Origin: a virus
Lineage: Duplodnaviria; Caudoviricetes
Length of the DNA stretch: 50,965 nucleotides
Virus record (IMG/VR): IMGVR_UViG_3300033148_004150
Coordinates: 1-50,965 of that record
Direction: 5' to 3' (one strand)
The first letter of the stretch is position 1, and every line of letters begins with the position of its first letter. The translations under genes and the position numbers were made by a program. The notes below the pieces were generated by a model that was not told the DNA's origin, ran no database searches, and worked only from the letters and a program-made list of their open reading frames with translations. Shown one piece after another: positions 1-50,965 of the stretch.

Positions 1-114
1 ATTCTTTATCGAAGTGGAGCAAGTGACTGGAGATTTTATGATACTGCCGATAAGGCAAATGCAGTTGATGTTGGATATGTTGATGGTTCTAATAATTTAC
101 ATTACAATAAGCTC
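1..114. repeat. Direct terminal repeat (assembly overlap of a circular or circularly permuted genome), left copy
   Basis: 1-114 is identical to 50852-50965 and lies inside an ORF that stays in frame across the join. Confidence 0.97.
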
Positions 115-1581
115 AATGGGACTTGGGCATCAACTGCGGCTGGTATCGGAAAATATGTGGCTTATTGGATAATCGCTACAAATAATCAGGATTATCCAAT
201 TGTTGCCATTATGGGGCAACGAATTGATACAACGTTAAATAATGCAAAAGATAATAATGTATACTCTGGTCTTTCTATTGCTGGACTATATTTTCAAGAA
301 ATATCTGTTCTTGCGCGAGTTATTGTAAAAGCAACTGCCGGTGGCGTATATTATACAATTGAAGATATACAGGATCTTAGGGCTTCAGCTTCATTTGGTA
401 ATATAACAAGTCCTTTGATTTCCGATCATGGTGGACTCGCAGGCTTGGGTGATGATGACCATACTATTTACCTCTTGGCGGATGGCACAAGAGCACTTAT
501 GGGGAATTTAACCGTTGATGCCGCGGTGACTATAGATGGCCGTGATTTAAGTATTGATGGTGCAAAACTTGATGGAGTAGAAGATAATGCGGATGTGACA
601 GATGCAACGAATGTCGAAGCGGCCGGTGCGGCAATGGCAGGTGGAGCCTTCCATGATGGATTTAGTGATTTTGTGGCAGCGGAGCATGTAGATCATACTG
701 GCGTTACTTTGGCGGCGGGAAGTGGCTTGACGGGCGGTGGGGATATTTCAACTAATAGAACCTTTGCTTTGGACATTAACGGCTTAACTGGAGAGTCGGC
801 TATTGTGGCTGCTGATACGATTCCATTTTATGATGTCACAGCAAGTGACAATAGGAAAATTACGTTTGCAGAACTTGAGGCTGCACTTGGCGCTGGCGGG
901 GCCGATGAAAAAGTTAAGGTAGATGCTGCTGCTACGGCAGGTTATCTTGGGGCTGCCTCTAATGATGGTGTGTTGCGGACTAGCACGGGGCTTAGTTATG
1001 CTGATGGTGGAGATTTCGTGACATTAGGATTGTCACATCTAGGAATTGAATCCTTAACTGATCCAGGTGCCGATAAGATTATGTTTTGGGATGATAGCGA
1101 GGCGGCTATTAGATGGTTGACTGTTGGCGCGGGATTAGTTTTGTCTGGTACTGATCTTACTGGAGGTTTCGCAACAAAATGCAGAGCAACTCCTTCAGTT
1201 GAGCAGGATATTCCTACAAATGATTATGCAAAAGTTACATTGGATGTAGAAGATTATGATATAGGTGGAAATTTCGCAAATAGTACATTTACTGCCCCTG
1301 CTGATGGATATTATTTAGTAATTGTAGGTTCTAGGTTGCACCAGTATATAGCATCAGGTAAAAATTTTCAAATTGCAATTTTTGTAAATGGAGTTGTAAA
1401 AATAACAACTCTTGCTAATGCTTTTGGGACATTAGACGCGCCCTTGAGGGGGAATCTTTCTGATATTATATATTTAACTGCAACTCAAACTGTAGACTTC
1501 CGCGTGCGGCATACACATGGTTCAAATAGGAAAATATCAGCAGGAGTATATACTTATATGACAATTCATAGGTTAAGTTAA
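1..1581 (+). CDS. Tail fibre-like protein, C-terminal part, with C1q/TNF-like trimeric tip
   Basis: Frame 1 is open from base 1; DHGGLAGLGDDDH repeat, DGAKLDGVE motif, Gly/Ala/Thr-rich shaft; C-terminal YDIGGNF..STFTAPADGYY..IYLTATQTVDF resembles C1q domains. Confidence 0.8.
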   Translation: MLYRSGASDWRFYDTADKANAVDVGYVDGSNNLHYNKLNGTWASTAAGIGKYVAYWIIATNNQDYPIVAIMGQRIDTTLNNAKDNNVYSGLSIAGLYFQEISVLARVIVKATAGGVYYTIEDIQDLRASASFGNITSPLISDHGGLAGLGDDDHTIYLLADGTRALMGNLTVDAAVTIDGRDLSIDGAKLDGVEDNADVTDATNVEAAGAAMAGGAFHDGFSDFVAAEHVDHTGVTLAAGSGLTGGGDISTNRTFALDINGLTGESAIVAADTIPFYDVTASDNRKITFAELEAALGAGGADEKVKVDAAATAGYLGAASNDGVLRTSTGLSYADGGDFVTLGLSHLGIESLTDPGADKIMFWDDSEAAIRWLTVGAGLVLSGTDLTGGFATKCRATPSVEQDIPTNDYAKVTLDVEDYDIGGNFANSTFTAPADGYYLVIVGSRLHQYIASGKNFQIAIFVNGVVKITTLANAFGTLDAPLRGNLSDIIYLTATQTVDFRVRHTHGSNRKISAGVYTYMTIHRLS

Positions 1582-2856
1582 ATGTCTGGTGCCTACGTTG
1601 CAAAACCTGCTGTTGTTGTTCCGTCCCCAGAGGGTCCGCCAACTGTCGATGATGTTCCTCCGGGCTGGGACTTAGATTGGCCGTTTCCGGGAGTAACAGA
1701 TACCGAGTGGCCAGGAATAGATCCTGATCCATTCTTTCCTGCACCGCATCCGCCAGGGTACGAGCCTGATTATTCGCTTGTGATGACGGCAACTGAAGAG
1801 ATAGCGCCGGATGGCACTGCGGCAGTAACAGGTTCATTGCGAGATCACAACACCTTTGCAACTAACGAACCGACGCCTATCATCTGGACAGCAACGATTA
1901 CCAGTAGTCCAACTCGGCAAATTAATCTTCGATTTTCTGGCGATGAAGAATATGCTTCAAGTCTTTCATCGGATTGTGCTTTTGAGACGTATTGGGGCGC
2001 AACACCTAACATTGAATTTGAGCTTACAGATGAAGATGACGGTGGCACGGTAACGCTGACTGGCACGAGTTCAATTGGTGGGATAATTGTTACAGAGACA
2101 AAGGAGATTGCAATAGTAATAGAAGCAGCTATTGTGTTCTACGGCAAGGCGTATGTACCAATTGGATATGATGGTGAAGTTTCTCCTGCTGAGGGAGCTA
2201 CATTCATTGCGAGAATTGGAGATGACGAAGAAGGGTGGGTAGAAAAAGATTCTGGCATTGTGGCGGCAGATGGAAGTTGGCGTGCCGAATTGGAACCTAC
2301 TGGCGAAAATCAAGGACCACCTAGTTCCGTCTTGATAATTTTCTCTAAAGATGGTTTTGAGAAAAGTATATTTGAGGGTTTTGTTGAGATTGGCGAATAT
2401 GAACAAGATGTCACTTTCCAGCCGAAAATAACATTCACTGCTTCATTCGATTGGACGGGTGGATGGAACCCCGAAACTGATCCACTCAAAACACTTGGAA
2501 TTTTGCTTCGAGAGCCTGGTGGAGGTTCTAATTGCTTTCTTACCGTGGATAATGTAGGAAATATAACATCTTCCATTGCCAGACCACTTGAAATATCAAT
2601 TACCGAGACTAAGCCAAGTATAATAAGCACAATAGAACATTTGCACTATAGGGATTGGCAAGTAAATCTTAATAATACATTTAGTGCAGGAGAATTTTTT
2701 GTAACTGCACAATTAAATGTATATATTTGGGGTGAACTTGTTGCAACGCATAGCAAAACTCAAAGTGGAAGTGGCGGTGTAATGCGTGGTGCATCTGGTC
2801 CACCTTGGCTTTGGATAGATGAAGATTCCGGTATAGTAACTGTACTTAATCCTTAA
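1582..2856 (+). CDS. Putative virion protein with Pro-rich N-terminus and beta-sandwich/Ig-like domains
   Basis: 424-aa acidic, beta-rich ORF abutting the fibre gene. Confidence 0.55.
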   Translation: MSGAYVAKPAVVVPSPEGPPTVDDVPPGWDLDWPFPGVTDTEWPGIDPDPFFPAPHPPGYEPDYSLVMTATEEIAPDGTAAVTGSLRDHNTFATNEPTPIIWTATITSSPTRQINLRFSGDEEYASSLSSDCAFETYWGATPNIEFELTDEDDGGTVTLTGTSSIGGIIVTETKEIAIVIEAAIVFYGKAYVPIGYDGEVSPAEGATFIARIGDDEEGWVEKDSGIVAADGSWRAELEPTGENQGPPSSVLIIFSKDGFEKSIFEGFVEIGEYEQDVTFQPKITFTASFDWTGGWNPETDPLKTLGILLREPGGGSNCFLTVDNVGNITSSIARPLEISITETKPSIISTIEHLHYRDWQVNLNNTFSAGEFFVTAQLNVYIWGELVATHSKTQSGSGGVMRGASGPPWLWIDEDSGIVTVLNP

Positions 2857-2873
2857 CAAATAGGAAAAAAACA

Positions 2874-3563
2874 ATGGCACAATTTGGTGGTCCACTTTTT
2901 GGATTGACAGGGTGGCAAAGACGCCTGGGGGAAGCGCAACTTGAAAGGGAAAGAAAAGCAAAGAAAGAGAGGGAATTAGAACATCAAAGACAAATGGAAT
3001 TAGTGAATCCCCCTCCACCGGAGCTTCCGAGCGAAGCGGCTATTGGAATGCAGCGGCTTGTTGAGTCATATAATCAAGCCTATGGTGCAGCTAGGCAAGC
3101 CAACGAAGCTCGTTATCAGCAAATGCTAAGGATTGCCAGAGGTGAAACAGCACGTCAAGCTGGAGTGCAACAACGAATGCTAGGCGCTGTTGGTCAAGAA
3201 ACCGGACAACGGGCGGCTGACATTCGGGCGGCAGGTGCCAGTAGAGAAGCTGATATTATGCAGCAACTTGCTCGCCAAGGCATGGCTGGGACTACAGTAG
3301 CACCAACCATGCGAGCGGGAGTAGGCCGAGAGACAAGTGCGGAACTTAATCGCTTATCTGATTTAATGCTTCAAAGGAAATTGGGAGTTATGGGGCAAAT
3401 GGCTGCGCCTCGGCGCGGGACTGAACTTGGAATTATGGAGCGCAGGACGGATGCTTATCCTAACCTAGGGGCTTTAACAAGTGCTTTCGGGGCTGTTGGC
3501 GAAGGCTATGGTGGTCCTGGAATGTCGGCGATGTTTAGTGCTCTCAGTAAAATACGACAATAA
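2874..3563 (+). CDS. Putative internal virion/ejection protein
   Basis: Ala/Gln/Gly/Arg-rich helical composition; sits after the tail genes as podovirus ejection genes do. Confidence 0.55.
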   Translation: MAQFGGPLFGLTGWQRRLGEAQLERERKAKKERELEHQRQMELVNPPPPELPSEAAIGMQRLVESYNQAYGAARQANEARYQQMLRIARGETARQAGVQQRMLGAVGQETGQRAADIRAAGASREADIMQQLARQGMAGTTVAPTMRAGVGRETSAELNRLSDLMLQRKLGVMGQMAAPRRGTELGIMERRTDAYPNLGALTSAFGAVGEGYGGPGMSAMFSALSKIRQ

Positions 3564-3574
3564 GGAGTATTATT

Positions 3575-4810
3575 GTGCCAATCGAAGTAAGACATGGGCC
3601 ATCACCTGGCATGGAAGCTCTTGCTGGTTTAATGGGTGGCGTGGGGCGTGCTGCTATATCAGAAACAGAAGCTCGCCGTATAGGTGGACGCCAAATAGCA
3701 GCGCAAGAAGCGCAAGCAGCCAGGCAAAGAGAACAAATTGAGGCGCAGCAGGCAGCACAAGCTGCGCAGCTTGCAGCCCAACGTGCTGCGCAAATAAGAC
3801 AAATTGAGGCACAAGCTGACCGCCAAAAGGAAGCTGCCGATACTGCTTATGCTCGCACTGCCCTTGCCGCTGGATTGCAAGAGAAGATTCAGGAGCAACA
3901 GTTTGATAATCAAATGGCGAAGATGCAAGAGGCTGCACGGCTTCAGGCTCAGCAATGGGATTATCAATACACTGCCAAACAACGACAAGAAATTGCAAGA
4001 TTAAATGAAACCGATCAATTAGTAGAAACAAATCCAGAGTATGCTGATATTAGAGATCAATGGAGAATTATATCTCTTCAAAAACGAGCGGGGATTACCC
4101 CTAGAGCAATACCGGCTAATCCAAATAAACCAGTTTATCCAGAAGGCGTAGGGCCTGGGATATTAACAAAAGAACCTGATGGTTCAACAACTACAATAGA
4201 TCAATATGGACAAAAGAAATTGATTCAACGATACGATCAAAGTCCTGAATATCTTGAAAAGAAACTTCAAATGGAACTAGAAGCAAGGAAGGTAGAGTTA
4301 CAAAGGAAACATGAAGCAGAACGATTAAAGCAAGAAATTAAGTGGGCAGGAGAGAAGGTTCCTATTATGCAAGAAGCTGAAGAGGGTGGGTTCTTGGGCT
4401 GGGGGGCTCAAGAAGCTGGTCAAATTGGTGAACGGTATCGTACACCGGAGGAAGTTAAGACTTTATCGGAGTATTTCTTTGGTCCACGGCCGCCGACAAA
4501 TGCAGAACTTGAAGAAGAATTACGAAGGCGAGTAGAAGCGCGAAAACAAGCTGGAAATTCCATAGAAATACAAAAGCAAGTGGAAGATTCTAATTGGGCA
4601 GAACGTTATGAAGCAGGCGGCATAAAAGTCACAGAAGCCGACAGGCGATTGCCATCTAAAGCCGGGAAAGCACAGGCATACATTCGTCATATGATTCCTG
4701 GGAAATATAGAAGCACTGAAGAAATGCCCCCGGAAGTGCATCAGGCTTTTATGGAAGCTAGTCGAATTTTGCAAAATTATTATCAAGCTGTAGCGGAACA
4801 GGAAAGATGA
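3575..4810 (+). CDS. Putative internal virion/ejection protein (coiled coil)
   Basis: SD AAGGAG with GTG start; Gln/Ala coiled-coil runs; synteny. Confidence 0.55.
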   Translation: MPIEVRHGPSPGMEALAGLMGGVGRAAISETEARRIGGRQIAAQEAQAARQREQIEAQQAAQAAQLAAQRAAQIRQIEAQADRQKEAADTAYARTALAAGLQEKIQEQQFDNQMAKMQEAARLQAQQWDYQYTAKQRQEIARLNETDQLVETNPEYADIRDQWRIISLQKRAGITPRAIPANPNKPVYPEGVGPGILTKEPDGSTTTIDQYGQKKLIQRYDQSPEYLEKKLQMELEARKVELQRKHEAERLKQEIKWAGEKVPIMQEAEEGGFLGWGAQEAGQIGERYRTPEEVKTLSEYFFGPRPPTNAELEEELRRRVEARKQAGNSIEIQKQVEDSNWAERYEAGGIKVTEADRRLPSKAGKAQAYIRHMIPGKYRSTEEMPPEVHQAFMEASRILQNYYQAVAEQER

Positions 4811-7800
4811 TGTTTGATTCAGATCCACAGATACTTGAATTTCTTAGGGAATTTACGCCGCCCCCTAAGTTACCGGAAGTTGACAAAGATGTTCAAGCGA
4901 CAGTTCAGAAGGTGATGGAGCAATATCAGAAGCGGCTGGAAAGAAAAACTGCCGAAGAGGCTGGGGAAGCAGCGAAACAAGAAGCTGCGCGCCGGGAACT
5001 TGAGGGATCTATTCTTCCTAGCTGGAGGGCATATGGCGTTGCGGCTGGTGCTCCTATTGTTTCATCTATAGCTCGTTTAATTGGTAAGGGTGAATATGCC
5101 GATGAAGCAATTCGTGCCGCGGCGCGAATTGAACAAGCTGCACGCGAAAGAGAAAAGGGGGGTATTGTACCAGATATTCTCCAGAGTGGGGCTCGTGGCG
5201 CAGGAGCATCCCTAACGACAATGATCCCGGCCGCCACCATAGCTGGACCGTATGGTGCAATAGCTGTTGCCACTAGTCAAGAAATTAATAAATCAATTAC
5301 CGGAGGGAAAGATGCTGGTCTGAGGGGACGTGAGCTTGCTGAATATGCAATTACCCAGGGAGTATGGGAAGGTTTACCGGCTGCGGTGATGCAACGACTT
5401 GGGCTGGGTGGTGTCGAAAGTATGGTCAGCAAGAAAGCTGTTCATGCAGGATTGAAAGAGGGATTGAAAAGACTTGGAATATCGGCAGCACATGAATTGC
5501 CGGAGGAACTTACTACTTTCCTTGGGCAAAGTCTTACTGATTGGCTTTATAATGTTGAGTCACCTACTGCTGAAAGTCTAAAACAAGGTGCTGCGGAAAC
5601 GACAGTTCAAACGCTCATTACTGTGGGATTCGGTGGGGTCCCCGGTATTGCTCGTTCAATTGAAGCTGGAAAGATCATAAAAACTACACAGGAAATTCAA
5701 AATTACGCAAAAGAAGGCAAGATTCCATCTCGTAAGACTTTTAGGCGGAAATGGGGCCTTGCCCCTGAAATTGGGGGATCTCGTGCTCAGCGCCGGGCAT
5801 TTATTCGGGAAGTAGCCAAGCAAGGGGAAGCCCCTCCGGGGGGGGTGGAGCCGGAGGCGGCCGTGCCGCCTGTGGTCCCAGAAGGCCCAGAAGGCACGAT
5901 TCCGGCTCCTGTCGTTGCTGCTGAGCCGCCTGGAGCTGTCGAAGGCATAGAAACTGCCCCGAAGCCGGAAGCCGTTACGGAGGCCCCCAGGGCTGCTGAA
6001 ATGCCGCCAGAAATGCAGAAACTTGCCGAAGATGCTGGTGCCCCTCCAATTGACCCTGTAAATCCACCCGTAGAAGATCAAACAACTGCCCTCAATAAAG
6101 AGGGGGGCGCGAAAATTCGTGAATTTGTAAATCTTCCAGCGTTAAGTGACGAGGCTATTCAGACATGGGATTCTGTAATGGAGAGAGTTGCCGTAGAGAA
6201 AGCTGACGAAAAAGCTTTAGATACGGCTACGGAAGTTATGCGTATGCGCCGACAGGTTACAACTTATGAATATGGAGCAATGGCGCTAAAGGTTCATAAG
6301 CTATTAAATGATTTGGAATCTCAACAAACAAAACAAGCTAAAGCTGCCGAAGCTGGAAATAAATTCGGGCATAAAAAAGCTTCCATACAAATTGAAACCA
6401 TTACTGGACAACTTGATCTCCTGACTGAAGCAGCCAGGCATTCCAGGCGCGAAGTTGCCAGGGCTCTTTCGATTGGCCAAATGCGATTAAGTCGTGAAAG
6501 TTTTGATACTGCCGATATTATTAAGCGAATGCAAGGTGTACGGGGGCCCGGAAAAAGACTTGCCAAGAAGCAATTGGCTGAAGCCGCAAGGCGTAGTAAG
6601 CGATATGCTGATTTAGAGAAACAAGTTGCTGAGTTGCAGGAAGCAGACCGAATAAAAGATGAACAATTAGAAGCAGCCCTTGCTGGAAAAGTTCTAAAAG
6701 CGTATAAACCACGAAGAAAAATTGGCAAGGGCATTCGCGAGAGGGCAGTTGCCGAGCGAGAGGACATCAAAAAGCGCATTAGGCAAATGGGCCTACGTGT
6801 TAATGATATTACTGGTGTTACAGCAGAAGGAACTTATTTGATTGGTAGATTGGGAATTACATACATTAAAGAAGGCGCCGGTACTCTCATTGAGGTAGCG
6901 GAGCGACTTCGGGCTGATTTGCCTGATTTAAATCTTACTCAATCGGATGTAAATCAGGCGCTCATTGCGCGCAGCCCGAAGGAAGTGGCTCGTGCCAAGA
7001 GGAAGAATAATAAACAAGTTAGGCAGCTAGTGTCAATGGCAAGAATGCATGTTGAATTAGAAGGCTTAGCGAGAGGCGTTGATTTGGCGGTAAAGAGAAA
7101 AAAGGCGGAGGTTCCGGCAGAAGTTAAGGCACTCAAGAAAAAGCTCACTGAAGCGAGGCTAAGATTCTATGCATCAGATATTGAAGCTGCCAGGAAAGAG
7201 AGAGCCATAGAAACTGTTAATCGCCTACAGGATCAACTTAATAATGGTTTAACGCGAATTAAAGAAGTGCCAAAAGAAATACCGCCTGAACTTGCAAATC
7301 TTCAGGATCAAGCTAGGCAACTTAGAATAGAGATAGGAGTTGATGCTGCATTAGCAAAGGCCCGGGAGACAAGGCAGCAAATCAAGGAAGGTACATATAT
7401 CCCTCCACCTAAGAAAATTAAGAAACCCGTCAATAAGGAACTTGAACGTAAGCAGATTGAATTAGCTAAAGAACGCCGTGAAATTCGCCATATGATTGCC
7501 GATGCCGCCCCCTGGGGCGTTGTGAAAGTAGGGAAAGAAATTGCCTTTACACTAAAGGCCCTCAAGGCTACGAGTGATTTCTCTTTTGTTATGCGGCAGA
7601 ATATGTGGCAAGTATTCAGCCATCCTATCCTAGCGAAGAGAGCATTTGTGCCAGCCATGAAGGCATTCTTTTCCGAATACAGCGCCGATCAAATCAACAA
7701 TGCCATTCGGAATTCCGAGAATGGATTTTTATATGAACAAGTTGGACTTGCTGTCCTGGATGGCGAGTCACAAGATCAGGCACAGCGGTCGGAAGTATTT

Positions 7801-8763
7801 AGAGCAAGAGTAATTGAGCGGATTCCTGGAATAGGCCACATAATCCGGGCCTCTGGCCGCCATGCTGCGGCCTTTAGTAATTTAATGCGAACTAGTGCAT
7901 TCGATCAATTTGTAGATAATCATCCAGAAGCTACGCAAGAACAAATGCGAGCATTTGCTGATTATCTTAATGTCTCAACTGGACTCGGTAATCTTGGGAG
8001 GGCTGGTGCAATAGGAGATGCCTTGCAACTTGCTTTCTTCTCTCCGAAATTCGCTGTGAGTCGAATACAAACTCCCTGGGCGTTAGTGAAATACCGAAAG
8101 ATGCCCGGCGTCCGAAGTGCGATTGCTAAAGACATGGTAAAAGTTGTTTCGACTGGTATGATGGTATTATTGCTTGCTGATTTAGCTGGTTTTTTTGATG
8201 TAGAATGGTTAGATCCTGAAGATCCAGATTGGGGTAAGATTCGGATTGGCAATCATAGAATTGATATTTGGGCTGGTTTTCAACAACCGGCAAGATTGAT
8301 TGCCCGTATTGCAACTTCCCCTGCCGGGTTCAAGGAAGATGTAGAAGGTTTTTTTGGCGGTAGACCGACAGATCCATTGGAAGTTGCAGGGCGCTTTGCT
8401 GCATTTAAATTTGCGCCTATCATTTCGGTGCCAAGAGAATTATGGACACGCAGAACGGCAGTTGGCGAAAAGGTGACTCGATTGGAGACATTGGCCAAGC
8501 TCCCGATTCCAATGATAGCCGAAGATATATGGGATGCTTGGAGGGAATCTGGTATTCCAGCCGGGGCAGCCATAGCTCCCTGGGTGTTGTTAGGCGGGGG
8601 GGCAGCAACCTATGAAGATAGTGAATCTGCCACTCGCCGAAGAATTAAAAGACTTCAAAAGAGGGGAAAATTCAGTGAAGCCGAGAAACTTTTCTGGAAA
8701 TGGAACCAAGAAAATGCTAAGGATCAAATTTCCAGGAAATGGTTCTTGAGCACTAAGAAGTAG
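4807..8763 (+). CDS. Large internal virion/DNA ejection protein
   Basis: 1318-aa helical protein, last gene of the structural module; C-terminal DPEDPDWGKIRIGN..IDIW motif resembles those in large phage virion proteins. Confidence 0.65.
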   Translation: MMFDSDPQILEFLREFTPPPKLPEVDKDVQATVQKVMEQYQKRLERKTAEEAGEAAKQEAARRELEGSILPSWRAYGVAAGAPIVSSIARLIGKGEYADEAIRAAARIEQAAREREKGGIVPDILQSGARGAGASLTTMIPAATIAGPYGAIAVATSQEINKSITGGKDAGLRGRELAEYAITQGVWEGLPAAVMQRLGLGGVESMVSKKAVHAGLKEGLKRLGISAAHELPEELTTFLGQSLTDWLYNVESPTAESLKQGAAETTVQTLITVGFGGVPGIARSIEAGKIIKTTQEIQNYAKEGKIPSRKTFRRKWGLAPEIGGSRAQRRAFIREVAKQGEAPPGGVEPEAAVPPVVPEGPEGTIPAPVVAAEPPGAVEGIETAPKPEAVTEAPRAAEMPPEMQKLAEDAGAPPIDPVNPPVEDQTTALNKEGGAKIREFVNLPALSDEAIQTWDSVMERVAVEKADEKALDTATEVMRMRRQVTTYEYGAMALKVHKLLNDLESQQTKQAKAAEAGNKFGHKKASIQIETITGQLDLLTEAARHSRREVARALSIGQMRLSRESFDTADIIKRMQGVRGPGKRLAKKQLAEAARRSKRYADLEKQVAELQEADRIKDEQLEAALAGKVLKAYKPRRKIGKGIRERAVAEREDIKKRIRQMGLRVNDITGVTAEGTYLIGRLGITYIKEGAGTLIEVAERLRADLPDLNLTQSDVNQALIARSPKEVARAKRKNNKQVRQLVSMARMHVELEGLARGVDLAVKRKKAEVPAEVKALKKKLTEARLRFYASDIEAARKERAIETVNRLQDQLNNGLTRIKEVPKEIPPELANLQDQARQLRIEIGVDAALAKARETRQQIKEGTYIPPPKKIKKPVNKELERKQIELAKERREIRHMIADAAPWGVVKVGKEIAFTLKALKATSDFSFVMRQNMWQVFSHPILAKRAFVPAMKAFFSEYSADQINNAIRNSENGFLYEQVGLAVLDGESQDQAQRSEVFRARVIERIPGIGHIIRASGRHAAAFSNLMRTSAFDQFVDNHPEATQEQMRAFADYLNVSTGLGNLGRAGAIGDALQLAFFSPKFAVSRIQTPWALVKYRKMPGVRSAIAKDMVKVVSTGMMVLLLADLAGFFDVEWLDPEDPDWGKIRIGNHRIDIWAGFQQPARLIARIATSPAGFKEDVEGFFGGRPTDPLEVAGRFAAFKFAPIISVPRELWTRRTAVGEKVTRLETLAKLPIPMIAEDIWDAWRESGIPAGAAIAPWVLLGGGAATYEDSESATRRRIKRLQKRGKFSEAEKLFWKWNQENAKDQISRKWFLSTKK

Positions 8764-8855
8764 GAGAAAAATAATCATAAAGGGGCTTGTCATATCGACT
8801 GTGGCATGGTAAGATAAAGAAAATGAATTATTTTCTTGAACCTCTGGAGGATGCA

Positions 8856-9101
8856 ATGGGAATTTTGCAAGACATTAGGAATGAACGAATTGCGGCTGGT
8901 AAGCTTGTAGTTGGCAAGGGATTGCTCCGAAGCAAGACATTTTGGGTGAATACTCTTGGCGGCCTGGCGACTGTCTTGAGTGCGGCTGGTGGCATTTCCT
9001 TTTTGCCATCTTCTTTCGCCCCTTGGATTGCCGGTGGATTGGCTGTTGTGAATGTAATTCTGCGAGTTATTTCCAATAAGCCAATTGTTAGTGTAAAGTA
9101 A
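8856..9101 (+). CDS. Holin-like small membrane protein
   Basis: SD GGAGG before ATG 8856; KGLLRSKTFWVN then two hydrophobic segments and basic tail LRVISNKPI. Confidence 0.6.
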   Translation: MGILQDIRNERIAAGKLVVGKGLLRSKTFWVNTLGGLATVLSAAGGISFLPSSFAPWIAGGLAVVNVILRVISNKPIVSVK

Positions 9102-9155
9102 AGAATAAAGCGTTGCAGCTAATTATTTTTCCAGTTTCAACAAGGAGAATATGTA

Positions 9156-10133
9156 ATGAAAAAGTCGCTAGGTATTATTTTTGCTTTCTTTTTTCTTATG
9201 GGCTGCGAAAAGGAAGCTCCGCCAGAATTGCAACCTCCAGTAAAATCCCCTGGGATTGATATTGAAATTTCTCCGCCAGTTGGACCTGGGCTTGATATTG
9301 AAATTGTCCCGCGACCCGAAAAGCCGAAGCGCCCCCGATGGTCTGTTGTTGACCCAAGAAAGGCTAATTGTAGTGATTATTTGAGGTCGGCTTGCCGCGT
9401 TCGCGGTGGTGGTTCTGGCGGTTCCGGTGCTTGCTTTAAAATCGACAATGAATATGTCTATGTTCTCACATGTCGTCATGTTGTCGGGAGAACAAAAGAA
9501 TTTATTGTTGAATTTTGGCTTGACGGAAAAATTACTGGAAAATACAGGGGAGAAATTTATAAAATTCTGAAGGTTGATTCTGCCGTTATTGTTATTCCAG
9601 TTAAAGCCTTCAAGGAAAATGAACTTCCGGTTGCAATTCCAATTTCCACTATTGGCCCCAATAAGGACCAATCTTTTATGACGGTTGGCTGTCCTGGATT
9701 AAGTTGGCAAACTCTAGTCGAAGGGCATATCATTAAGATGAATCAAAATAGCGGACAGAGTTTTCAGTTTATTCCGCCCCCCAAGGGTGGACGATCTGGG
9801 TCTGCAATTTTCCAAGATGGGAAAATTGTTGGTGTTCTTTGGGGCGCAACAAAAACTGAAGGTTATGGTGTCAATAGTAAAGATTTGAATGTTCTTACGC
9901 AACCAAGTAATTTTTATTTCACGGCAAGTTGGTGTCAATACTGTCAAGAAATGAGTTCTGTAATTGAATCCCTGAAGGCAGAAGGTGTTGATATTCAAAC
10001 TGTTGATTATGACCTTAATACTGCTTTTGCTGAATTATATGAAATTAATAGCTTGCCTGCATATGTCAATGCGCAGGGCGAAACAACCTCTGGTGTGAAA
10101 ACTGCCGAGGAACTTCGGGAGTTTTATCGGTAA
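9156..10133 (+). CDS. Lipoprotein: trypsin-like serine protease fused to a thioredoxin-like domain
   Basis: Lipobox MKK..FFLMG-C; catalytic motifs LTCRHV (His), VDSA (Asp), GGRSGSA (Ser); C-terminal FTASWCQYC and INSLPAY (thioredoxin fold). Confidence 0.85.
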   Translation: MKKSLGIIFAFFFLMGCEKEAPPELQPPVKSPGIDIEISPPVGPGLDIEIVPRPEKPKRPRWSVVDPRKANCSDYLRSACRVRGGGSGGSGACFKIDNEYVYVLTCRHVVGRTKEFIVEFWLDGKITGKYRGEIYKILKVDSAVIVIPVKAFKENELPVAIPISTIGPNKDQSFMTVGCPGLSWQTLVEGHIIKMNQNSGQSFQFIPPPKGGRSGSAIFQDGKIVGVLWGATKTEGYGVNSKDLNVLTQPSNFYFTASWCQYCQEMSSVIESLKAEGVDIQTVDYDLNTAFAELYEINSLPAYVNAQGETTSGVKTAEELREFYR

Positions 10134-10369
10134 TGTATATTCCGGCTTATGGCACACTTCTGGGAGTTTCAATGTTTCTGGTGGCTGATGCGCCAGTGGA
10201 TCTCCCCACTATCACTCCCCAGATGCTCCAGGGCGGCGCTCTGGCGATCCTCGGCGGGACAGTTTTCTATTTACTCACCAAGACCTTCCCTGCTTTCCTG
10301 AGAGCCCTGAAGGATCAGAGAGATGCCTTTTTGGCGCATCTCAATGAACGAGATCGCCGCGCAGATTAA
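10133..10369 (+). CDS. Holin-like small membrane protein
   Basis: 78 aa, hydrophobic segments and charged C-terminus; coupled to the protease gene and followed by a terminator. Confidence 0.5.
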   Translation: MYIPAYGTLLGVSMFLVADAPVDLPTITPQMLQGGALAILGGTVFYLLTKTFPAFLRALKDQRDAFLAHLNERDRRAD

Positions 10370-10399
10370 CAGCCATTTTTACTGCGCCTTCTTTCCATT

Positions 10400-10427
10400 G
10401 AGCCGTCCACTGGGGCGGCTTTTTCTT
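10400..10427 (+). terminator. Intrinsic terminator ending the late/lysis transcript
   Basis: GC-rich hairpin AGCCGTCC..GGGCGGCT followed by TTTTCTT. Confidence 0.8.
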
Positions 10428-10445
10428 GAATATCCGGTTTTTCGA

Positions 10446-10474
10446 TTGACAATGAATTTGAATCATTGTAAGAT
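10446..10474 (+). promoter_or_regulatory. Sigma70-type promoter for the replication module
   Basis: TTGACA-17 bp-TAAGAT, just after the terminator. Confidence 0.8.
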
Positions 10475-10492
10475 GGGTATGTTCGCTATTTG

Positions 10493-10590
10493 CTCGCGGT
10501 GATTGACTTGAACGAAAGTCGCTCCAGTAGGCATCCGGTGGAGCCAGCCGGGACGGAGAGTTGGTAGCTACGAGTCCAACTCACCGCGAG
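10493..10590 (+). ncRNA. Non-canonical tRNA-like (cloverleaf) RNA 1
   Basis: Closing stem CTCGCGGTGA/TCACCGCGAG; arms GACTT/AAGTC, CTCCA/TGGAG, CCG/CGG and GTTGG/CCAAC with tRNA-like spacing; enlarged loops; no encoded CCA. Confidence 0.65.
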
Positions 10591-10632
10591 ATTTTTGAAT
10601 ATAATATACAACAAAAGGTAAAAAGTGATGTC

Positions 10633-10788
10633 GTGAGTGAAAAAAGTTTCGGAGAACGCCTCAGTGACGGCTGGCGATTGCTAAGTGATGATTTCGGTGA
10701 ACAAGATAACGATAAATTCGTTACATTTGAAGATGATTTACATGACTATCTAGACGAAGAAAAAGATTCCACAAAAGAGGAACTGTAA
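10633..10788 (+). CDS. Small acidic hypothetical protein
   Basis: Likely GTG start at 10633 after AAAGGT; abuts the next gene; the TTG start at 10561 lies inside the RNA structure. Confidence 0.5.
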   Translation: MSEKSFGERLSDGWRLLSDDFGEQDNDKFVTFEDDLHDYLDEEKDSTKEEL

Positions 10789-11586
10789 ATGGCTTATGAT
10801 TTAGCTTCATTATCCAATGAAAAACGAGTACGAGCGCCACGAATTATTTTGCTCGGGGAACAGAAGATAGGCAAGAGTACATTTGCTGCCGGTGCAGATT
10901 CCCCGGCTTTCTTGCCAATAATGGGCGAAGAGGGAATTGATGATCTTAATCCACAGCCATTTGCACCCCCGGAACCTTGTGATTCATTAGCTGATGTTAT
11001 GGGGTGGCTTTATGCTTTCGGCCAAGATAAGCATCCCTATCAGACTGTAGTAATTGATTCCGTAAGTACACTAGAACCGATCATCCATGCGGAAATATGC
11101 CAAGAAGCTAATGTGAAGAGCATTAACGAAGGTCCATTAGGCTTCGGTACTGGCCTTGACAAGGCGGGAGTCATATGGCGACAAATTACAGAGGTTCTCG
11201 ATGCGCTGCGAACTCATAAAAATATGACTTCTATTTTAGTTGGCCACGTAGCAGTAAGACGCTTCGATGATCCAAATGGTGAATCTTACGATCAGTATCA
11301 ATGGGACATTCACCACAAGGCCGCCAATCTCCTTTATCGCTGGGCTGATTGCATTCTCTTCTGTAATACAAAAGTTATTGTGACCCATGAGAAACTTGGA
11401 TTTCACAAAGATAACGTAAGGAAAGTTGGAAGAGATATAGCCCCTGGCTCTCGTTTCTTATATACTCAGAAACGCCCATCACACCCTGGCGGAGGAAGGG
11501 GCGTGTATGGACATTTGCCTTATGAATTGCCCTTGAGTTGGGGTAATTTCCGCGATGCTGTTGCAAAAGCAATGAAAGGACAATAA
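10789..11586 (+). CDS. Sak4-like AAA_24 ATPase (phage single-strand annealing/recombination protein)
   Basis: Walker A GEQKIGKST, Walker B VVIDS, ILVGH, WADCILF; close to the DUF669 SSB gene. Confidence 0.85.
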   Translation: MAYDLASLSNEKRVRAPRIILLGEQKIGKSTFAAGADSPAFLPIMGEEGIDDLNPQPFAPPEPCDSLADVMGWLYAFGQDKHPYQTVVIDSVSTLEPIIHAEICQEANVKSINEGPLGFGTGLDKAGVIWRQITEVLDALRTHKNMTSILVGHVAVRRFDDPNGESYDQYQWDIHHKAANLLYRWADCILFCNTKVIVTHEKLGFHKDNVRKVGRDIAPGSRFLYTQKRPSHPGGGRGVYGHLPYELPLSWGNFRDAVAKAMKGQ

Positions 11587-11587
11587 G

Positions 11588-11848
11588 ATGGAAGTACCTA
11601 CGTTTTGTGTTGAACTTACAGAAGGGGCCAAGGAAAAAACACTAGCCGACATTCCAGAATGGACTTTAGCTGAATGTATTTACTCGCATAATGCATATTC
11701 GGTTATGCGATTTAGAATTGGAGATTATGCATATAGCGCTGATGTAAAAGGAGAAAAACCAATTAAGCAATCTTTGTCGTTGACAAAGGAATACACCATA
11801 AAAAAAATAATTGGTCAAATCATTGTAAGTGAGCAGAAAGGACAATAA
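11588..11848 (+). CDS. Hypothetical protein, tandem paralog 1
   Basis: 86 aa, highly similar to the next ORF. Confidence 0.75.
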   Translation: MEVPTFCVELTEGAKEKTLADIPEWTLAECIYSHNAYSVMRFRIGDYAYSADVKGEKPIKQSLSLTKEYTIKKIIGQIIVSEQKGQ

Positions 11849-11849
11849 G

Positions 11850-12110
11850 ATGAAAGTACCTACGTTTTGTGTTGAACTTCCAGAAAAGGCTAAGGAAAAA
11901 ACACTAGCTGACATTCCAGAGTGGACTTTAGCTGAATGTGATTATTCGTATAATATGCATTCAATTTTGCGATTTAGAATCGGAGATTATGCATACAGCG
12001 CCGATGCGAAAAAAGAAAAACCAATGAGGCAAAATTTAGCAAAGGTATACACCGTAAAAAAAGTAATTGGCCAAATTGTCGTGAATGATTTAATAACCGC
12101 ATCACTCTAA
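11850..12110 (+). CDS. Hypothetical protein, tandem paralog 2
   Basis: Starts MKVPTFCVEL behind the same AAAGGACAATAAG-ATG junction. Confidence 0.75.
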   Translation: MKVPTFCVELPEKAKEKTLADIPEWTLAECDYSYNMHSILRFRIGDYAYSADAKKEKPMRQNLAKVYTVKKVIGQIVVNDLITASL

Positions 12111-12670
12111 TGAAAGGTTTTGACATGAGTAATGATCTTTCGGCTTTTTTTGGTGGCGCTGCATTTGTACCCGCTCAGCATGAAGCCGCAACTGACATTG
12201 ATGTTTATCCACCTGGTAAATATCCGGTATTAATTAAGAAAGCGGAGGTAAGGGAAACCAAGAAGGGGAATGGCCATTTCATTGCACTTGAACTTCAAAT
12301 CCTGGATGGTCCTCATAAGGGCCGAATACTTTTTGATAATATCAACATTGATAATCCGAGTGAACAATGCGTAGAAATTGGTATGCGTACTTTTTCTGCG
12401 CTGGGGCGAGCCATTGGCCTTCAGGCTATTACCAACACAGATCAACTCCTCAATCAAATAGTTGTTGCACATGTTAAAGTCAAAGACAATCAAAATAATG
12501 TGCGAACATATTCTGGATCGACCGCGCCTCCAGTCGCCCCCACTACAGTTCCCTCGCCTCCCACATCTCCAGTTGCTTCACCAGCAATCAATCCAGAGCC
12601 TACCCCCTTGCCGCTGTGGCAAGGGGAACAGCGACCAGTACCTTCACAAAAACCCCCCTGGGAACGATAA
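12110..12670 (+). CDS. DUF669-family single-stranded DNA-binding protein
   Basis: PPGKYPVLIKKAEVRETKKGNG..L..QILDGPHKGRILFDNINI; Pro-rich tail ending PPWER. Confidence 0.85.
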   Translation: MKGFDMSNDLSAFFGGAAFVPAQHEAATDIDVYPPGKYPVLIKKAEVRETKKGNGHFIALELQILDGPHKGRILFDNINIDNPSEQCVEIGMRTFSALGRAIGLQAITNTDQLLNQIVVAHVKVKDNQNNVRTYSGSTAPPVAPTTVPSPPTSPVASPAINPEPTPLPLWQGEQRPVPSQKPPWER

Positions 12671-12690
12671 AAGGCTAACATTAGGTTGTC

Positions 12691-12960
12691 GTGATGAAGC
12701 CCGATCATATCAATGCCTGCTTTGAATTAGTTGCGGGAATCTTAATTATTTTCAATGTAATAAAGATCTACCGCGACAAGAAAACACGCGGCGTATCTAT
12801 TGTACCGCTGGCCTTCATGGTCCTGTGGGGACTTTGGAATTGCTATTTCTATCCCTACATAGGGGTAATGTGGTCTTTTTGGTGTGGTATTATTTGCACC
12901 ATAGTCAATGGCATTTGGATTTCGCAGATGCTTTACTACAGAAAACAGGAGTCTAAATAA
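12691..12960 (+). CDS. PQ-loop/SemiSWEET-like small membrane protein
   Basis: Three hydrophobic helices with KIYRDKKTRGVSI loop. Confidence 0.65.
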   Translation: MMKPDHINACFELVAGILIIFNVIKIYRDKKTRGVSIVPLAFMVLWGLWNCYFYPYIGVMWSFWCGIICTIVNGIWISQMLYYRKQESK

Positions 12961-13433
12961 TGACAATTAACACAGATAATTCCTCCCCCCCGCCGCCACC
13001 TCCACCCCCGCAGCCTAAATTAACGCCAGCCCAAGAGGAAGCAGCAAAACTTTATGTTCTTTCGGTAAACCTTCGTGCTGCAAAAGATGCAGAAAATGCC
13101 GCCAAGGCTAACCGCATTGCAATCGAAGAAATGATTGCAGCCCTTGTCCCCGGTCCAGATGTTGGCCAAGTAACTGCCAAAGTCAAAGATGGATCGAAAC
13201 TTGTTGTTACGCGAGGTTTCAATTACAAGGCTGACTTAGACGGAATCAGGCAAGCTATGGCAGGTAATACATTGCCATGTCCTATCAAATCAAAAACCAC
13301 CCATCAACTTGATGTTGCTGGTTACGAATGGTACAAGAAAAACCACCCTGATGTTTTCTCGTTACTTACTCAACATGTTACTGTCACGCCTAAGAAGGTA
13401 AGTATTGCCTTAAAATCCGCAGGCGGAAATTGA
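12960..13433 (+). CDS. Conserved phage hypothetical protein of replication modules
   Basis: AKDAE..AK..R..IE..I helix and VTVTPKKVSI end; translationally coupled. Confidence 0.6.
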   Translation: MTINTDNSSPPPPPPPPQPKLTPAQEEAAKLYVLSVNLRAAKDAENAAKANRIAIEEMIAALVPGPDVGQVTAKVKDGSKLVVTRGFNYKADLDGIRQAMAGNTLPCPIKSKTTHQLDVAGYEWYKKNHPDVFSLLTQHVTVTPKKVSIALKSAGGN

Positions 13434-13462
13434 TACTTTCAATGATATAAGGGGAAATCATA

Positions 13463-13750
13463 GTGATAGACAAGGAATCTTACTTTGAAACAATCGAACT
13501 ATTGAATCGCGGTAAACGTGCCGAAGCAATTTTAATGGAACGTGATCGCCAAGATGAACTTTGGGGCAAGCAGAATCATTCACTCTCGGAATGGATGGTG
13601 ATTCTCGTGGAGGAAGTTGGCGAATTAGCTGATGCTATAAGTGCTAATATTTTTTGTACAGATGTATCTAAAAAAAATTGGCGCGAAGAAGCTGTCCAAG
13701 TTGCGGCTGTAGCTTTGGCGATGCTTGAACAATATCAAGAGGAAGAATAA
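13463..13750 (+). CDS. MazG-like nucleotide pyrophosphohydrolase
   Basis: ER.RQDELWG.Q, ILVEEVGELA, REEAVQVAAVA. Confidence 0.8.
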   Translation: MIDKESYFETIELLNRGKRAEAILMERDRQDELWGKQNHSLSEWMVILVEEVGELADAISANIFCTDVSKKNWREEAVQVAAVALAMLEQYQEEE

Positions 13751-13765
13751 TAAGAGGATAGATGG

Positions 13766-15100
13766 TTGACTGATATTGCACAATATCTCCCGAAGCAATC
13801 TAAGACCGTGGCAGCTATCTTAGCTTGCTATAAGAAAGCTGGCGATGATAGCCACATGAGTAAAACTCTTCCCATATCGCTAATTGGCCATCCATGTGAA
13901 CGGTATCTGTGGTATATTTTTCGGCAATGCTGCAAACCAAAATTTAGCGGCCGGATGTATCGGCTCTTCGCAACTGGACAGCTTGAGGAAACTCGCTTCG
14001 TCAAAGACCTCCAGGACATCGGTTGTGTAGTTGAAGTTTTTGACGAAAAAACAAATAAGCAATTCAAAGTAACGACTTTTGGCGGGCACTTGAAGGGCTA
14101 CCTGGACGGCTGTGCTCTCGGTATTCCTGAAGCTCCGAAAACTTGGCATGTACTTGAATTCAAGACGCATAATGCCAAATCTTTTCGGGATCTTATCAAG
14201 AAGGGAGTCATGCACGCACAGCGAAAGCATTATGCCCAAATGCAAATTTATATGCATTTAACTGGCATGAAGCGAGCACTGTATTTGGCTAAAAATAAAG
14301 ACACTGATGATCTTTATTCGGAACGTATTCGATATGATGAATACGAGAATGAATTGCTTATGGAAAAAGCAAAACGAATCATTTTAGCGTCAACACCACC
14401 TGATCGAATCTCTAATCGGCCTGATTACTATCAATGTAGCTGGTGTGATGCAAAGCAAATCTGTTGGGGTTCAGACGACAATAGCCCTGCATTGTCAGTT
14501 CCATCCCTTTCTTGTCGGCATTGTTGTCATGCAACGCCGGAAATAACAGAAAACAGCGAAGGGCGCTGGGTGTGTGCGAAAGATGAAGGTTATGTTTCTG
14601 ATGGGCAATCTTGTAAGTGTAAATCTCACCTCATTCTCCCAGGGCTCATTTCTTTCGCGGAACCAATTGATTATGGGCAGGATGGTAACGGCAAAGACTT
14701 CATTGAATTCACAAATAAGGATAAAACGACATGGAAAACTGGGCCCGCATACGGCTGCTACAGCAGCATAGAGCTAACCGAAATTCCAGTTTCATTATTG
14801 GCGAACGGGATGATACAAGGCGCCAAAAAAATCTTTGGGAGCACTGTAACAGAATGCGAACAGGATATTTTAAATCGCTACCCAGAGGAAGATTCGAGGA
14901 CCATTTGGAAGGGGCCAACTGAAGCTTTAGGTAGAGCATGGACACTAACATATGATGAGGATCTAACGAAGCTAAAGCCTATTGCTCGATTTAATAATCC
15001 ATTCGCAAAACCAGGATACGACTCAGCCGAATTAGAGGGTGGACGTGTTGTAATTGTTTGGGATAATGGCACGGCAGAAATCAGAGAGGGAGTGGAATGA
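13766..15100 (+). CDS. PD-(D/E)XK (Cas4/RecB-like) exonuclease with Cys clusters
   Basis: IGHPCERYLWY, GYLDG, LEFKT, HYAQMQIYM, CSWC..C, CRHC. Confidence 0.85.
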   Translation: MTDIAQYLPKQSKTVAAILACYKKAGDDSHMSKTLPISLIGHPCERYLWYIFRQCCKPKFSGRMYRLFATGQLEETRFVKDLQDIGCVVEVFDEKTNKQFKVTTFGGHLKGYLDGCALGIPEAPKTWHVLEFKTHNAKSFRDLIKKGVMHAQRKHYAQMQIYMHLTGMKRALYLAKNKDTDDLYSERIRYDEYENELLMEKAKRIILASTPPDRISNRPDYYQCSWCDAKQICWGSDDNSPALSVPSLSCRHCCHATPEITENSEGRWVCAKDEGYVSDGQSCKCKSHLILPGLISFAEPIDYGQDGNGKDFIEFTNKDKTTWKTGPAYGCYSSIELTEIPVSLLANGMIQGAKKIFGSTVTECEQDILNRYPEEDSRTIWKGPTEALGRAWTLTYDEDLTKLKPIARFNNPFAKPGYDSAELEGGRVVIVWDNGTAEIREGVE

Positions 15101-15250
15101 TGAATTTAACCTACCGACAACGATGGGTCAGGGGATGGTTAGAAATTGGTTCTGGATTAGTGCAAATTGTTTCCCTGGGAAAATGGTCGCCAGCGTGGGT
15201 GGCGAATTGGACCATGAAATGTTTCTTGCGGAATTTTACTTCGTAATACA

Positions 15251-16864
15251 ATGTTAGTGCTGAGGCCCTATCAAACCGAAGCCCTTGAGGCTCTTCATTC
15301 GCATATTTGCGAAAAAAATACAAATCCATGTGTAGTAATTCCAACTGGCGGTGGCAAATCAGCATTGATTGCATGGGCCATTAAGGAATGGAAAGAACAT
15401 GCACCGCACTTCCGTTGTATTATTTTAGCGCACCGGAAGGAATTAATTGAACAAAATATGGCAGAACTTCAGGCTTTGTATTCTGACTCTGATGTGGGTA
15501 TTTTCTCTGCCGCCTTGCAACGACGCGATTACGATGCGAGTATTCTCTATGCCTCTATTGATTCTGTATTCAAACGCGCCGGTGAATTTACGCCCTGGGA
15601 TGTAATTATGGTTGATGAAGCCCATCGTATTCCATTTAGCGGCGAAGGAAAATATCGGACATTCATCAATGAAAGCCAAAAATACAATCCAAGAGTGAAG
15701 GTAATCGGCTGGACTGCTACGCCTTTCCGTATGGCCGGTGGACGAATTTGCCATAAAGATCATATTCTTAATGAAGTTTGCTACGAAGCTAAAGTTACTG
15801 ATCTCATAAAGGATGGTTACCTATGCCCGCTACGTTCAAAAGTTGGTGTAACGCAGCCGGACTTGAAGAGTGTCAAACGCAATTCCGGGGGCGATTACAT
15901 ACTGAAGGGGCTTGCGGAAATTACGAACCGCGAGAAGATCGTTTCCAGCGCAATTGCGGAAGCTGTACGCATAATCCAAGCGGAGAATCGAATTTCCGCT
16001 ATCTTCTTTTGTGTAGACATCGAACATTGCAAGAAGGTATCCCTTGAACTTCGTAAGCATGGGATTTATGCTCCATTTGTCACAGGCAAAACAAAACAAC
16101 AAAATCGTGATCGAATAGCCAAAGATTTTAAGGCAGGTAAACTTCGGGCCATTTGTAATGTCAATGTCTATACGGAGGGATTTAATGCTCAGTGCATTGA
16201 TTGTATTGTGCTCTTGCGGCCCACTTTGTCGCCAGGTCTCTATTCGCAAATGGTGGGTCGCGGCTTGCGTTGTCACCCATCAGTTACAGATTGCTTGGTA
16301 TTGGACTTCGCAAATTGCATTGAGGAACATGGCCCCATTGATCTCCTTAGTGGAGCACCTACGATCATGGCAACATGCCAAGTATGCCGCGAATCTTTCT
16401 CAAGAGCAATTAGATGCTGTCCTGCTTGCGGCTGGGAGATACCCAAACAGGAAATTGAGCGGCTTGAATTAGTTGAAAAGGAAAAACGACTTCACGGCAC
16501 TAAGGTCTCCAAGAAATCTGTCTTATCAAGCGAACCAGAAACTTACAAAGTAGATGCTGTTCATGTTAATCGGCACCGGAAAGAGGGAAGTCCAGATTCA
16601 ATTCGGATACAATATCGCTGCGGATTATCCATGTTCAGGGAATGGATTTGCCTCGATCATTCGGGATATGCCGGGCAACATGCGCAAACTTGGTGGAGAC
16701 AACGATTTGAAGTAAAAAAAAGAGGCAAAAAGCAAACTGTTGATGATGCACTAGAGAATTTATTTCTAACACAAGAACTCCTTGAATGGACTAAGACGAT
16801 TACTGTAAAGCGAAAAGGGAAATACTTCGAGATTATTAAATATAATCAACCCTTGGGAATATAG
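15251..16864 (+). CDS. SF2 DExH helicase (RadD/YejH-like) with zinc finger
   Basis: LRPYQ, PTGGGKS, DEAH, TATP, QMVGRGLR, CQVC..CPAC. Confidence 0.93.
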   Translation: MLVLRPYQTEALEALHSHICEKNTNPCVVIPTGGGKSALIAWAIKEWKEHAPHFRCIILAHRKELIEQNMAELQALYSDSDVGIFSAALQRRDYDASILYASIDSVFKRAGEFTPWDVIMVDEAHRIPFSGEGKYRTFINESQKYNPRVKVIGWTATPFRMAGGRICHKDHILNEVCYEAKVTDLIKDGYLCPLRSKVGVTQPDLKSVKRNSGGDYILKGLAEITNREKIVSSAIAEAVRIIQAENRISAIFFCVDIEHCKKVSLELRKHGIYAPFVTGKTKQQNRDRIAKDFKAGKLRAICNVNVYTEGFNAQCIDCIVLLRPTLSPGLYSQMVGRGLRCHPSVTDCLVLDFANCIEEHGPIDLLSGAPTIMATCQVCRESFSRAIRCCPACGWEIPKQEIERLELVEKEKRLHGTKVSKKSVLSSEPETYKVDAVHVNRHRKEGSPDSIRIQYRCGLSMFREWICLDHSGYAGQHAQTWWRQRFEVKKRGKKQTVDDALENLFLTQELLEWTKTITVKRKGKYFEIIKYNQPLGI

Positions 16865-16874
16865 GAGCATCACA

Positions 16875-17255
16875 ATGAGAATTGCAACGACTAAAATTTA
16901 CCATAAATGCACCAAAGTATCTCTTTTCTCAGGTGATATTGCATTTTACCCGAAAGTAAAAGTAAATGCAGCAAATAGGATGTACATTGATTGGTTGAAT
17001 GATTTGAACATTCCAGATAATGCCCAAGGTATATCCTTGGAATTACATAGTACACCAATACGAGATTCTGTGCCTGTATCGGTAACGCGAATATCTTATT
17101 ATGATGATGAAGAATTCGTTTTGACAAGAAAAAATATGGGAGATTCATGTATTTTTAGCAATGAATTTCAGAAAAAAGATATAAAGAGAATTAGGCATTT
17201 TATAAATCCCAATGAAAAAAAGGAAATGTACTTGTTGGTATATTATTATAAATAG
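16875..17255 (+). CDS. Hypothetical protein (AT-rich)
   Basis: SD AGGAG; 126 aa. Confidence 0.6.
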   Translation: MRIATTKIYHKCTKVSLFSGDIAFYPKVKVNAANRMYIDWLNDLNIPDNAQGISLELHSTPIRDSVPVSVTRISYYDDEEFVLTRKNMGDSCIFSNEFQKKDIKRIRHFINPNEKKEMYLLVYYYK

Positions 17256-17257
17256 AA

Positions 17258-17521
17258 ATGATTCAATTCCACATAATGGACGAAATTCTTAAACATCACG
17301 ACAAAATGACAAATGCGGCTGACATAGGATGGTGCATAGATTTAGCAGTACATGCATCGGAAAAACATAATGATTTGAAATTTTGTGATGTTGTATTAGT
17401 AACTGGAGAAGAATCGCAAAGGAGAAGTGAGCAATTGCTTTTTTGGATGCCCTACAGGAGAATTAAGGGGTGGCTTAAACACCTTGGATATTTAATGGAA
17501 CATTTATCGAAAGTAATATGA
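17258..17521 (+). CDS. Hypothetical protein
   Basis: 87 aa; ATGA overlap with Prim-Pol. Confidence 0.55.
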   Translation: MIQFHIMDEILKHHDKMTNAADIGWCIDLAVHASEKHNDLKFCDVVLVTGEESQRRSEQLLFWMPYRRIKGWLKHLGYLMEHLSKVI

Positions 17522-19794
17522 CCCAACTCCTTAAATATGCCTTGAAATACATCGAACTTAGTTGGAAGATTTTTCCAATAGTTCCACGCCAAAAAGTGCC
17601 CTTAACGGCACATGGCGTCAAGGATGCTTCCTCAGATACTAATCAAATTCGATTATGGTGGGAGAAATGGCCAAATGCCAATATTGCAGTTGCATGTGGC
17701 CAAATAAGTAGCATATACGTCATTGATGTAGATGTAACTGAAGCAGGCGATATAAATGGTTACGAATCATTAGAAGAATTTCCACCACTTCCTGAGACAA
17801 TTGTACAGGCAACTCCACGGGGTGGCTTCCATGCCTTCTACCGGACAGACAATCCCCCAGCCAACCGAAATAGTTTCCGACCGGGAATTGATATTCGCGG
17901 CGATGGATATTATGTAGTAATCGCCCCTTCCGTCCACCCCAATGGGGGGCAATACTTCTGGAAAGAAGATCATTCCCCTTGGGAAATCGAGCCAGTTGAG
18001 TTCCCGGAATTCATGCGGCCAACCACCAGGGCGCCGTGGGCAAAGCCAATATCCTTGCGGGCACCTGCTGCGGCTCCTGTGGCGCCCGCTGCGGCCGATG
18101 TTCTCCAGAGAGCAAGTTTATACTTAGCTGAATGCGAACCGGCCGTACAGGGCTGTGGCGGCCACGATAAGCTCCTCTGGGCGGCCGTGGCAATGGTTCA
18201 TGGATTTTTGCTAACAGATGACCAGGCATTTGACATTCTTGCGAGGGAGTATAACCCCCGCTGCGTACCGCCTTGGGACATTAGCATGACCAAAGATGGT
18301 CGGGACTTCAGGCGAAAAGTTACAGAAGCCCGAAAACTTATGCCTGATAAGCCACGCGGTTGGTTACTGAATGATTCTACTTATATGCCAACGCCATTGA
18401 TTCCGATTGACGTTAAGCAATTGATAGCTGAAAAACAATCAACATTTAAAGAAATTTCAATTACATCTAATTCAACAGAAGCGCATGAAATTGAATTTCT
18501 AACTCACCCCACTGGATTGCTTGGGGATATTTGTAAATGGATCAATACAACAGCCATCAGGAAACAGCCACTTCTTACTTTGGCTTGCGCATTGACATTC
18601 TGTGGTGTTTTATTTGGCCGTAAAGTCCGCGATTCCCTGGGAAGCCGCACAAACCTTTATTGCATGGGAATAGCGAAATCCTCAGCAGGGAAAGCTCATG
18701 CCCCCAGTCAAATTCGCAGACTTTGTGAAGCAGCCGGTTGCCGGGACCTTCTGGGCGGTGATGATGCCGCTTCAGATGCAGCCATTGAAGAGCGCATCCA
18801 AAAGAACCCCGCCTGTCTCTTTCTCTGGGATGAAATCGGACATTTTCTATCACATATTCGATCAGGTATTAGCCAACACCATACACGAATTATTCCATTG
18901 TTAATGAAACTTTATTCCGCTGCCGGAAGTGTATATAAGGGAAAAGAGTATTCTGATTCGGATTTGCAACGAACTATTATTCAACCTTGTTGTTGTATTT
19001 ATGGCACATCTTCGCCAGAACGATTCAGTTCTGGTATTTCTCCAGAAGAACTTCAAGATGGATGGCTCAGTCGATGTTTAGTATTCCGAACAGATACTAA
19101 ACCCGAAAAAGACAGAAGCAATTGCGATGCACTTATCCCACAAGACATAATAGATCAAGTCAGTAAATGGCATAATCGTCAAATTGGTGAGATAGATAAC
19201 AAGAATATCGAAGCCTTCATAGCTTATCATGGAGATATTGGAATATCTTACCAGCAACCACCACAACAAATAGTTGTCCCGGGAACATCCGAAGCTGAAG
19301 ATATTTTTATTTCTTTCGATAATGAATGTACTGAATTTGGAAAAACTATTCCAATTTTAGATTGCTTATGGTCAAAAGGAGAAGAAAATGCAAGGCGCAT
19401 AGCTTTAATTGTGGCTGCAAGTGAAAATTTTAATACTCCATGCATTACTGGTTCTATCGCTGATTATGCCTGTCGACTTATACGATATTTGTTAGTAAAT
19501 TTCGGAAGAGATACAGTACCGACAATTGTCACTTGTCAAATAGATGCACAGAAACAAAAACTCCTGAAAATAATTAACCAAGAAGGCGTTAATGGATGTC
19601 CTAATCGTATCCTGACTCAACGAGCACGATGGTCGAATAAAAAGCAACGCTCAGCTTTACTTGCTGACCTTATCGAGGCAGAGGAAGTCATAATGCAGAT
19701 AAAAGACGGCAAAAAAGCCCCTTCTTTTTGGACTGTTGAAAATTATCGAAAATATTTAGCACAACAAACAGAAGAAAAGTTAAATGACTCCTGA
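17518..19794 (+). CDS. Bifunctional primase/polymerase (Prim-Pol) fused to a DUF3987-like helicase domain
   Basis: IFPI..KVPL..HGVKDAS, WPNANIAV, VIDVD, TPRGGFH, GIDIRGDGYYVVIAPSVH; C-terminal SSAGK, LWDEIG, DGWLSR. Confidence 0.9.
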   Translation: MTQLLKYALKYIELSWKIFPIVPRQKVPLTAHGVKDASSDTNQIRLWWEKWPNANIAVACGQISSIYVIDVDVTEAGDINGYESLEEFPPLPETIVQATPRGGFHAFYRTDNPPANRNSFRPGIDIRGDGYYVVIAPSVHPNGGQYFWKEDHSPWEIEPVEFPEFMRPTTRAPWAKPISLRAPAAAPVAPAAADVLQRASLYLAECEPAVQGCGGHDKLLWAAVAMVHGFLLTDDQAFDILAREYNPRCVPPWDISMTKDGRDFRRKVTEARKLMPDKPRGWLLNDSTYMPTPLIPIDVKQLIAEKQSTFKEISITSNSTEAHEIEFLTHPTGLLGDICKWINTTAIRKQPLLTLACALTFCGVLFGRKVRDSLGSRTNLYCMGIAKSSAGKAHAPSQIRRLCEAAGCRDLLGGDDAASDAAIEERIQKNPACLFLWDEIGHFLSHIRSGISQHHTRIIPLLMKLYSAAGSVYKGKEYSDSDLQRTIIQPCCCIYGTSSPERFSSGISPEELQDGWLSRCLVFRTDTKPEKDRSNCDALIPQDIIDQVSKWHNRQIGEIDNKNIEAFIAYHGDIGISYQQPPQQIVVPGTSEAEDIFISFDNECTEFGKTIPILDCLWSKGEENARRIALIVAASENFNTPCITGSIADYACRLIRYLLVNFGRDTVPTIVTCQIDAQKQKLLKIINQEGVNGCPNRILTQRARWSNKKQRSALLADLIEAEEVIMQIKDGKKAPSFWTVENYRKYLAQQTEEKLNDS

Positions 19795-20170
19795 ATTAGT
19801 CATTATTATTCTCCCGTTGCCTCCGAAGATATTGCAGCCAAATTGTACAATTGCTACAATTAACAGTCGATTTATGAAAGCGGCAGCAACCAAGAGATAC
19901 AGGCGCATGGCAAGAGAAGCTGTGGAAGCAGAGCAAATTGAGACAATGCCGTGGGGGAAGGCATCAGTCCAAGTTGTATTTTATTTTAAAACTAATCATC
20001 GGCGAGACCAAGATAATGCTATGGGAAGTCTCAAATCAGCTTATGATGGTATTGTAGATGCTGGTCTCGTGGAGGACGATGATTATGAACATATGAAACG
20101 AATATCACCTATATTTAAAATTGATCGTAATCATCCAAGGGTAGAGTTTATCATTGAAAGACTTAAATGA
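19784..20170 (+). CDS. RusA-like Holliday junction resolvase
   Basis: LPLPP, RRDQDNAMGSLKSAYDGIVDAGLVEDD, PRVEFII. Confidence 0.8.
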   Translation: MTPELVIIILPLPPKILQPNCTIATINSRFMKAAATKRYRRMAREAVEAEQIETMPWGKASVQVVFYFKTNHRRDQDNAMGSLKSAYDGIVDAGLVEDDDYEHMKRISPIFKIDRNHPRVEFIIERLK

Positions 20171-20427
20171 TTCCGATTGAAAAAGAAATACAAATTCGCC
20201 TCATGCTAAAGAAGGGATTATCTACCAGAATGATTGCACGAGAAATCGGGGTAGCACGGCAAACTGTTGAAACAATTAAATCCCTACCGAGGCTCAGAAG
20301 GCGCAGGAAACCATGTACTATACTCCCCAAGAATAGGCCACGTAAATGTTCAACGTGCGGAGGAATGGTGAAAATTTGGCCATGTCTTTTATGCCACCCG
20401 GAAATTGGTGATTACGATGAAAAATGA
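20167..20427 (+). CDS. HTH DNA-binding protein with C-terminal zinc finger
   Basis: GLSTRMIAREIGVARQTV; CSTC..CLLC. Confidence 0.75.
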   Translation: MIPIEKEIQIRLMLKKGLSTRMIAREIGVARQTVETIKSLPRLRRRRKPCTILPKNRPRKCSTCGGMVKIWPCLLCHPEIGDYDEK

Positions 20428-20699
20428 ACCCCAAGGAGAATGCGATGAAACGCAAACCAGTTAATCAACTTATCAAAGAAGCAATGCCAGTGAAGCCAAC
20501 AAAAAATTGGGTAGATAAATTATCTGTTACAGATCGAGTCTATTTGCAGCATGTTGTAGAGGAAATAATTGCAAATCCAGAAGTTGCTTTGAGCGCTGTA
20601 GCTAAGGCCCTCATTGCTGAACTCAAAATTGCTCGTGGTGTTACCACTGTAACTCATACCCTTAGAGAGATGATTCGTAATGCCCAGCAAAAAGCGTAA
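20424..20699 (+). CDS. Hypothetical protein
   Basis: Coupled ORF; SD AAGGAG before an internal ATG. Confidence 0.55.
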   Translation: MNPKENAMKRKPVNQLIKEAMPVKPTKNWVDKLSVTDRVYLQHVVEEIIANPEVALSAVAKALIAELKIARGVTTVTHTLREMIRNAQQKA

Positions 20700-21738
20700 C
20701 GCAAAGAAACTTGTTAATGATGCTCAAATTGCATCTACTGATTTAGCTTTAGCTAAAGCCACTACTGAAGCTGCGCGATGGAAGCGCAAGTGGAAAGATG
20801 CAGTGGCAACGGCTGCGTCCCTGGAGGAACAGATGGAACTCCTGATTGGAATTCAAGGAACTCCAGCTATCCAGAAATTTGAGCAACTCAAAAAAGGGGG
20901 ATCTCGTGGCGTTGCCGTTGTCGTACCGGCTACTGATTGGCATGTCGAAGAGCGAGTGTCAAGGGAAGCTACCAATGGCAAAAATGAATTTAATCTCTCC
21001 ATAGCGGAGGCCAGAATTAAGAGATTCTACCAAAAGATCCTGGAGCTGATTGATTGGCAACGTAACCTGGCACCAGTTAAGGAACTCTGGCATCCGCTTT
21101 TGGGTGATTTAATGTCTGGATATATCCACGAAGAACTCATGGAATCCAATTCATTAAGTCCAACTGAAGCGTGTTTATTCCTACAGGAAATGATTTGCTC
21201 CGGCATTGATCTCTTACGACGCGAAGTGAAATTGCCAATTATCATCCCAACATGCGTTGGCAATCATGGTCGAACAACTCCACGAAAGCGAATTAAAACC
21301 AGCCATAAGAACAGTTACGAATGGCTACTATATATGACCTTAGCGAAATACTACCACGCCAATAAGGCATCTCCCTGGTGGATAGTCGGAAAAGGCTATC
21401 ATAATACCCAAGAAATTATGGGACGGAAGGTTCGTTTTCATCATGGCGATGGACTTCGCTATCAGGGCGGAATTGGTGGTATTTCAATTCCAGTTAATAA
21501 AGCCGTGGCCCAATGGGATAAAGTACAAGTTGTTGATTTTGACATCTTTGGTCACTGGCATACGTTTCTTTCGCACTATCCAAAATGGGTATCGTGTGGC
21601 TCCCTTATGGGATATTCAGAATTTTCTGTGGAGATTAAGGCAGAATTCCAACATCCCACGCAGACCTTCATAGTAATTGATCGTGATTATGGCATGACCT
21701 TGGCAACTCCAATTTTCCTTGAGAAAGCAGGTAAGTAA
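20680..21738 (+). CDS. Calcineurin-like metallophosphoesterase
   Basis: TDWH, LGD, GNHGR, HHGD and GHWH metal-binding motifs. Confidence 0.85.
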   Translation: MPSKKRNAKKLVNDAQIASTDLALAKATTEAARWKRKWKDAVATAASLEEQMELLIGIQGTPAIQKFEQLKKGGSRGVAVVVPATDWHVEERVSREATNGKNEFNLSIAEARIKRFYQKILELIDWQRNLAPVKELWHPLLGDLMSGYIHEELMESNSLSPTEACLFLQEMICSGIDLLRREVKLPIIIPTCVGNHGRTTPRKRIKTSHKNSYEWLLYMTLAKYYHANKASPWWIVGKGYHNTQEIMGRKVRFHHGDGLRYQGGIGGISIPVNKAVAQWDKVQVVDFDIFGHWHTFLSHYPKWVSCGSLMGYSEFSVEIKAEFQHPTQTFIVIDRDYGMTLATPIFLEKAGK

Positions 21739-22124
21739 TGAATTCTTCTACTAATGAATCTGGTAAAATTAGAACTTTTGAGACTGGTGCTACACGTGAT
21801 ACTGAAGATGGTAAGTTTGATTACGAAGGCTTCTTGAGTTCACTGACACTTCGCAGGTATGCTGAATATATGCACAAACATCGGAAGCAATCCGATGGCA
21901 AGATGCGAGCTAGTGACAATTGGCAGAAAGGTATTCCACTAACTGCCTATATGAAATCGCTATGGAGACATCTGGTTGATCTCTGGACTGCCCATCGTGG
22001 AGATCATTGGCATAGCGGCGATAGGGAGGAAGCTCTTTGTGCCATCATCTTTAATGCTTCTGGATATTTGCATGAATTGCTGAAAGCAAAACCACAAAAA
22101 GGATTAACTAATGATTCCCACTAG
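21738..22124 (+). CDS. DUF5664-like dATP/dGTP diphosphohydrolase
   Basis: RTFETGATRD..GK, NWQKGIP, SLWRH, AIIFNA. Confidence 0.75.
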   Translation: MNSSTNESGKIRTFETGATRDTEDGKFDYEGFLSSLTLRRYAEYMHKHRKQSDGKMRASDNWQKGIPLTAYMKSLWRHLVDLWTAHRGDHWHSGDREEALCAIIFNASGYLHELLKAKPQKGLTNDSH

Positions 22125-22782
22125 AATTTTTCTTGATCTCGATGATGTATTGAATCAATTCACAATGTATGCCTTGGCGCATGTTGGATGCAATATTGAT
22201 CCAACGTCTTTCGATAATTTCAAGCCGGAATGGGGCTTTGATATTATCAAGGCAGCTAATGCATTGCACCCAATAGGCCCACAATTTACATTAACTTCAT
22301 TCTGGAGTTGTTTTGGGCGTAATGATTGGGCAAACTTACCAAAATCGGCTGAGTTTGACTTACTATTGGATAGTTGCGAGCGGTTAGTTGGCCGAGACAA
22401 TATCTGTATTCTTACTGCTCCAATTCTTGATCCTGATTGCGCAGCAGGTAAAATAGAATGGATTTACAAACATTGCCCGAAATGGTTGCATCGGCAATAT
22501 CTCATTGGCCCCTGTAAGTATATGTGTGCTCGATCAGATGCTTTATTGATCGACGATTCCGGTGCAAATGTTGATACATTTCGGGAACATGGTGGCCAGG
22601 CAATTCTCGTACCTCGACCGTGGAATAAATCGCATGGAGTTAATGCCATAGAATATCTCAAGCGAGCTTTTACTTGTCTTTACTTCAAGAAAAGCTATCC
22701 TTTCTATCCCAGAGAAATTGATACCTTTCAATATCACCAAGATGATCTTGTTAGATTTATAGCCGAAGGTCACATACCATGA
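22111..22782 (+). CDS. HAD-family 5'(3')-deoxyribonucleotidase
   Basis: IFLDLDDVL, ILTAP, GKIEW, LLIDD, PRPWN. Confidence 0.85.
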   Translation: MIPTRIFLDLDDVLNQFTMYALAHVGCNIDPTSFDNFKPEWGFDIIKAANALHPIGPQFTLTSFWSCFGRNDWANLPKSAEFDLLLDSCERLVGRDNICILTAPILDPDCAAGKIEWIYKHCPKWLHRQYLIGPCKYMCARSDALLIDDSGANVDTFREHGGQAILVPRPWNKSHGVNAIEYLKRAFTCLYFKKSYPFYPREIDTFQYHQDDLVRFIAEGHIP

Positions 22783-23102
22783 GTCTTACTCAAGCTCAAA
22801 AATGGCTGCGAACTATTAACTGGCTGCGTCGGGAGTGGCCTGCACGCTATCCAGTGAAAGTAAGATCAATGCCACTCAAGGGTCTTTCTGGAGATAGCTC
22901 CTTTCGGGCACGGCAATTCAGAATCCGAATTAACCGTAAAAAATCATATTCAGAACGAATTGATACAATCCTACACGAATGGGCCCATGTATTAACATGG
23001 TTTGGAGCAGGGCGAGCAGAGGACCACAGCGATGAATGGGGCTTGTGGTATGCGAAGCTTTGTCGTGCTTGGGATAAGTGGAATTATGAGGAGACAAAAT
23101 GA
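22779..23102 (+). CDS. Small zinc metallopeptidase-like protein (HEXXH)
   Basis: TILHEWAH..DHSDEWG. Confidence 0.7.
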   Translation: MSLTQAQKWLRTINWLRREWPARYPVKVRSMPLKGLSGDSSFRARQFRIRINRKKSYSERIDTILHEWAHVLTWFGAGRAEDHSDEWGLWYAKLCRAWDKWNYEETK

Positions 23103-23266
23103 GCAATAACATCACGAATAACCCTGAACTTTCAACTGCACTATGGCTTTACACTGGGCAGCGGCCTACGGCGCATTGCATTAAATGTAAAAAATCATTC
23201 AAGGCAGTACGTCGATGCGCGGAAGATTTTATCCACTGCGTAAAATGCCGGAAGGCAACAGCATGA
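23099..23266 (+). CDS. Small zinc-finger protein (55 aa)
   Basis: ATGA overlaps at both ends; CIKC..CVKC. Confidence 0.55.
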   Translation: MSNNITNNPELSTALWLYTGQRPTAHCIKCKKSFKAVRRCAEDFIHCVKCRKATA

Positions 23267-23628
23267 AAGACCCCTGGATATGCCCAATATGCAACGGAGA
23301 AATGATTAAAGGCAGGGAGCACAGTCAATATTTAACCTGCCCACGAGGGCACGGCAGACTTCACCAGGCCCCGCGCATTGAAGATTTCCCGCTGGCCTCG
23401 CGCGCAATTTGCCGTAATACACTATCTGGCATTGGTAATGGAGTTTTCCCGCATACTAAGCTTTTCTGGATTAGTGGATGGCCGGGATTTTGGAGATATA
23501 TCCCATACGCACACAAAACGGCCTTGGATAAGCGCCCGGGGCCGGATGTGGTAATTGCTGGTGTTCGTACTAAAAGGGAAGGGATTCAAGCCAGGGCCTT
23601 CAGGCGGGCGGGGAGGGGGAGAAAATGA
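23263..23628 (+). CDS. Hypothetical zinc-ribbon protein
   Basis: MKDPWICPIC..CPRGH. Confidence 0.55.
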   Translation: MKDPWICPICNGEMIKGREHSQYLTCPRGHGRLHQAPRIEDFPLASRAICRNTLSGIGNGVFPHTKLFWISGWPGFWRYIPYAHKTALDKRPGPDVVIAGVRTKREGIQARAFRRAGRGRK

Positions 23629-23840
23629 CAGAAAATGACATTCGTAAAGCGGCCAATAAGCTACTTGGCAAAGAAGGCAAGGATTGGAGACTTGAATCAG
23701 GGACCGATGGGCAAAAATATATCATTTTTGAGCAACTTATTCCCGTGTGGAAACGTGTAGATTTTCATTTGCAAGAAAATTTCAGCAATCCGGCGGAAAG
23801 GATACGGGAAGCAATTGATTGGAAACTTTCTTTTTCCTAG
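23625..23840 (+). CDS. Hypothetical protein
   Basis: SD GGAG; last + strand gene; its stop overlaps the recombinase stop. Confidence 0.55.
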   Translation: MTENDIRKAANKLLGKEGKDWRLESGTDGQKYIIFEQLIPVWKRVDFHLQENFSNPAERIREAIDWKLSFS

Positions 23841-24565
23841 GGGTGTATAGGTTCCAAATTTGGATTACCAGAAATTGGATCAGCCCAATAAGCCTCACGT
23901 TTAATGATCTTCCGAACAGTACGAGCACTCCAGGGCTTACCGCGACAGGGACCAAGATTATTATCAAGCTCTTCGGCAATTTGCTTAGATGAAAATCCAT
24001 TTCTTGAAAGCTTACACGCTTCCAGAATTGCTCTATGCTCTTGTTCACAAAGTACAAGCCGCTTAGGATCATCCGGGTCTTTTCGCCATCCAATCGGGAT
24101 TTTGCCGGTAGTTCGTTCGCCGTTCTTGCGCTTACGATCAAGGCCCTGTTTTGTACGTAGACGAATTCTGTCTCTTTCATAAGCCGAGAAAGCTGCCAGG
24201 ATGTTTTCCAGGAGCTTTCCTTCTGGTGTCGTGCCAATTGGTGAACCATTGGCATATTCGATTGTGGCACCGGCTTCGGCTATCTGTTGGCGGATAGTCA
24301 GGTTCACTAACATATCGCGGGCAAGTCTGTCGCTGCTGTCCACTACGAAAACATTACCGGGCTTCAATCGTTCAAGTGCCTCCTGGAGGCCATGCCGCTC
24401 CAGGAGGCCGCCGGAAATATTCTCATCTGCATAGGGAATCCACCATTTGTAGCCCTTCCGATTGCAATATGCGATACACCGCCCTGCTTGCTTCTCACAA
24501 GAGTCACAGTCCTTGGCGTTTGGGCGAGGGCTAAATCTCGTATAAATGATTGCTTGTTTTGTCAT
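23837..24565 (-). CDS. Serine recombinase (resolvase catalytic domain plus short recombinase DNA-binding domain)
   Basis: IYTRFS catalytic Ser, DENISG, DRLARD, AAFSAYER..IRLRTKQGL, IPIGW, WSARTVRKI. Confidence 0.92.
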   Translation of the reverse strand: MTKQAIIYTRFSPRPNAKDCDSCEKQAGRCIAYCNRKGYKWWIPYADENISGGLLERHGLQEALERLKPGNVFVVDSSDRLARDMLVNLTIRQQIAEAGATIEYANGSPIGTTPEGKLLENILAAFSAYERDRIRLRTKQGLDRKRKNGERTTGKIPIGWRKDPDDPKRLVLCEQEHRAILEACKLSRNGFSSKQIAEELDNNLGPCRGKPWSARTVRKIIKREAYWADPISGNPNLEPIHP

Positions 24566-24741
24566 AGGGAATTTTCCTCTTGTAAATCTTGGACTTTAGC
24601 CATAATAAGCAGCAGTTTATCGGCAAAGAAGGGATATGTCTTACGCAGTCTTTCTTCCAAATCACCAATGTCCAATTCAATCTCAAAAAGCTTTGTGTCT
24701 AAAGTGTTATTCTTTTCTGCGGGTTGATCTTTTGTATTCAT
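24562..24741 (-). CDS. Hypothetical protein
   Basis: SD AGGAG before MNTKDQ; ATGA overlap with the recombinase. Confidence 0.55.
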   Translation of the reverse strand: MNTKDQPAEKNNTLDTKLFEIELDIGDLEERLRKTYPFFADKLLLIMAKVQDLQEENSL

Positions 24742-24910
24742 ATGTCTTTTCTCCTGTTTGACGGCCTTGCGCTTTTGTGCGTACATAGTAGCAAAATTCA
24801 CAGAGATATTCTTGAATTGGCCCAGTTTTCTCAAGTTTTACATGCGGCCGTTTGCCTTTGCCATATCTGGCATCGGCTGTGCTGTTAATGCAATTACAGA
24901 GTAGAATCAT
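24707..24910 (-). CDS. Small zinc-binding protein, paralog B
   Basis: MILLCNC..YGKGKRPH..YLCEFC. Confidence 0.6.
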   Translation of the reverse strand: MILLCNCINSTADARYGKGKRPHVKLEKTGPIQEYLCEFCYYVRTKAQGRQTGEKTYEYKRSTRRKE

Positions 24911-25074
24911 TTCATTTTCTCCCTTCCGCATATCGTACAGCGATATTTGATAGTATGATTGGTTCCCTTGGCTTTATTGTGTACACGCATATTTTTGCCG
25001 TACTTGGTACTTTGATACTTAGCCCCTTGCGTATTGCCATCGGGACTACATTCACAAAAGCATGGCAAAATCAT
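24907..25074 (-). CDS. Small zinc-binding protein, paralog A (55 aa, not in the ORF track)
   Basis: MILPCFC..KYGKNMRVHN..YRCTICG; ATGA overlaps on both sides. Confidence 0.6.
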   Translation of the reverse strand: MILPCFCECSPDGNTQGAKYQSTKYGKNMRVHNKAKGTNHTIKYRCTICGREKMK

Positions 25075-25286
25075 CTTCTGTCCTTTCCGTAAAGTGGGTG
25101 TGAAAGTTCCGAAAATGCCCGCAGAATGGCATCGCGCCTACTGGGCATACATAGTGCAGGAGTCGCCATCATGCGAAGAATAGAGGAAAGATGCTTAGCT
25201 GTCTGTGGAGTGAAGTTAAGAGTTTCCAGGCGCTTTTGAGCCTTTCGCCGGAGAAGCTCTTCGGGGTTGGTTGTGCGTTTTGCCAT
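25071..25286 (-). CDS. Hypothetical basic protein
   Basis: 71 aa; coupled ORF. Confidence 0.5.
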   Translation of the reverse strand: MAKRTTNPEELLRRKAQKRLETLNFTPQTAKHLSSILRMMATPALCMPSRRDAILRAFSELSHPLYGKDRR

Positions 25287-25572
25287 TAGTTGATTTTCGC
25301 CGTGGTGAATCTGAAGTTATAAACTCTGGTTCATTCTCATATTTAAGGAATCGTTTGATTTCGCGTAAAGCATCTTTTGCTTCTATGCGAGTGGTGTATG
25401 GCCCACAATCCTCAATTCCCCTTTGGGGATCGCCAATAATCCACCAGGCTCCCTCGCGCTTAACTATCTGCATGTTCAGTAAAGTCTCCAAGTGCCTTGG
25501 GGCTTTTGCTGGGAAAGTTCCCCCGGAATTGATTATGCGTTTTATTGTCAGCCAGCCTCGCGCTTCATGCAC
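25216..25572 (-). CDS. Hypothetical protein
   Basis: WWIIG..CGPYTTR.EA motif; start uncertain. Confidence 0.45.
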   Translation of the reverse strand: MHEARGWLTIKRIINSGGTFPAKAPRHLETLLNMQIVKREGAWWIIGDPQRGIEDCGPYTTRIEAKDALREIKRFLKYENEPEFITSDSPRRKSTNGKTHNQPRRASPAKGSKAPGNS

Positions 25573-25730
25573 CTAGGGCAGACATGAGTCGGACAGGCCG
25601 ATTCGACTCGGCTCGGTCACTGTACCATCTATGTGGTGCCGATAGCCCACTGCCGCCAATATAATAACAACTCTTGCGGCTTTGCTACTGCCCGAAGCCC
25701 CCTTTTGGGGCGACAGAAAATCTGCATTGC

Positions 25731-26084
25731 TCAATCTCTGACTGGCAATGCTGAAAAGACACAATCGTCAGCACAAGGCTCTGACGCATGAACGTTAGCG
25801 TGGGGCCCATTGCAAAGTTTTACTAAGTCTCCAATATCACTTGACGTAAGGCCCCGACGATTGTATCTCTTCAATGGAACATTCAGCTTGCGAAGCCGAG
25901 TGGCTTGTGAACGCACCTTTTCAATACTCCAATCCATTCTTTCGGCTACTTCAGCAATCGAAGAGCACTCTTGATACGTGCTGACGAACTTTCTCAATTC
26001 GTCAACAGTAACACGCGACCGGGGCGTAGTGGTTTTCCGGGGCGTAGTGGTTTTCCGGGATACAGTGGTTTTCCGAGACGACAT
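25731..26084 (-). CDS. HTH DNA-binding protein with N-terminal RKTT(T/V)(P/S) repeats
   Basis: SIAEVAERMDWSIEKVRSQATRLRK; 18-bp tandem repeat; SD GGAGG. Confidence 0.7.
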   Translation of the reverse strand: MSSRKTTVSRKTTTPRKTTTPRSRVTVDELRKFVSTYQECSSIAEVAERMDWSIEKVRSQATRLRKLNVPLKRYNRRGLTSSDIGDLVKLCNGPHANVHASEPCADDCVFSALPVRD

Positions 26085-26133
26085 AGCTCATACCTCCAAA
26101 GTAAAATGATTGCCCGCTTAGGTAATTTCGCGC

Positions 26134-26274
26134 TCATTCTCCCAACGCTGTCAGGAAATCTTCAGCTTGTTCAATTACTTCCCTGGTTTCCTCTTCTAAG
26201 TCGTCCATGTTCAATTCGCAGCAATCCAAAAGGGAGCGAATGATTGTGTAGCTTCTGACTTCGTAGCTTTCCAT
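26134..26274 (-). CDS. Small acidic protein (46 aa)
   Basis: SD AGGAG; MESYEVRSYTIIRSLLDCCELNMDDLEEETREVIEQAEDFLTALGE. Confidence 0.55.
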   Translation of the reverse strand: MESYEVRSYTIIRSLLDCCELNMDDLEEETREVIEQAEDFLTALGE

Positions 26275-26332
26275 GATAACTCCTGGTGAATAAAAAGTAA
26301 AGAAAAAAACACTTTACTGTGTGGTTCAAGAG

Positions 26333-26373
26333 AAAAAAGACACTCCGCCCGGCAGGGAGAAACCGGGCGAAGT
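26333..26373 (-). terminator. Intrinsic terminator ending the cassette-array transcript
   Basis: CACTCCGCCCGG/CCGGGCGAAGTG hairpin with an A-run on + (U-tract on -), just past the 26388 stop. Confidence 0.7.
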
Positions 26374-26387
26374 GGGGGGGCGGGAAA

Positions 26388-27080
26388 CTAGGCGTGTTTC
26401 AGGGCGGCTTGCATGGCGGCGGCTATATCTACTCCCTTGGACTCAATTTCAGTCGATCCAAGTTTGGGGCATTCTGACTTGTGAATCCAGAGTGAAAAAG
26501 CACAATCGAATTGACCTACGCCGTCAATATCAAAAACAAAGCGGCGAATCCCCTGCTTCCGAAGGCTTTCAGCGATGACCTTGGGATCATCACTCTGGCC
26601 GGGATAGAATCCATTCTCATATTCTTTGTCGATTTTCACGTATCCATGTTCCCCCAGATCAAGGGCTAGGGTATTGGCGGCTTTCGGGTTGTCCTCTAGG
26701 TATCCCAAATAATCTTCTGGGGCATCTAGTACACAAGTTTGGCAGTATAGGCCCGTTCCATTTTCTGCCCAGTAGCTCGGAGTCCAACCGTAGGAATTAG
26801 GTTGTATTCGGACTAACCCTCCACATCCCATACAAGCACGCCATTCGTCATACCACTCCAATTCTGCCCCTAGTTTTCCCAGAATGACTCCAATACGAGG
26901 CATAAGAAGATCTTCTTTCGGAATGGGCTCGTCCCAACTTCGGGGATTCCAGTCGCCGGTCACAATCAATCCCGATTTCGGATCGGTATACCCTGGTTCG
27001 GCATAGCCATTGAAATGAACCTGAAAATCACACCCCTCGGCATAATTGTAGAGAATCTGTAGTATCGTGCTAGTGTCCAT
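26388..27080 (-). CDS. Hypothetical protein with Cys pairs
   Basis: 230 aa from MDTST; CMGC..CQTC; YENGFYPGQSDDP. Confidence 0.7.
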   Translation of the reverse strand: MDTSTILQILYNYAEGCDFQVHFNGYAEPGYTDPKSGLIVTGDWNPRSWDEPIPKEDLLMPRIGVILGKLGAELEWYDEWRACMGCGGLVRIQPNSYGWTPSYWAENGTGLYCQTCVLDAPEDYLGYLEDNPKAANTLALDLGEHGYVKIDKEYENGFYPGQSDDPKVIAESLRKQGIRRFVFDIDGVGQFDCAFSLWIHKSECPKLGSTEIESKGVDIAAAMQAALKHA

Positions 27081-27084
27081 CGTG

Positions 27085-27444
27085 TTATTCTCCCAGTTGT
27101 GAATCACAGCCCCATAGGTCACAGTCCCAGTACCACTCTGCCCACAGTTTAGCTACTTCTCCGCCCTCTTTCAGTGCCTCCCGAACATACTCAACACCAC
27201 TGGCTGTCAACTCATTTTCCAGCCAGGCCCCGATCTTTTGACCGTCGGAAAGTTCGATTGCGTTCAGGCAGTTCGATCCCGCTGCACAATGTCGCGGACA
27301 ATCTGCCGGTCCGCCTCCGTCCGGGTACGGGCCCTCAGAGGTGAGGATTTCCCCGCAATTTTCGCAGTAAAGATCACCCATGTAAACGTAGACATTCACG
27401 GCTGGCTCCCTTCGGTATATTGTCCACTTTCGGTAGACATTCAC
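27085..27444 (-). CDS. Hypothetical zinc-binding protein with duplicated start region
   Basis: LYCENC, DCPRHC; two in-frame GTG starts 45 bp apart. Confidence 0.6.
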   Translation of the reverse strand: MNVYRKWTIYRREPAVNVYVYMGDLYCENCGEILTSEGPYPDGGGPADCPRHCAAGSNCLNAIELSDGQKIGAWLENELTASGVEYVREALKEGGEVAKLWAEWYWDCDLWGCDSQLGE

Positions 27445-27477
27445 GGCTGGCCCCCTTTGGTACATTGTCCACTTTCG
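27388..27477. repeat. 45-bp tandem duplication spanning a gene junction
   Basis: GTAGACATTCACGGCTGG..ATTGTCCACTTTCG twice with few mismatches. Confidence 0.9.
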
Positions 27478-27623
27478 ATAAGGGCCTCTGCCATGCGTCC
27501 GTAGTGCCCTTGTAGCCTCCAGGCCAATCCACTGTCGATAAGGTATTGGAATCCCTCCACAACCTCTTCGTCAGAAAGGTTGCCCTCTTCATAATTCACA
27601 ACGAACTCTGCTGGATAAAACAT
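27441..27623 (-). CDS. Small conserved phage early-type protein (60 aa)
   Basis: YEEGNLSDEEVVEGFQYLIDSGLAWRLQGHYGRMA; SD AAGGGAGAG. Confidence 0.7.
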   Translation of the reverse strand: MFYPAEFVVNYEEGNLSDEEVVEGFQYLIDSGLAWRLQGHYGRMAEALIESGQCTKGGQP

Positions 27624-27658
27624 AATTCTCTCCCTTTTACGTTGTAGATACCCCATGC

Positions 27659-27829
27659 TTAACAGAACGTAACTCGTGCTACCCCTTTGGACAGCGTACA
27701 AATCTGTGGCCGCAAGGCTCTGCCGTTAGTGAAATGCCACCATACTTCGGCAAGCGTGAGCGGACGACGGAGGGTAACGGTAATCTCTTTCCCGCCGCCT
27801 TCGACAATCAACGTGTGTGCAAGGTTCAT
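27659..27829 (-). CDS. Cassette gene, 56 aa (not in the ORF track)
   Basis: Junction GGGAGAAAGTT-ATG; MNLAHTLIVEGGGKEITVTL.. Confidence 0.55.
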   Translation of the reverse strand: MNLAHTLIVEGGGKEITVTLRRPLTLAEVWWHFTNGRALRPQICTLSKGVARVTFC

Positions 27830-27990
27830 AACTTTCTCCCTAACTGAAATTGAGGGTTATAGTAAATAGTCCACCACAGCCACACGAAGCATTTCCTATA
27901 CTTCCCCAAAAAAAGCCCCCCCATAATGCACTCCCACCATATCGGGTCCAACTTGGGACGTAGCAAGCTTTGCGTGCATTTGATTTTCAT
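27826..27990 (-). CDS. Cassette gene, 54 aa, aromatic-rich (not in the ORF track)
   Basis: Junction AAGGGAAAAGCC-ATG; ends FQLGRKL with ATGA overlap. Confidence 0.5.
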   Translation of the reverse strand: MKIKCTQSLLRPKLDPIWWECIMGGLFLGKYRKCFVWLWWTIYYNPQFQLGRKL

Positions 27991-28214
27991 GGCTTTTCCC
28001 TTAACTGAAACGTGATTGAAAACTTCCAGAAGTAAAACACAAGTTGCCGATGGGAATGATAGTAGTCGATACTGACTATCCCCAAATCAAACCATTGGCA
28101 ATAACCAACGTGAATAATTCTGAATCTACGCCAAAATGGTCCGCAAGGGTCATAATTGAACTTCACGACTTTCCCCCTCTTGGTGTTTTTTGGAGATTTC
28201 GTTATAGACTTCAT
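27987..28214 (-). CDS. Cassette gene, aromatic-rich
   Basis: ATGA overlaps at both ends; ends FQLREKP. Confidence 0.55.
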   Translation of the reverse strand: MKSITKSPKNTKRGKVVKFNYDPCGPFWRRFRIIHVGYCQWFDLGIVSIDYYHSHRQLVFYFWKFSITFQLREKP

Positions 28215-28945
28215 AGCTCTTCCAGTCCGATAGTCTCGCCAGTCAAAAGATGGTAAATGGCCTTTTGCTTGTACTCTTTTCCCTTCTGGACGGCAGTTGA
28301 TTTATAGGCGTAAAGCTCGGTATGGTCAAGGTAGGCGATGTTTTCGTATGGGTGATACCATCCGCCAAAAAAACCGACATTTATCGGATGACGGTCAAGG
28401 TAGGCTTTCAATTCGTCGATAGAAGGTTGACCAGGAAACTTCTCTTCGCACCCTGGAACAGACACAGCCCAAAAGTTACCGGAAACAGACTTACCATATT
28501 CGTCAAGGGTAAAGCCACCTTCGCTCAGCAGCAATCCCTTCGCTACAATAGCAAGCTGCCTATGGGAAAGTTCTTTTGGCCCTGCATTTTCAGCGGGCGG
28601 AGGCAAAGGCTTAGGCGGTGGAGTCGGCACCTTGACCGCCCAGCAAGGCAAGGCCCCGTCAATCTGTTCCTCAGCCAATCGCACTTCTGCATCTGGCGAT
28701 AAACCCACAAGCCGCCGGGCTCGCTGTGCAGTACGGGCATAGACATACGACCAGTGATCTTGTTTGGTACTCATAATTTTGCCTTTTTTGTTATCAGTAG
28801 GAAATACAGTGACATCCTCAACGTAGGATGCCTTGCCAACGCCATTATCAAGATAATCACCACCTTGCTTGATAGCGTCTTGCTCATCTTCGGCATCCCG
28901 AAGAATTACCGATCCGTCGTCAAACCGGACAAGATAACGCTTCAT
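28211..28945 (-). CDS. Three-module fusion protein (module A + module B + GGFT domain)
   Basis: SD GAGGAG before MKRYLVRF; internal Met at 28774 begins module B; C-terminal GGFT..GGW..YLD..QKAIY domain. Confidence 0.7.
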   Translation of the reverse strand: MKRYLVRFDDGSVILRDAEDEQDAIKQGGDYLDNGVGKASYVEDVTVFPTDNKKGKIMSTKQDHWSYVYARTAQRARRLVGLSPDAEVRLAEEQIDGALPCWAVKVPTPPPKPLPPPAENAGPKELSHRQLAIVAKGLLLSEGGFTLDEYGKSVSGNFWAVSVPGCEEKFPGQPSIDELKAYLDRHPINVGFFGGWYHPYENIAYLDHTELYAYKSTAVQKGKEYKQKAIYHLLTGETIGLEEL

Positions 28946-28982
28946 AACTCTAGCTCCTCTTTGCATTGTGAGTATTGGCCCC

Positions 28983-29219
28983 TTACGCTTCGATTGCAAC
29001 TGCCGGGCAGTCAAGGGCTATTGCCGGTCCGCCAATGTCGATACCATTCGGCAGTGGATTACTGTCAATATCTACCCAAGCTGGGCATTTCGTACAGTCT
29101 CCCTGTTGGGTTCCGTCTGGATAATTGCTGAATACTGCCTTTTGCCACCTTATGGTATGCCCCCGCTTGCCGGCACTTTTTGTAGCACGAGTTCTCAGGT
29201 CATCTAGTGACTGACGCAT
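28983..29219 (-). CDS. Small Cys/His protein
   Basis: RGH..CTKC..IGGPAIALDC; SD GGGGAAG. Confidence 0.6.
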   Translation of the reverse strand: MRQSLDDLRTRATKSAGKRGHTIRWQKAVFSNYPDGTQQGDCTKCPAWVDIDSNPLPNGIDIGGPAIALDCPAVAIEA

Positions 29220-29232
29220 GATTCTTCCCCCC

Positions 29233-29730
29233 TTAGCTGATAGGTTTGCGTTGGTATAGACCCGAGCGAAAGTTTTCCAGGTCGGTAATCATGGACAGTA
29301 GAATCATCGGACCCTTGCTGCCCATGTACGAAGTCTCCCCAAGCCACGGGATAATCCGTTCTAAGGTGTAAATGATAAACTTCACTTCGGTATCGGTCCA
29401 ACTTTCGCTATTCCTGCTTAGCAGGCGGCCAATTTCCCGGAAATTTTCAGGTGACAAGTCAGTGATTGACTCTTCACTGCACTCCGAACAAGCTCCCGGG
29501 TAAATGGCTTGCTGGTCGGAAATAGTATCTCCAAGTTGAACTGCCCAGTAGGATAGACCCTCATAAGCTGTTGCCTTTACTAGTTCCACCTTACTATCAG
29601 GCGGAGCATCACAAAGCTTCCTTGCCTTCTCTGCCGTGCTGGCCCAAACGTACATGCACTCCATATAAGATAAAGTCCCGTCTGTTGATACTTCCAGTGA
29701 CCTTACTTTACTGTCAGGTTGGCGGCTCAT
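29233..29730 (-). CDS. Cassette gene, modules B + C
   Basis: YVWASTAEKAR and IYTLERII.WL shared with 30165-30623. Confidence 0.7.
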   Translation of the reverse strand: MSRQPDSKVRSLEVSTDGTLSYMECMYVWASTAEKARKLCDAPPDSKVELVKATAYEGLSYWAVQLGDTISDQQAIYPGACSECSEESITDLSPENFREIGRLLSRNSESWTDTEVKFIIYTLERIIPWLGETSYMGSKGPMILLSMITDLENFRSGLYQRKPIS

Positions 29731-29990
29731 AACTTTCTCCCTTCACAATTGCACTCCGGGCAGATTCCAAAGTGAGTTTGCCAGTCCATTACACTATCTC
29801 CGTATCGGTTGAACGATAGCCCGTCTGGAACAGGTTCGATTGCCCGCTCAAAAGACCGAACCTCTTCTGTATCGGTCCACCCGGGTGGGAAGTCGGCGAT
29901 TCCGTCGTATTGGACATCGCAAAGCCTACACTCCAGCCGAATCTTACCTGCATCACTCCAGTAAGGTTGCGATTCAGATTCTTTGCTCAT
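29727..29990 (-). CDS. Cassette gene, zinc-finger module Z
   Basis: IRLECRLC..ADFPPGWTD..THFGICPEC. Confidence 0.7.
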   Translation of the reverse strand: MSKESESQPYWSDAGKIRLECRLCDVQYDGIADFPPGWTDTEEVRSFERAIEPVPDGLSFNRYGDSVMDWQTHFGICPECNCEGRKL

Positions 29991-30168
29991 AACTTTCTCC
30001 CTTCACTTTCTCTACTCTGATTGCACTACCATGCCCTGCATTACGCACCGCAGCAGCAGCTTGCTTTACCGAAGTAGCACGTACAGTCCAACGGCGTTCC
30101 ACAATATCAGGCTTACTTCTACCGGGTAGCAAAACTGAAATTGTAGTTATAACTTCGTACAGACTCAT
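29974..30168 (-). CDS. Cassette gene, module-A-like
   Basis: Junction AAGGGAGAAAGCC-ATG; YEV..VRATSVKQA..RVEKV. Confidence 0.6.
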   Translation of the reverse strand: MSLYEVITTISVLLPGRSKPDIVERRWTVRATSVKQAAAAVRNAGHGSAIRVEKVKGESYEQRI

Positions 30169-30623
30169 GGCTTTCTCCCTTGTGCTGTTTTCCCAAAAAG
30201 CCAACCAGGGGGGTAGTCGGCTACTTCATTTTCTGCGTTATCCTCCCGGAGGGCTAACATCCCGCGGAAACTTGCTAACTCTATGCCCAGCGGGCCAGTA
30301 ATCCCCGTAGAGGCATACTTTGCCCCCTCTAGCCACGCTATGATCCGTTCCAGAGTATAAATGACAAGCTTCAACTCTGCGTTAGTCCAACTTCCACTTA
30401 CCATGTTTCGTCCGGTGTCAAGTAAGTAGCCGGCCCGATGGAAATCCTCTGGCGATACGTGAGGCTCCGCTGAAATCTGAACTGCCCAGCGGGGCGGAAC
30501 TCCACCTTTCGCTGCCTTCTCCAGTCTTACTTCGCTGTCAGGCGAGACGTGGCAAAGCTCCCTTGCCTTTTCTGCCGTGCTGGCCCAAACGTATGCCCAC
30601 TTCTGGGGTTGTTCCTCGTACAT
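30165..30623 (-). CDS. Cassette gene, modules B + C
   Basis: Junction motif before MYEEQP; paralog of 29233-29730. Confidence 0.7.
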   Translation of the reverse strand: MYEEQPQKWAYVWASTAEKARELCHVSPDSEVRLEKAAKGGVPPRWAVQISAEPHVSPEDFHRAGYLLDTGRNMVSGSWTNAELKLVIYTLERIIAWLEGAKYASTGITGPLGIELASFRGMLALREDNAENEVADYPPGWLFGKTAQGRKP

Positions 30624-30664
30624 GGCTTTCTCCCTTTGCATTGTGAGTGTTAGTCCCGTGAGTG

Positions 30665-31081
30665 TCAACTTCCAAGATAACGCCGAGTCCAGAAGTCGGG
30701 GTCGCCCAGCCTAACGTCTTTCGCTTCCGCAGCCGTGAGTGTGGGCCAATTAAAGCCGTAGTAGTTGCCGGTATCATACAGTACATCCTCTAGCAGTTGG
30801 CAACAGACCGCCTTGCAGGCTGGCTTTATGTCATCAAGTAGCAATTCGTTCACCCGATTACGTAAATCATCAACTGCGATTGTCTTTTGACGGCTCATGG
30901 TTTTCTCCCTTGCAGGTAACATTACTCCCACGCAGTCTATTCTTTCGACGAAATCCAACGCCTTATCGACGCCGAAATCATCAAGATACTCTGCCCCCTT
31001 ACTGGCTGCCTCTTGCTCGTTTTTGGCGTTCCGTAGGATAGATGATCCATTATTGAACCAGATTTGGTAGCAGTTGTTCAT
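30665..31081 (-). CDS. Cassette fusion: module A plus a second module with its own internal RBS and ATG at 30898
   Basis: Internal AAGGGAGAAAACC-ATG (MSRQKT) is in frame. Confidence 0.7.
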   Translation of the reverse strand: MNNCYQIWFNNGSSILRNAKNEQEAASKGAEYLDDFGVDKALDFVERIDCVGVMLPAREKTMSRQKTIAVDDLRNRVNELLLDDIKPACKAVCCQLLEDVLYDTGNYYGFNWPTLTAAEAKDVRLGDPDFWTRRYLGS

Positions 31082-31296
31082 GGCCTTCTCCCTTCTACAA
31101 TAAGCAATCTGCCCTTAACGTCCCTGATTGCAACTTCGCTTAAACGCTCTATCGACTTAATAGACTCCACTGCCCAGTAGTCAAGTTGCTTGTCTGCCCG
31201 AATGTAAGCTTTGCCTTGGCGTCTTGCATCTTTTTTGTCTTTGGCTTCCCGTGTGATAGCCTTCCCATCATTAAACGTGATTCGATAACGGTTCAT
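31078..31296 (-). CDS. Cassette gene, module A
   Basis: MNRYRITFNDGKAITREAKDKKDA. Confidence 0.7.
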   Translation of the reverse strand: MNRYRITFNDGKAITREAKDKKDARRQGKAYIRADKQLDYWAVESIKSIERLSEVAIRDVKGRLLIVEGRRP

Positions 31297-31329
31297 AGCC
31301 TTCTCCCTTCGTGTTGTGAGTGTTAGCCC

Positions 31330-31518
31330 CTACTTCCGATAGTTTCCACCTAGCCGCGTAAGCATATCGTTGGCCAGATGCCAAGTATCAAGCACCATTC
31401 GTCCCTCATCTTCTGCCAGTGTATTGGCAATACGCCGCAAGTCTGGTATCACAATGTCTTGAACATCTACGGGTCTGCGATGATCGGCACCAGCAACAGT
31501 TTCGATAATTACGGTCAT
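31330..31518 (-). CDS. Cassette gene, 62 aa
   Basis: Full junction motif before MTVIIETVAG. Confidence 0.65.
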   Translation of the reverse strand: MTVIIETVAGADHRRPVDVQDIVIPDLRRIANTLAEDEGRMVLDTWHLANDMLTRLGGNYRK

Positions 31519-31565
31519 AACTTTCTCCCTTCGTGTTGTGAGTGACGTACACAAGACCACTAAAG

Positions 31566-31790
31566 TTAAGCGGGTGAGCCAAGTCTGGCATTGGCAAAGT
31601 AGTGTTTCTCGCAACCTTCCTCAATGCACACTGGACAGGCTCCCAAGTGCGTAGCTGGCCGGGAAAGCACTATCTCGGGGATAATATCCTCTGACTGGAC
31701 TTTCCTTACGTCGGTCCATTCGGGCGGGAAGTCGGCAGTGTGCTGAATCCCGCAGAACTTGCATTGTAGTCGAATCTCTTGACGGCTCAT
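31566..31790 (-). CDS. Cassette gene, zinc-finger module Z
   Basis: IRLQCKFC..ADFPPEWTD..THLGACPVC. Confidence 0.7.
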   Translation of the reverse strand: MSRQEIRLQCKFCGIQHTADFPPEWTDVRKVQSEDIIPEIVLSRPATHLGACPVCIEEGCEKHYFANARLGSPA

Positions 31791-31832
31791 AACTTTCTCC
31801 CTTCACGTTGTGAGTGGTAGCCCCATCACTCA

Positions 31833-31860
31833 ATTCTACATTACACCTGGTCGGATGCAA
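31833..31860 (-). promoter_or_regulatory. Candidate early promoter
   Basis: TTGCAT-16 bp-TAGAAT on the - strand, upstream of the first cassette. Confidence 0.55.
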
Positions 31861-31992
31861 GTAAAACTAACGGGCGGGCTAAGCCTGGTATTGGCAAGGT
31901 AGTATTTATCACCACCTTCCCCATAGCCGATACCAACAGGTTTCTATCACTTGCAGTATTTAGTGATATTGCCTGTCGCCCGTACATAGTCA

Positions 31993-32020
31993 ATTATATA
32001 TCATATTCGCCGGAACACAA
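31993..32020 (-). promoter_or_regulatory. Second candidate early promoter
   Basis: TTGTGT-16 bp-TATAAT on the - strand. Confidence 0.55.
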
Positions 32021-32295
32021 GTGAAATCCAGAGTCGTCACTGATGATTATCAGGTGCATGGCCTAGTTATACTGTCCAGGGTGAATTAGATGCGATTATG
32101 CCGATTACGGGTGAATCTGCCAAAATGGCAGCCACCACGTCGCGTCTAACGTCGATTCAGAGGGTCGACCCTGTTTTGATACCCCCAGAATCCGCAGCTT
32201 GTCGTATGCAAGCCGTCCAGTGGCGAAGGGTAGTGATTGTGGTTGAGTGGACGAATGAGCGTGAGGCGTGGCGTGTGGGGCTAGGGCGAGGACAG

Positions 32296-32343
32296 GAGTG
32301 AATGGAGTGGAGTGAGTGGAGTGAGTGGAGTGAGTGGAGTGGG
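32296..32343. repeat. GAGTG/GAGTGGAGT tandem repeat
   Basis: ..GGAGTGGAGTGAGTGGAGTGAGTGGAGTGAGTGGAGTGGG. Confidence 0.9.
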
Positions 32344-32754
32344 TGGGTGGGGGCGGGGGCTATTGCGCTTGGGTCAGACCCTTGAAGTGCGCGTCGATTT
32401 TGGATTGATATACATTATACTCTTGCAGACCGTTCTGGCCCGACCGACACGGTTAGACCGGACAAAAAACCCTATTTTCTAAGGGTTTTCGTGCCGTGGG
32501 GGGGCCCCATTACTTCTGAAATCCGAACCACACCCCCCGCCCCCGATGACGCCGCCGGGGGCGGGTAGCCCCTCTCTGCCGCCACACGAAAATCTCAATC
32601 CACAACACTATTTACATCTGGAAAACCAGATATAGTAATTTTTGGTGTTATACCACTTTCACACGCGCGCACATTACATGGAGTAAGATGATAAACTAAG
32701 TAATGATTAAATGGGTGGTATGTATCCGCTAGGTGATATATATCCCCTAATTCG

Positions 32755-33124
32755 ATGTTGCCATAAATAACGGGTGGGATATACCCTACTAACCCGAAGT
32801 AGTTTTGTTGAAAATGATGTTGCAAACAGAAAAAACAACCCCAAATGGTAGGCTACATAAAGCAAAACTCCCTATACATATCGGAGTTATCTGACCTCCC
32901 CCTAGCGATGGAGACAATGTTGCGATGTTGCTAAGGGATCTGAGACCTTAAAGACTATAATCTAATAGGGGGATTGACAAGAAAAAGAACAGACTCCGCA
33001 ACATGCAACATTCTATAAAAAGAGAGAGAGAGAGAGAGAGAGAGTGAGTATATATAGGGAATTATATCTGGCCCGCCCCCCATTAGATGTTATTTGCAAC
33101 ATTCTAACAACAGCCCAACATTCT
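32755..33124. repeat. Inverted array of ATGTTGC/GCAACAT heptamers (candidate origin or packaging site)
   Basis: ATGTTGC at 32755, 32817, 32917, 32925; GCAACAT at 32998, 33005, 33096; CCAACAT at 33115. Confidence 0.65.
33021..33044. repeat. (AG)12 microsatellite
   Basis: Perfect dinucleotide run. Confidence 0.95.
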
Positions 33125-33184
33125 CTGGGCATTTTAGCCCTCAGAAAATTTTGTTATATATTAAAATGAAAATTCAGAAATCTC

Positions 33185-33213
33185 TTGACATCTATTGGAC
33201 GGCATGGTAAATT
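33185..33213 (+). promoter_or_regulatory. Sigma70-type promoter for the packaging/morphogenesis module
   Basis: TTGACA-17 bp-TAAATT with extended -10 TG and AT-rich upstream sequence. Confidence 0.8.
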
Positions 33214-33220
33214 AGAAGAT

Positions 33221-33364
33221 GAAGTCACGGCGGCAGCGTGGAGTGGACATGCAGCGTTTGTTGTGGTAAGCGTCGATGGGGACTCGCAACCCAGAACCCG
33301 CCCCATCTTGCGAGCATGGGGTTAATCATCGAGCCGGTCTCAAGTCCGGTCCGCCGTTGGCTTC
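33221..33364 (+). ncRNA. Non-canonical tRNA-like RNA 2 with a large inserted variable domain
   Basis: 7-bp ACGGCGG/CCGCCGT; D-like GCGTG/CATGC; GCGTTT/AAGCGT arm; CGATG/CATCG-closed insert; T-like GCCGG-TCTCAAGT-CCGGT. Confidence 0.7.
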
Positions 33365-33399
33365 TTTTTATTATGAAATAGATAAAGAAAAAGAAAACA

Positions 33400-34188
33400 A
33401 TGCATTTAAAAGCTAAACTTAATGATAAACAACGTGCCGAAGTAGTTAAACGATATACTTTTGGCGAAACTCAAGCAGCACTTGCCAAGGAATTTAAGGT
33501 AAGTATTTCGACTATTGGAAAAATTATTAAAAAGGCTAATGCTGGTAGACCTATGAAAACTAAGCAGGGACCGCGAGCTACACCGGCTGCCGCAATAGTC
33601 CAATTCGCTAAAAGAGCGAGATCAATTCTTTGGCGTCAAGAAAGTGGAGTAGTTAAGAAGTCTTATGATAAATGGAAGCAAGCTGTTGAGGAATTAAAGA
33701 AGAATGGAGGTTATACACAACAGCAAGCAATTGTTCAAGTATCAAAAGATTTCCCTTGTTTGAGGCGTTTATTTAAAGAATACAATGTTAGTGATTTCGA
33801 TCCTAATCCAGATTCACATCCGACAGTTGAAAATTGGGGCCAAAAATCTGTAGATGATATTGAATGCGAAGGCAAGAAGCAAAGTCATAGGCAAAATCTT
33901 ATGTGGGCAATTGAAGCTGCCGGAAAATATCTACGGACTGATATTACACCGTCCAAGGCTCCTAATGATGCTGCGTATTACCTTTATCGCCAGGCCATTG
34001 AGGAACCAAAGGACTTCCTTGGGAAATTTACTCAAATAGAATCTCGTGCAGATGATGAAGGGGAAAGGCAGCGCCGCTCCAGAGAAAAGGGGCAACGGAG
34101 TATTAGTGAAATCGAAGAGATGCTTGCTGAACTTGATAATAATTCCGGTGGGATTCCACCTTACACTGGAAATTTAGAGGAGAGTTGA
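33400..34188 (+). CDS. HTH protein, probable terminase small subunit
   Basis: N-terminal HTH (GETQAALAKEFKVSISTI); lies upstream of TerL. Confidence 0.55.
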   Translation: MHLKAKLNDKQRAEVVKRYTFGETQAALAKEFKVSISTIGKIIKKANAGRPMKTKQGPRATPAAAIVQFAKRARSILWRQESGVVKKSYDKWKQAVEELKKNGGYTQQQAIVQVSKDFPCLRRLFKEYNVSDFDPNPDSHPTVENWGQKSVDDIECEGKKQSHRQNLMWAIEAAGKYLRTDITPSKAPNDAAYYLYRQAIEEPKDFLGKFTQIESRADDEGERQRRSREKGQRSISEIEEMLAELDNNSGGIPPYTGNLEES

Positions 34189-34443
34189 TAATAATTAAGA
34201 AATTGATGATTACCGCTAACAAAAGAGAGCGAGCTTTATGGATTGCTGCCGAAAGATTATCTAATTTTGAAGAGGGGCAAGGGGAAATTTTTAGTGATTT
34301 ACTTAAAACTGCCGAGGAGGAAAGTGACAGTGACTAAATGGGATTATTTCGCATGTGTGATTGTGTATTTAATGGTAATGGGTATAGCTTGTTGTTACGC
34401 TATATCATTTGCAACTAATTAGGAAGGTATTTCGGGGCAGATT

Positions 34444-36255
34444 GTGAAAACTCCGTTTATCCACCATGTCCCAACAGGGATGTTGGAGAATCTTAAATGG
34501 CGTTCTGCCGTTCATAAGCGAGTAATGGAGGAGCCTGGATACGCTAAAGTTATCTGGGATGCTTGTGCCATTGATCCGCTCTTTTACATTTGCGGATTTG
34601 GTTACACTTATGATCCTCGTTGCGAACCTTTCGCAAAACTTCCATTCATTCTGTATCCTTTTCAACGTGAAGGCTTGTTGAAAATCATTGATGCTATCAA
34701 CAAGCGTGATTTACTTGTTGAAAAATCAAGGGATACTGGCGCAAGTTGGATGTGTATTCTTGCTTTTGAGTGGCTATGGCATTTTTTCCCATTGAAATCT
34801 TTCTTAATGGGATCACGAACAGAAGATTATGTTGATAATACTGAAAATCCTAAGTCACTTTTTTGGAAACTGGATTTCTTCCAAGACAACCTTCCAACGT
34901 GGCTTATGCCAAATGGATTTAACCGAGCGGAACATCGCCGGAAACTACACCTTATCAATCCAGAAAATGGTAGTGTAATAGATGGGGAAAGCACCACTGG
35001 ACAATTTGCTCGTGGTGATCGTCGTACTGCGATTTTTCTTGATGAGTTTGCGGCAGTAGAATTCGGGCATAAGGTATTACCTGCCACGAGAGATGCAACT
35101 AGAAGTCGAATCTTTAATTCAACTCCATTGGGAATTAACAATGCCTTTTATGATGTTAGCCAAACCAATATCGAGAAACTTCGATTTCATTGGACGGAAC
35201 ATCCAGAGAAAAGGAAGGGTCTTTATACAACAAATGAAAATGGCCATCTTGTAATTCTTGATAAAGAGAATTATCCGAAAGATTACAAGCCAATCTTAGA
35301 TGGTAAACTTCGTTCGATTGCATATGATTACGAAGAATCACGCTCTTCTCCGCGCGAGATGGCTCAAGAATGGGATATTGATTATCTCGGATCTGGAGTG
35401 CAGTATTTCGATTCTGATCGTATCCAGATTGCTATTCGTACATATTCCAGACCACCAATAGTCATTGGAGATTTGGAGTATGATAGCGTTACTGGAGATC
35501 CTATTAGATTCAGGGAAAATGAGAATGGCCATATTCACCTCTGGTGTTTACTTGATAAGGACGGTAATATACCAAGGGAGCATAAAGCAGTGCTTGGTGC
35601 CGATGTATCAGCGGGAACTGGTAGTTCTAACTCATGCCTGTGTGGATATGATGCCATTACGAATGAGAAAATTCTTGAATATACTAGCCCGTATATTCGC
35701 CCGGAAGAGTTTGCCAAGCAAGCGGTAGCTATTGCTCGCTGGATGGGGGGTGCATACCTTATCTGGGAAAGTAATGGCCCAGGGCGTCAGTTTGGATCGC
35801 GGGTTATGGATCTTCGATATAGCAACATTTATTTCCGCAGGCGAGAGGAAGCTATCGGAAAGAAAATATCGCAGATTCCTGGGTGGGCATCATCCAGAGA
35901 GACGAAACTTGTTCTCTTGGGGGATTATCGTTCAGCAGTCGAAAAGGGAACATGTGTTAATCGTTCCAAGCAGGCACTTGAAGAATGTTTTGAATATATT
36001 CACGACCCAAAGGGGGGCGTTTCACATTCACGGGCAGATGATAAATCTGATCCATCAGGCGCAAGAGATAATCACGGCGATCATGTCATTGCTGATGCCC
36101 TGGCGTGGCGTGGGATGATTGAACGAAAAAATACACCTAAATCTAAAAAGCCTAATATCCCTGTTGGGTCATTAGCATGGCGCATGGCACAACGCAAGGC
36201 AATGAAATCGGAATCAGGACAACAACTTCTCAGGAGTGAGGGATGGCGATGGTAG
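34444..36255 (+). CDS. terL: Terminase large subunit
   Basis: LYPFQ, VEKSRDTGASW, IFLDEFA, FNSTPLG; nuclease domain GADVSAG, WESNGPG, DHVIADALA. Confidence 0.93.
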   Translation: MKTPFIHHVPTGMLENLKWRSAVHKRVMEEPGYAKVIWDACAIDPLFYICGFGYTYDPRCEPFAKLPFILYPFQREGLLKIIDAINKRDLLVEKSRDTGASWMCILAFEWLWHFFPLKSFLMGSRTEDYVDNTENPKSLFWKLDFFQDNLPTWLMPNGFNRAEHRRKLHLINPENGSVIDGESTTGQFARGDRRTAIFLDEFAAVEFGHKVLPATRDATRSRIFNSTPLGINNAFYDVSQTNIEKLRFHWTEHPEKRKGLYTTNENGHLVILDKENYPKDYKPILDGKLRSIAYDYEESRSSPREMAQEWDIDYLGSGVQYFDSDRIQIAIRTYSRPPIVIGDLEYDSVTGDPIRFRENENGHIHLWCLLDKDGNIPREHKAVLGADVSAGTGSSNSCLCGYDAITNEKILEYTSPYIRPEEFAKQAVAIARWMGGAYLIWESNGPGRQFGSRVMDLRYSNIYFRRREEAIGKKISQIPGWASSRETKLVLLGDYRSAVEKGTCVNRSKQALEECFEYIHDPKGGVSHSRADDKSDPSGARDNHGDHVIADALAWRGMIERKNTPKSKKPNIPVGSLAWRMAQRKAMKSESGQQLLRSEGWRW

Positions 36256-37997
36256 CAAAAATGAAAAATCCATTTAATAAAATTCAATTTGAGCGCTTAG
36301 ATAAAAGTATTGAGTGGTCAAATAGGATGCTGGAATTTACTCGCAGAGAACGAAAAAATGCAATCAGAGAATTTGTTGGTAAACACTATTCCAGCAGTGG
36401 TGCATCTAAGCCAGTTCCGGTAAATTTCCTGAAGTTGGCTGTCAACATTTTCGTTCGTTTACTTGCTGCACGTGCTCCGAGAGTTCTCATTTCAACGCAG
36501 AAGATTGAGCTGAAACCTACAGCGGCAAATTTAGAAATTGCAGTTAATCAAATTCCGAAGGAAATTAACTTACAAAAGACGCTGAAGCGCTTGGTGATTG
36601 AGGCATTGTTTTCTCTTGGAATAGCTAAGGTTGGCTTGCATTCTGTTGGGAAAGTTCTCGGCCACGATGTTGGTGCTCCATTTGTCGATGTCGTTACATT
36701 GGATGATTTAATTATTGATATGACAGCCAAACATCTTGATTACATACAGTATATTGGAAATAGTTATTGGCTTGATTATAAAGATGTAATGGAATCCAAA
36801 TGGTTCCCGAAGGGGAGTGTTGATGGGCTTAAGCCAGATGAATATACGACACTTAATGAAGCCGGAGAAGAAAGAGCGGAGAGTATTTCAATAGATAACG
36901 ACGCGCAACTTTATAAGGATCGGATAAAGTTACGCGATGTATGGATTCCTAGTGAAAAAATCATGGTTACTTATGCAGTCAAGGAAAAGCGAAGGCTGAA
37001 AGTAATTGATTGGAAGGGGCCGGATCGTGGGCCTTATTCTATTCTTGGATTTGATAAAGTCCCTGGAAATCTTCTCCCACTTCCTCCGGTTGCTACTTGG
37101 ACTGATTTGCATGAGCTTGGGAATGCTCTTTTCAGGAAACTTGCCAGTGAAGCCAAGGCACAGAAAAATGTGCAAGGTTTCCAGGGCGGTCAAGAAGATG
37201 ACGTGAAAGCTTTCAAGGCGGCAGTTGATGGCGATGGAATCATGTACAATGGAGCAGAACCCAAACTCCTCAAAGCCGGTGGTGTTGATCCAACTAGCTT
37301 AGCATTTTATTTAACAGTAAAAGATCAAGGTTCATATTTCGGTGGGAATTGGGATTCACTTGGTGGTCTTTCGCCGCAAGCAAAAACGCTTGGGCAAGAC
37401 AAGCTACTTAGCGAAGCATCAAGCGCTCAAATGCGCGACATGGCTGCTGAAGTTGTGGATTTTGTAAAAGAAATTTATACATCATTAACTTATTACGAAT
37501 GGCACGATCCAATAAGAAGGCGGCAATTAGAGAAAACAATTACCGGAACTGACTTTAATGTTGTTGTCCCGTGGGATCGTAGTTCACGTCGCGGTAAGTT
37601 GGATATGTACGATCTCGATATTGATGTATATAGTCTCCAGGATGATTCACCTGGGCTTAAATTTCAGAAACTTGGAATAATACTTGAGCGATTTGTATTT
37701 CCACTTATGCCCCTTCTCCAACAACCTAATGGCATATTAAATGTCCAAAGAATTTTACATGATATTGCTAAGTTTGCAGATTTCCCGGAAATGAATAATT
37801 GGTTTCAGTTTATGCTGGAAGAGCAACCTACTACTGGTGAAAATGCCAAATTACCATCAAATACCACGAGAACTGTTGAGCGGATAAATCGGCCTGGAGC
37901 CACTGAGGAAGGGAAAAATCAAATTCTCCGACAGGCCCTATTGGGTGGACGGCCCCAGGTAGATGAAACGGCTGCAATCGGTCGTCCAACCGGGTAA
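36243..37997 (+). CDS. Portal protein
   Basis: 584 aa directly after TerL; PVNFLKLAVNIFVRLL..P and ALFSLGIAKVG resemble P22-type portals. Confidence 0.8.
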   Translation: MAMVAKMKNPFNKIQFERLDKSIEWSNRMLEFTRRERKNAIREFVGKHYSSSGASKPVPVNFLKLAVNIFVRLLAARAPRVLISTQKIELKPTAANLEIAVNQIPKEINLQKTLKRLVIEALFSLGIAKVGLHSVGKVLGHDVGAPFVDVVTLDDLIIDMTAKHLDYIQYIGNSYWLDYKDVMESKWFPKGSVDGLKPDEYTTLNEAGEERAESISIDNDAQLYKDRIKLRDVWIPSEKIMVTYAVKEKRRLKVIDWKGPDRGPYSILGFDKVPGNLLPLPPVATWTDLHELGNALFRKLASEAKAQKNVQGFQGGQEDDVKAFKAAVDGDGIMYNGAEPKLLKAGGVDPTSLAFYLTVKDQGSYFGGNWDSLGGLSPQAKTLGQDKLLSEASSAQMRDMAAEVVDFVKEIYTSLTYYEWHDPIRRRQLEKTITGTDFNVVVPWDRSSRRGKLDMYDLDIDVYSLQDDSPGLKFQKLGIILERFVFPLMPLLQQPNGILNVQRILHDIAKFADFPEMNNWFQFMLEEQPTTGENAKLPSNTTRTVERINRPGATEEGKNQILRQALLGGRPQVDETAAIGRPTG

Positions 37998-38111
37998 ATC
38001 CTTATTCCGGGGGGGTGGCCAATTTGCTTGTGGTAATTATGCTGATGGTGTGTAAGGTAGAGAGTATGGGGCCAAAGGAAAAGCGAATGTTGTTTGGAGG
38101 TAGCAGAAAAA

Positions 38112-38510
38112 TTGCCAACATATTGCTATAGGACTGAAAGTGGTGATATTCTGGAGCGTGTATTCCCTATGGGAAGGGCGCCAGAAGCGATTACTTTTTA
38201 TCCCAGTGAACTCGGGGAAGGAAAAGGAGTTGCAATTCGTGATTATGGGGCCGAGGGTGTGACGGGGACTGTCGTTGGGACTTTAAATCCCACGAGGGCC
38301 AATCAAAAACCAAAGCGTCCCTGGCCGATGCAACCATGCGTTGCATCGGGGGTCCATCCGAATCAGGCGCAAGAATTGCGAGATTATCTTGCGAAGCGCG
38401 GTTGCCCGACGGAGGTGACGAAAGATGGCGATCCAATTTATACTTCTGCCGCTCACAGGAAGAAAGCGTTAAAAATTCGTGGATTTTACGATAAAGCCTC
38501 ATTTGATTAA
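38112..38510 (+). CDS. FmdB-like protein of the head module
   Basis: SD GGAGG with TTG start MPTYCYR; ends HRKKALKIRGF; lies between portal and scaffold. Confidence 0.6.
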   Translation: MPTYCYRTESGDILERVFPMGRAPEAITFYPSELGEGKGVAIRDYGAEGVTGTVVGTLNPTRANQKPKRPWPMQPCVASGVHPNQAQELRDYLAKRGCPTEVTKDGDPIYTSAAHRKKALKIRGFYDKASFD

Positions 38511-38524
38511 CCAAGGAGAGAAAA

Positions 38525-39514
38525 ATGCCGAGTGACGAATTGATTGCTGAGATTGAAAAGGCCGCCGAAGAAATAGACATCAATGAGACTATTGATAAAG
38601 AAGAGAAAGTTGCCCAGGAAACTGCCGATGCTTCTGTTCAATCTGATGAAGAAAAGGCTGCTGCCGAGGTAGCTGAAGTTGATGATGCTGCCGCACAGAA
38701 GGTTATTGAAGATGAAAAATTTGCCCAAGAGAGTGCCGGTGAGGAAGGTGCGGCTGCTGAGGCGGCCGGGCAAGAAATTGCCAAAAATGCAATTAGCGAT
38801 GAACTTTTAGAGCGAGCATTGGATGTTGATATTTCAATGGCTGATGCACGCAGCCTTCCACTTGAGTCGCTTGAGCGAATTATTGAAGCAAGAGAAAGGA
38901 CTATTGCTGCTGAGATTGAAGCTGAGGAACGAGCAAGTGTCGATGTGCAATCGAAGGAAGCTGAAGATCCTTTTAGTGATTTCCCGAAACTTGATCCAGA
39001 AGTTCACGATACTGATGTAATTAAATCATTTGAAAAAGTGATGGAGATTACTAAGCAGCAATACGAAACAATCCAGGCACTACAAAGACAACAAGAAGAT
39101 ATATCGCTGGCTACCCAAGCAAGAGAGGCTGCTGAAGTTGAGAAATGGTTTGATAAGCAAGTTGCTGGACTTGGTGAAGAATTTTCGGAGGCTCTTGGTG
39201 TAGGTGATTACAGATCACTTAGCCAAGGAAGTTCGCAATATGCAAATCGTGAGAAAATTGCAAATCAATTGAGTGTATTACTTTCTGGCTATGCAGCCCA
39301 AGGGCTGGAAGCGCCACCGCGAGAGGAATTATTTAATACGGCCGCAAGGCTTGTCCTCCACAAGGAATATCAAGCAATTGACAATAAGAAACTTGCTAGT
39401 GATCTTGAAAAGCAGGCTTCGCAGCATATTCAACGTGCAAGTGGTCGGCAAGTTTCCAGCGCACAATCGCCCGAGGATGAGGCAGCAGCATTATTGGACG
39501 AAAAGTTTGGTTAA
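38525..39514 (+). CDS. Capsid scaffolding protein
   Basis: Very acidic, Ala-rich helical protein upstream of the capsid gene. Confidence 0.7.
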   Translation: MPSDELIAEIEKAAEEIDINETIDKEEKVAQETADASVQSDEEKAAAEVAEVDDAAAQKVIEDEKFAQESAGEEGAAAEAAGQEIAKNAISDELLERALDVDISMADARSLPLESLERIIEARERTIAAEIEAEERASVDVQSKEAEDPFSDFPKLDPEVHDTDVIKSFEKVMEITKQQYETIQALQRQQEDISLATQAREAAEVEKWFDKQVAGLGEEFSEALGVGDYRSLSQGSSQYANREKIANQLSVLLSGYAAQGLEAPPREELFNTAARLVLHKEYQAIDNKKLASDLEKQASQHIQRASGRQVSSAQSPEDEAAALLDEKFG

Positions 39515-39536
39515 TTCTTAAAGAGAGGAAGAAAAG

Positions 39537-40133
39537 ATGAAGAGATGCACTAAATGTGGCGTAGAGAAAGAAGAGAGTGAGTTCCCCAGGGGAAGTTACA
39601 TCAAGAAAGATGGAACTAAATCATTAGACAGTTGGTGTAAGACTTGCCGAAATGAATATCAAAAAAAGTATTCAAATAGACAGAAGCGATATGCTGAAAG
39701 GAATAAAGAAAAAATTAGTATGAAAATGAAGTGTGCTTATAATTCCAATCCAGAGGCATATAGGGAAAAGACAAGAAAGTGGCGTGAAGAAAACAAAGAT
39801 AAGATGAAGGAATATAATCACAAGTGGCATGAAAATGCGGATCGGTTTAAGATTGCCTTGCAAAGTTCCCGGAGGGCTGCAAGGAATGGTGGATATGAAC
39901 CCTGTAATGCAACTTTAGAGGAAATTAGAGAAGCATATACAGGACGATGTGCGGTCTGTGGGGTCCCGGATATAGAATGTACGGGGAAATTCCATATGGA
40001 TCACGACCACGAAAGTGGGAATTTCAGAGGTTGGCTTTGTGGAAATTGCAATAAAGGAATTGGTTTCCTAAGGGATTCCGAGGAGCTATTGATTAATGCT
40101 TTGCATTTCTTGATGAATTGTAAAGTTAAGTAA
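39537..40133 (+). CDS. Endonuclease VII-family HNH (homing-type) endonuclease
   Basis: CTKC..WCKTC; CAVCG..MDHDHESGNFRGWLCGNCNKGIG. Confidence 0.9.
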   Translation: MKRCTKCGVEKEESEFPRGSYIKKDGTKSLDSWCKTCRNEYQKKYSNRQKRYAERNKEKISMKMKCAYNSNPEAYREKTRKWREENKDKMKEYNHKWHENADRFKIALQSSRRAARNGGYEPCNATLEEIREAYTGRCAVCGVPDIECTGKFHMDHDHESGNFRGWLCGNCNKGIGFLRDSEELLINALHFLMNCKVK

Positions 40134-40162
40134 CAGACAATTAACAGCAAAAGGGGTAGATA

Positions 40163-41206
40163 ATGTCAATGCAGTTCGCCGAGATCGACGACGCTGTCGT
40201 TTTAACCCAGAAGCACTTGATTAAACGTGGAGCATTTGTTGGACTTCAAACAGATCTCCAAGATCATGTCGCGGTACGTGAGCTTTGGAAAGGAAGAAAC
40301 AAGAAAGTTTTTGTTGGTGGCGATCCTTGGACATTTGATGCACAGATTGACCACAATCATAGCACTCGTGCTGTGGCTTTGTATGAAACTGATGGAAGTG
40401 CCGTTGTTGATACGATGATTGAGGGTAAGGTTTATTGCCGACACCTCAATGCTCATTATGTTTACGATCAACGAGAAAAAGCATTCCAGAGAGGCGGTCA
40501 TGCGATTGTTGATTATATCAAGACGAAATATATCGGCATGATGATGTCTTTCTTTGAGTATCTTGAAGAAACGCTTTGGAGCAATCCGGCTGATGATGGT
40601 AAGACACCTTTTGGAGTTGCACATTACGTGACGCGAGCGGATGGCGATGGTGATTTTGTCGGCCCGGAAGCCGAAGGCTGGGCGGCCGGCAAGTGTAACA
40701 TTCTCTATGCCGACCAGCCGCGGTGGCGTAACTGGGCGGCTCGATATGTTGCTATCAGTAAGGAAGATCTCATTCGTAAAATGCGCCTTGCGGCTCGCAA
40801 GACGAAGTTTCGTTCGCCTATTTCTCATACTGAACCTACGCTAGGTGGCATGAAGAATGGTGTCTATTGCAATAGCGATGTGATTGGGCTTATGGAGGAA
40901 ATTCTTGAGGATCAGAATATGAACCTCGGGAATGATATGGCCAGCAAGGATGGCCGTGCTCATTTCAAGGGTACGCCAGTCACTTATGTTCCGTATTTGG
41001 ATAATGATAATACGGAAGATCCAGTTTATTTGCTTGATTGGAAGTGGCTGGGCCTTGGTGTTTTGGCTGGTTGGGAAAATCAATTGACTGCGCCTTATAT
41101 GGTTCCAAATAGGCACCTCGTTCGGCGAGTTGATTTGGATGCAAGCTTGAATTTGGCCTGCACGAATCTTCGTCGTCAGGCTGTTATTTCTAAGGCACCT
41201 GCATAA
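40163..41206 (+). CDS. Major capsid protein
   Basis: 347 aa after the scaffold; ends HFKGTPVTYVPYLD..VYLLD..NLACTNLRRQAVI, as in HK97-fold podovirus-type capsids. Confidence 0.8.
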   Translation: MSMQFAEIDDAVVLTQKHLIKRGAFVGLQTDLQDHVAVRELWKGRNKKVFVGGDPWTFDAQIDHNHSTRAVALYETDGSAVVDTMIEGKVYCRHLNAHYVYDQREKAFQRGGHAIVDYIKTKYIGMMMSFFEYLEETLWSNPADDGKTPFGVAHYVTRADGDGDFVGPEAEGWAAGKCNILYADQPRWRNWAARYVAISKEDLIRKMRLAARKTKFRSPISHTEPTLGGMKNGVYCNSDVIGLMEEILEDQNMNLGNDMASKDGRAHFKGTPVTYVPYLDNDNTEDPVYLLDWKWLGLGVLAGWENQLTAPYMVPNRHLVRRVDLDASLNLACTNLRRQAVISKAPA

Positions 41207-41252
41207 GTCGAAATTTACTTTAACAATAATACTTTCTTGAGAGGAAGAAAAA

Positions 41253-42056
41253 ATGGGCGATGTTTCTGTGAATGGTCCCACTAAGTTGGCTCCTACCATT
41301 TCTAAGTGGGTTTGGTATGAAAGTAATGCTGCACTCAAGCAAGGTGAAGCAGTTTGTTATAACTTCGATTATGGTACTGGTACGGATTCTGATGCCCGGC
41401 GCTATAATCATGTTGAGACTCCCAGCACAACGAACGCCCAGTGGTTTGCTGGGGTGGCCGCGAGAGCCTATTCAGCTAAATCTGGCGGGCAATTGATTGA
41501 AATTTATGTGCCTGGCAGTGTGTGCTTGATTCGTCTGGGTGCTGCTGCTGCCAGCACTACAGTTGGCGTTGGGCTTGTTACGTTTGATGTAACTTCTGGT
41601 TACGAGGGATATTTTCGTTATGAAGGTCTCCCTGGTGAAGGTTCTGCCGTACCACTTGAGGAAACTACTACTGGCACGAATCAGACATGCCTAGCGAAAC
41701 TTCAGACTGGTCCGCCTAGTGGTGGCGTTGAGGTTGTGCAAATTGTAGATGACACTGCTTTTGTTGCTATGGTCGGCGGAACAACTCTATTGGTTGGTGC
41801 CGTTTGCGGTACTGGTGCTGCGGAGGAAGATATTGCCGATGGGACAATTGAGGGCCTGCGCAAGAAGTTTGAGGTTATTACAACTGCAATTACCACAAAC
41901 GAAGCAGTAGTAAATATTGCAGGCGACGATGGCATTACGCTTGCTGGTGGGGCTTTGGCTAGTCTTACTTTCGGCGCTATTGGTGACCAATGCGTATTGG
42001 CATGGACTGGTGGCACTTGGCGAAATATGGCTAGTGTTGGTGTTGTTGAGGCGTGA
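41253..42056 (+). CDS. Capsid cement/decoration-like protein
   Basis: Directly after the capsid gene; GEAVCY..FAGVAA; Gly/Thr/Ala-rich. Confidence 0.55.
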   Translation: MGDVSVNGPTKLAPTISKWVWYESNAALKQGEAVCYNFDYGTGTDSDARRYNHVETPSTTNAQWFAGVAARAYSAKSGGQLIEIYVPGSVCLIRLGAAAASTTVGVGLVTFDVTSGYEGYFRYEGLPGEGSAVPLEETTTGTNQTCLAKLQTGPPSGGVEVVQIVDDTAFVAMVGGTTLLVGAVCGTGAAEEDIADGTIEGLRKKFEVITTAITTNEAVVNIAGDDGITLAGGALASLTFGAIGDQCVLAWTGGTWRNMASVGVVEA

Positions 42057-42145
42057 TAGTTGCGGATTGTGTTTTAACACTTTTTGCAATAAGACGAAAA
42101 ATTCGCGGGTAATACTCCACGGGGTAACCCTGGGAATTGTAAAAT

Positions 42146-42200
42146 ACGGGTAGGGCAGCGGGTCGGGTGGAGTTTCTCTTCCTCCACCCGGCCCACCCGT
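42146..42200 (+). other. Strong RNA hairpin without a U-tract after the capsid/cement genes
   Basis: GGGTCGGGTGGAG/CTCCACCCGGCCC plus outer ACGGGT/ACCCGT. Confidence 0.65.
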
Positions 42201-42216
42201 GGATTTGGAGATATAT

Positions 42217-42438
42217 ATGAGAATAGCATTTTCAAAATGGCCATCTAAGGTAATGAAGAGTAAATGGAGAGTTAGTGAATCTCTTAGAAATCCAACAGCA
42301 ATTATTTCAGAGGCAACTGGTCATAATTTTATAGATGTTGGATGTGAAGGATTTGAGGGAAGTGAAAAAAATATTGCTATAGAGCGCGAAGTAGCTGAGC
42401 ATATAGTTGAGTTGCATAATTCCCAGTTGGGGAAATAA
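42217..42438 (+). CDS. Small AT-rich hypothetical protein
   Basis: SD GGAG; ends AEHIVELHN; composition differs from neighbours. Confidence 0.55.
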   Translation: MRIAFSKWPSKVMKSKWRVSESLRNPTAIISEATGHNFIDVGCEGFEGSEKNIAIEREVAEHIVELHNSQLGK

Positions 42439-43226
42439 TGGCCGAGTCATCACTTTCAGTTGGGCTTCCTGAATTGAAACAGGAAGTGGGATATTTTTTG
42501 GGCCACGGCCGAGGCGGTGTTGCTTTCGCTGATTGGGCTGCCAGAACTCCCGATCCAACAGACGAAGTAGAGGCTATTGTTCAGGCAGGAATAAGACGTG
42601 TTTACTATCCACCAGGGAGCAATGGCTATGAATGGTCGTTCCTTCGGCCAACGGCAACTTTAGCAATTATAGCTGGCACAGGTGATTATGATTTGCCAGA
42701 TAGCTATCATCGACTTATAGGTGATTTGCATTATCCAGCCGATGAAAATCGCAATGCCATAGTAATAGTGTCACTTGGCACTATATTAGAAATGAGGGCA
42801 CGTGATGATCGAAGTGATTATCCGGCATATGCAGCCATTCGATCCAAGGCATTCGATGCCACCACTGGACAGCGTAGTGAAATTCTTTTCTGGCCGAAAC
42901 CAAGTGCGGATAAAACACTCACATATTCCTTTGAGGCTTATAGCGGCAAATTGACGGATGCAGCACCGTATCCACTCGGCGGAATGTATCTTGCTGAGCT
43001 TTATATTGAAAGTTGCTTGGCTGTTGCCGAGCAACGCATGAACAATGAGGCAGGACTACATACTGCGGCATATCAGACATTGCTTGTAGATGCAATTGCG
43101 AGAGATAAAAAGAAAAGCGCAAGGTATTTTGGGCAGATGGGGCATTATGAGCAAGCATACGAACCTGTACGGCATGGCGATACAGGGGGAACATATCCGT
43201 TGACTTATGGGGGGGTGGCTATCTGA
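42438..43226 (+). CDS. Head-tail adaptor (tail tubular protein A-like)
   Basis: WSFLR..L...GTGDYDLPD, FWPKP, YIESCLAVAE; synteny. Confidence 0.7.
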   Translation: MAESSLSVGLPELKQEVGYFLGHGRGGVAFADWAARTPDPTDEVEAIVQAGIRRVYYPPGSNGYEWSFLRPTATLAIIAGTGDYDLPDSYHRLIGDLHYPADENRNAIVIVSLGTILEMRARDDRSDYPAYAAIRSKAFDATTGQRSEILFWPKPSADKTLTYSFEAYSGKLTDAAPYPLGGMYLAELYIESCLAVAEQRMNNEAGLHTAAYQTLLVDAIARDKKKSARYFGQMGHYEQAYEPVRHGDTGGTYPLTYGGVAI

Positions 43227-43879
43227 TGCCGTTCGTAAGTAAGAAACAGAGGGAGTATCTTTGGGCTAGGCATCCAGAAATTGCTAAGCGATGGACAGAG
43301 AAATATGGCTCATCCATACGAAAGAAGGAAGATAATCCTGGGGGGGAGGCGGACTTTCGGAAATGGTATGCAGGTCACGCAGCCAAGCTAGGGCTTAATC
43401 CAGATCCAGATGCACCCCAGCATCATTACGATTATCGCGCGGCTTATCGTGCGGGGGCAAAACCGGATGCGAGTGGACATTGGCCATCAAAATATAAGCG
43501 TGAGGGGCATCCTCGTTTAATTATCAATGGTATTGATACGCGAACAGGACGACTAGCAATGCCGAACGAACGTAAGACAGGAAGAAATGTATTATCATAT
43601 TACGCGAGGGCCCTCAAAAGAAAGGGCATGAGGCCGTTGACGGCAAGAGAAAGGGAAAAGCAAGAAGCAGAGCGTAGGCGATTAGCGGAGCGACGTAAGA
43701 TTGAAAGTCATTACGAAGGTGGTAGGCGTCGTACTGCTGAAAAGAAGCCACCCCCTACGCCTAAGACGCCAGCGCAGATACGAAGTGAAGAAGCGACTGA
43801 ATTTCGGAAGAAATTTGAATTGCCTGGACTCGGGGCGCTTAGGGAAGCATTAACTCCAAGGAAAAAGAAAAAGCTATAA
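43226..43879 (+). CDS. Basic multi-module hypothetical protein
   Basis: MPFVSKKQREYLWARHPEIAKRW start; middle F..W..YDYR..GHWP..K..GHP segment; Arg/Lys-rich tail. Confidence 0.65.
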   Translation: MPFVSKKQREYLWARHPEIAKRWTEKYGSSIRKKEDNPGGEADFRKWYAGHAAKLGLNPDPDAPQHHYDYRAAYRAGAKPDASGHWPSKYKREGHPRLIINGIDTRTGRLAMPNERKTGRNVLSYYARALKRKGMRPLTAREREKQEAERRRLAERRKIESHYEGGRRRTAEKKPPPTPKTPAQIRSEEATEFRKKFELPGLGALREALTPRKKKKL

Positions 43880-43880
43880 T

Positions 43881-44180
43881 ATGATTGATACACATACATT
43901 TACCACAACTGCAAGTGAAGAAATTATTGCGGCTGATGCGCATCGTGACCATATAACAATTCAGATGCAATCTTCCGGGACTCCAGTGTATCTTGCATTC
44001 GGAGAGTCTGCTGTTGATGCAACTGGAATTTGCTTACTTTATCCAGGTTGCTCTGTGAGGGTAACTGGTGCCAAAGCGAGATTGGCCGTGAATGGAATTG
44101 ATGCTACTGGCAGTGCTATTGTTGGCATTGAGACTACAGAGGATGTTGAGTATCGTCCTGGTTCCTATATTTGGTTCTAA
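43881..44180 (+). CDS. Small virion protein, paralog 1
   Basis: EIIAAD..RD..T.Q..VYL.FGE.AV..G..SVRV.GAKA.LAVN.I. Confidence 0.7.
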   Translation: MIDTHTFTTTASEEIIAADAHRDHITIQMQSSGTPVYLAFGESAVDATGICLLYPGCSVRVTGAKARLAVNGIDATGSAIVGIETTEDVEYRPGSYIWF

Positions 44181-44183
44181 GAT

Positions 44184-44528
44184 ATGTCTGCACATGCATG
44201 GAGTATTGGCGCTGGAGAAGTAGATGTATCCAAGGAGATAATTGCTGCCGATGAATATCGTGATGAGTTGACTGTGCAATTAGTGTTCCAAACATTAACT
44301 GGTGCAGATATAGTATATTTGGGATTTGGCGAAGATGCTGTTACCGGGGAGGGAATTGCTTTAGGCGGGCAGGGGGATTCAGTGAGAGTATTGGGGGCGA
44401 AAGCAAAGTTAGCTGTTAATGCAATATGTGATGCCATAGTTTCTGGCGGCATTGAAACATACACAAGTTTGGAATATCGTCATACCAGAGATTATCCGGC
44501 ATGGTATCACGATAAGCCACAGACATAA
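44184..44528 (+). CDS. Small virion protein, paralog 2
   Basis: Same motif as 43881-44180. Confidence 0.7.
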   Translation: MSAHAWSIGAGEVDVSKEIIAADEYRDELTVQLVFQTLTGADIVYLGFGEDAVTGEGIALGGQGDSVRVLGAKAKLAVNAICDAIVSGGIETYTSLEYRHTRDYPAWYHDKPQT

Positions 44529-44618
44529 TGATATACTAGATGCAACTTACGGAGGGCCTTCTGGCGAATAATCTCATTGGATGAAAGTTTCACTTTCCAC
44601 TTAAAGGGGCTTAATGAA

Positions 44619-46862
44619 ATGCTACAACGTATTGCAAAGCTTTTGCGTATTCAACCACCCGTAATAGACAATCGAGGGCTCCTGTGGGCTTCTGGGGCTA
44701 CAGTTCCGACATTGGGGTCTGATGGTTATCAGACTGGATGCATTTTTGCACATACCGATGGTGGTGATGGGACTTCTCTTTATGTGAATGAAGGTTCCGT
44801 TACGTCATGTGACTTCACGGCAGTTGATACTGCACCCGGCGAAGATGCTGGACAAATTATTTTTTCAACAACCGCCACGGCGCCATTGATTGATATTAAT
44901 GGTTCTTACGACGATCAGTTCATTGAAACTGGCACATACAGCAGTGAGGCCGATAATGGTATCGTATTAAGCTCCACCAACACCAGGCCGGTGTCATTCT
45001 TGTTTGATGATAGTGGCTCAGATTTGACAGGTGGGAATTATCGTGCTGTTCTATCTCGTATTTTATTGACGGTTGACCAAAGCGCTTGTACGATCAATGC
45101 GATTCGCGGTCAACTCAAAATGCTGGATCTTGTTGATGTGGCTACTGGCATCTATGCACCCGTCCAGGGTTATCTTGAAATGGCGGGAACGCATGTTATA
45201 AAGGCTGATGCCACATTCTCGTGCTTTTCGGCCAGTATGGAAATTGGCACGAGTATGACCGTCAATAATGACGGAGAAGCGGCTGGCATTCATGTTGAGA
45301 CAACTGGCGCTGGTACAATTACCAATAATGGTACTTGTGCTGGCATCCTTATTGACAAGGCAACGGGCGCCGCTGATTGGCCAGTTGGTGTCAGAGTGCT
45401 TAATAGCACTACGGGTTTGAGTGTTCATAGTTCAACGGTTGGCTTGAACTTTACGGGAGTTACATCTACTTGCATTTATGTCACGGGCGTTGGCACTACG
45501 ACAAGTCATGTTATTGATGTAGTTGACGCCTATGCCGGTAAGGTCATTGAGACTGGTTCATATTCAAGTTCCGCCTCTAAGGGCGTTACGCTTGTGGCTG
45601 CAAATAATCGACCAGTTTCGTTTTTGTTTGATGATGCTGGATCGGCCCTTGCTGGCGGTGATTATCGTGCGGTACTTTCTAGGATTTATCTTTCGGTTGA
45701 CCACACTAATGCAGCAACGCTTAATGCGATGCGAGCGCAAATTGTAGTGGCAGATGACAAAGACATTTCCAATGCTGGTTCTGTAACTTCACCATTTACT
45801 GCATATTTTGAATTGGCTGGTACTGCCAATCGAAATGTGGATGGCCACGTGGCTTGTATGCGTGCGGCCCTTGAAGAGGGCGCCTCTGGCACGACGACTA
45901 TCGACATCAATCTCTGCGGTGTTGAGGCTACGTTGAATTCAACGCGAACTTATGCTGGCAGTGGTTATCTTGCGGCTTATGCTGCGAATATCTCTGGTGG
46001 AACTTCTTTGTGGCAGTATGGGGTGTATCTTGAATCCGATGCTATACTTACTGCCGGTATTTATTTAGGCTCTACTGCGGCTGGCATTCTTGCTGCCGGT
46101 ACTATTCCGACTGTCTTGAGTGTCCAACATGTCGGTACTACATCAAGTCATGTCATTGACATGATTGATGCTTACACTGGCATGGTTATTGAGACTGGCT
46201 CATTTTCAAGTTCCGCCTCCAAGGGTATTACGCTTAGTGCATCCAATACTCGGCCGGTTTCGATTCTTTGCGATGATGGCGGCGCGGCTATGACTGGTAA
46301 CATTAGGGGGCTATTGTCCCGAACTGTTGTTGCTGCTAATCACACTGGGGCGTTATCACTGGCGTCAATTACCGGCCAGGCCAAACTGGTCGGCGATGTC
46401 GATTTTGATGGTGATTATCTGTGCGGGCTGCATGGCTACTTGGAGATTGCTGGCACTAGTAATTTCGGGCTTAACGAAGTGCGGCACGCTGGTTGCGCGG
46501 TGCGGGCTCGTGTTGAGGTGGCTGGGAGTATAGAAGTAGAGACGGCCGGAACGTACTTGGCTGGTGTATTTGCTGAGTTGAATACTACTGGTGCATATAC
46601 TGTCACCGAGACTGGTGTATTGGCTGCTTTTGTGGCTGCTTCTACTGACCAGCGTAATGATCTTTGGGGTTCGGCGCTGTATATCGACGGTGCCGACAAT
46701 GCCCTTGGGTTTAATGCTGCCGATGCATCGTACACCAATGGCATTAAGGCTGTTACTAAAACGCCAACAGGAAATACCTCTCACTCTATACGAGTTGATA
46801 TTGGTGGTACTCCCGGTTACATTCCAGTATATGATGATGAAGCATTTAATGCTGACGACTAA
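44619..46862 (+). CDS. Fibre/spike-like virion protein made of three ~210-aa repeats
   Basis: SD AAGGGG before MLQRIAK; IETG..SS.A..G..L...N.RPVS occurs three times. Confidence 0.7.
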   Translation: MLQRIAKLLRIQPPVIDNRGLLWASGATVPTLGSDGYQTGCIFAHTDGGDGTSLYVNEGSVTSCDFTAVDTAPGEDAGQIIFSTTATAPLIDINGSYDDQFIETGTYSSEADNGIVLSSTNTRPVSFLFDDSGSDLTGGNYRAVLSRILLTVDQSACTINAIRGQLKMLDLVDVATGIYAPVQGYLEMAGTHVIKADATFSCFSASMEIGTSMTVNNDGEAAGIHVETTGAGTITNNGTCAGILIDKATGAADWPVGVRVLNSTTGLSVHSSTVGLNFTGVTSTCIYVTGVGTTTSHVIDVVDAYAGKVIETGSYSSSASKGVTLVAANNRPVSFLFDDAGSALAGGDYRAVLSRIYLSVDHTNAATLNAMRAQIVVADDKDISNAGSVTSPFTAYFELAGTANRNVDGHVACMRAALEEGASGTTTIDINLCGVEATLNSTRTYAGSGYLAAYAANISGGTSLWQYGVYLESDAILTAGIYLGSTAAGILAAGTIPTVLSVQHVGTTSSHVIDMIDAYTGMVIETGSFSSSASKGITLSASNTRPVSILCDDGGAAMTGNIRGLLSRTVVAANHTGALSLASITGQAKLVGDVDFDGDYLCGLHGYLEIAGTSNFGLNEVRHAGCAVRARVEVAGSIEVETAGTYLAGVFAELNTTGAYTVTETGVLAAFVAASTDQRNDLWGSALYIDGADNALGFNAADASYTNGIKAVTKTPTGNTSHSIRVDIGGTPGYIPVYDDEAFNADD

Positions 46863-46875
46863 TTGAAATTTCAAT

Positions 46876-46912
46876 CCCGGCGGCCCCTTGGGGCCGCTGG
46901 GTTTCCTTTTTT
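46876..46912 (+). terminator. Intrinsic terminator
   Basis: CCCGGCGGCCC/GGGCCGCTGGG followed by a T-rich run. Confidence 0.8.
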
Positions 46913-46942
46913 ATTTTTTATTTCACAACAGGAGAAAGACTT

Positions 46943-47410
46943 ATGCTGCTAGGTCAAGTATTTCAGAGTATTGTTGCATGGCAAAAGTTGTCTGCTATTC
47001 CACTCAAGCCCAAAATCGCTTATGCCATTCTCAAGTATACCAGGAAGGTAACGGATGAACATGCACTCGCTGAAAAGCAGAGAGTGGCACTCATTCACGA
47101 AATTACCGGAACCAAGGATGGCGAGGAAGCAAAGATTGAGCCGAATACGCCGGAGTTCTCTGAATATGTAACTCGGTTCAATGAAATTATGGCAACGGAA
47201 TCAGATCTTGAACAAATTGACATGGATCTTGAGGATGTGGTTAATGCTCTGGATGATAAGGATGAGGCGCTTTCTGTTTCAGATTTGGCGATGCTTGAAC
47301 CATTTTTCCATTCTTATTGGAAAGTGGAAGGTCCGCCGGAAGATGAAAATGAAGCGGCTAATCACAGGTATCACGAAGCGCTAAAAGAAGCTGCGGGGGG
47401 AACTTCATAA
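46943..47410 (+). CDS. Acidic hypothetical protein (possible fibre chaperone)
   Basis: SD AGGAG; 155 aa between two terminators. Confidence 0.6.
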   Translation: MLLGQVFQSIVAWQKLSAIPLKPKIAYAILKYTRKVTDEHALAEKQRVALIHEITGTKDGEEAKIEPNTPEFSEYVTRFNEIMATESDLEQIDMDLEDVVNALDDKDEALSVSDLAMLEPFFHSYWKVEGPPEDENEAANHRYHEALKEAAGGTS

Positions 47411-47431
47411 GCCGGTTTGATATAAATACTT

Positions 47432-47475
47432 CCCGGCGGTCGAGTCGCTAAGCGTCGCGGTCGTCGGGTTTTTTC
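47432..47475 (+). terminator. Intrinsic terminator
   Basis: CCCGGCGGTCG/CGGTCGTCGGG followed by TTTTTT. Confidence 0.7.
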
Positions 47476-47486
47476 TTGGAAAAGAT

Positions 47487-49838
47487 ATGGCAAATAAAAA
47501 ACGAAGGATGCGCATTTCCTTTCCTCTTGGGGGGCTTGATCGGCGTGCAAGTTTTCGGCAGCAGCCGCCTTACACTACGCCTTCTTGTCTTAATGTCCGT
47601 CCTGTAGCTACACTAGAAAATCGAGAGCGTGGCGGCAGTCGTCCAGGCTTAACGAGATCACATTTTGATATTCTAGGCTGGGATGGTGCCGAGGGGCATA
47701 GTGTTCGTTTTCTGGCGCCTATGATATTGGCCCTCGGCGACAGCTTTACGGCTTGGTCGGATACATTTGGCGGTTCCAGTTTGGAAGAGGCATGGACACA
47801 AGCTGCCTGGGCTACTGATGTTCCCAGTATTCTTCAGCAGATGGTCTCAGTGGATACGAGCGTAGCTGATGCGGCAGTGGTACGGGATGCCTTGGCGATT
47901 GATTCTGCGGAAACATACACGGTCGAGATGTTTATTGCGCCGTGGAATGGAGAATATCATGGTGAATATCGGCTATACTTCCGCATGGATGATACAGACC
48001 CAAACATAGAAGATGAAGGTGTTTGGGTTAATCTTATAATGACTGGATCAACTGGTACTTATAGTGGTACATTGAAATCAGTTATCGGTGGAGTTACTAC
48101 TTCCTATGCGCTTACGGGCGGTAGTTTGGGAAGTGCATGTCCGGGATGGCTTATCGCAACAATAACTGGCGATACCATTTCGGTATATTTGAATAATCAA
48201 ACACTCATATCTCAGGTTGTTCCTACAAGCCACACTGGATTGCGAGTTGGTTTTGGAATGGAATGTACTGAAGCTGGGGGGCTGTGCTTGGCGAATGTAT
48301 TTCGGGTTCAGTATTATTCGACAGGGAGCGTTCCTTCACTCCGCACGATGCTAGTTGCTTCCTCAAATGGCAATATCTACAAGGAATATCGCTATGGTCG
48401 AATGTCGGCTGTAGCTACTGATCTGACTGTTCGTAGCGATGTGGGTTTGCAGGCAGTGCAGAGTGGACAGAAACTTTACATTGCCGATTATGGATTGCGA
48501 ATTACCGGAACCGATGGAACTGTCGCGGGAGTAAATTTAGATGCCGCCGGCGTGGCTGATTGGACTGCTCATAATATCGACGCGGATGATGATGTAGTTG
48601 TTATCTCAAATGTCGGTGGAGCAACAGTAGCAGGAACCTATGAAATTGCGAATTTCAATGCCAATCAAGTTGCATTAACTGAAGCGCCTGGTGATGGAAC
48701 ATGTACATATAGAATCGAGCGAGCGCCGAAAATATATGATCCTTCTGCTGATACACTTTCGATTCTTATGGCAACTGAGGGGCAAGTACCTTCTGGGTGC
48801 CCATTGATTTGCCGATACAACGATAGAATTGTTATGGGCGGCGCAGATATTGCACCTCATGTTTGGTATGCGGCTCGTCAAGGCACTGAAACTGATTGGG
48901 ATTACTCCCAGGAAGATAGTCAGCGGGCGGTAGCAGGGCCAGCAAGCGAGGCTGGAGTTCCTGGTGAAGCGCTAACGGCACTTATACCGCATAGCGATGA
49001 TTACTTAATTCTTGCTTGTCGGAATGAATTGTGGCGGATGCGCGGTGATCCAGCTTATGGTGCAAGCAAGGATGCCTTGAGTCGTACTATTGGCATTGTG
49101 GGCAAGGATGCATGGTGCTGGGGGCCAGCGGGGGAGTTGATCTTTTTGTCCCTGGATGGTATTTATATTCTTCCGCCGGGTGGTGATTCAAAGCCCATCT
49201 CTATGTCGCGGGAGGTATTGCCACAAGAACTTCTAAACTTTGATCCAAATACAACGACAGTTTTGTTGGAGTATGATGTACAGGATCGGGGCGTACATAT
49301 TTTCCTTACACCAGATTCATCAAATGAACGAATTCATTGGTGGATGGATTGGGAGCGAAAGACTTTTTGGCCTTTTGTGTTGACTAATAATCACGAACCA
49401 ACGGCAACTTGTGCTTTACGTGCTACGGCCATTGAAGATTCGGCTGTCATTCTTGGTGGTCGTACTGGTGTATTGCGGCGTTTCAATAAATTGGCGGAAA
49501 CTGATTGTGGCATTGCTTTTACAACTTATGTAAATGTTGGGCCCATTCCCCTGGCTCCAGATGGGATGGTTGGAACTTTAATGTCGCTTGATGCAGGTAT
49601 AGCCGAAGATGGTGGCGATGTAACATGGAGTGTCCATCCAGCCTTAACTTTTGAGGCGGCAGCTACAGCTTCAGCGCAAGGAACAGGAGTTTGGGTTGCG
49701 GGACTTAATGCCACTGTGTACCCAGGCGGGCGCGGGCAGGCATATATGTTGAAGATTACTGGATCAGCCGGACGAAAATGGGGTTTTGAGCAGATTGTGT
49801 CTGCGGTTCAGGAAAGTGGAAAGAGGAGAATAGTATGA
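47487..49838 (+). CDS. Tail nozzle/stabilisation protein (tubular protein B or P22 gp10-like)
   Basis: FPLGGLD..CLNV..RPGL start; beta-propeller-like repeats (ICRYNDRIV, LIFLSLDGIY); 783 aa. Confidence 0.7.
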   Translation: MANKKRRMRISFPLGGLDRRASFRQQPPYTTPSCLNVRPVATLENRERGGSRPGLTRSHFDILGWDGAEGHSVRFLAPMILALGDSFTAWSDTFGGSSLEEAWTQAAWATDVPSILQQMVSVDTSVADAAVVRDALAIDSAETYTVEMFIAPWNGEYHGEYRLYFRMDDTDPNIEDEGVWVNLIMTGSTGTYSGTLKSVIGGVTTSYALTGGSLGSACPGWLIATITGDTISVYLNNQTLISQVVPTSHTGLRVGFGMECTEAGGLCLANVFRVQYYSTGSVPSLRTMLVASSNGNIYKEYRYGRMSAVATDLTVRSDVGLQAVQSGQKLYIADYGLRITGTDGTVAGVNLDAAGVADWTAHNIDADDDVVVISNVGGATVAGTYEIANFNANQVALTEAPGDGTCTYRIERAPKIYDPSADTLSILMATEGQVPSGCPLICRYNDRIVMGGADIAPHVWYAARQGTETDWDYSQEDSQRAVAGPASEAGVPGEALTALIPHSDDYLILACRNELWRMRGDPAYGASKDALSRTIGIVGKDAWCWGPAGELIFLSLDGIYILPPGGDSKPISMSREVLPQELLNFDPNTTTVLLEYDVQDRGVHIFLTPDSSNERIHWWMDWERKTFWPFVLTNNHEPTATCALRATAIEDSAVILGGRTGVLRRFNKLAETDCGIAFTTYVNVGPIPLAPDGMVGTLMSLDAGIAEDGGDVTWSVHPALTFEAAATASAQGTGVWVAGLNATVYPGGRGQAYMLKITGSAGRKWGFEQIVSAVQESGKRRIV

Positions 49839-50965
49839 GTCGTATTCCTCATGGTCATAGTCCGATTGAACTTCGCCAAGCAATACAGCGCATGGAGACG
49901 CGAGTATCTGGTGGCGTAGATCCAGGGCACAGCCATACTGGCGATAGTCTTTCAGACATTGACATTTCGGCTGATACAAATTTAGCTGCAACAGCGCCTA
50001 TTGTTTTAACTGGAGATACGCTTAGCTTGAATCAGCCTGGCGTAGATCATGGATCAATTGGGGGGCTTGGTGATGACGATCATGCAATTTATCATACAGA
50101 TGCCCGTGGGGATGCTCGATATTTTCGAGAAAATGAACATCTTGCAAGTAGTGCTGGGGCCGCCGATGCAGGAAAGCCTATTGTATTAGATGCAGCCGGA
50201 CATATTGATGCCACAATGATTAACGATGGTGACATTGACCACGGCTCAATAGGCGGGCTGGGCGATGATGACCATACTATTTATTCTCTTGTAGATGGTA
50301 CGCGACCTTTCACCGGAGTAATTGGCGGTATTGGTTTCGCGCGAACTGGATGGCCATTAGTGCCAGATGTTACATTGTCATTTGACGATGGAACTCTTAC
50401 TTTTACTGTAACTGATGGCGGTAGTGCTTATTACTATATAAATGGAATAAAATATATTCTTAATGGTAATAAGACTGTCACAATAACTGATACGGAGGGA
50501 TTGTGGTATATTTATTTTGATGGTGCTACTCTTACTGCATCACAGGTTGCATGGGTTATTGCAGAAAGCAATAAAGCGCTTGTTTCATATTTGTATTGGG
50601 ACGCAACTAACAATAAATCATTTGGTGTAGGATATGAATTGCATGGATATGTTATTAGTGCTGCCATGCATAGTATGTTACATCATACTGTAGGGGCACG
50701 CTGGCAGAATGGATTATTGGTTTCCGATGCAGGGAGTGAACAAATAAATATCAGTACAGGTATTTTTTATGATGAAGATCTCATATTGACTATTACTGAT
50801 GGTGCTGGTGGGGCCGCTTTTGAACAAGTGCTTTCACCTGCTGAAATTCCAATTCTTTATCGAAGTGGAGCAAGTGACTGGAGATTTTATGATACTGCCG
50901 ATAAGGCAAATGCAGTTGATGTTGGATATGTTGATGGTTCTAATAATTTACATTACAATAAGCTC
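49835..50965 (+). CDS. Tail fibre-like protein, N-terminal part (continues at 1..1581; about 865 aa in total)
   Basis: ATG at 49835 overlaps the nozzle-gene stop (ATGA) with SD GAGGAG upstream; 50852 is a codon start, matching frame 1 at base 1; two DHGSIGGLGDDDH repeats. Confidence 0.8.
   Translation, partial: MSRIPHGHSPIELRQAIQRMETRVSGGVDPGHSHTGDSLSDIDISADTNLAATAPIVLTGDTLSLNQPGVDHGSIGGLGDDDHAIYHTDARGDARYFRENEHLASSAGAADAGKPIVLDAAGHIDATMINDGDIDHGSIGGLGDDDHTIYSLVDGTRPFTGVIGGIGFARTGWPLVPDVTLSFDDGTLTFTVTDGGSAYYYINGIKYILNGNKTVTITDTEGLWYIYFDGATLTASQVAWVIAESNKALVSYLYWDATNNKSFGVGYELHGYVISAAMHSMLHHTVGARWQNGLLVSDAGSEQINISTGIFYDEDLILTITDGAGGAAFEQVLSPAEIPILYRSGASDWRFYDTADKANAVDVGYVDGSNNLHYNKL
50852..50965. 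repeat. Direct terminal repeat, right copy
   Basis: Identical to 1-114. Confidence 0.97.

What the first reader, a model, noticed from the sequence alone, without database searches (positions are those of the whole stretch)
10493..10596. tRNA-shaped RNA 1 with enlarged loops at the start of the replication operon
Seen: about 12 nt after the predicted start of the TTGACA/TAAGAT promoter. 7-bp acceptor-like GCGGTGA/TCACCGC (extendable to 10 bp), 2-nt linker, GACTT/AAGTC arm, 1 nt, 5-bp CTCCA/TGGAG arm with a 12-nt loop (GTAGG-CAT-CCGG), short variable arm, then 5-bp GTTGG/CCAAC arm directly abutting the acceptor 3' strand. That is tRNA junction geometry, but the T-loop is 11 nt (ending CGAGT), no CCA is encoded and a T-run follows. 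Inferred: a tRNA mimic rather than a decoding tRNA, for example an RNase P/Z processing signal, an attenuator, or a decoy for anticodon nucleases.
Basis: partly seen in the sequence, partly recalled or inferred. Interest (0 to 1): 0.8.

Follow-up and report, generated by a model that had tools for sequence, protein, structure and literature searches.

The report
tRNA-shaped leader RNA of phage operon
A small group of uncultivated phages starts its DNA-replication operon with a roughly 100-base RNA that folds like a tRNA but cannot decode, and whose closing helix plus a run of U looks like a built-in transcription stop; its function is still unknown.

Summary
The element is real. At 10493-10596 on the + strand, about 12 nt after a sigma-70-type promoter, lies a four-way-junction RNA. 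It has a 10-bp closing helix, three hairpins and then A+UUUUU. Homologues occur in two related phage contigs (L002, L019) and in one unrelated viral contig (L121). They keep the fold through compensatory changes: 111 of 113 pair cells are canonical and 10 pair columns changed on both sides. G-U pairs place the structure on the + strand.

ARAGORN and Rfam find nothing, so this is not a decoding tRNA or a described family. The conserved middle arm is longer and bulged, and it ends in a 7-nt loop G[GA]AGCCA that lacks anticodon-loop hallmarks.

tRNA-like features are the junction linkers, a 5-bp arm abutting the closing helix, one covarying loop-loop pair, and a standard-looking T arm in L121.

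My best reading, at moderate confidence, is a self-terminating leader or small RNA that gates read-through into the Sak4/SSB/exonuclease/helicase/primase genes. RNase P/Z processing, a trans-acting tRNA mimic and a ribozyme remain open. The family is rare: 4 members were found.

The parts
10400..10421 (+). Ordinary hairpin terminator followed by T-rich tail; it ends the preceding (late/lysis) transcription unit
   Evidence: 9-bp stem, 6 G-C pairs, 4-nt loop, TTTCTTG tail
10446..10474 (+). Sigma-70-type promoter: TTGACA, 17-nt spacer, TAAGAT. The spacer holds a perfect 7-bp inverted repeat, ACAATGA-N7-TCATTGT (10449-10469), which looks like an operator
   Evidence: only copy in the window. A homologous -10 region, TA[AG]GAT followed by GGG..TAT, is seen in L002 and L019. 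L002 also has TTGACG with a 17-nt spacer.
10493..10502 (+). P1, 5' strand of the 10-bp closing (acceptor-like) helix
   Evidence: 5 of 10 pairs change on both sides among window, L002 and L019
10505..10520 (+). P2 hairpin (D-arm position): GACTT/AAGTC with 6-nt loop GAACGA
   Evidence: kept in 3 of 3 clade members with wobble changes only. Loop bases C10513 and G10514 may pair with the P4 loop.
10522..10558 (+). P3, a long bulged arm in the anticodon-arm position. P3a is CTCC 10522-10525 with GGAG 10555-10558. The 5' bulge AGTAGGCA is at 10526-10533. P3b is 10534-10539 with 10547-10552. The 7-nt loop GGAGCCA is at 10540-10546.
   Evidence: P3b covaries (C-G to U-A at two positions). The bulge AGG[CT]A and the loop G[GA]AGCCA are invariant in 4 of 4 members.
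10560..10580 (+). P4 hairpin (T-arm position): GTTGG/CCAAC, 11-nt loop TAGCTACGAGT, abutting the P1 3' strand with no linker
   Evidence: the middle pair is U-A, C-G, C-G and A-U in the four members. The loop is 28 nt in L002 and 7 nt in L121.
10581..10590 (+). P1, 3' strand of the closing helix
10591..10596 (+). One unpaired base (A) followed by TTTTT: a U-tract directly after the closing helix
   Evidence: The same layout is seen in L002 (A TTTT C) and L019 (C TTTTT C). L121 has only G TTT G.
10597..10788 (+). A/T-rich leader with AAGG, then a small ORF (probable GTG start at 10633, 51 aa) that is conserved in relatives and runs straight into the Sak4-like gene (10789-11586)

Best explanation
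This is a transcribed, + strand RNA of about 100 nt, sitting at the 5' end of the replication/recombination operon of a complete 51-kb phage. Host RNA polymerase starts at the TTGACA/TAAGAT promoter. Within about 12 nt it transcribes a four-way junction that folds like a tRNA: closing helix P1, a D-position hairpin P2, a long bulged arm P3 and a T-position hairpin P4. The fold carries none of the features needed for decoding.

P1 is the last helix to close. It is 10 bp, G+C-rich, stacked under P4, and followed at once by A+UUUUU. My reading is that P1 plus the U-tract acts as an intrinsic terminator of partial or conditional strength. Some transcripts would end there and release a stable tRNA-shaped small RNA. 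The rest would read through into the small ORF and the Sak4, SSB, Cas4-type exonuclease, helicase and primase genes. The element would therefore set, and perhaps regulate, how much early replication mRNA is made.

Shown: the structure, its strand, its conservation, its position after a promoter, and the helix-plus-U-run. Inferred: that termination happens, that it is partial, and that the conserved bulge and loop of P3 are a recognition surface for a factor that changes the outcome.
For: Structure and strand
- 111 of 113 pair cells are canonical in 4 homologues. 10 columns have double changes. 9 cells are G-U pairs that would be mismatches on the other strand, where only 102 of 113 cells would pair.
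- 0 of 500 shuffles reach the observed covariation.
- P1 and P3b are recovered independently by RNAalifold.
- It is not coding: L002 carries a 17-nt insertion in the P4 loop.

Position
- A promoter lies directly upstream in the window and in L002. The homologous -10 region is present in L019.
- An ordinary terminator closes the previous transcription unit at 10400-10421.
- I saw no convincing second promoter between the element and the first ORF (read by eye).

Terminator reading
- The closing helix is followed by one base and then 4-5 U in 3 of 3 clade members.
- The same helix-and-tail pattern (CTC-R-Y-G... / ...C-R-Y-GAG, one base, TTTT) closes other branched structures just after the SSB gene in L012, L014 and L016, and also in L133 (position relative to genes not checked).
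- In 95 Sak4-relative loci (704,552 bases), long-range stems of 9 bp or more followed by a T-run number 17 on the sense strand and 6 on the antisense strand. After I merged near-identical loci by eye, that is about 12 against 6.
- A second promoter-proximal branched RNA in the window is also closed by a long stem plus a T-run. It lies at about 33215-33369, ahead of the structural-gene operon.
Against: - The 'loop' enclosed by P1 is 78 nt and branched. Known intrinsic terminators have small loops, so the consensus scan does not call a terminator here.
- The U-tract is short: 5 U in the window and 4 in L002.
- L121 keeps the fold but has only G+UUU+G and an A+U-rich closing helix, so termination cannot be the function shared by all four members.
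- In L019 about 55 nt with two extra hairpins lie between the -10-like box and P1, and no -35 box is seen, so 'promoter-proximal' is clear in only 2 of 3 clade members.
- Selection on the inner helices, on the invariant bulge and loop, and on the possible loop-loop pair is more than a terminator needs.
- The element is missing from close relatives that have the same operon: 78 of 79 further loci lack it, and so do 6 relatives' whole records (5 of 5; L007's record). It is therefore dispensable for the operon as such.
Confidence: 0.4

Rival explanations
1. It is a tRNA-like processing signal, working like the 't-elements' of plant mitochondria. Host RNase P would cut at the 5' side of the closing helix. 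RNase Z or RNase E would cut after the unpaired base in front of the U-run. This would release a tRNA-shaped by-product and leave the replication mRNA with a defined, processed 5' end.
For: - The junction has tRNA-like linkers, and a 5-bp arm is stacked on the closing helix with no linker.
- All 4 members, L121 included, have one unpaired base and then at least 3 U after the helix. U-rich trailers without CCA are what RNase Z prefers; this is from my own knowledge.
- L121 has a standard-looking T arm and a GG-containing D-position loop.
- One covarying loop-loop pair could form a tRNA-like elbow: P2 loop ACG with P4 loop ACGAG in the window and L002, and AGG with ACCAG in L019.
- tRNA-like t-elements that form mRNA ends are in print (PMC1920247; I saw only the search listing and the start of the abstract).
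Against: - The coaxial stack of closing helix plus P4 is 15 bp in the window and L002 and about 14 bp in L019, against 12 bp in tRNA.
- The P4 loop is 11-28 nt in the clade rather than 7.
- No Rfam tRNA model matches the window.
- The host is unknown, so its 3'-processing route is unknown. The nearest isolates are Synechococcus phages, at only 37.8% Sak4 identity.
- This does not explain the G+C-rich 10-bp helix shared with other terminator-like elements.
Confidence: 0.2
2. It is a small RNA that acts in trans as a tRNA mimic. For example it could be a decoy or sponge for a host protein that recognises tRNA shape, such as a tRNA-directed defence nuclease, a modification or processing enzyme, or a toxin that acts on tRNA ends. 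It would be made first and in quantity from the early promoter.
For: - It is the first thing transcribed from a near-consensus promoter.
- The whole fold is under selection, not just the closing helix.
- The bulge and the 7-nt loop are invariant in 4 of 4 members, including L121, which sits in an unrelated phage and a different gene context. That fits recognition by a host factor.
- The patchy distribution among close relatives resembles that of accessory or counter-defence genes.
Against: - The loop G[GA]AGCCA does not resemble any anticodon loop: it has no U at position 33 and C at position 37. Anticodon-loop nucleases are therefore unlikely targets.
- There is no CCA end.
- No expression data exist.
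- No partner is identified. The genes shared only by the window and the L019 contig are three small ORFs (8787-9101; 11588-11848 and 11829-12110, which both hit one region of L019) with no Pfam family above its cut-off (8787-9101 has only a weak, sub-threshold DUF7940 hit); an SprT-like protein and a serine recombinase are also shared, but both have weaker matches in one relative that lacks the RNA.
Confidence: 0.12
3. It is a new self-cleaving ribozyme in the operon leader.
For: - The invariant bases are concentrated in a bulge and a loop of a multi-helix junction.
- The window's second leader RNA gives a weak, sub-threshold match to the twister-P5 ribozyme (19.8 bits against a gathering score of 37.6; E = 0.03 on a 171-base search). 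From my own knowledge, new ribozyme classes have been found next to known ones.
Against: - No Rfam ribozyme family matches 10485-10600, even at E up to 10.
- The twister match covers only one hairpin and a 4-bp stem; the core is skipped.
- No cleavage-site motif can be named.
- Four sequences are too few to define a catalytic core.
Confidence: 0.04
4. It is a decaying tRNA gene or a chance fold with no function of its own. Alternatively it is a DNA-level element (operator, origin or recombination site) rather than an RNA.
For: - L121 looks like a degenerate tRNA.
- The single-sequence fold is only z = -2.68, and the opposite strand folds equally well.
- The element lies next to replication genes.
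Against: - 10 pair columns have compensatory double changes, and only 2 of 113 cells are unpaired. That is purifying selection on the structure, not decay.
- 9 G-U cells make the fold strand-specific and consistent with the direction of transcription.
- The only DNA palindrome that looks like an operator is in the promoter spacer, outside the element.
Confidence: 0.06

Closest known systems
Transfer RNA (Rfam clan CL00001)
   Same: - Four helices meet at one junction.
- The linkers are 2, 1 and 0 nt at the acceptor/D, D/anticodon and T/acceptor positions.
- A 5-bp T-position arm stacks on the closing helix.
- The middle arm ends in a 5-6-bp stem with a 7-nt loop.
- A loop-loop 'elbow' pair is possible.
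- L121 has a standard-looking T arm.
   Different: - ARAGORN and all Rfam tRNA models miss it.
- The closing helix is 10 bp.
- No CCA is encoded.
- The T-position loop is 11-28 nt in the clade.
- The middle arm has an extra 3-5-bp helix and a 5-8-nt bulge.
- The loop lacks U33 and a purine at 37.
- The linker in the variable-loop position is only 0-1 nt.
tRNA-like processing elements: plant mitochondrial t-elements (PMC1920247, listing and abstract only) and mascRNA of MALAT1 (recalled)
   Same: A non-decoding tRNA-shaped module sits inside a longer transcript. There is no encoded CCA, and a U-rich trailer follows.
   Different: Those elements are cut by RNase P and RNase Z, which has been shown. 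Here nothing is shown, the acceptor/T stack is 14-15 bp rather than 12, and the element sits right after a promoter rather than between mRNAs.
Promoter-proximal terminated leaders read through by antitermination, such as the phage lambda late promoter with its short 6S transcript and terminator (recalled from textbook knowledge)
   Same: A strong constitutive-looking promoter is followed within about 110-190 nt by a terminator, and an operon lies behind it. A second such arrangement stands ahead of the structural genes in this window.
   Different: Lambda's terminator is a simple hairpin and its short RNA has no selected fold. No Q- or N-like protein was identified here.
HK022 put RNA and other cis-acting antiterminator RNAs (recalled)
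   Same: A folded RNA of 70-120 nt is transcribed just downstream of an early phage promoter and acts on the polymerase that made it.
   Different: put is two stem-loops without a closing helix or a U-run. No sequence or Rfam similarity was found. The function was not tested.
Bacterial Y-RNA-like YrlA and other tRNA mimics (recalled; in Rfam)
   Same: A non-coding RNA with a tRNA-like domain; some members are phage-borne.
   Different: From memory, in YrlA the RNA ends lie in the Ro-binding stem, not in the acceptor-like helix. No Rfam match was found. No Ro/Rsr-like gene was found among the window proteins I scanned.
Catalogue of 10,006 candidate structured RNAs from viruses and phages, 8,495 of them from IMG/VR (PMC10690425; passages read)
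   Same: It draws on the same data source (IMG/VR) and reports tRNA-like structures, terminator-containing motifs and motifs upstream of genes.

Membership tests
tRNA | Recognised by a tRNA gene finder | tested here: not met
   ARAGORN finds 0 genes in the window and 0 in L121
tRNA | Match to the Rfam tRNA or tRNA-Sec covariance models | tested here: not met
   The window gives 0 matches at gathering score and 0 at E up to 10 on 10485-10600. L121 gives only tRNA-Sec at 18 bits against a gathering score of 47.
tRNA | Four-way junction with acceptor/D, D/anticodon and T/acceptor linkers of 2, 1 and 0 nt | tested here: met
   The window has linkers of 2, 1 and 0 nt. L002 has 1, 1 and 0. L019 has 0-1, 1 and 0.
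tRNA | 7-bp acceptor stem with a discriminator base and CCA (encoded or added) | tested here: not met
   The closing helix is 10 bp (8 plus 1 in L019). It is followed by one base and a U-run, and no CCA is encoded. Whether CCA is added cannot be tested here.
tRNA | 7-nt anticodon loop with U at position 33 and a purine at 37 | tested here: not met
   The loop is 7 nt but reads GGAGCCA or GAAGCCA in 4 of 4 members
tRNA | 5-bp T stem with a 7-nt T loop | tested here: inconclusive
   The stem is 5 bp in 4 of 4 members. The loop is 11 nt in the window and L019, 28 nt in L002, and 7 nt only in L121.
tRNA | Tertiary pairing between the D loop and the T loop (the elbow) | tested here: inconclusive
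   There is one covarying event. C10513:G10572 and G10514:C10571 in the window and L002 become G:C and G:C in L019 (read by eye).
Intrinsic (factor-independent) terminator | G+C-rich helix followed directly by a U-tract | tested here: met
   The helix is 10 bp with 7 G-C pairs and is followed by A+UUUUU. The same holds in L002 and L019.
Intrinsic (factor-independent) terminator | Simple hairpin with a short loop | tested here: not met
   The helix encloses 78 nt with three hairpins, so the consensus scan does not list it
Intrinsic (factor-independent) terminator | RNA 3' ends at the U-tract | not testable with these tools
   No sequencing run was listed for this stretch
RNase P / RNase Z substrate (tRNA-like processing element) | Coaxial acceptor-plus-T stack of about 12 bp | tested here: not met
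   The stack is 15 bp in the window and L002, about 14 bp in L019 and 13-14 bp in L121
RNase P / RNase Z substrate (tRNA-like processing element) | Cleavage by the enzymes | not testable with these tools
   This needs an in vitro assay
Any described RNA family (Rfam 15, 4227 models, including ribozymes, riboswitches, YrlA, C4 and tmRNA) | Covariance-model match | tested here: not met
   The only hit in 10300-10800 is an irrelevant lncRNA model at E = 5.2.

The most novel reading that the evidence does not exclude
The element is a new kind of gene switch: a tRNA-shaped 'sensor-terminator'. A factor that recognises tRNA shape, or the invariant bulge and loop, would bind it. That factor could be a host tRNA-processing or tRNA-binding protein, or a phage protein. 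Binding would decide whether the acceptor-like helix closes and stops RNA polymerase. Phage DNA replication would then be tied to the state of the host's tRNA or translation machinery. Equally bold and not excluded is that the released RNA is a trans-acting tRNA mimic that disarms a tRNA-directed host defence.
Probability: 0.15. Interest if true: 0.8.

Novelty: new variant of a known kind. Interest (0 to 1): 0.55.

Why it matters
tRNA-like folds are re-used in biology as processing signals, mimics and regulators. Few are known in DNA phages apart from real tRNA genes. I found none described in which the acceptor-like helix doubles as a terminator at the head of an early operon. That statement rests on four full-text searches, and the supplements of the one relevant catalogue could not be opened.

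If the reading is right, the element offers a compact, portable module of promoter, stable RNA and leaky stop. It would also be a handle on how an uncultivated phage group times its replication genes. If the rival 'mimic' reading is right, it would be an RNA-based counter-measure aimed at tRNA-recognising host proteins.

In either case the family is defined well enough to be tested at the bench and submitted as a new RNA motif. It has four members, a consensus structure and covariation.

Tried and rejected
- Known families. ARAGORN and Rfam gave no usable match for the element.
- Isolate phage database. blastn of 10380-10800 found no match.
- Wider homologue hunt. Pattern scans of viral contigs returned 1, 68 and 41 stretches. 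My first gapped pattern used the wrong gap length and missed window-type members; one search corrected this. Scored with model R1, only the L019 contig and L121 (32.5 bits) stood out. The next best, L112, scored 19.6 bits in a 72% G+C coding-like stretch and was dropped.
- Genome contigs pattern scan. 74 stretches were returned, the best at 19.6 bits, and none was convincing. These serve as a control for what the pattern alone scores.
- Relatives. 79 further Sak4-relative loci contained only the L019 contig again. Six whole related records had none. Three handles were not held and so were not searched.
- L121 neighbourhood. One distant relative was found, with no tRNA and no R1 match.
- Expression. 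No RNA holder was listed and no run of any kind was listed.
- RNase P resemblance. I recalled a resemblance of the P2/P3 5' region to the conserved CR-I region of RNase P RNA. I tested it against 5 RNase P RNAs fetched here. Local alignment scores were no better than shuffles in 19 of 20 comparisons, so I rejected it as chance.
- Anticodon-nuclease decoy. Rejected on the loop sequence.
- Origin or DNA-level reading. Rejected on strand-specific G-U pairs.
- Partner-gene search by co-occurrence (window and L019 contig against 4 complete relatives that lack the RNA). It yielded only small ORFs with no Pfam family above its cut-off (one has a weak DUF7940 hit); an SprT-like protein and a serine recombinase are also shared with the L019 contig, but both have weaker matches in one relative that lacks the RNA. 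Two RNA-positive genomes are too few.
- Second covariance model. MAFFT would not give a structurally correct alignment, so the pair table was made by script.
Full report
**What the window is.** The window is a complete viral record of 50,965 bp with direct terminal repeats. Just upstream of the element lie a peptidase/thioredoxin-domain protein (9156-10133), a 78-aa protein (10133-10369) and an ordinary hairpin terminator (10400-10421). Downstream lie a small ORF, a Sak4-like annealing protein (10789-11586), SSB (12110-12670), a Cas4-type exonuclease (13766-15100), a helicase (15251-16864) and a primase-polymerase (17518-19794). The nearest isolates by Sak4 are two Synechococcus phages at only 37.8% identity, so the host is not known.

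**The observation.**
- The promoter is TTGACA (10446), a 17-nt spacer, then TAAGAT (10474).
- The closing helix is 10493-10502 with 10581-10590.
- The hairpins are at 10505-10520 and 10560-10580.
- A10591 and TTTTT (10592-10596) follow.

On its own the fold is only mildly unusual. The MFE is -44.6 kcal/mol, z is -2.68, and 3 of 200 shuffles fold as well. The reverse strand folds about as well (z -2.83). ARAGORN finds no tRNA or tmRNA in the window. Rfam finds nothing at gathering score in the window. At E up to 10 it finds only an irrelevant lncRNA model (E = 5.2) within 10300-10800, and nothing on 10485-10600.

**Homologues.** I used the Sak4 protein to fetch related loci.
- 1 of 7 viral loci has the element at the same place, behind a homologous promoter. 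This is L002, with 72% Sak4 identity.
- 1 of 13 metagenome loci has it about 1.4 kb upstream of Sak4, ahead of other small ORFs. This is L019, with 68% identity, and it is the same contig as viral L023 and L134.
- A covariance model built from these three (R1) was run over 79 further Sak4-relative loci (47-68% identity). It found only the L019 contig again.
- It found nothing in six whole related records.
- Scans for the conserved bulge-plus-loop string gave 109 stretches in viral contigs and 74 in bacterial and archaeal genomes. Apart from L019's own contig (found again as L023, 52.3 bits for a match cut off at the locus end) and L002's own contig (a pattern hit I did not re-score), chance stretches score at most 19.6 bits with R1. 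One viral stretch, L121:4222-4320, scores 32.5 bits.

L121 lies in an unrelated phage fragment. It has the same bulge, the same 7-nt loop, an 8-9-bp closing helix and a 5-bp hairpin abutting it. That hairpin has a 7-nt loop of standard T-loop form. Rfam gives a weak tRNA-Sec match (18 bits against 47), and ARAGORN finds none. The family as found has four members and is rare.

**The structure.** I laid the helices of the four sequences side by side by script.
- 111 of 113 pair cells are canonical. 10 pair columns changed on both sides, 6 on one side only, and 16 never vary.
- Sliding the 3' partners by 1-3 nt leaves 36-45% paired.
- 9 cells are G-U. Read on the opposite strand, only 102 of 113 cells would pair. 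The fold therefore belongs to the + strand, which is the direction of the operon.
- The tool count on the model-fitted alignment A6 mis-aligns one L002 hairpin and so is conservative, though the alignment leans towards the model. It gives 90% paired against 38-46% when slid, 14 pairs with double changes, and 0 of 500 shuffles as high.
- RNAalifold on an unfitted MAFFT alignment recovers P1 and the inner hairpin, with 8 of 18 predicted pairs compensated.

The consensus fold is as follows.
- P1: 10 bp.
- P2: 5-6 bp with a 6-7-nt loop.
- P3a: 3-5 bp.
- A 5-8-nt 5' bulge containing AGG[CU]A.
- P3b: 6 bp including a terminal U-G or C-G pair.
- A 7-nt loop G[GA]AGCCA.
- P4: 5 bp, GUNGG with CCNAC.
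- No linker between P4 and P1.

The conserved alternative costs 0.9 kcal/mol more in the window. In L002 the MFE is the consensus fold; in L019 the MFE keeps all five helices but differs in a few junction pairs. L002 carries 17 extra bases in the P4 loop, which rules out a coding reading.

**How tRNA-like is it?** These features match a tRNA:
- The four-way junction.
- The linkers of 2, 1 and 0 nt.
- A 5-bp arm stacked on the closing helix.
- A 7-nt loop on the middle arm.

There is also one suggestive covariation between the P2 loop and the P4 loop. C10513:G10572 and G10514:C10571 in the window and L002 become G:C and G:C in L019. This would make a tRNA-type elbow (read by eye; it is a single event). 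L121, with its standard T arm and a GG in the D-position loop, links the family to tRNA ancestry.

These features do not match:
- The helix is 10 bp rather than 7.
- There is no CCA.
- The T-position loop is 11-28 nt in the clade.
- The middle arm has an extra helix and a bulge.
- The variable-loop linker is 0-1 nt.
- The loop lacks the U33 and purine-37 pattern.

It is a tRNA-shaped RNA and not a tRNA.

**What else the neighbourhood shows.**
- The promoter spacer holds a perfect 7-bp inverted repeat (10449-10469). It is the only copy in the window and looks like an operator. L019 has a different inverted repeat at the same spot.
- The closing helix and its tail resemble a pattern that recurs in this phage group. 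Just after the SSB gene, L012, L014 and L016 carry Y-shaped or more branched structures, and L133 carries a similar one whose position relative to genes I did not check. Each is closed by a similar 10-11-bp helix and followed by TTTT(T).
- Across 95 loci (704,552 bases), long-range stems followed by a T-run number 17 on the sense strand and 6 on the antisense strand. After I merged near-identical loci by eye, that is about 12 against 6.
- The window has a second case. Behind the promoter TTGACA (33185), 17 nt, TAAATT lies a five-way junction of about 150 nt (about 33215-33369). It is closed by a 12-13-bp helix followed by CTTCTTTTT. It stands ahead of an HTH protein, followed by 603-aa and 584-aa ORFs that I did not scan but that are conserved in four complete relatives, and which I take to be the structural/packaging genes. 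It has no homologue in 5 relatives.

**Mechanism.** What is shown is a selected + strand fold, placed about 12 nt after a promoter in 2 of 3 clade members. The third, L019, has a homologous -10 box but about 55 nt of extra hairpins. The fold ends in a strong helix followed by one base and 4-5 U. I saw no convincing second promoter before the first ORF. The simplest mechanism that uses all of this is a self-terminating leader. P1 closes last and stacks under P4, so the polymerase meets a helix of about 15 bp followed by a U-tract. Some transcripts end there and release a stable tRNA-shaped RNA. The rest read through into the operon. I put this at about 0.4.

The case against is real.
- The enclosed 78-nt branched 'loop' is unlike known terminators.
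- The U-run is short.
- L121 has no terminator-like tail.
- Selection on the inner fold and on the invariant bulge and loop is more than termination needs.

That surplus is why I keep three rivals open.
- RNase P/Z-type processing (0.2). All four members, L121 included, have one unpaired base and then at least 3 U. This fits a CCA-less RNase Z substrate, but the helix stack is 14-15 bp rather than 12.
- A trans-acting tRNA mimic (0.12). The distribution is patchy, like that of an accessory gene, and the recognition surface is invariant across unrelated phages. However, the loop is not anticodon-like and no partner is known.
- A new ribozyme (0.04).

A decayed tRNA gene, chance or a DNA-level element together get about 0.06, because of the compensatory changes and the strand-specific G-U pairs.

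**Novelty.** No Rfam family matches. Four full-text searches found no description of a tRNA-like leader whose acceptor-like helix serves as a terminator in a phage. A 2023 catalogue of 10,006 candidate structured RNAs from viruses reports tRNA-like and terminator-containing motifs from IMG/VR (PMC10690425; passages read). Its motif tables are in supplements I could not open, so this motif may already be listed there without a function. I class the element as a new variant of a known kind, namely tRNA-like structured RNA combined with leader termination.

**Limits.**
- There are four sequences, two of them on short contigs.
- There are no expression data, because no sequencing run was listed.
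- The host is unknown.
- The covariance model was built from an imperfect alignment.
- The collections could be scanned only by exact patterns, so divergent members may have been missed.

Noticed in passing
window 33185-33369 (+): A second promoter-proximal branched RNA. The promoter is TTGACA, 17 nt, TAAATT. It is followed by a five-way junction of about 150 nt, closed by a 12-13-bp helix and then CTTCTTTTT. This stands just ahead of the HTH gene at 33400 and the following large ORFs (34444-36255, 36243-37997), which were not scanned. z = -2.16. It is the second-best R1 hit in the window (14.7 bits). No homologue was found in 5 relatives.
   Followed up: partly
window 33290-33349 (+): Inside that second RNA there is a sub-threshold match to the twister-P5 ribozyme (19.8 bits against a gathering score of 37.6; E = 0.03 on a 171-base search). 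It covers one hairpin, CCGGTCTCAAGTCCGG, and a 4-bp stem. The model core is skipped.
   Followed up: partly
window 32462-32600 (-): A G+C-rich structured stretch on the minus strand, followed by an ordinary terminator hairpin with TTTTTT. It may be a separate small RNA gene. Fold z is only -1.48, and there is no Rfam match.
   Followed up: partly
window about 31990-33180: About 1.2 kb has no convincing ORF. It holds a run of CACTC/CACTCA-type short repeats (about 32295-32350) and a (GA)n run (about 33024-33046). It lies between the minus-strand gene block and the late promoter, and may be a regulatory or origin region.
   Followed up: no
window 10449-10469 (+): A perfect 7-bp inverted repeat, ACAATGA-N7-TCATTGT, fills the promoter spacer. 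It is the only copy in the window and looks like an operator. L019 has TTCTGAC/GTCAGAA repeats at the equivalent spot.
   Followed up: partly
L012:4335-4442, L014:3846-3912, L016:3859-3924, L133:6733-6803 (+): Branched structures closed by a 10-11-bp helix of similar sequence to P1 and followed by TTTT(T). In L012, L014 and L016 they sit just after the SSB gene of relatives; L133's position relative to genes was not checked. They look like branched terminators or attenuators inside the operon.
   Followed up: partly
L004:2640-2727 (= L018:1454-1541): A different branched structure with a 12-bp closing helix. It sits ahead of a small ORF homologous to the one that follows the element in L019, so it is an analogous leader at the same place but with a different fold.
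   Followed up: no
window 10628-10636 (+): A two-codon mini-ORF (ATG TCG TGA) overlaps the probable GTG start (10633) of the small ORF. This may be a case of translational coupling (read by eye).
   Followed up: no
window 31300-31830 (-): Three small minus-strand ORFs are each preceded by nearly the same 25-nt leader...CTCACAAC[AG][CT]GAAGGGAGAA[AG]G[CT]TATG.
   Followed up: no
L141:2215-2260: A stretch that looks like the 3' end of a tRNA gene lies in an intergenic region of a relative. It may be an attachment-site remnant.
   Followed up: no
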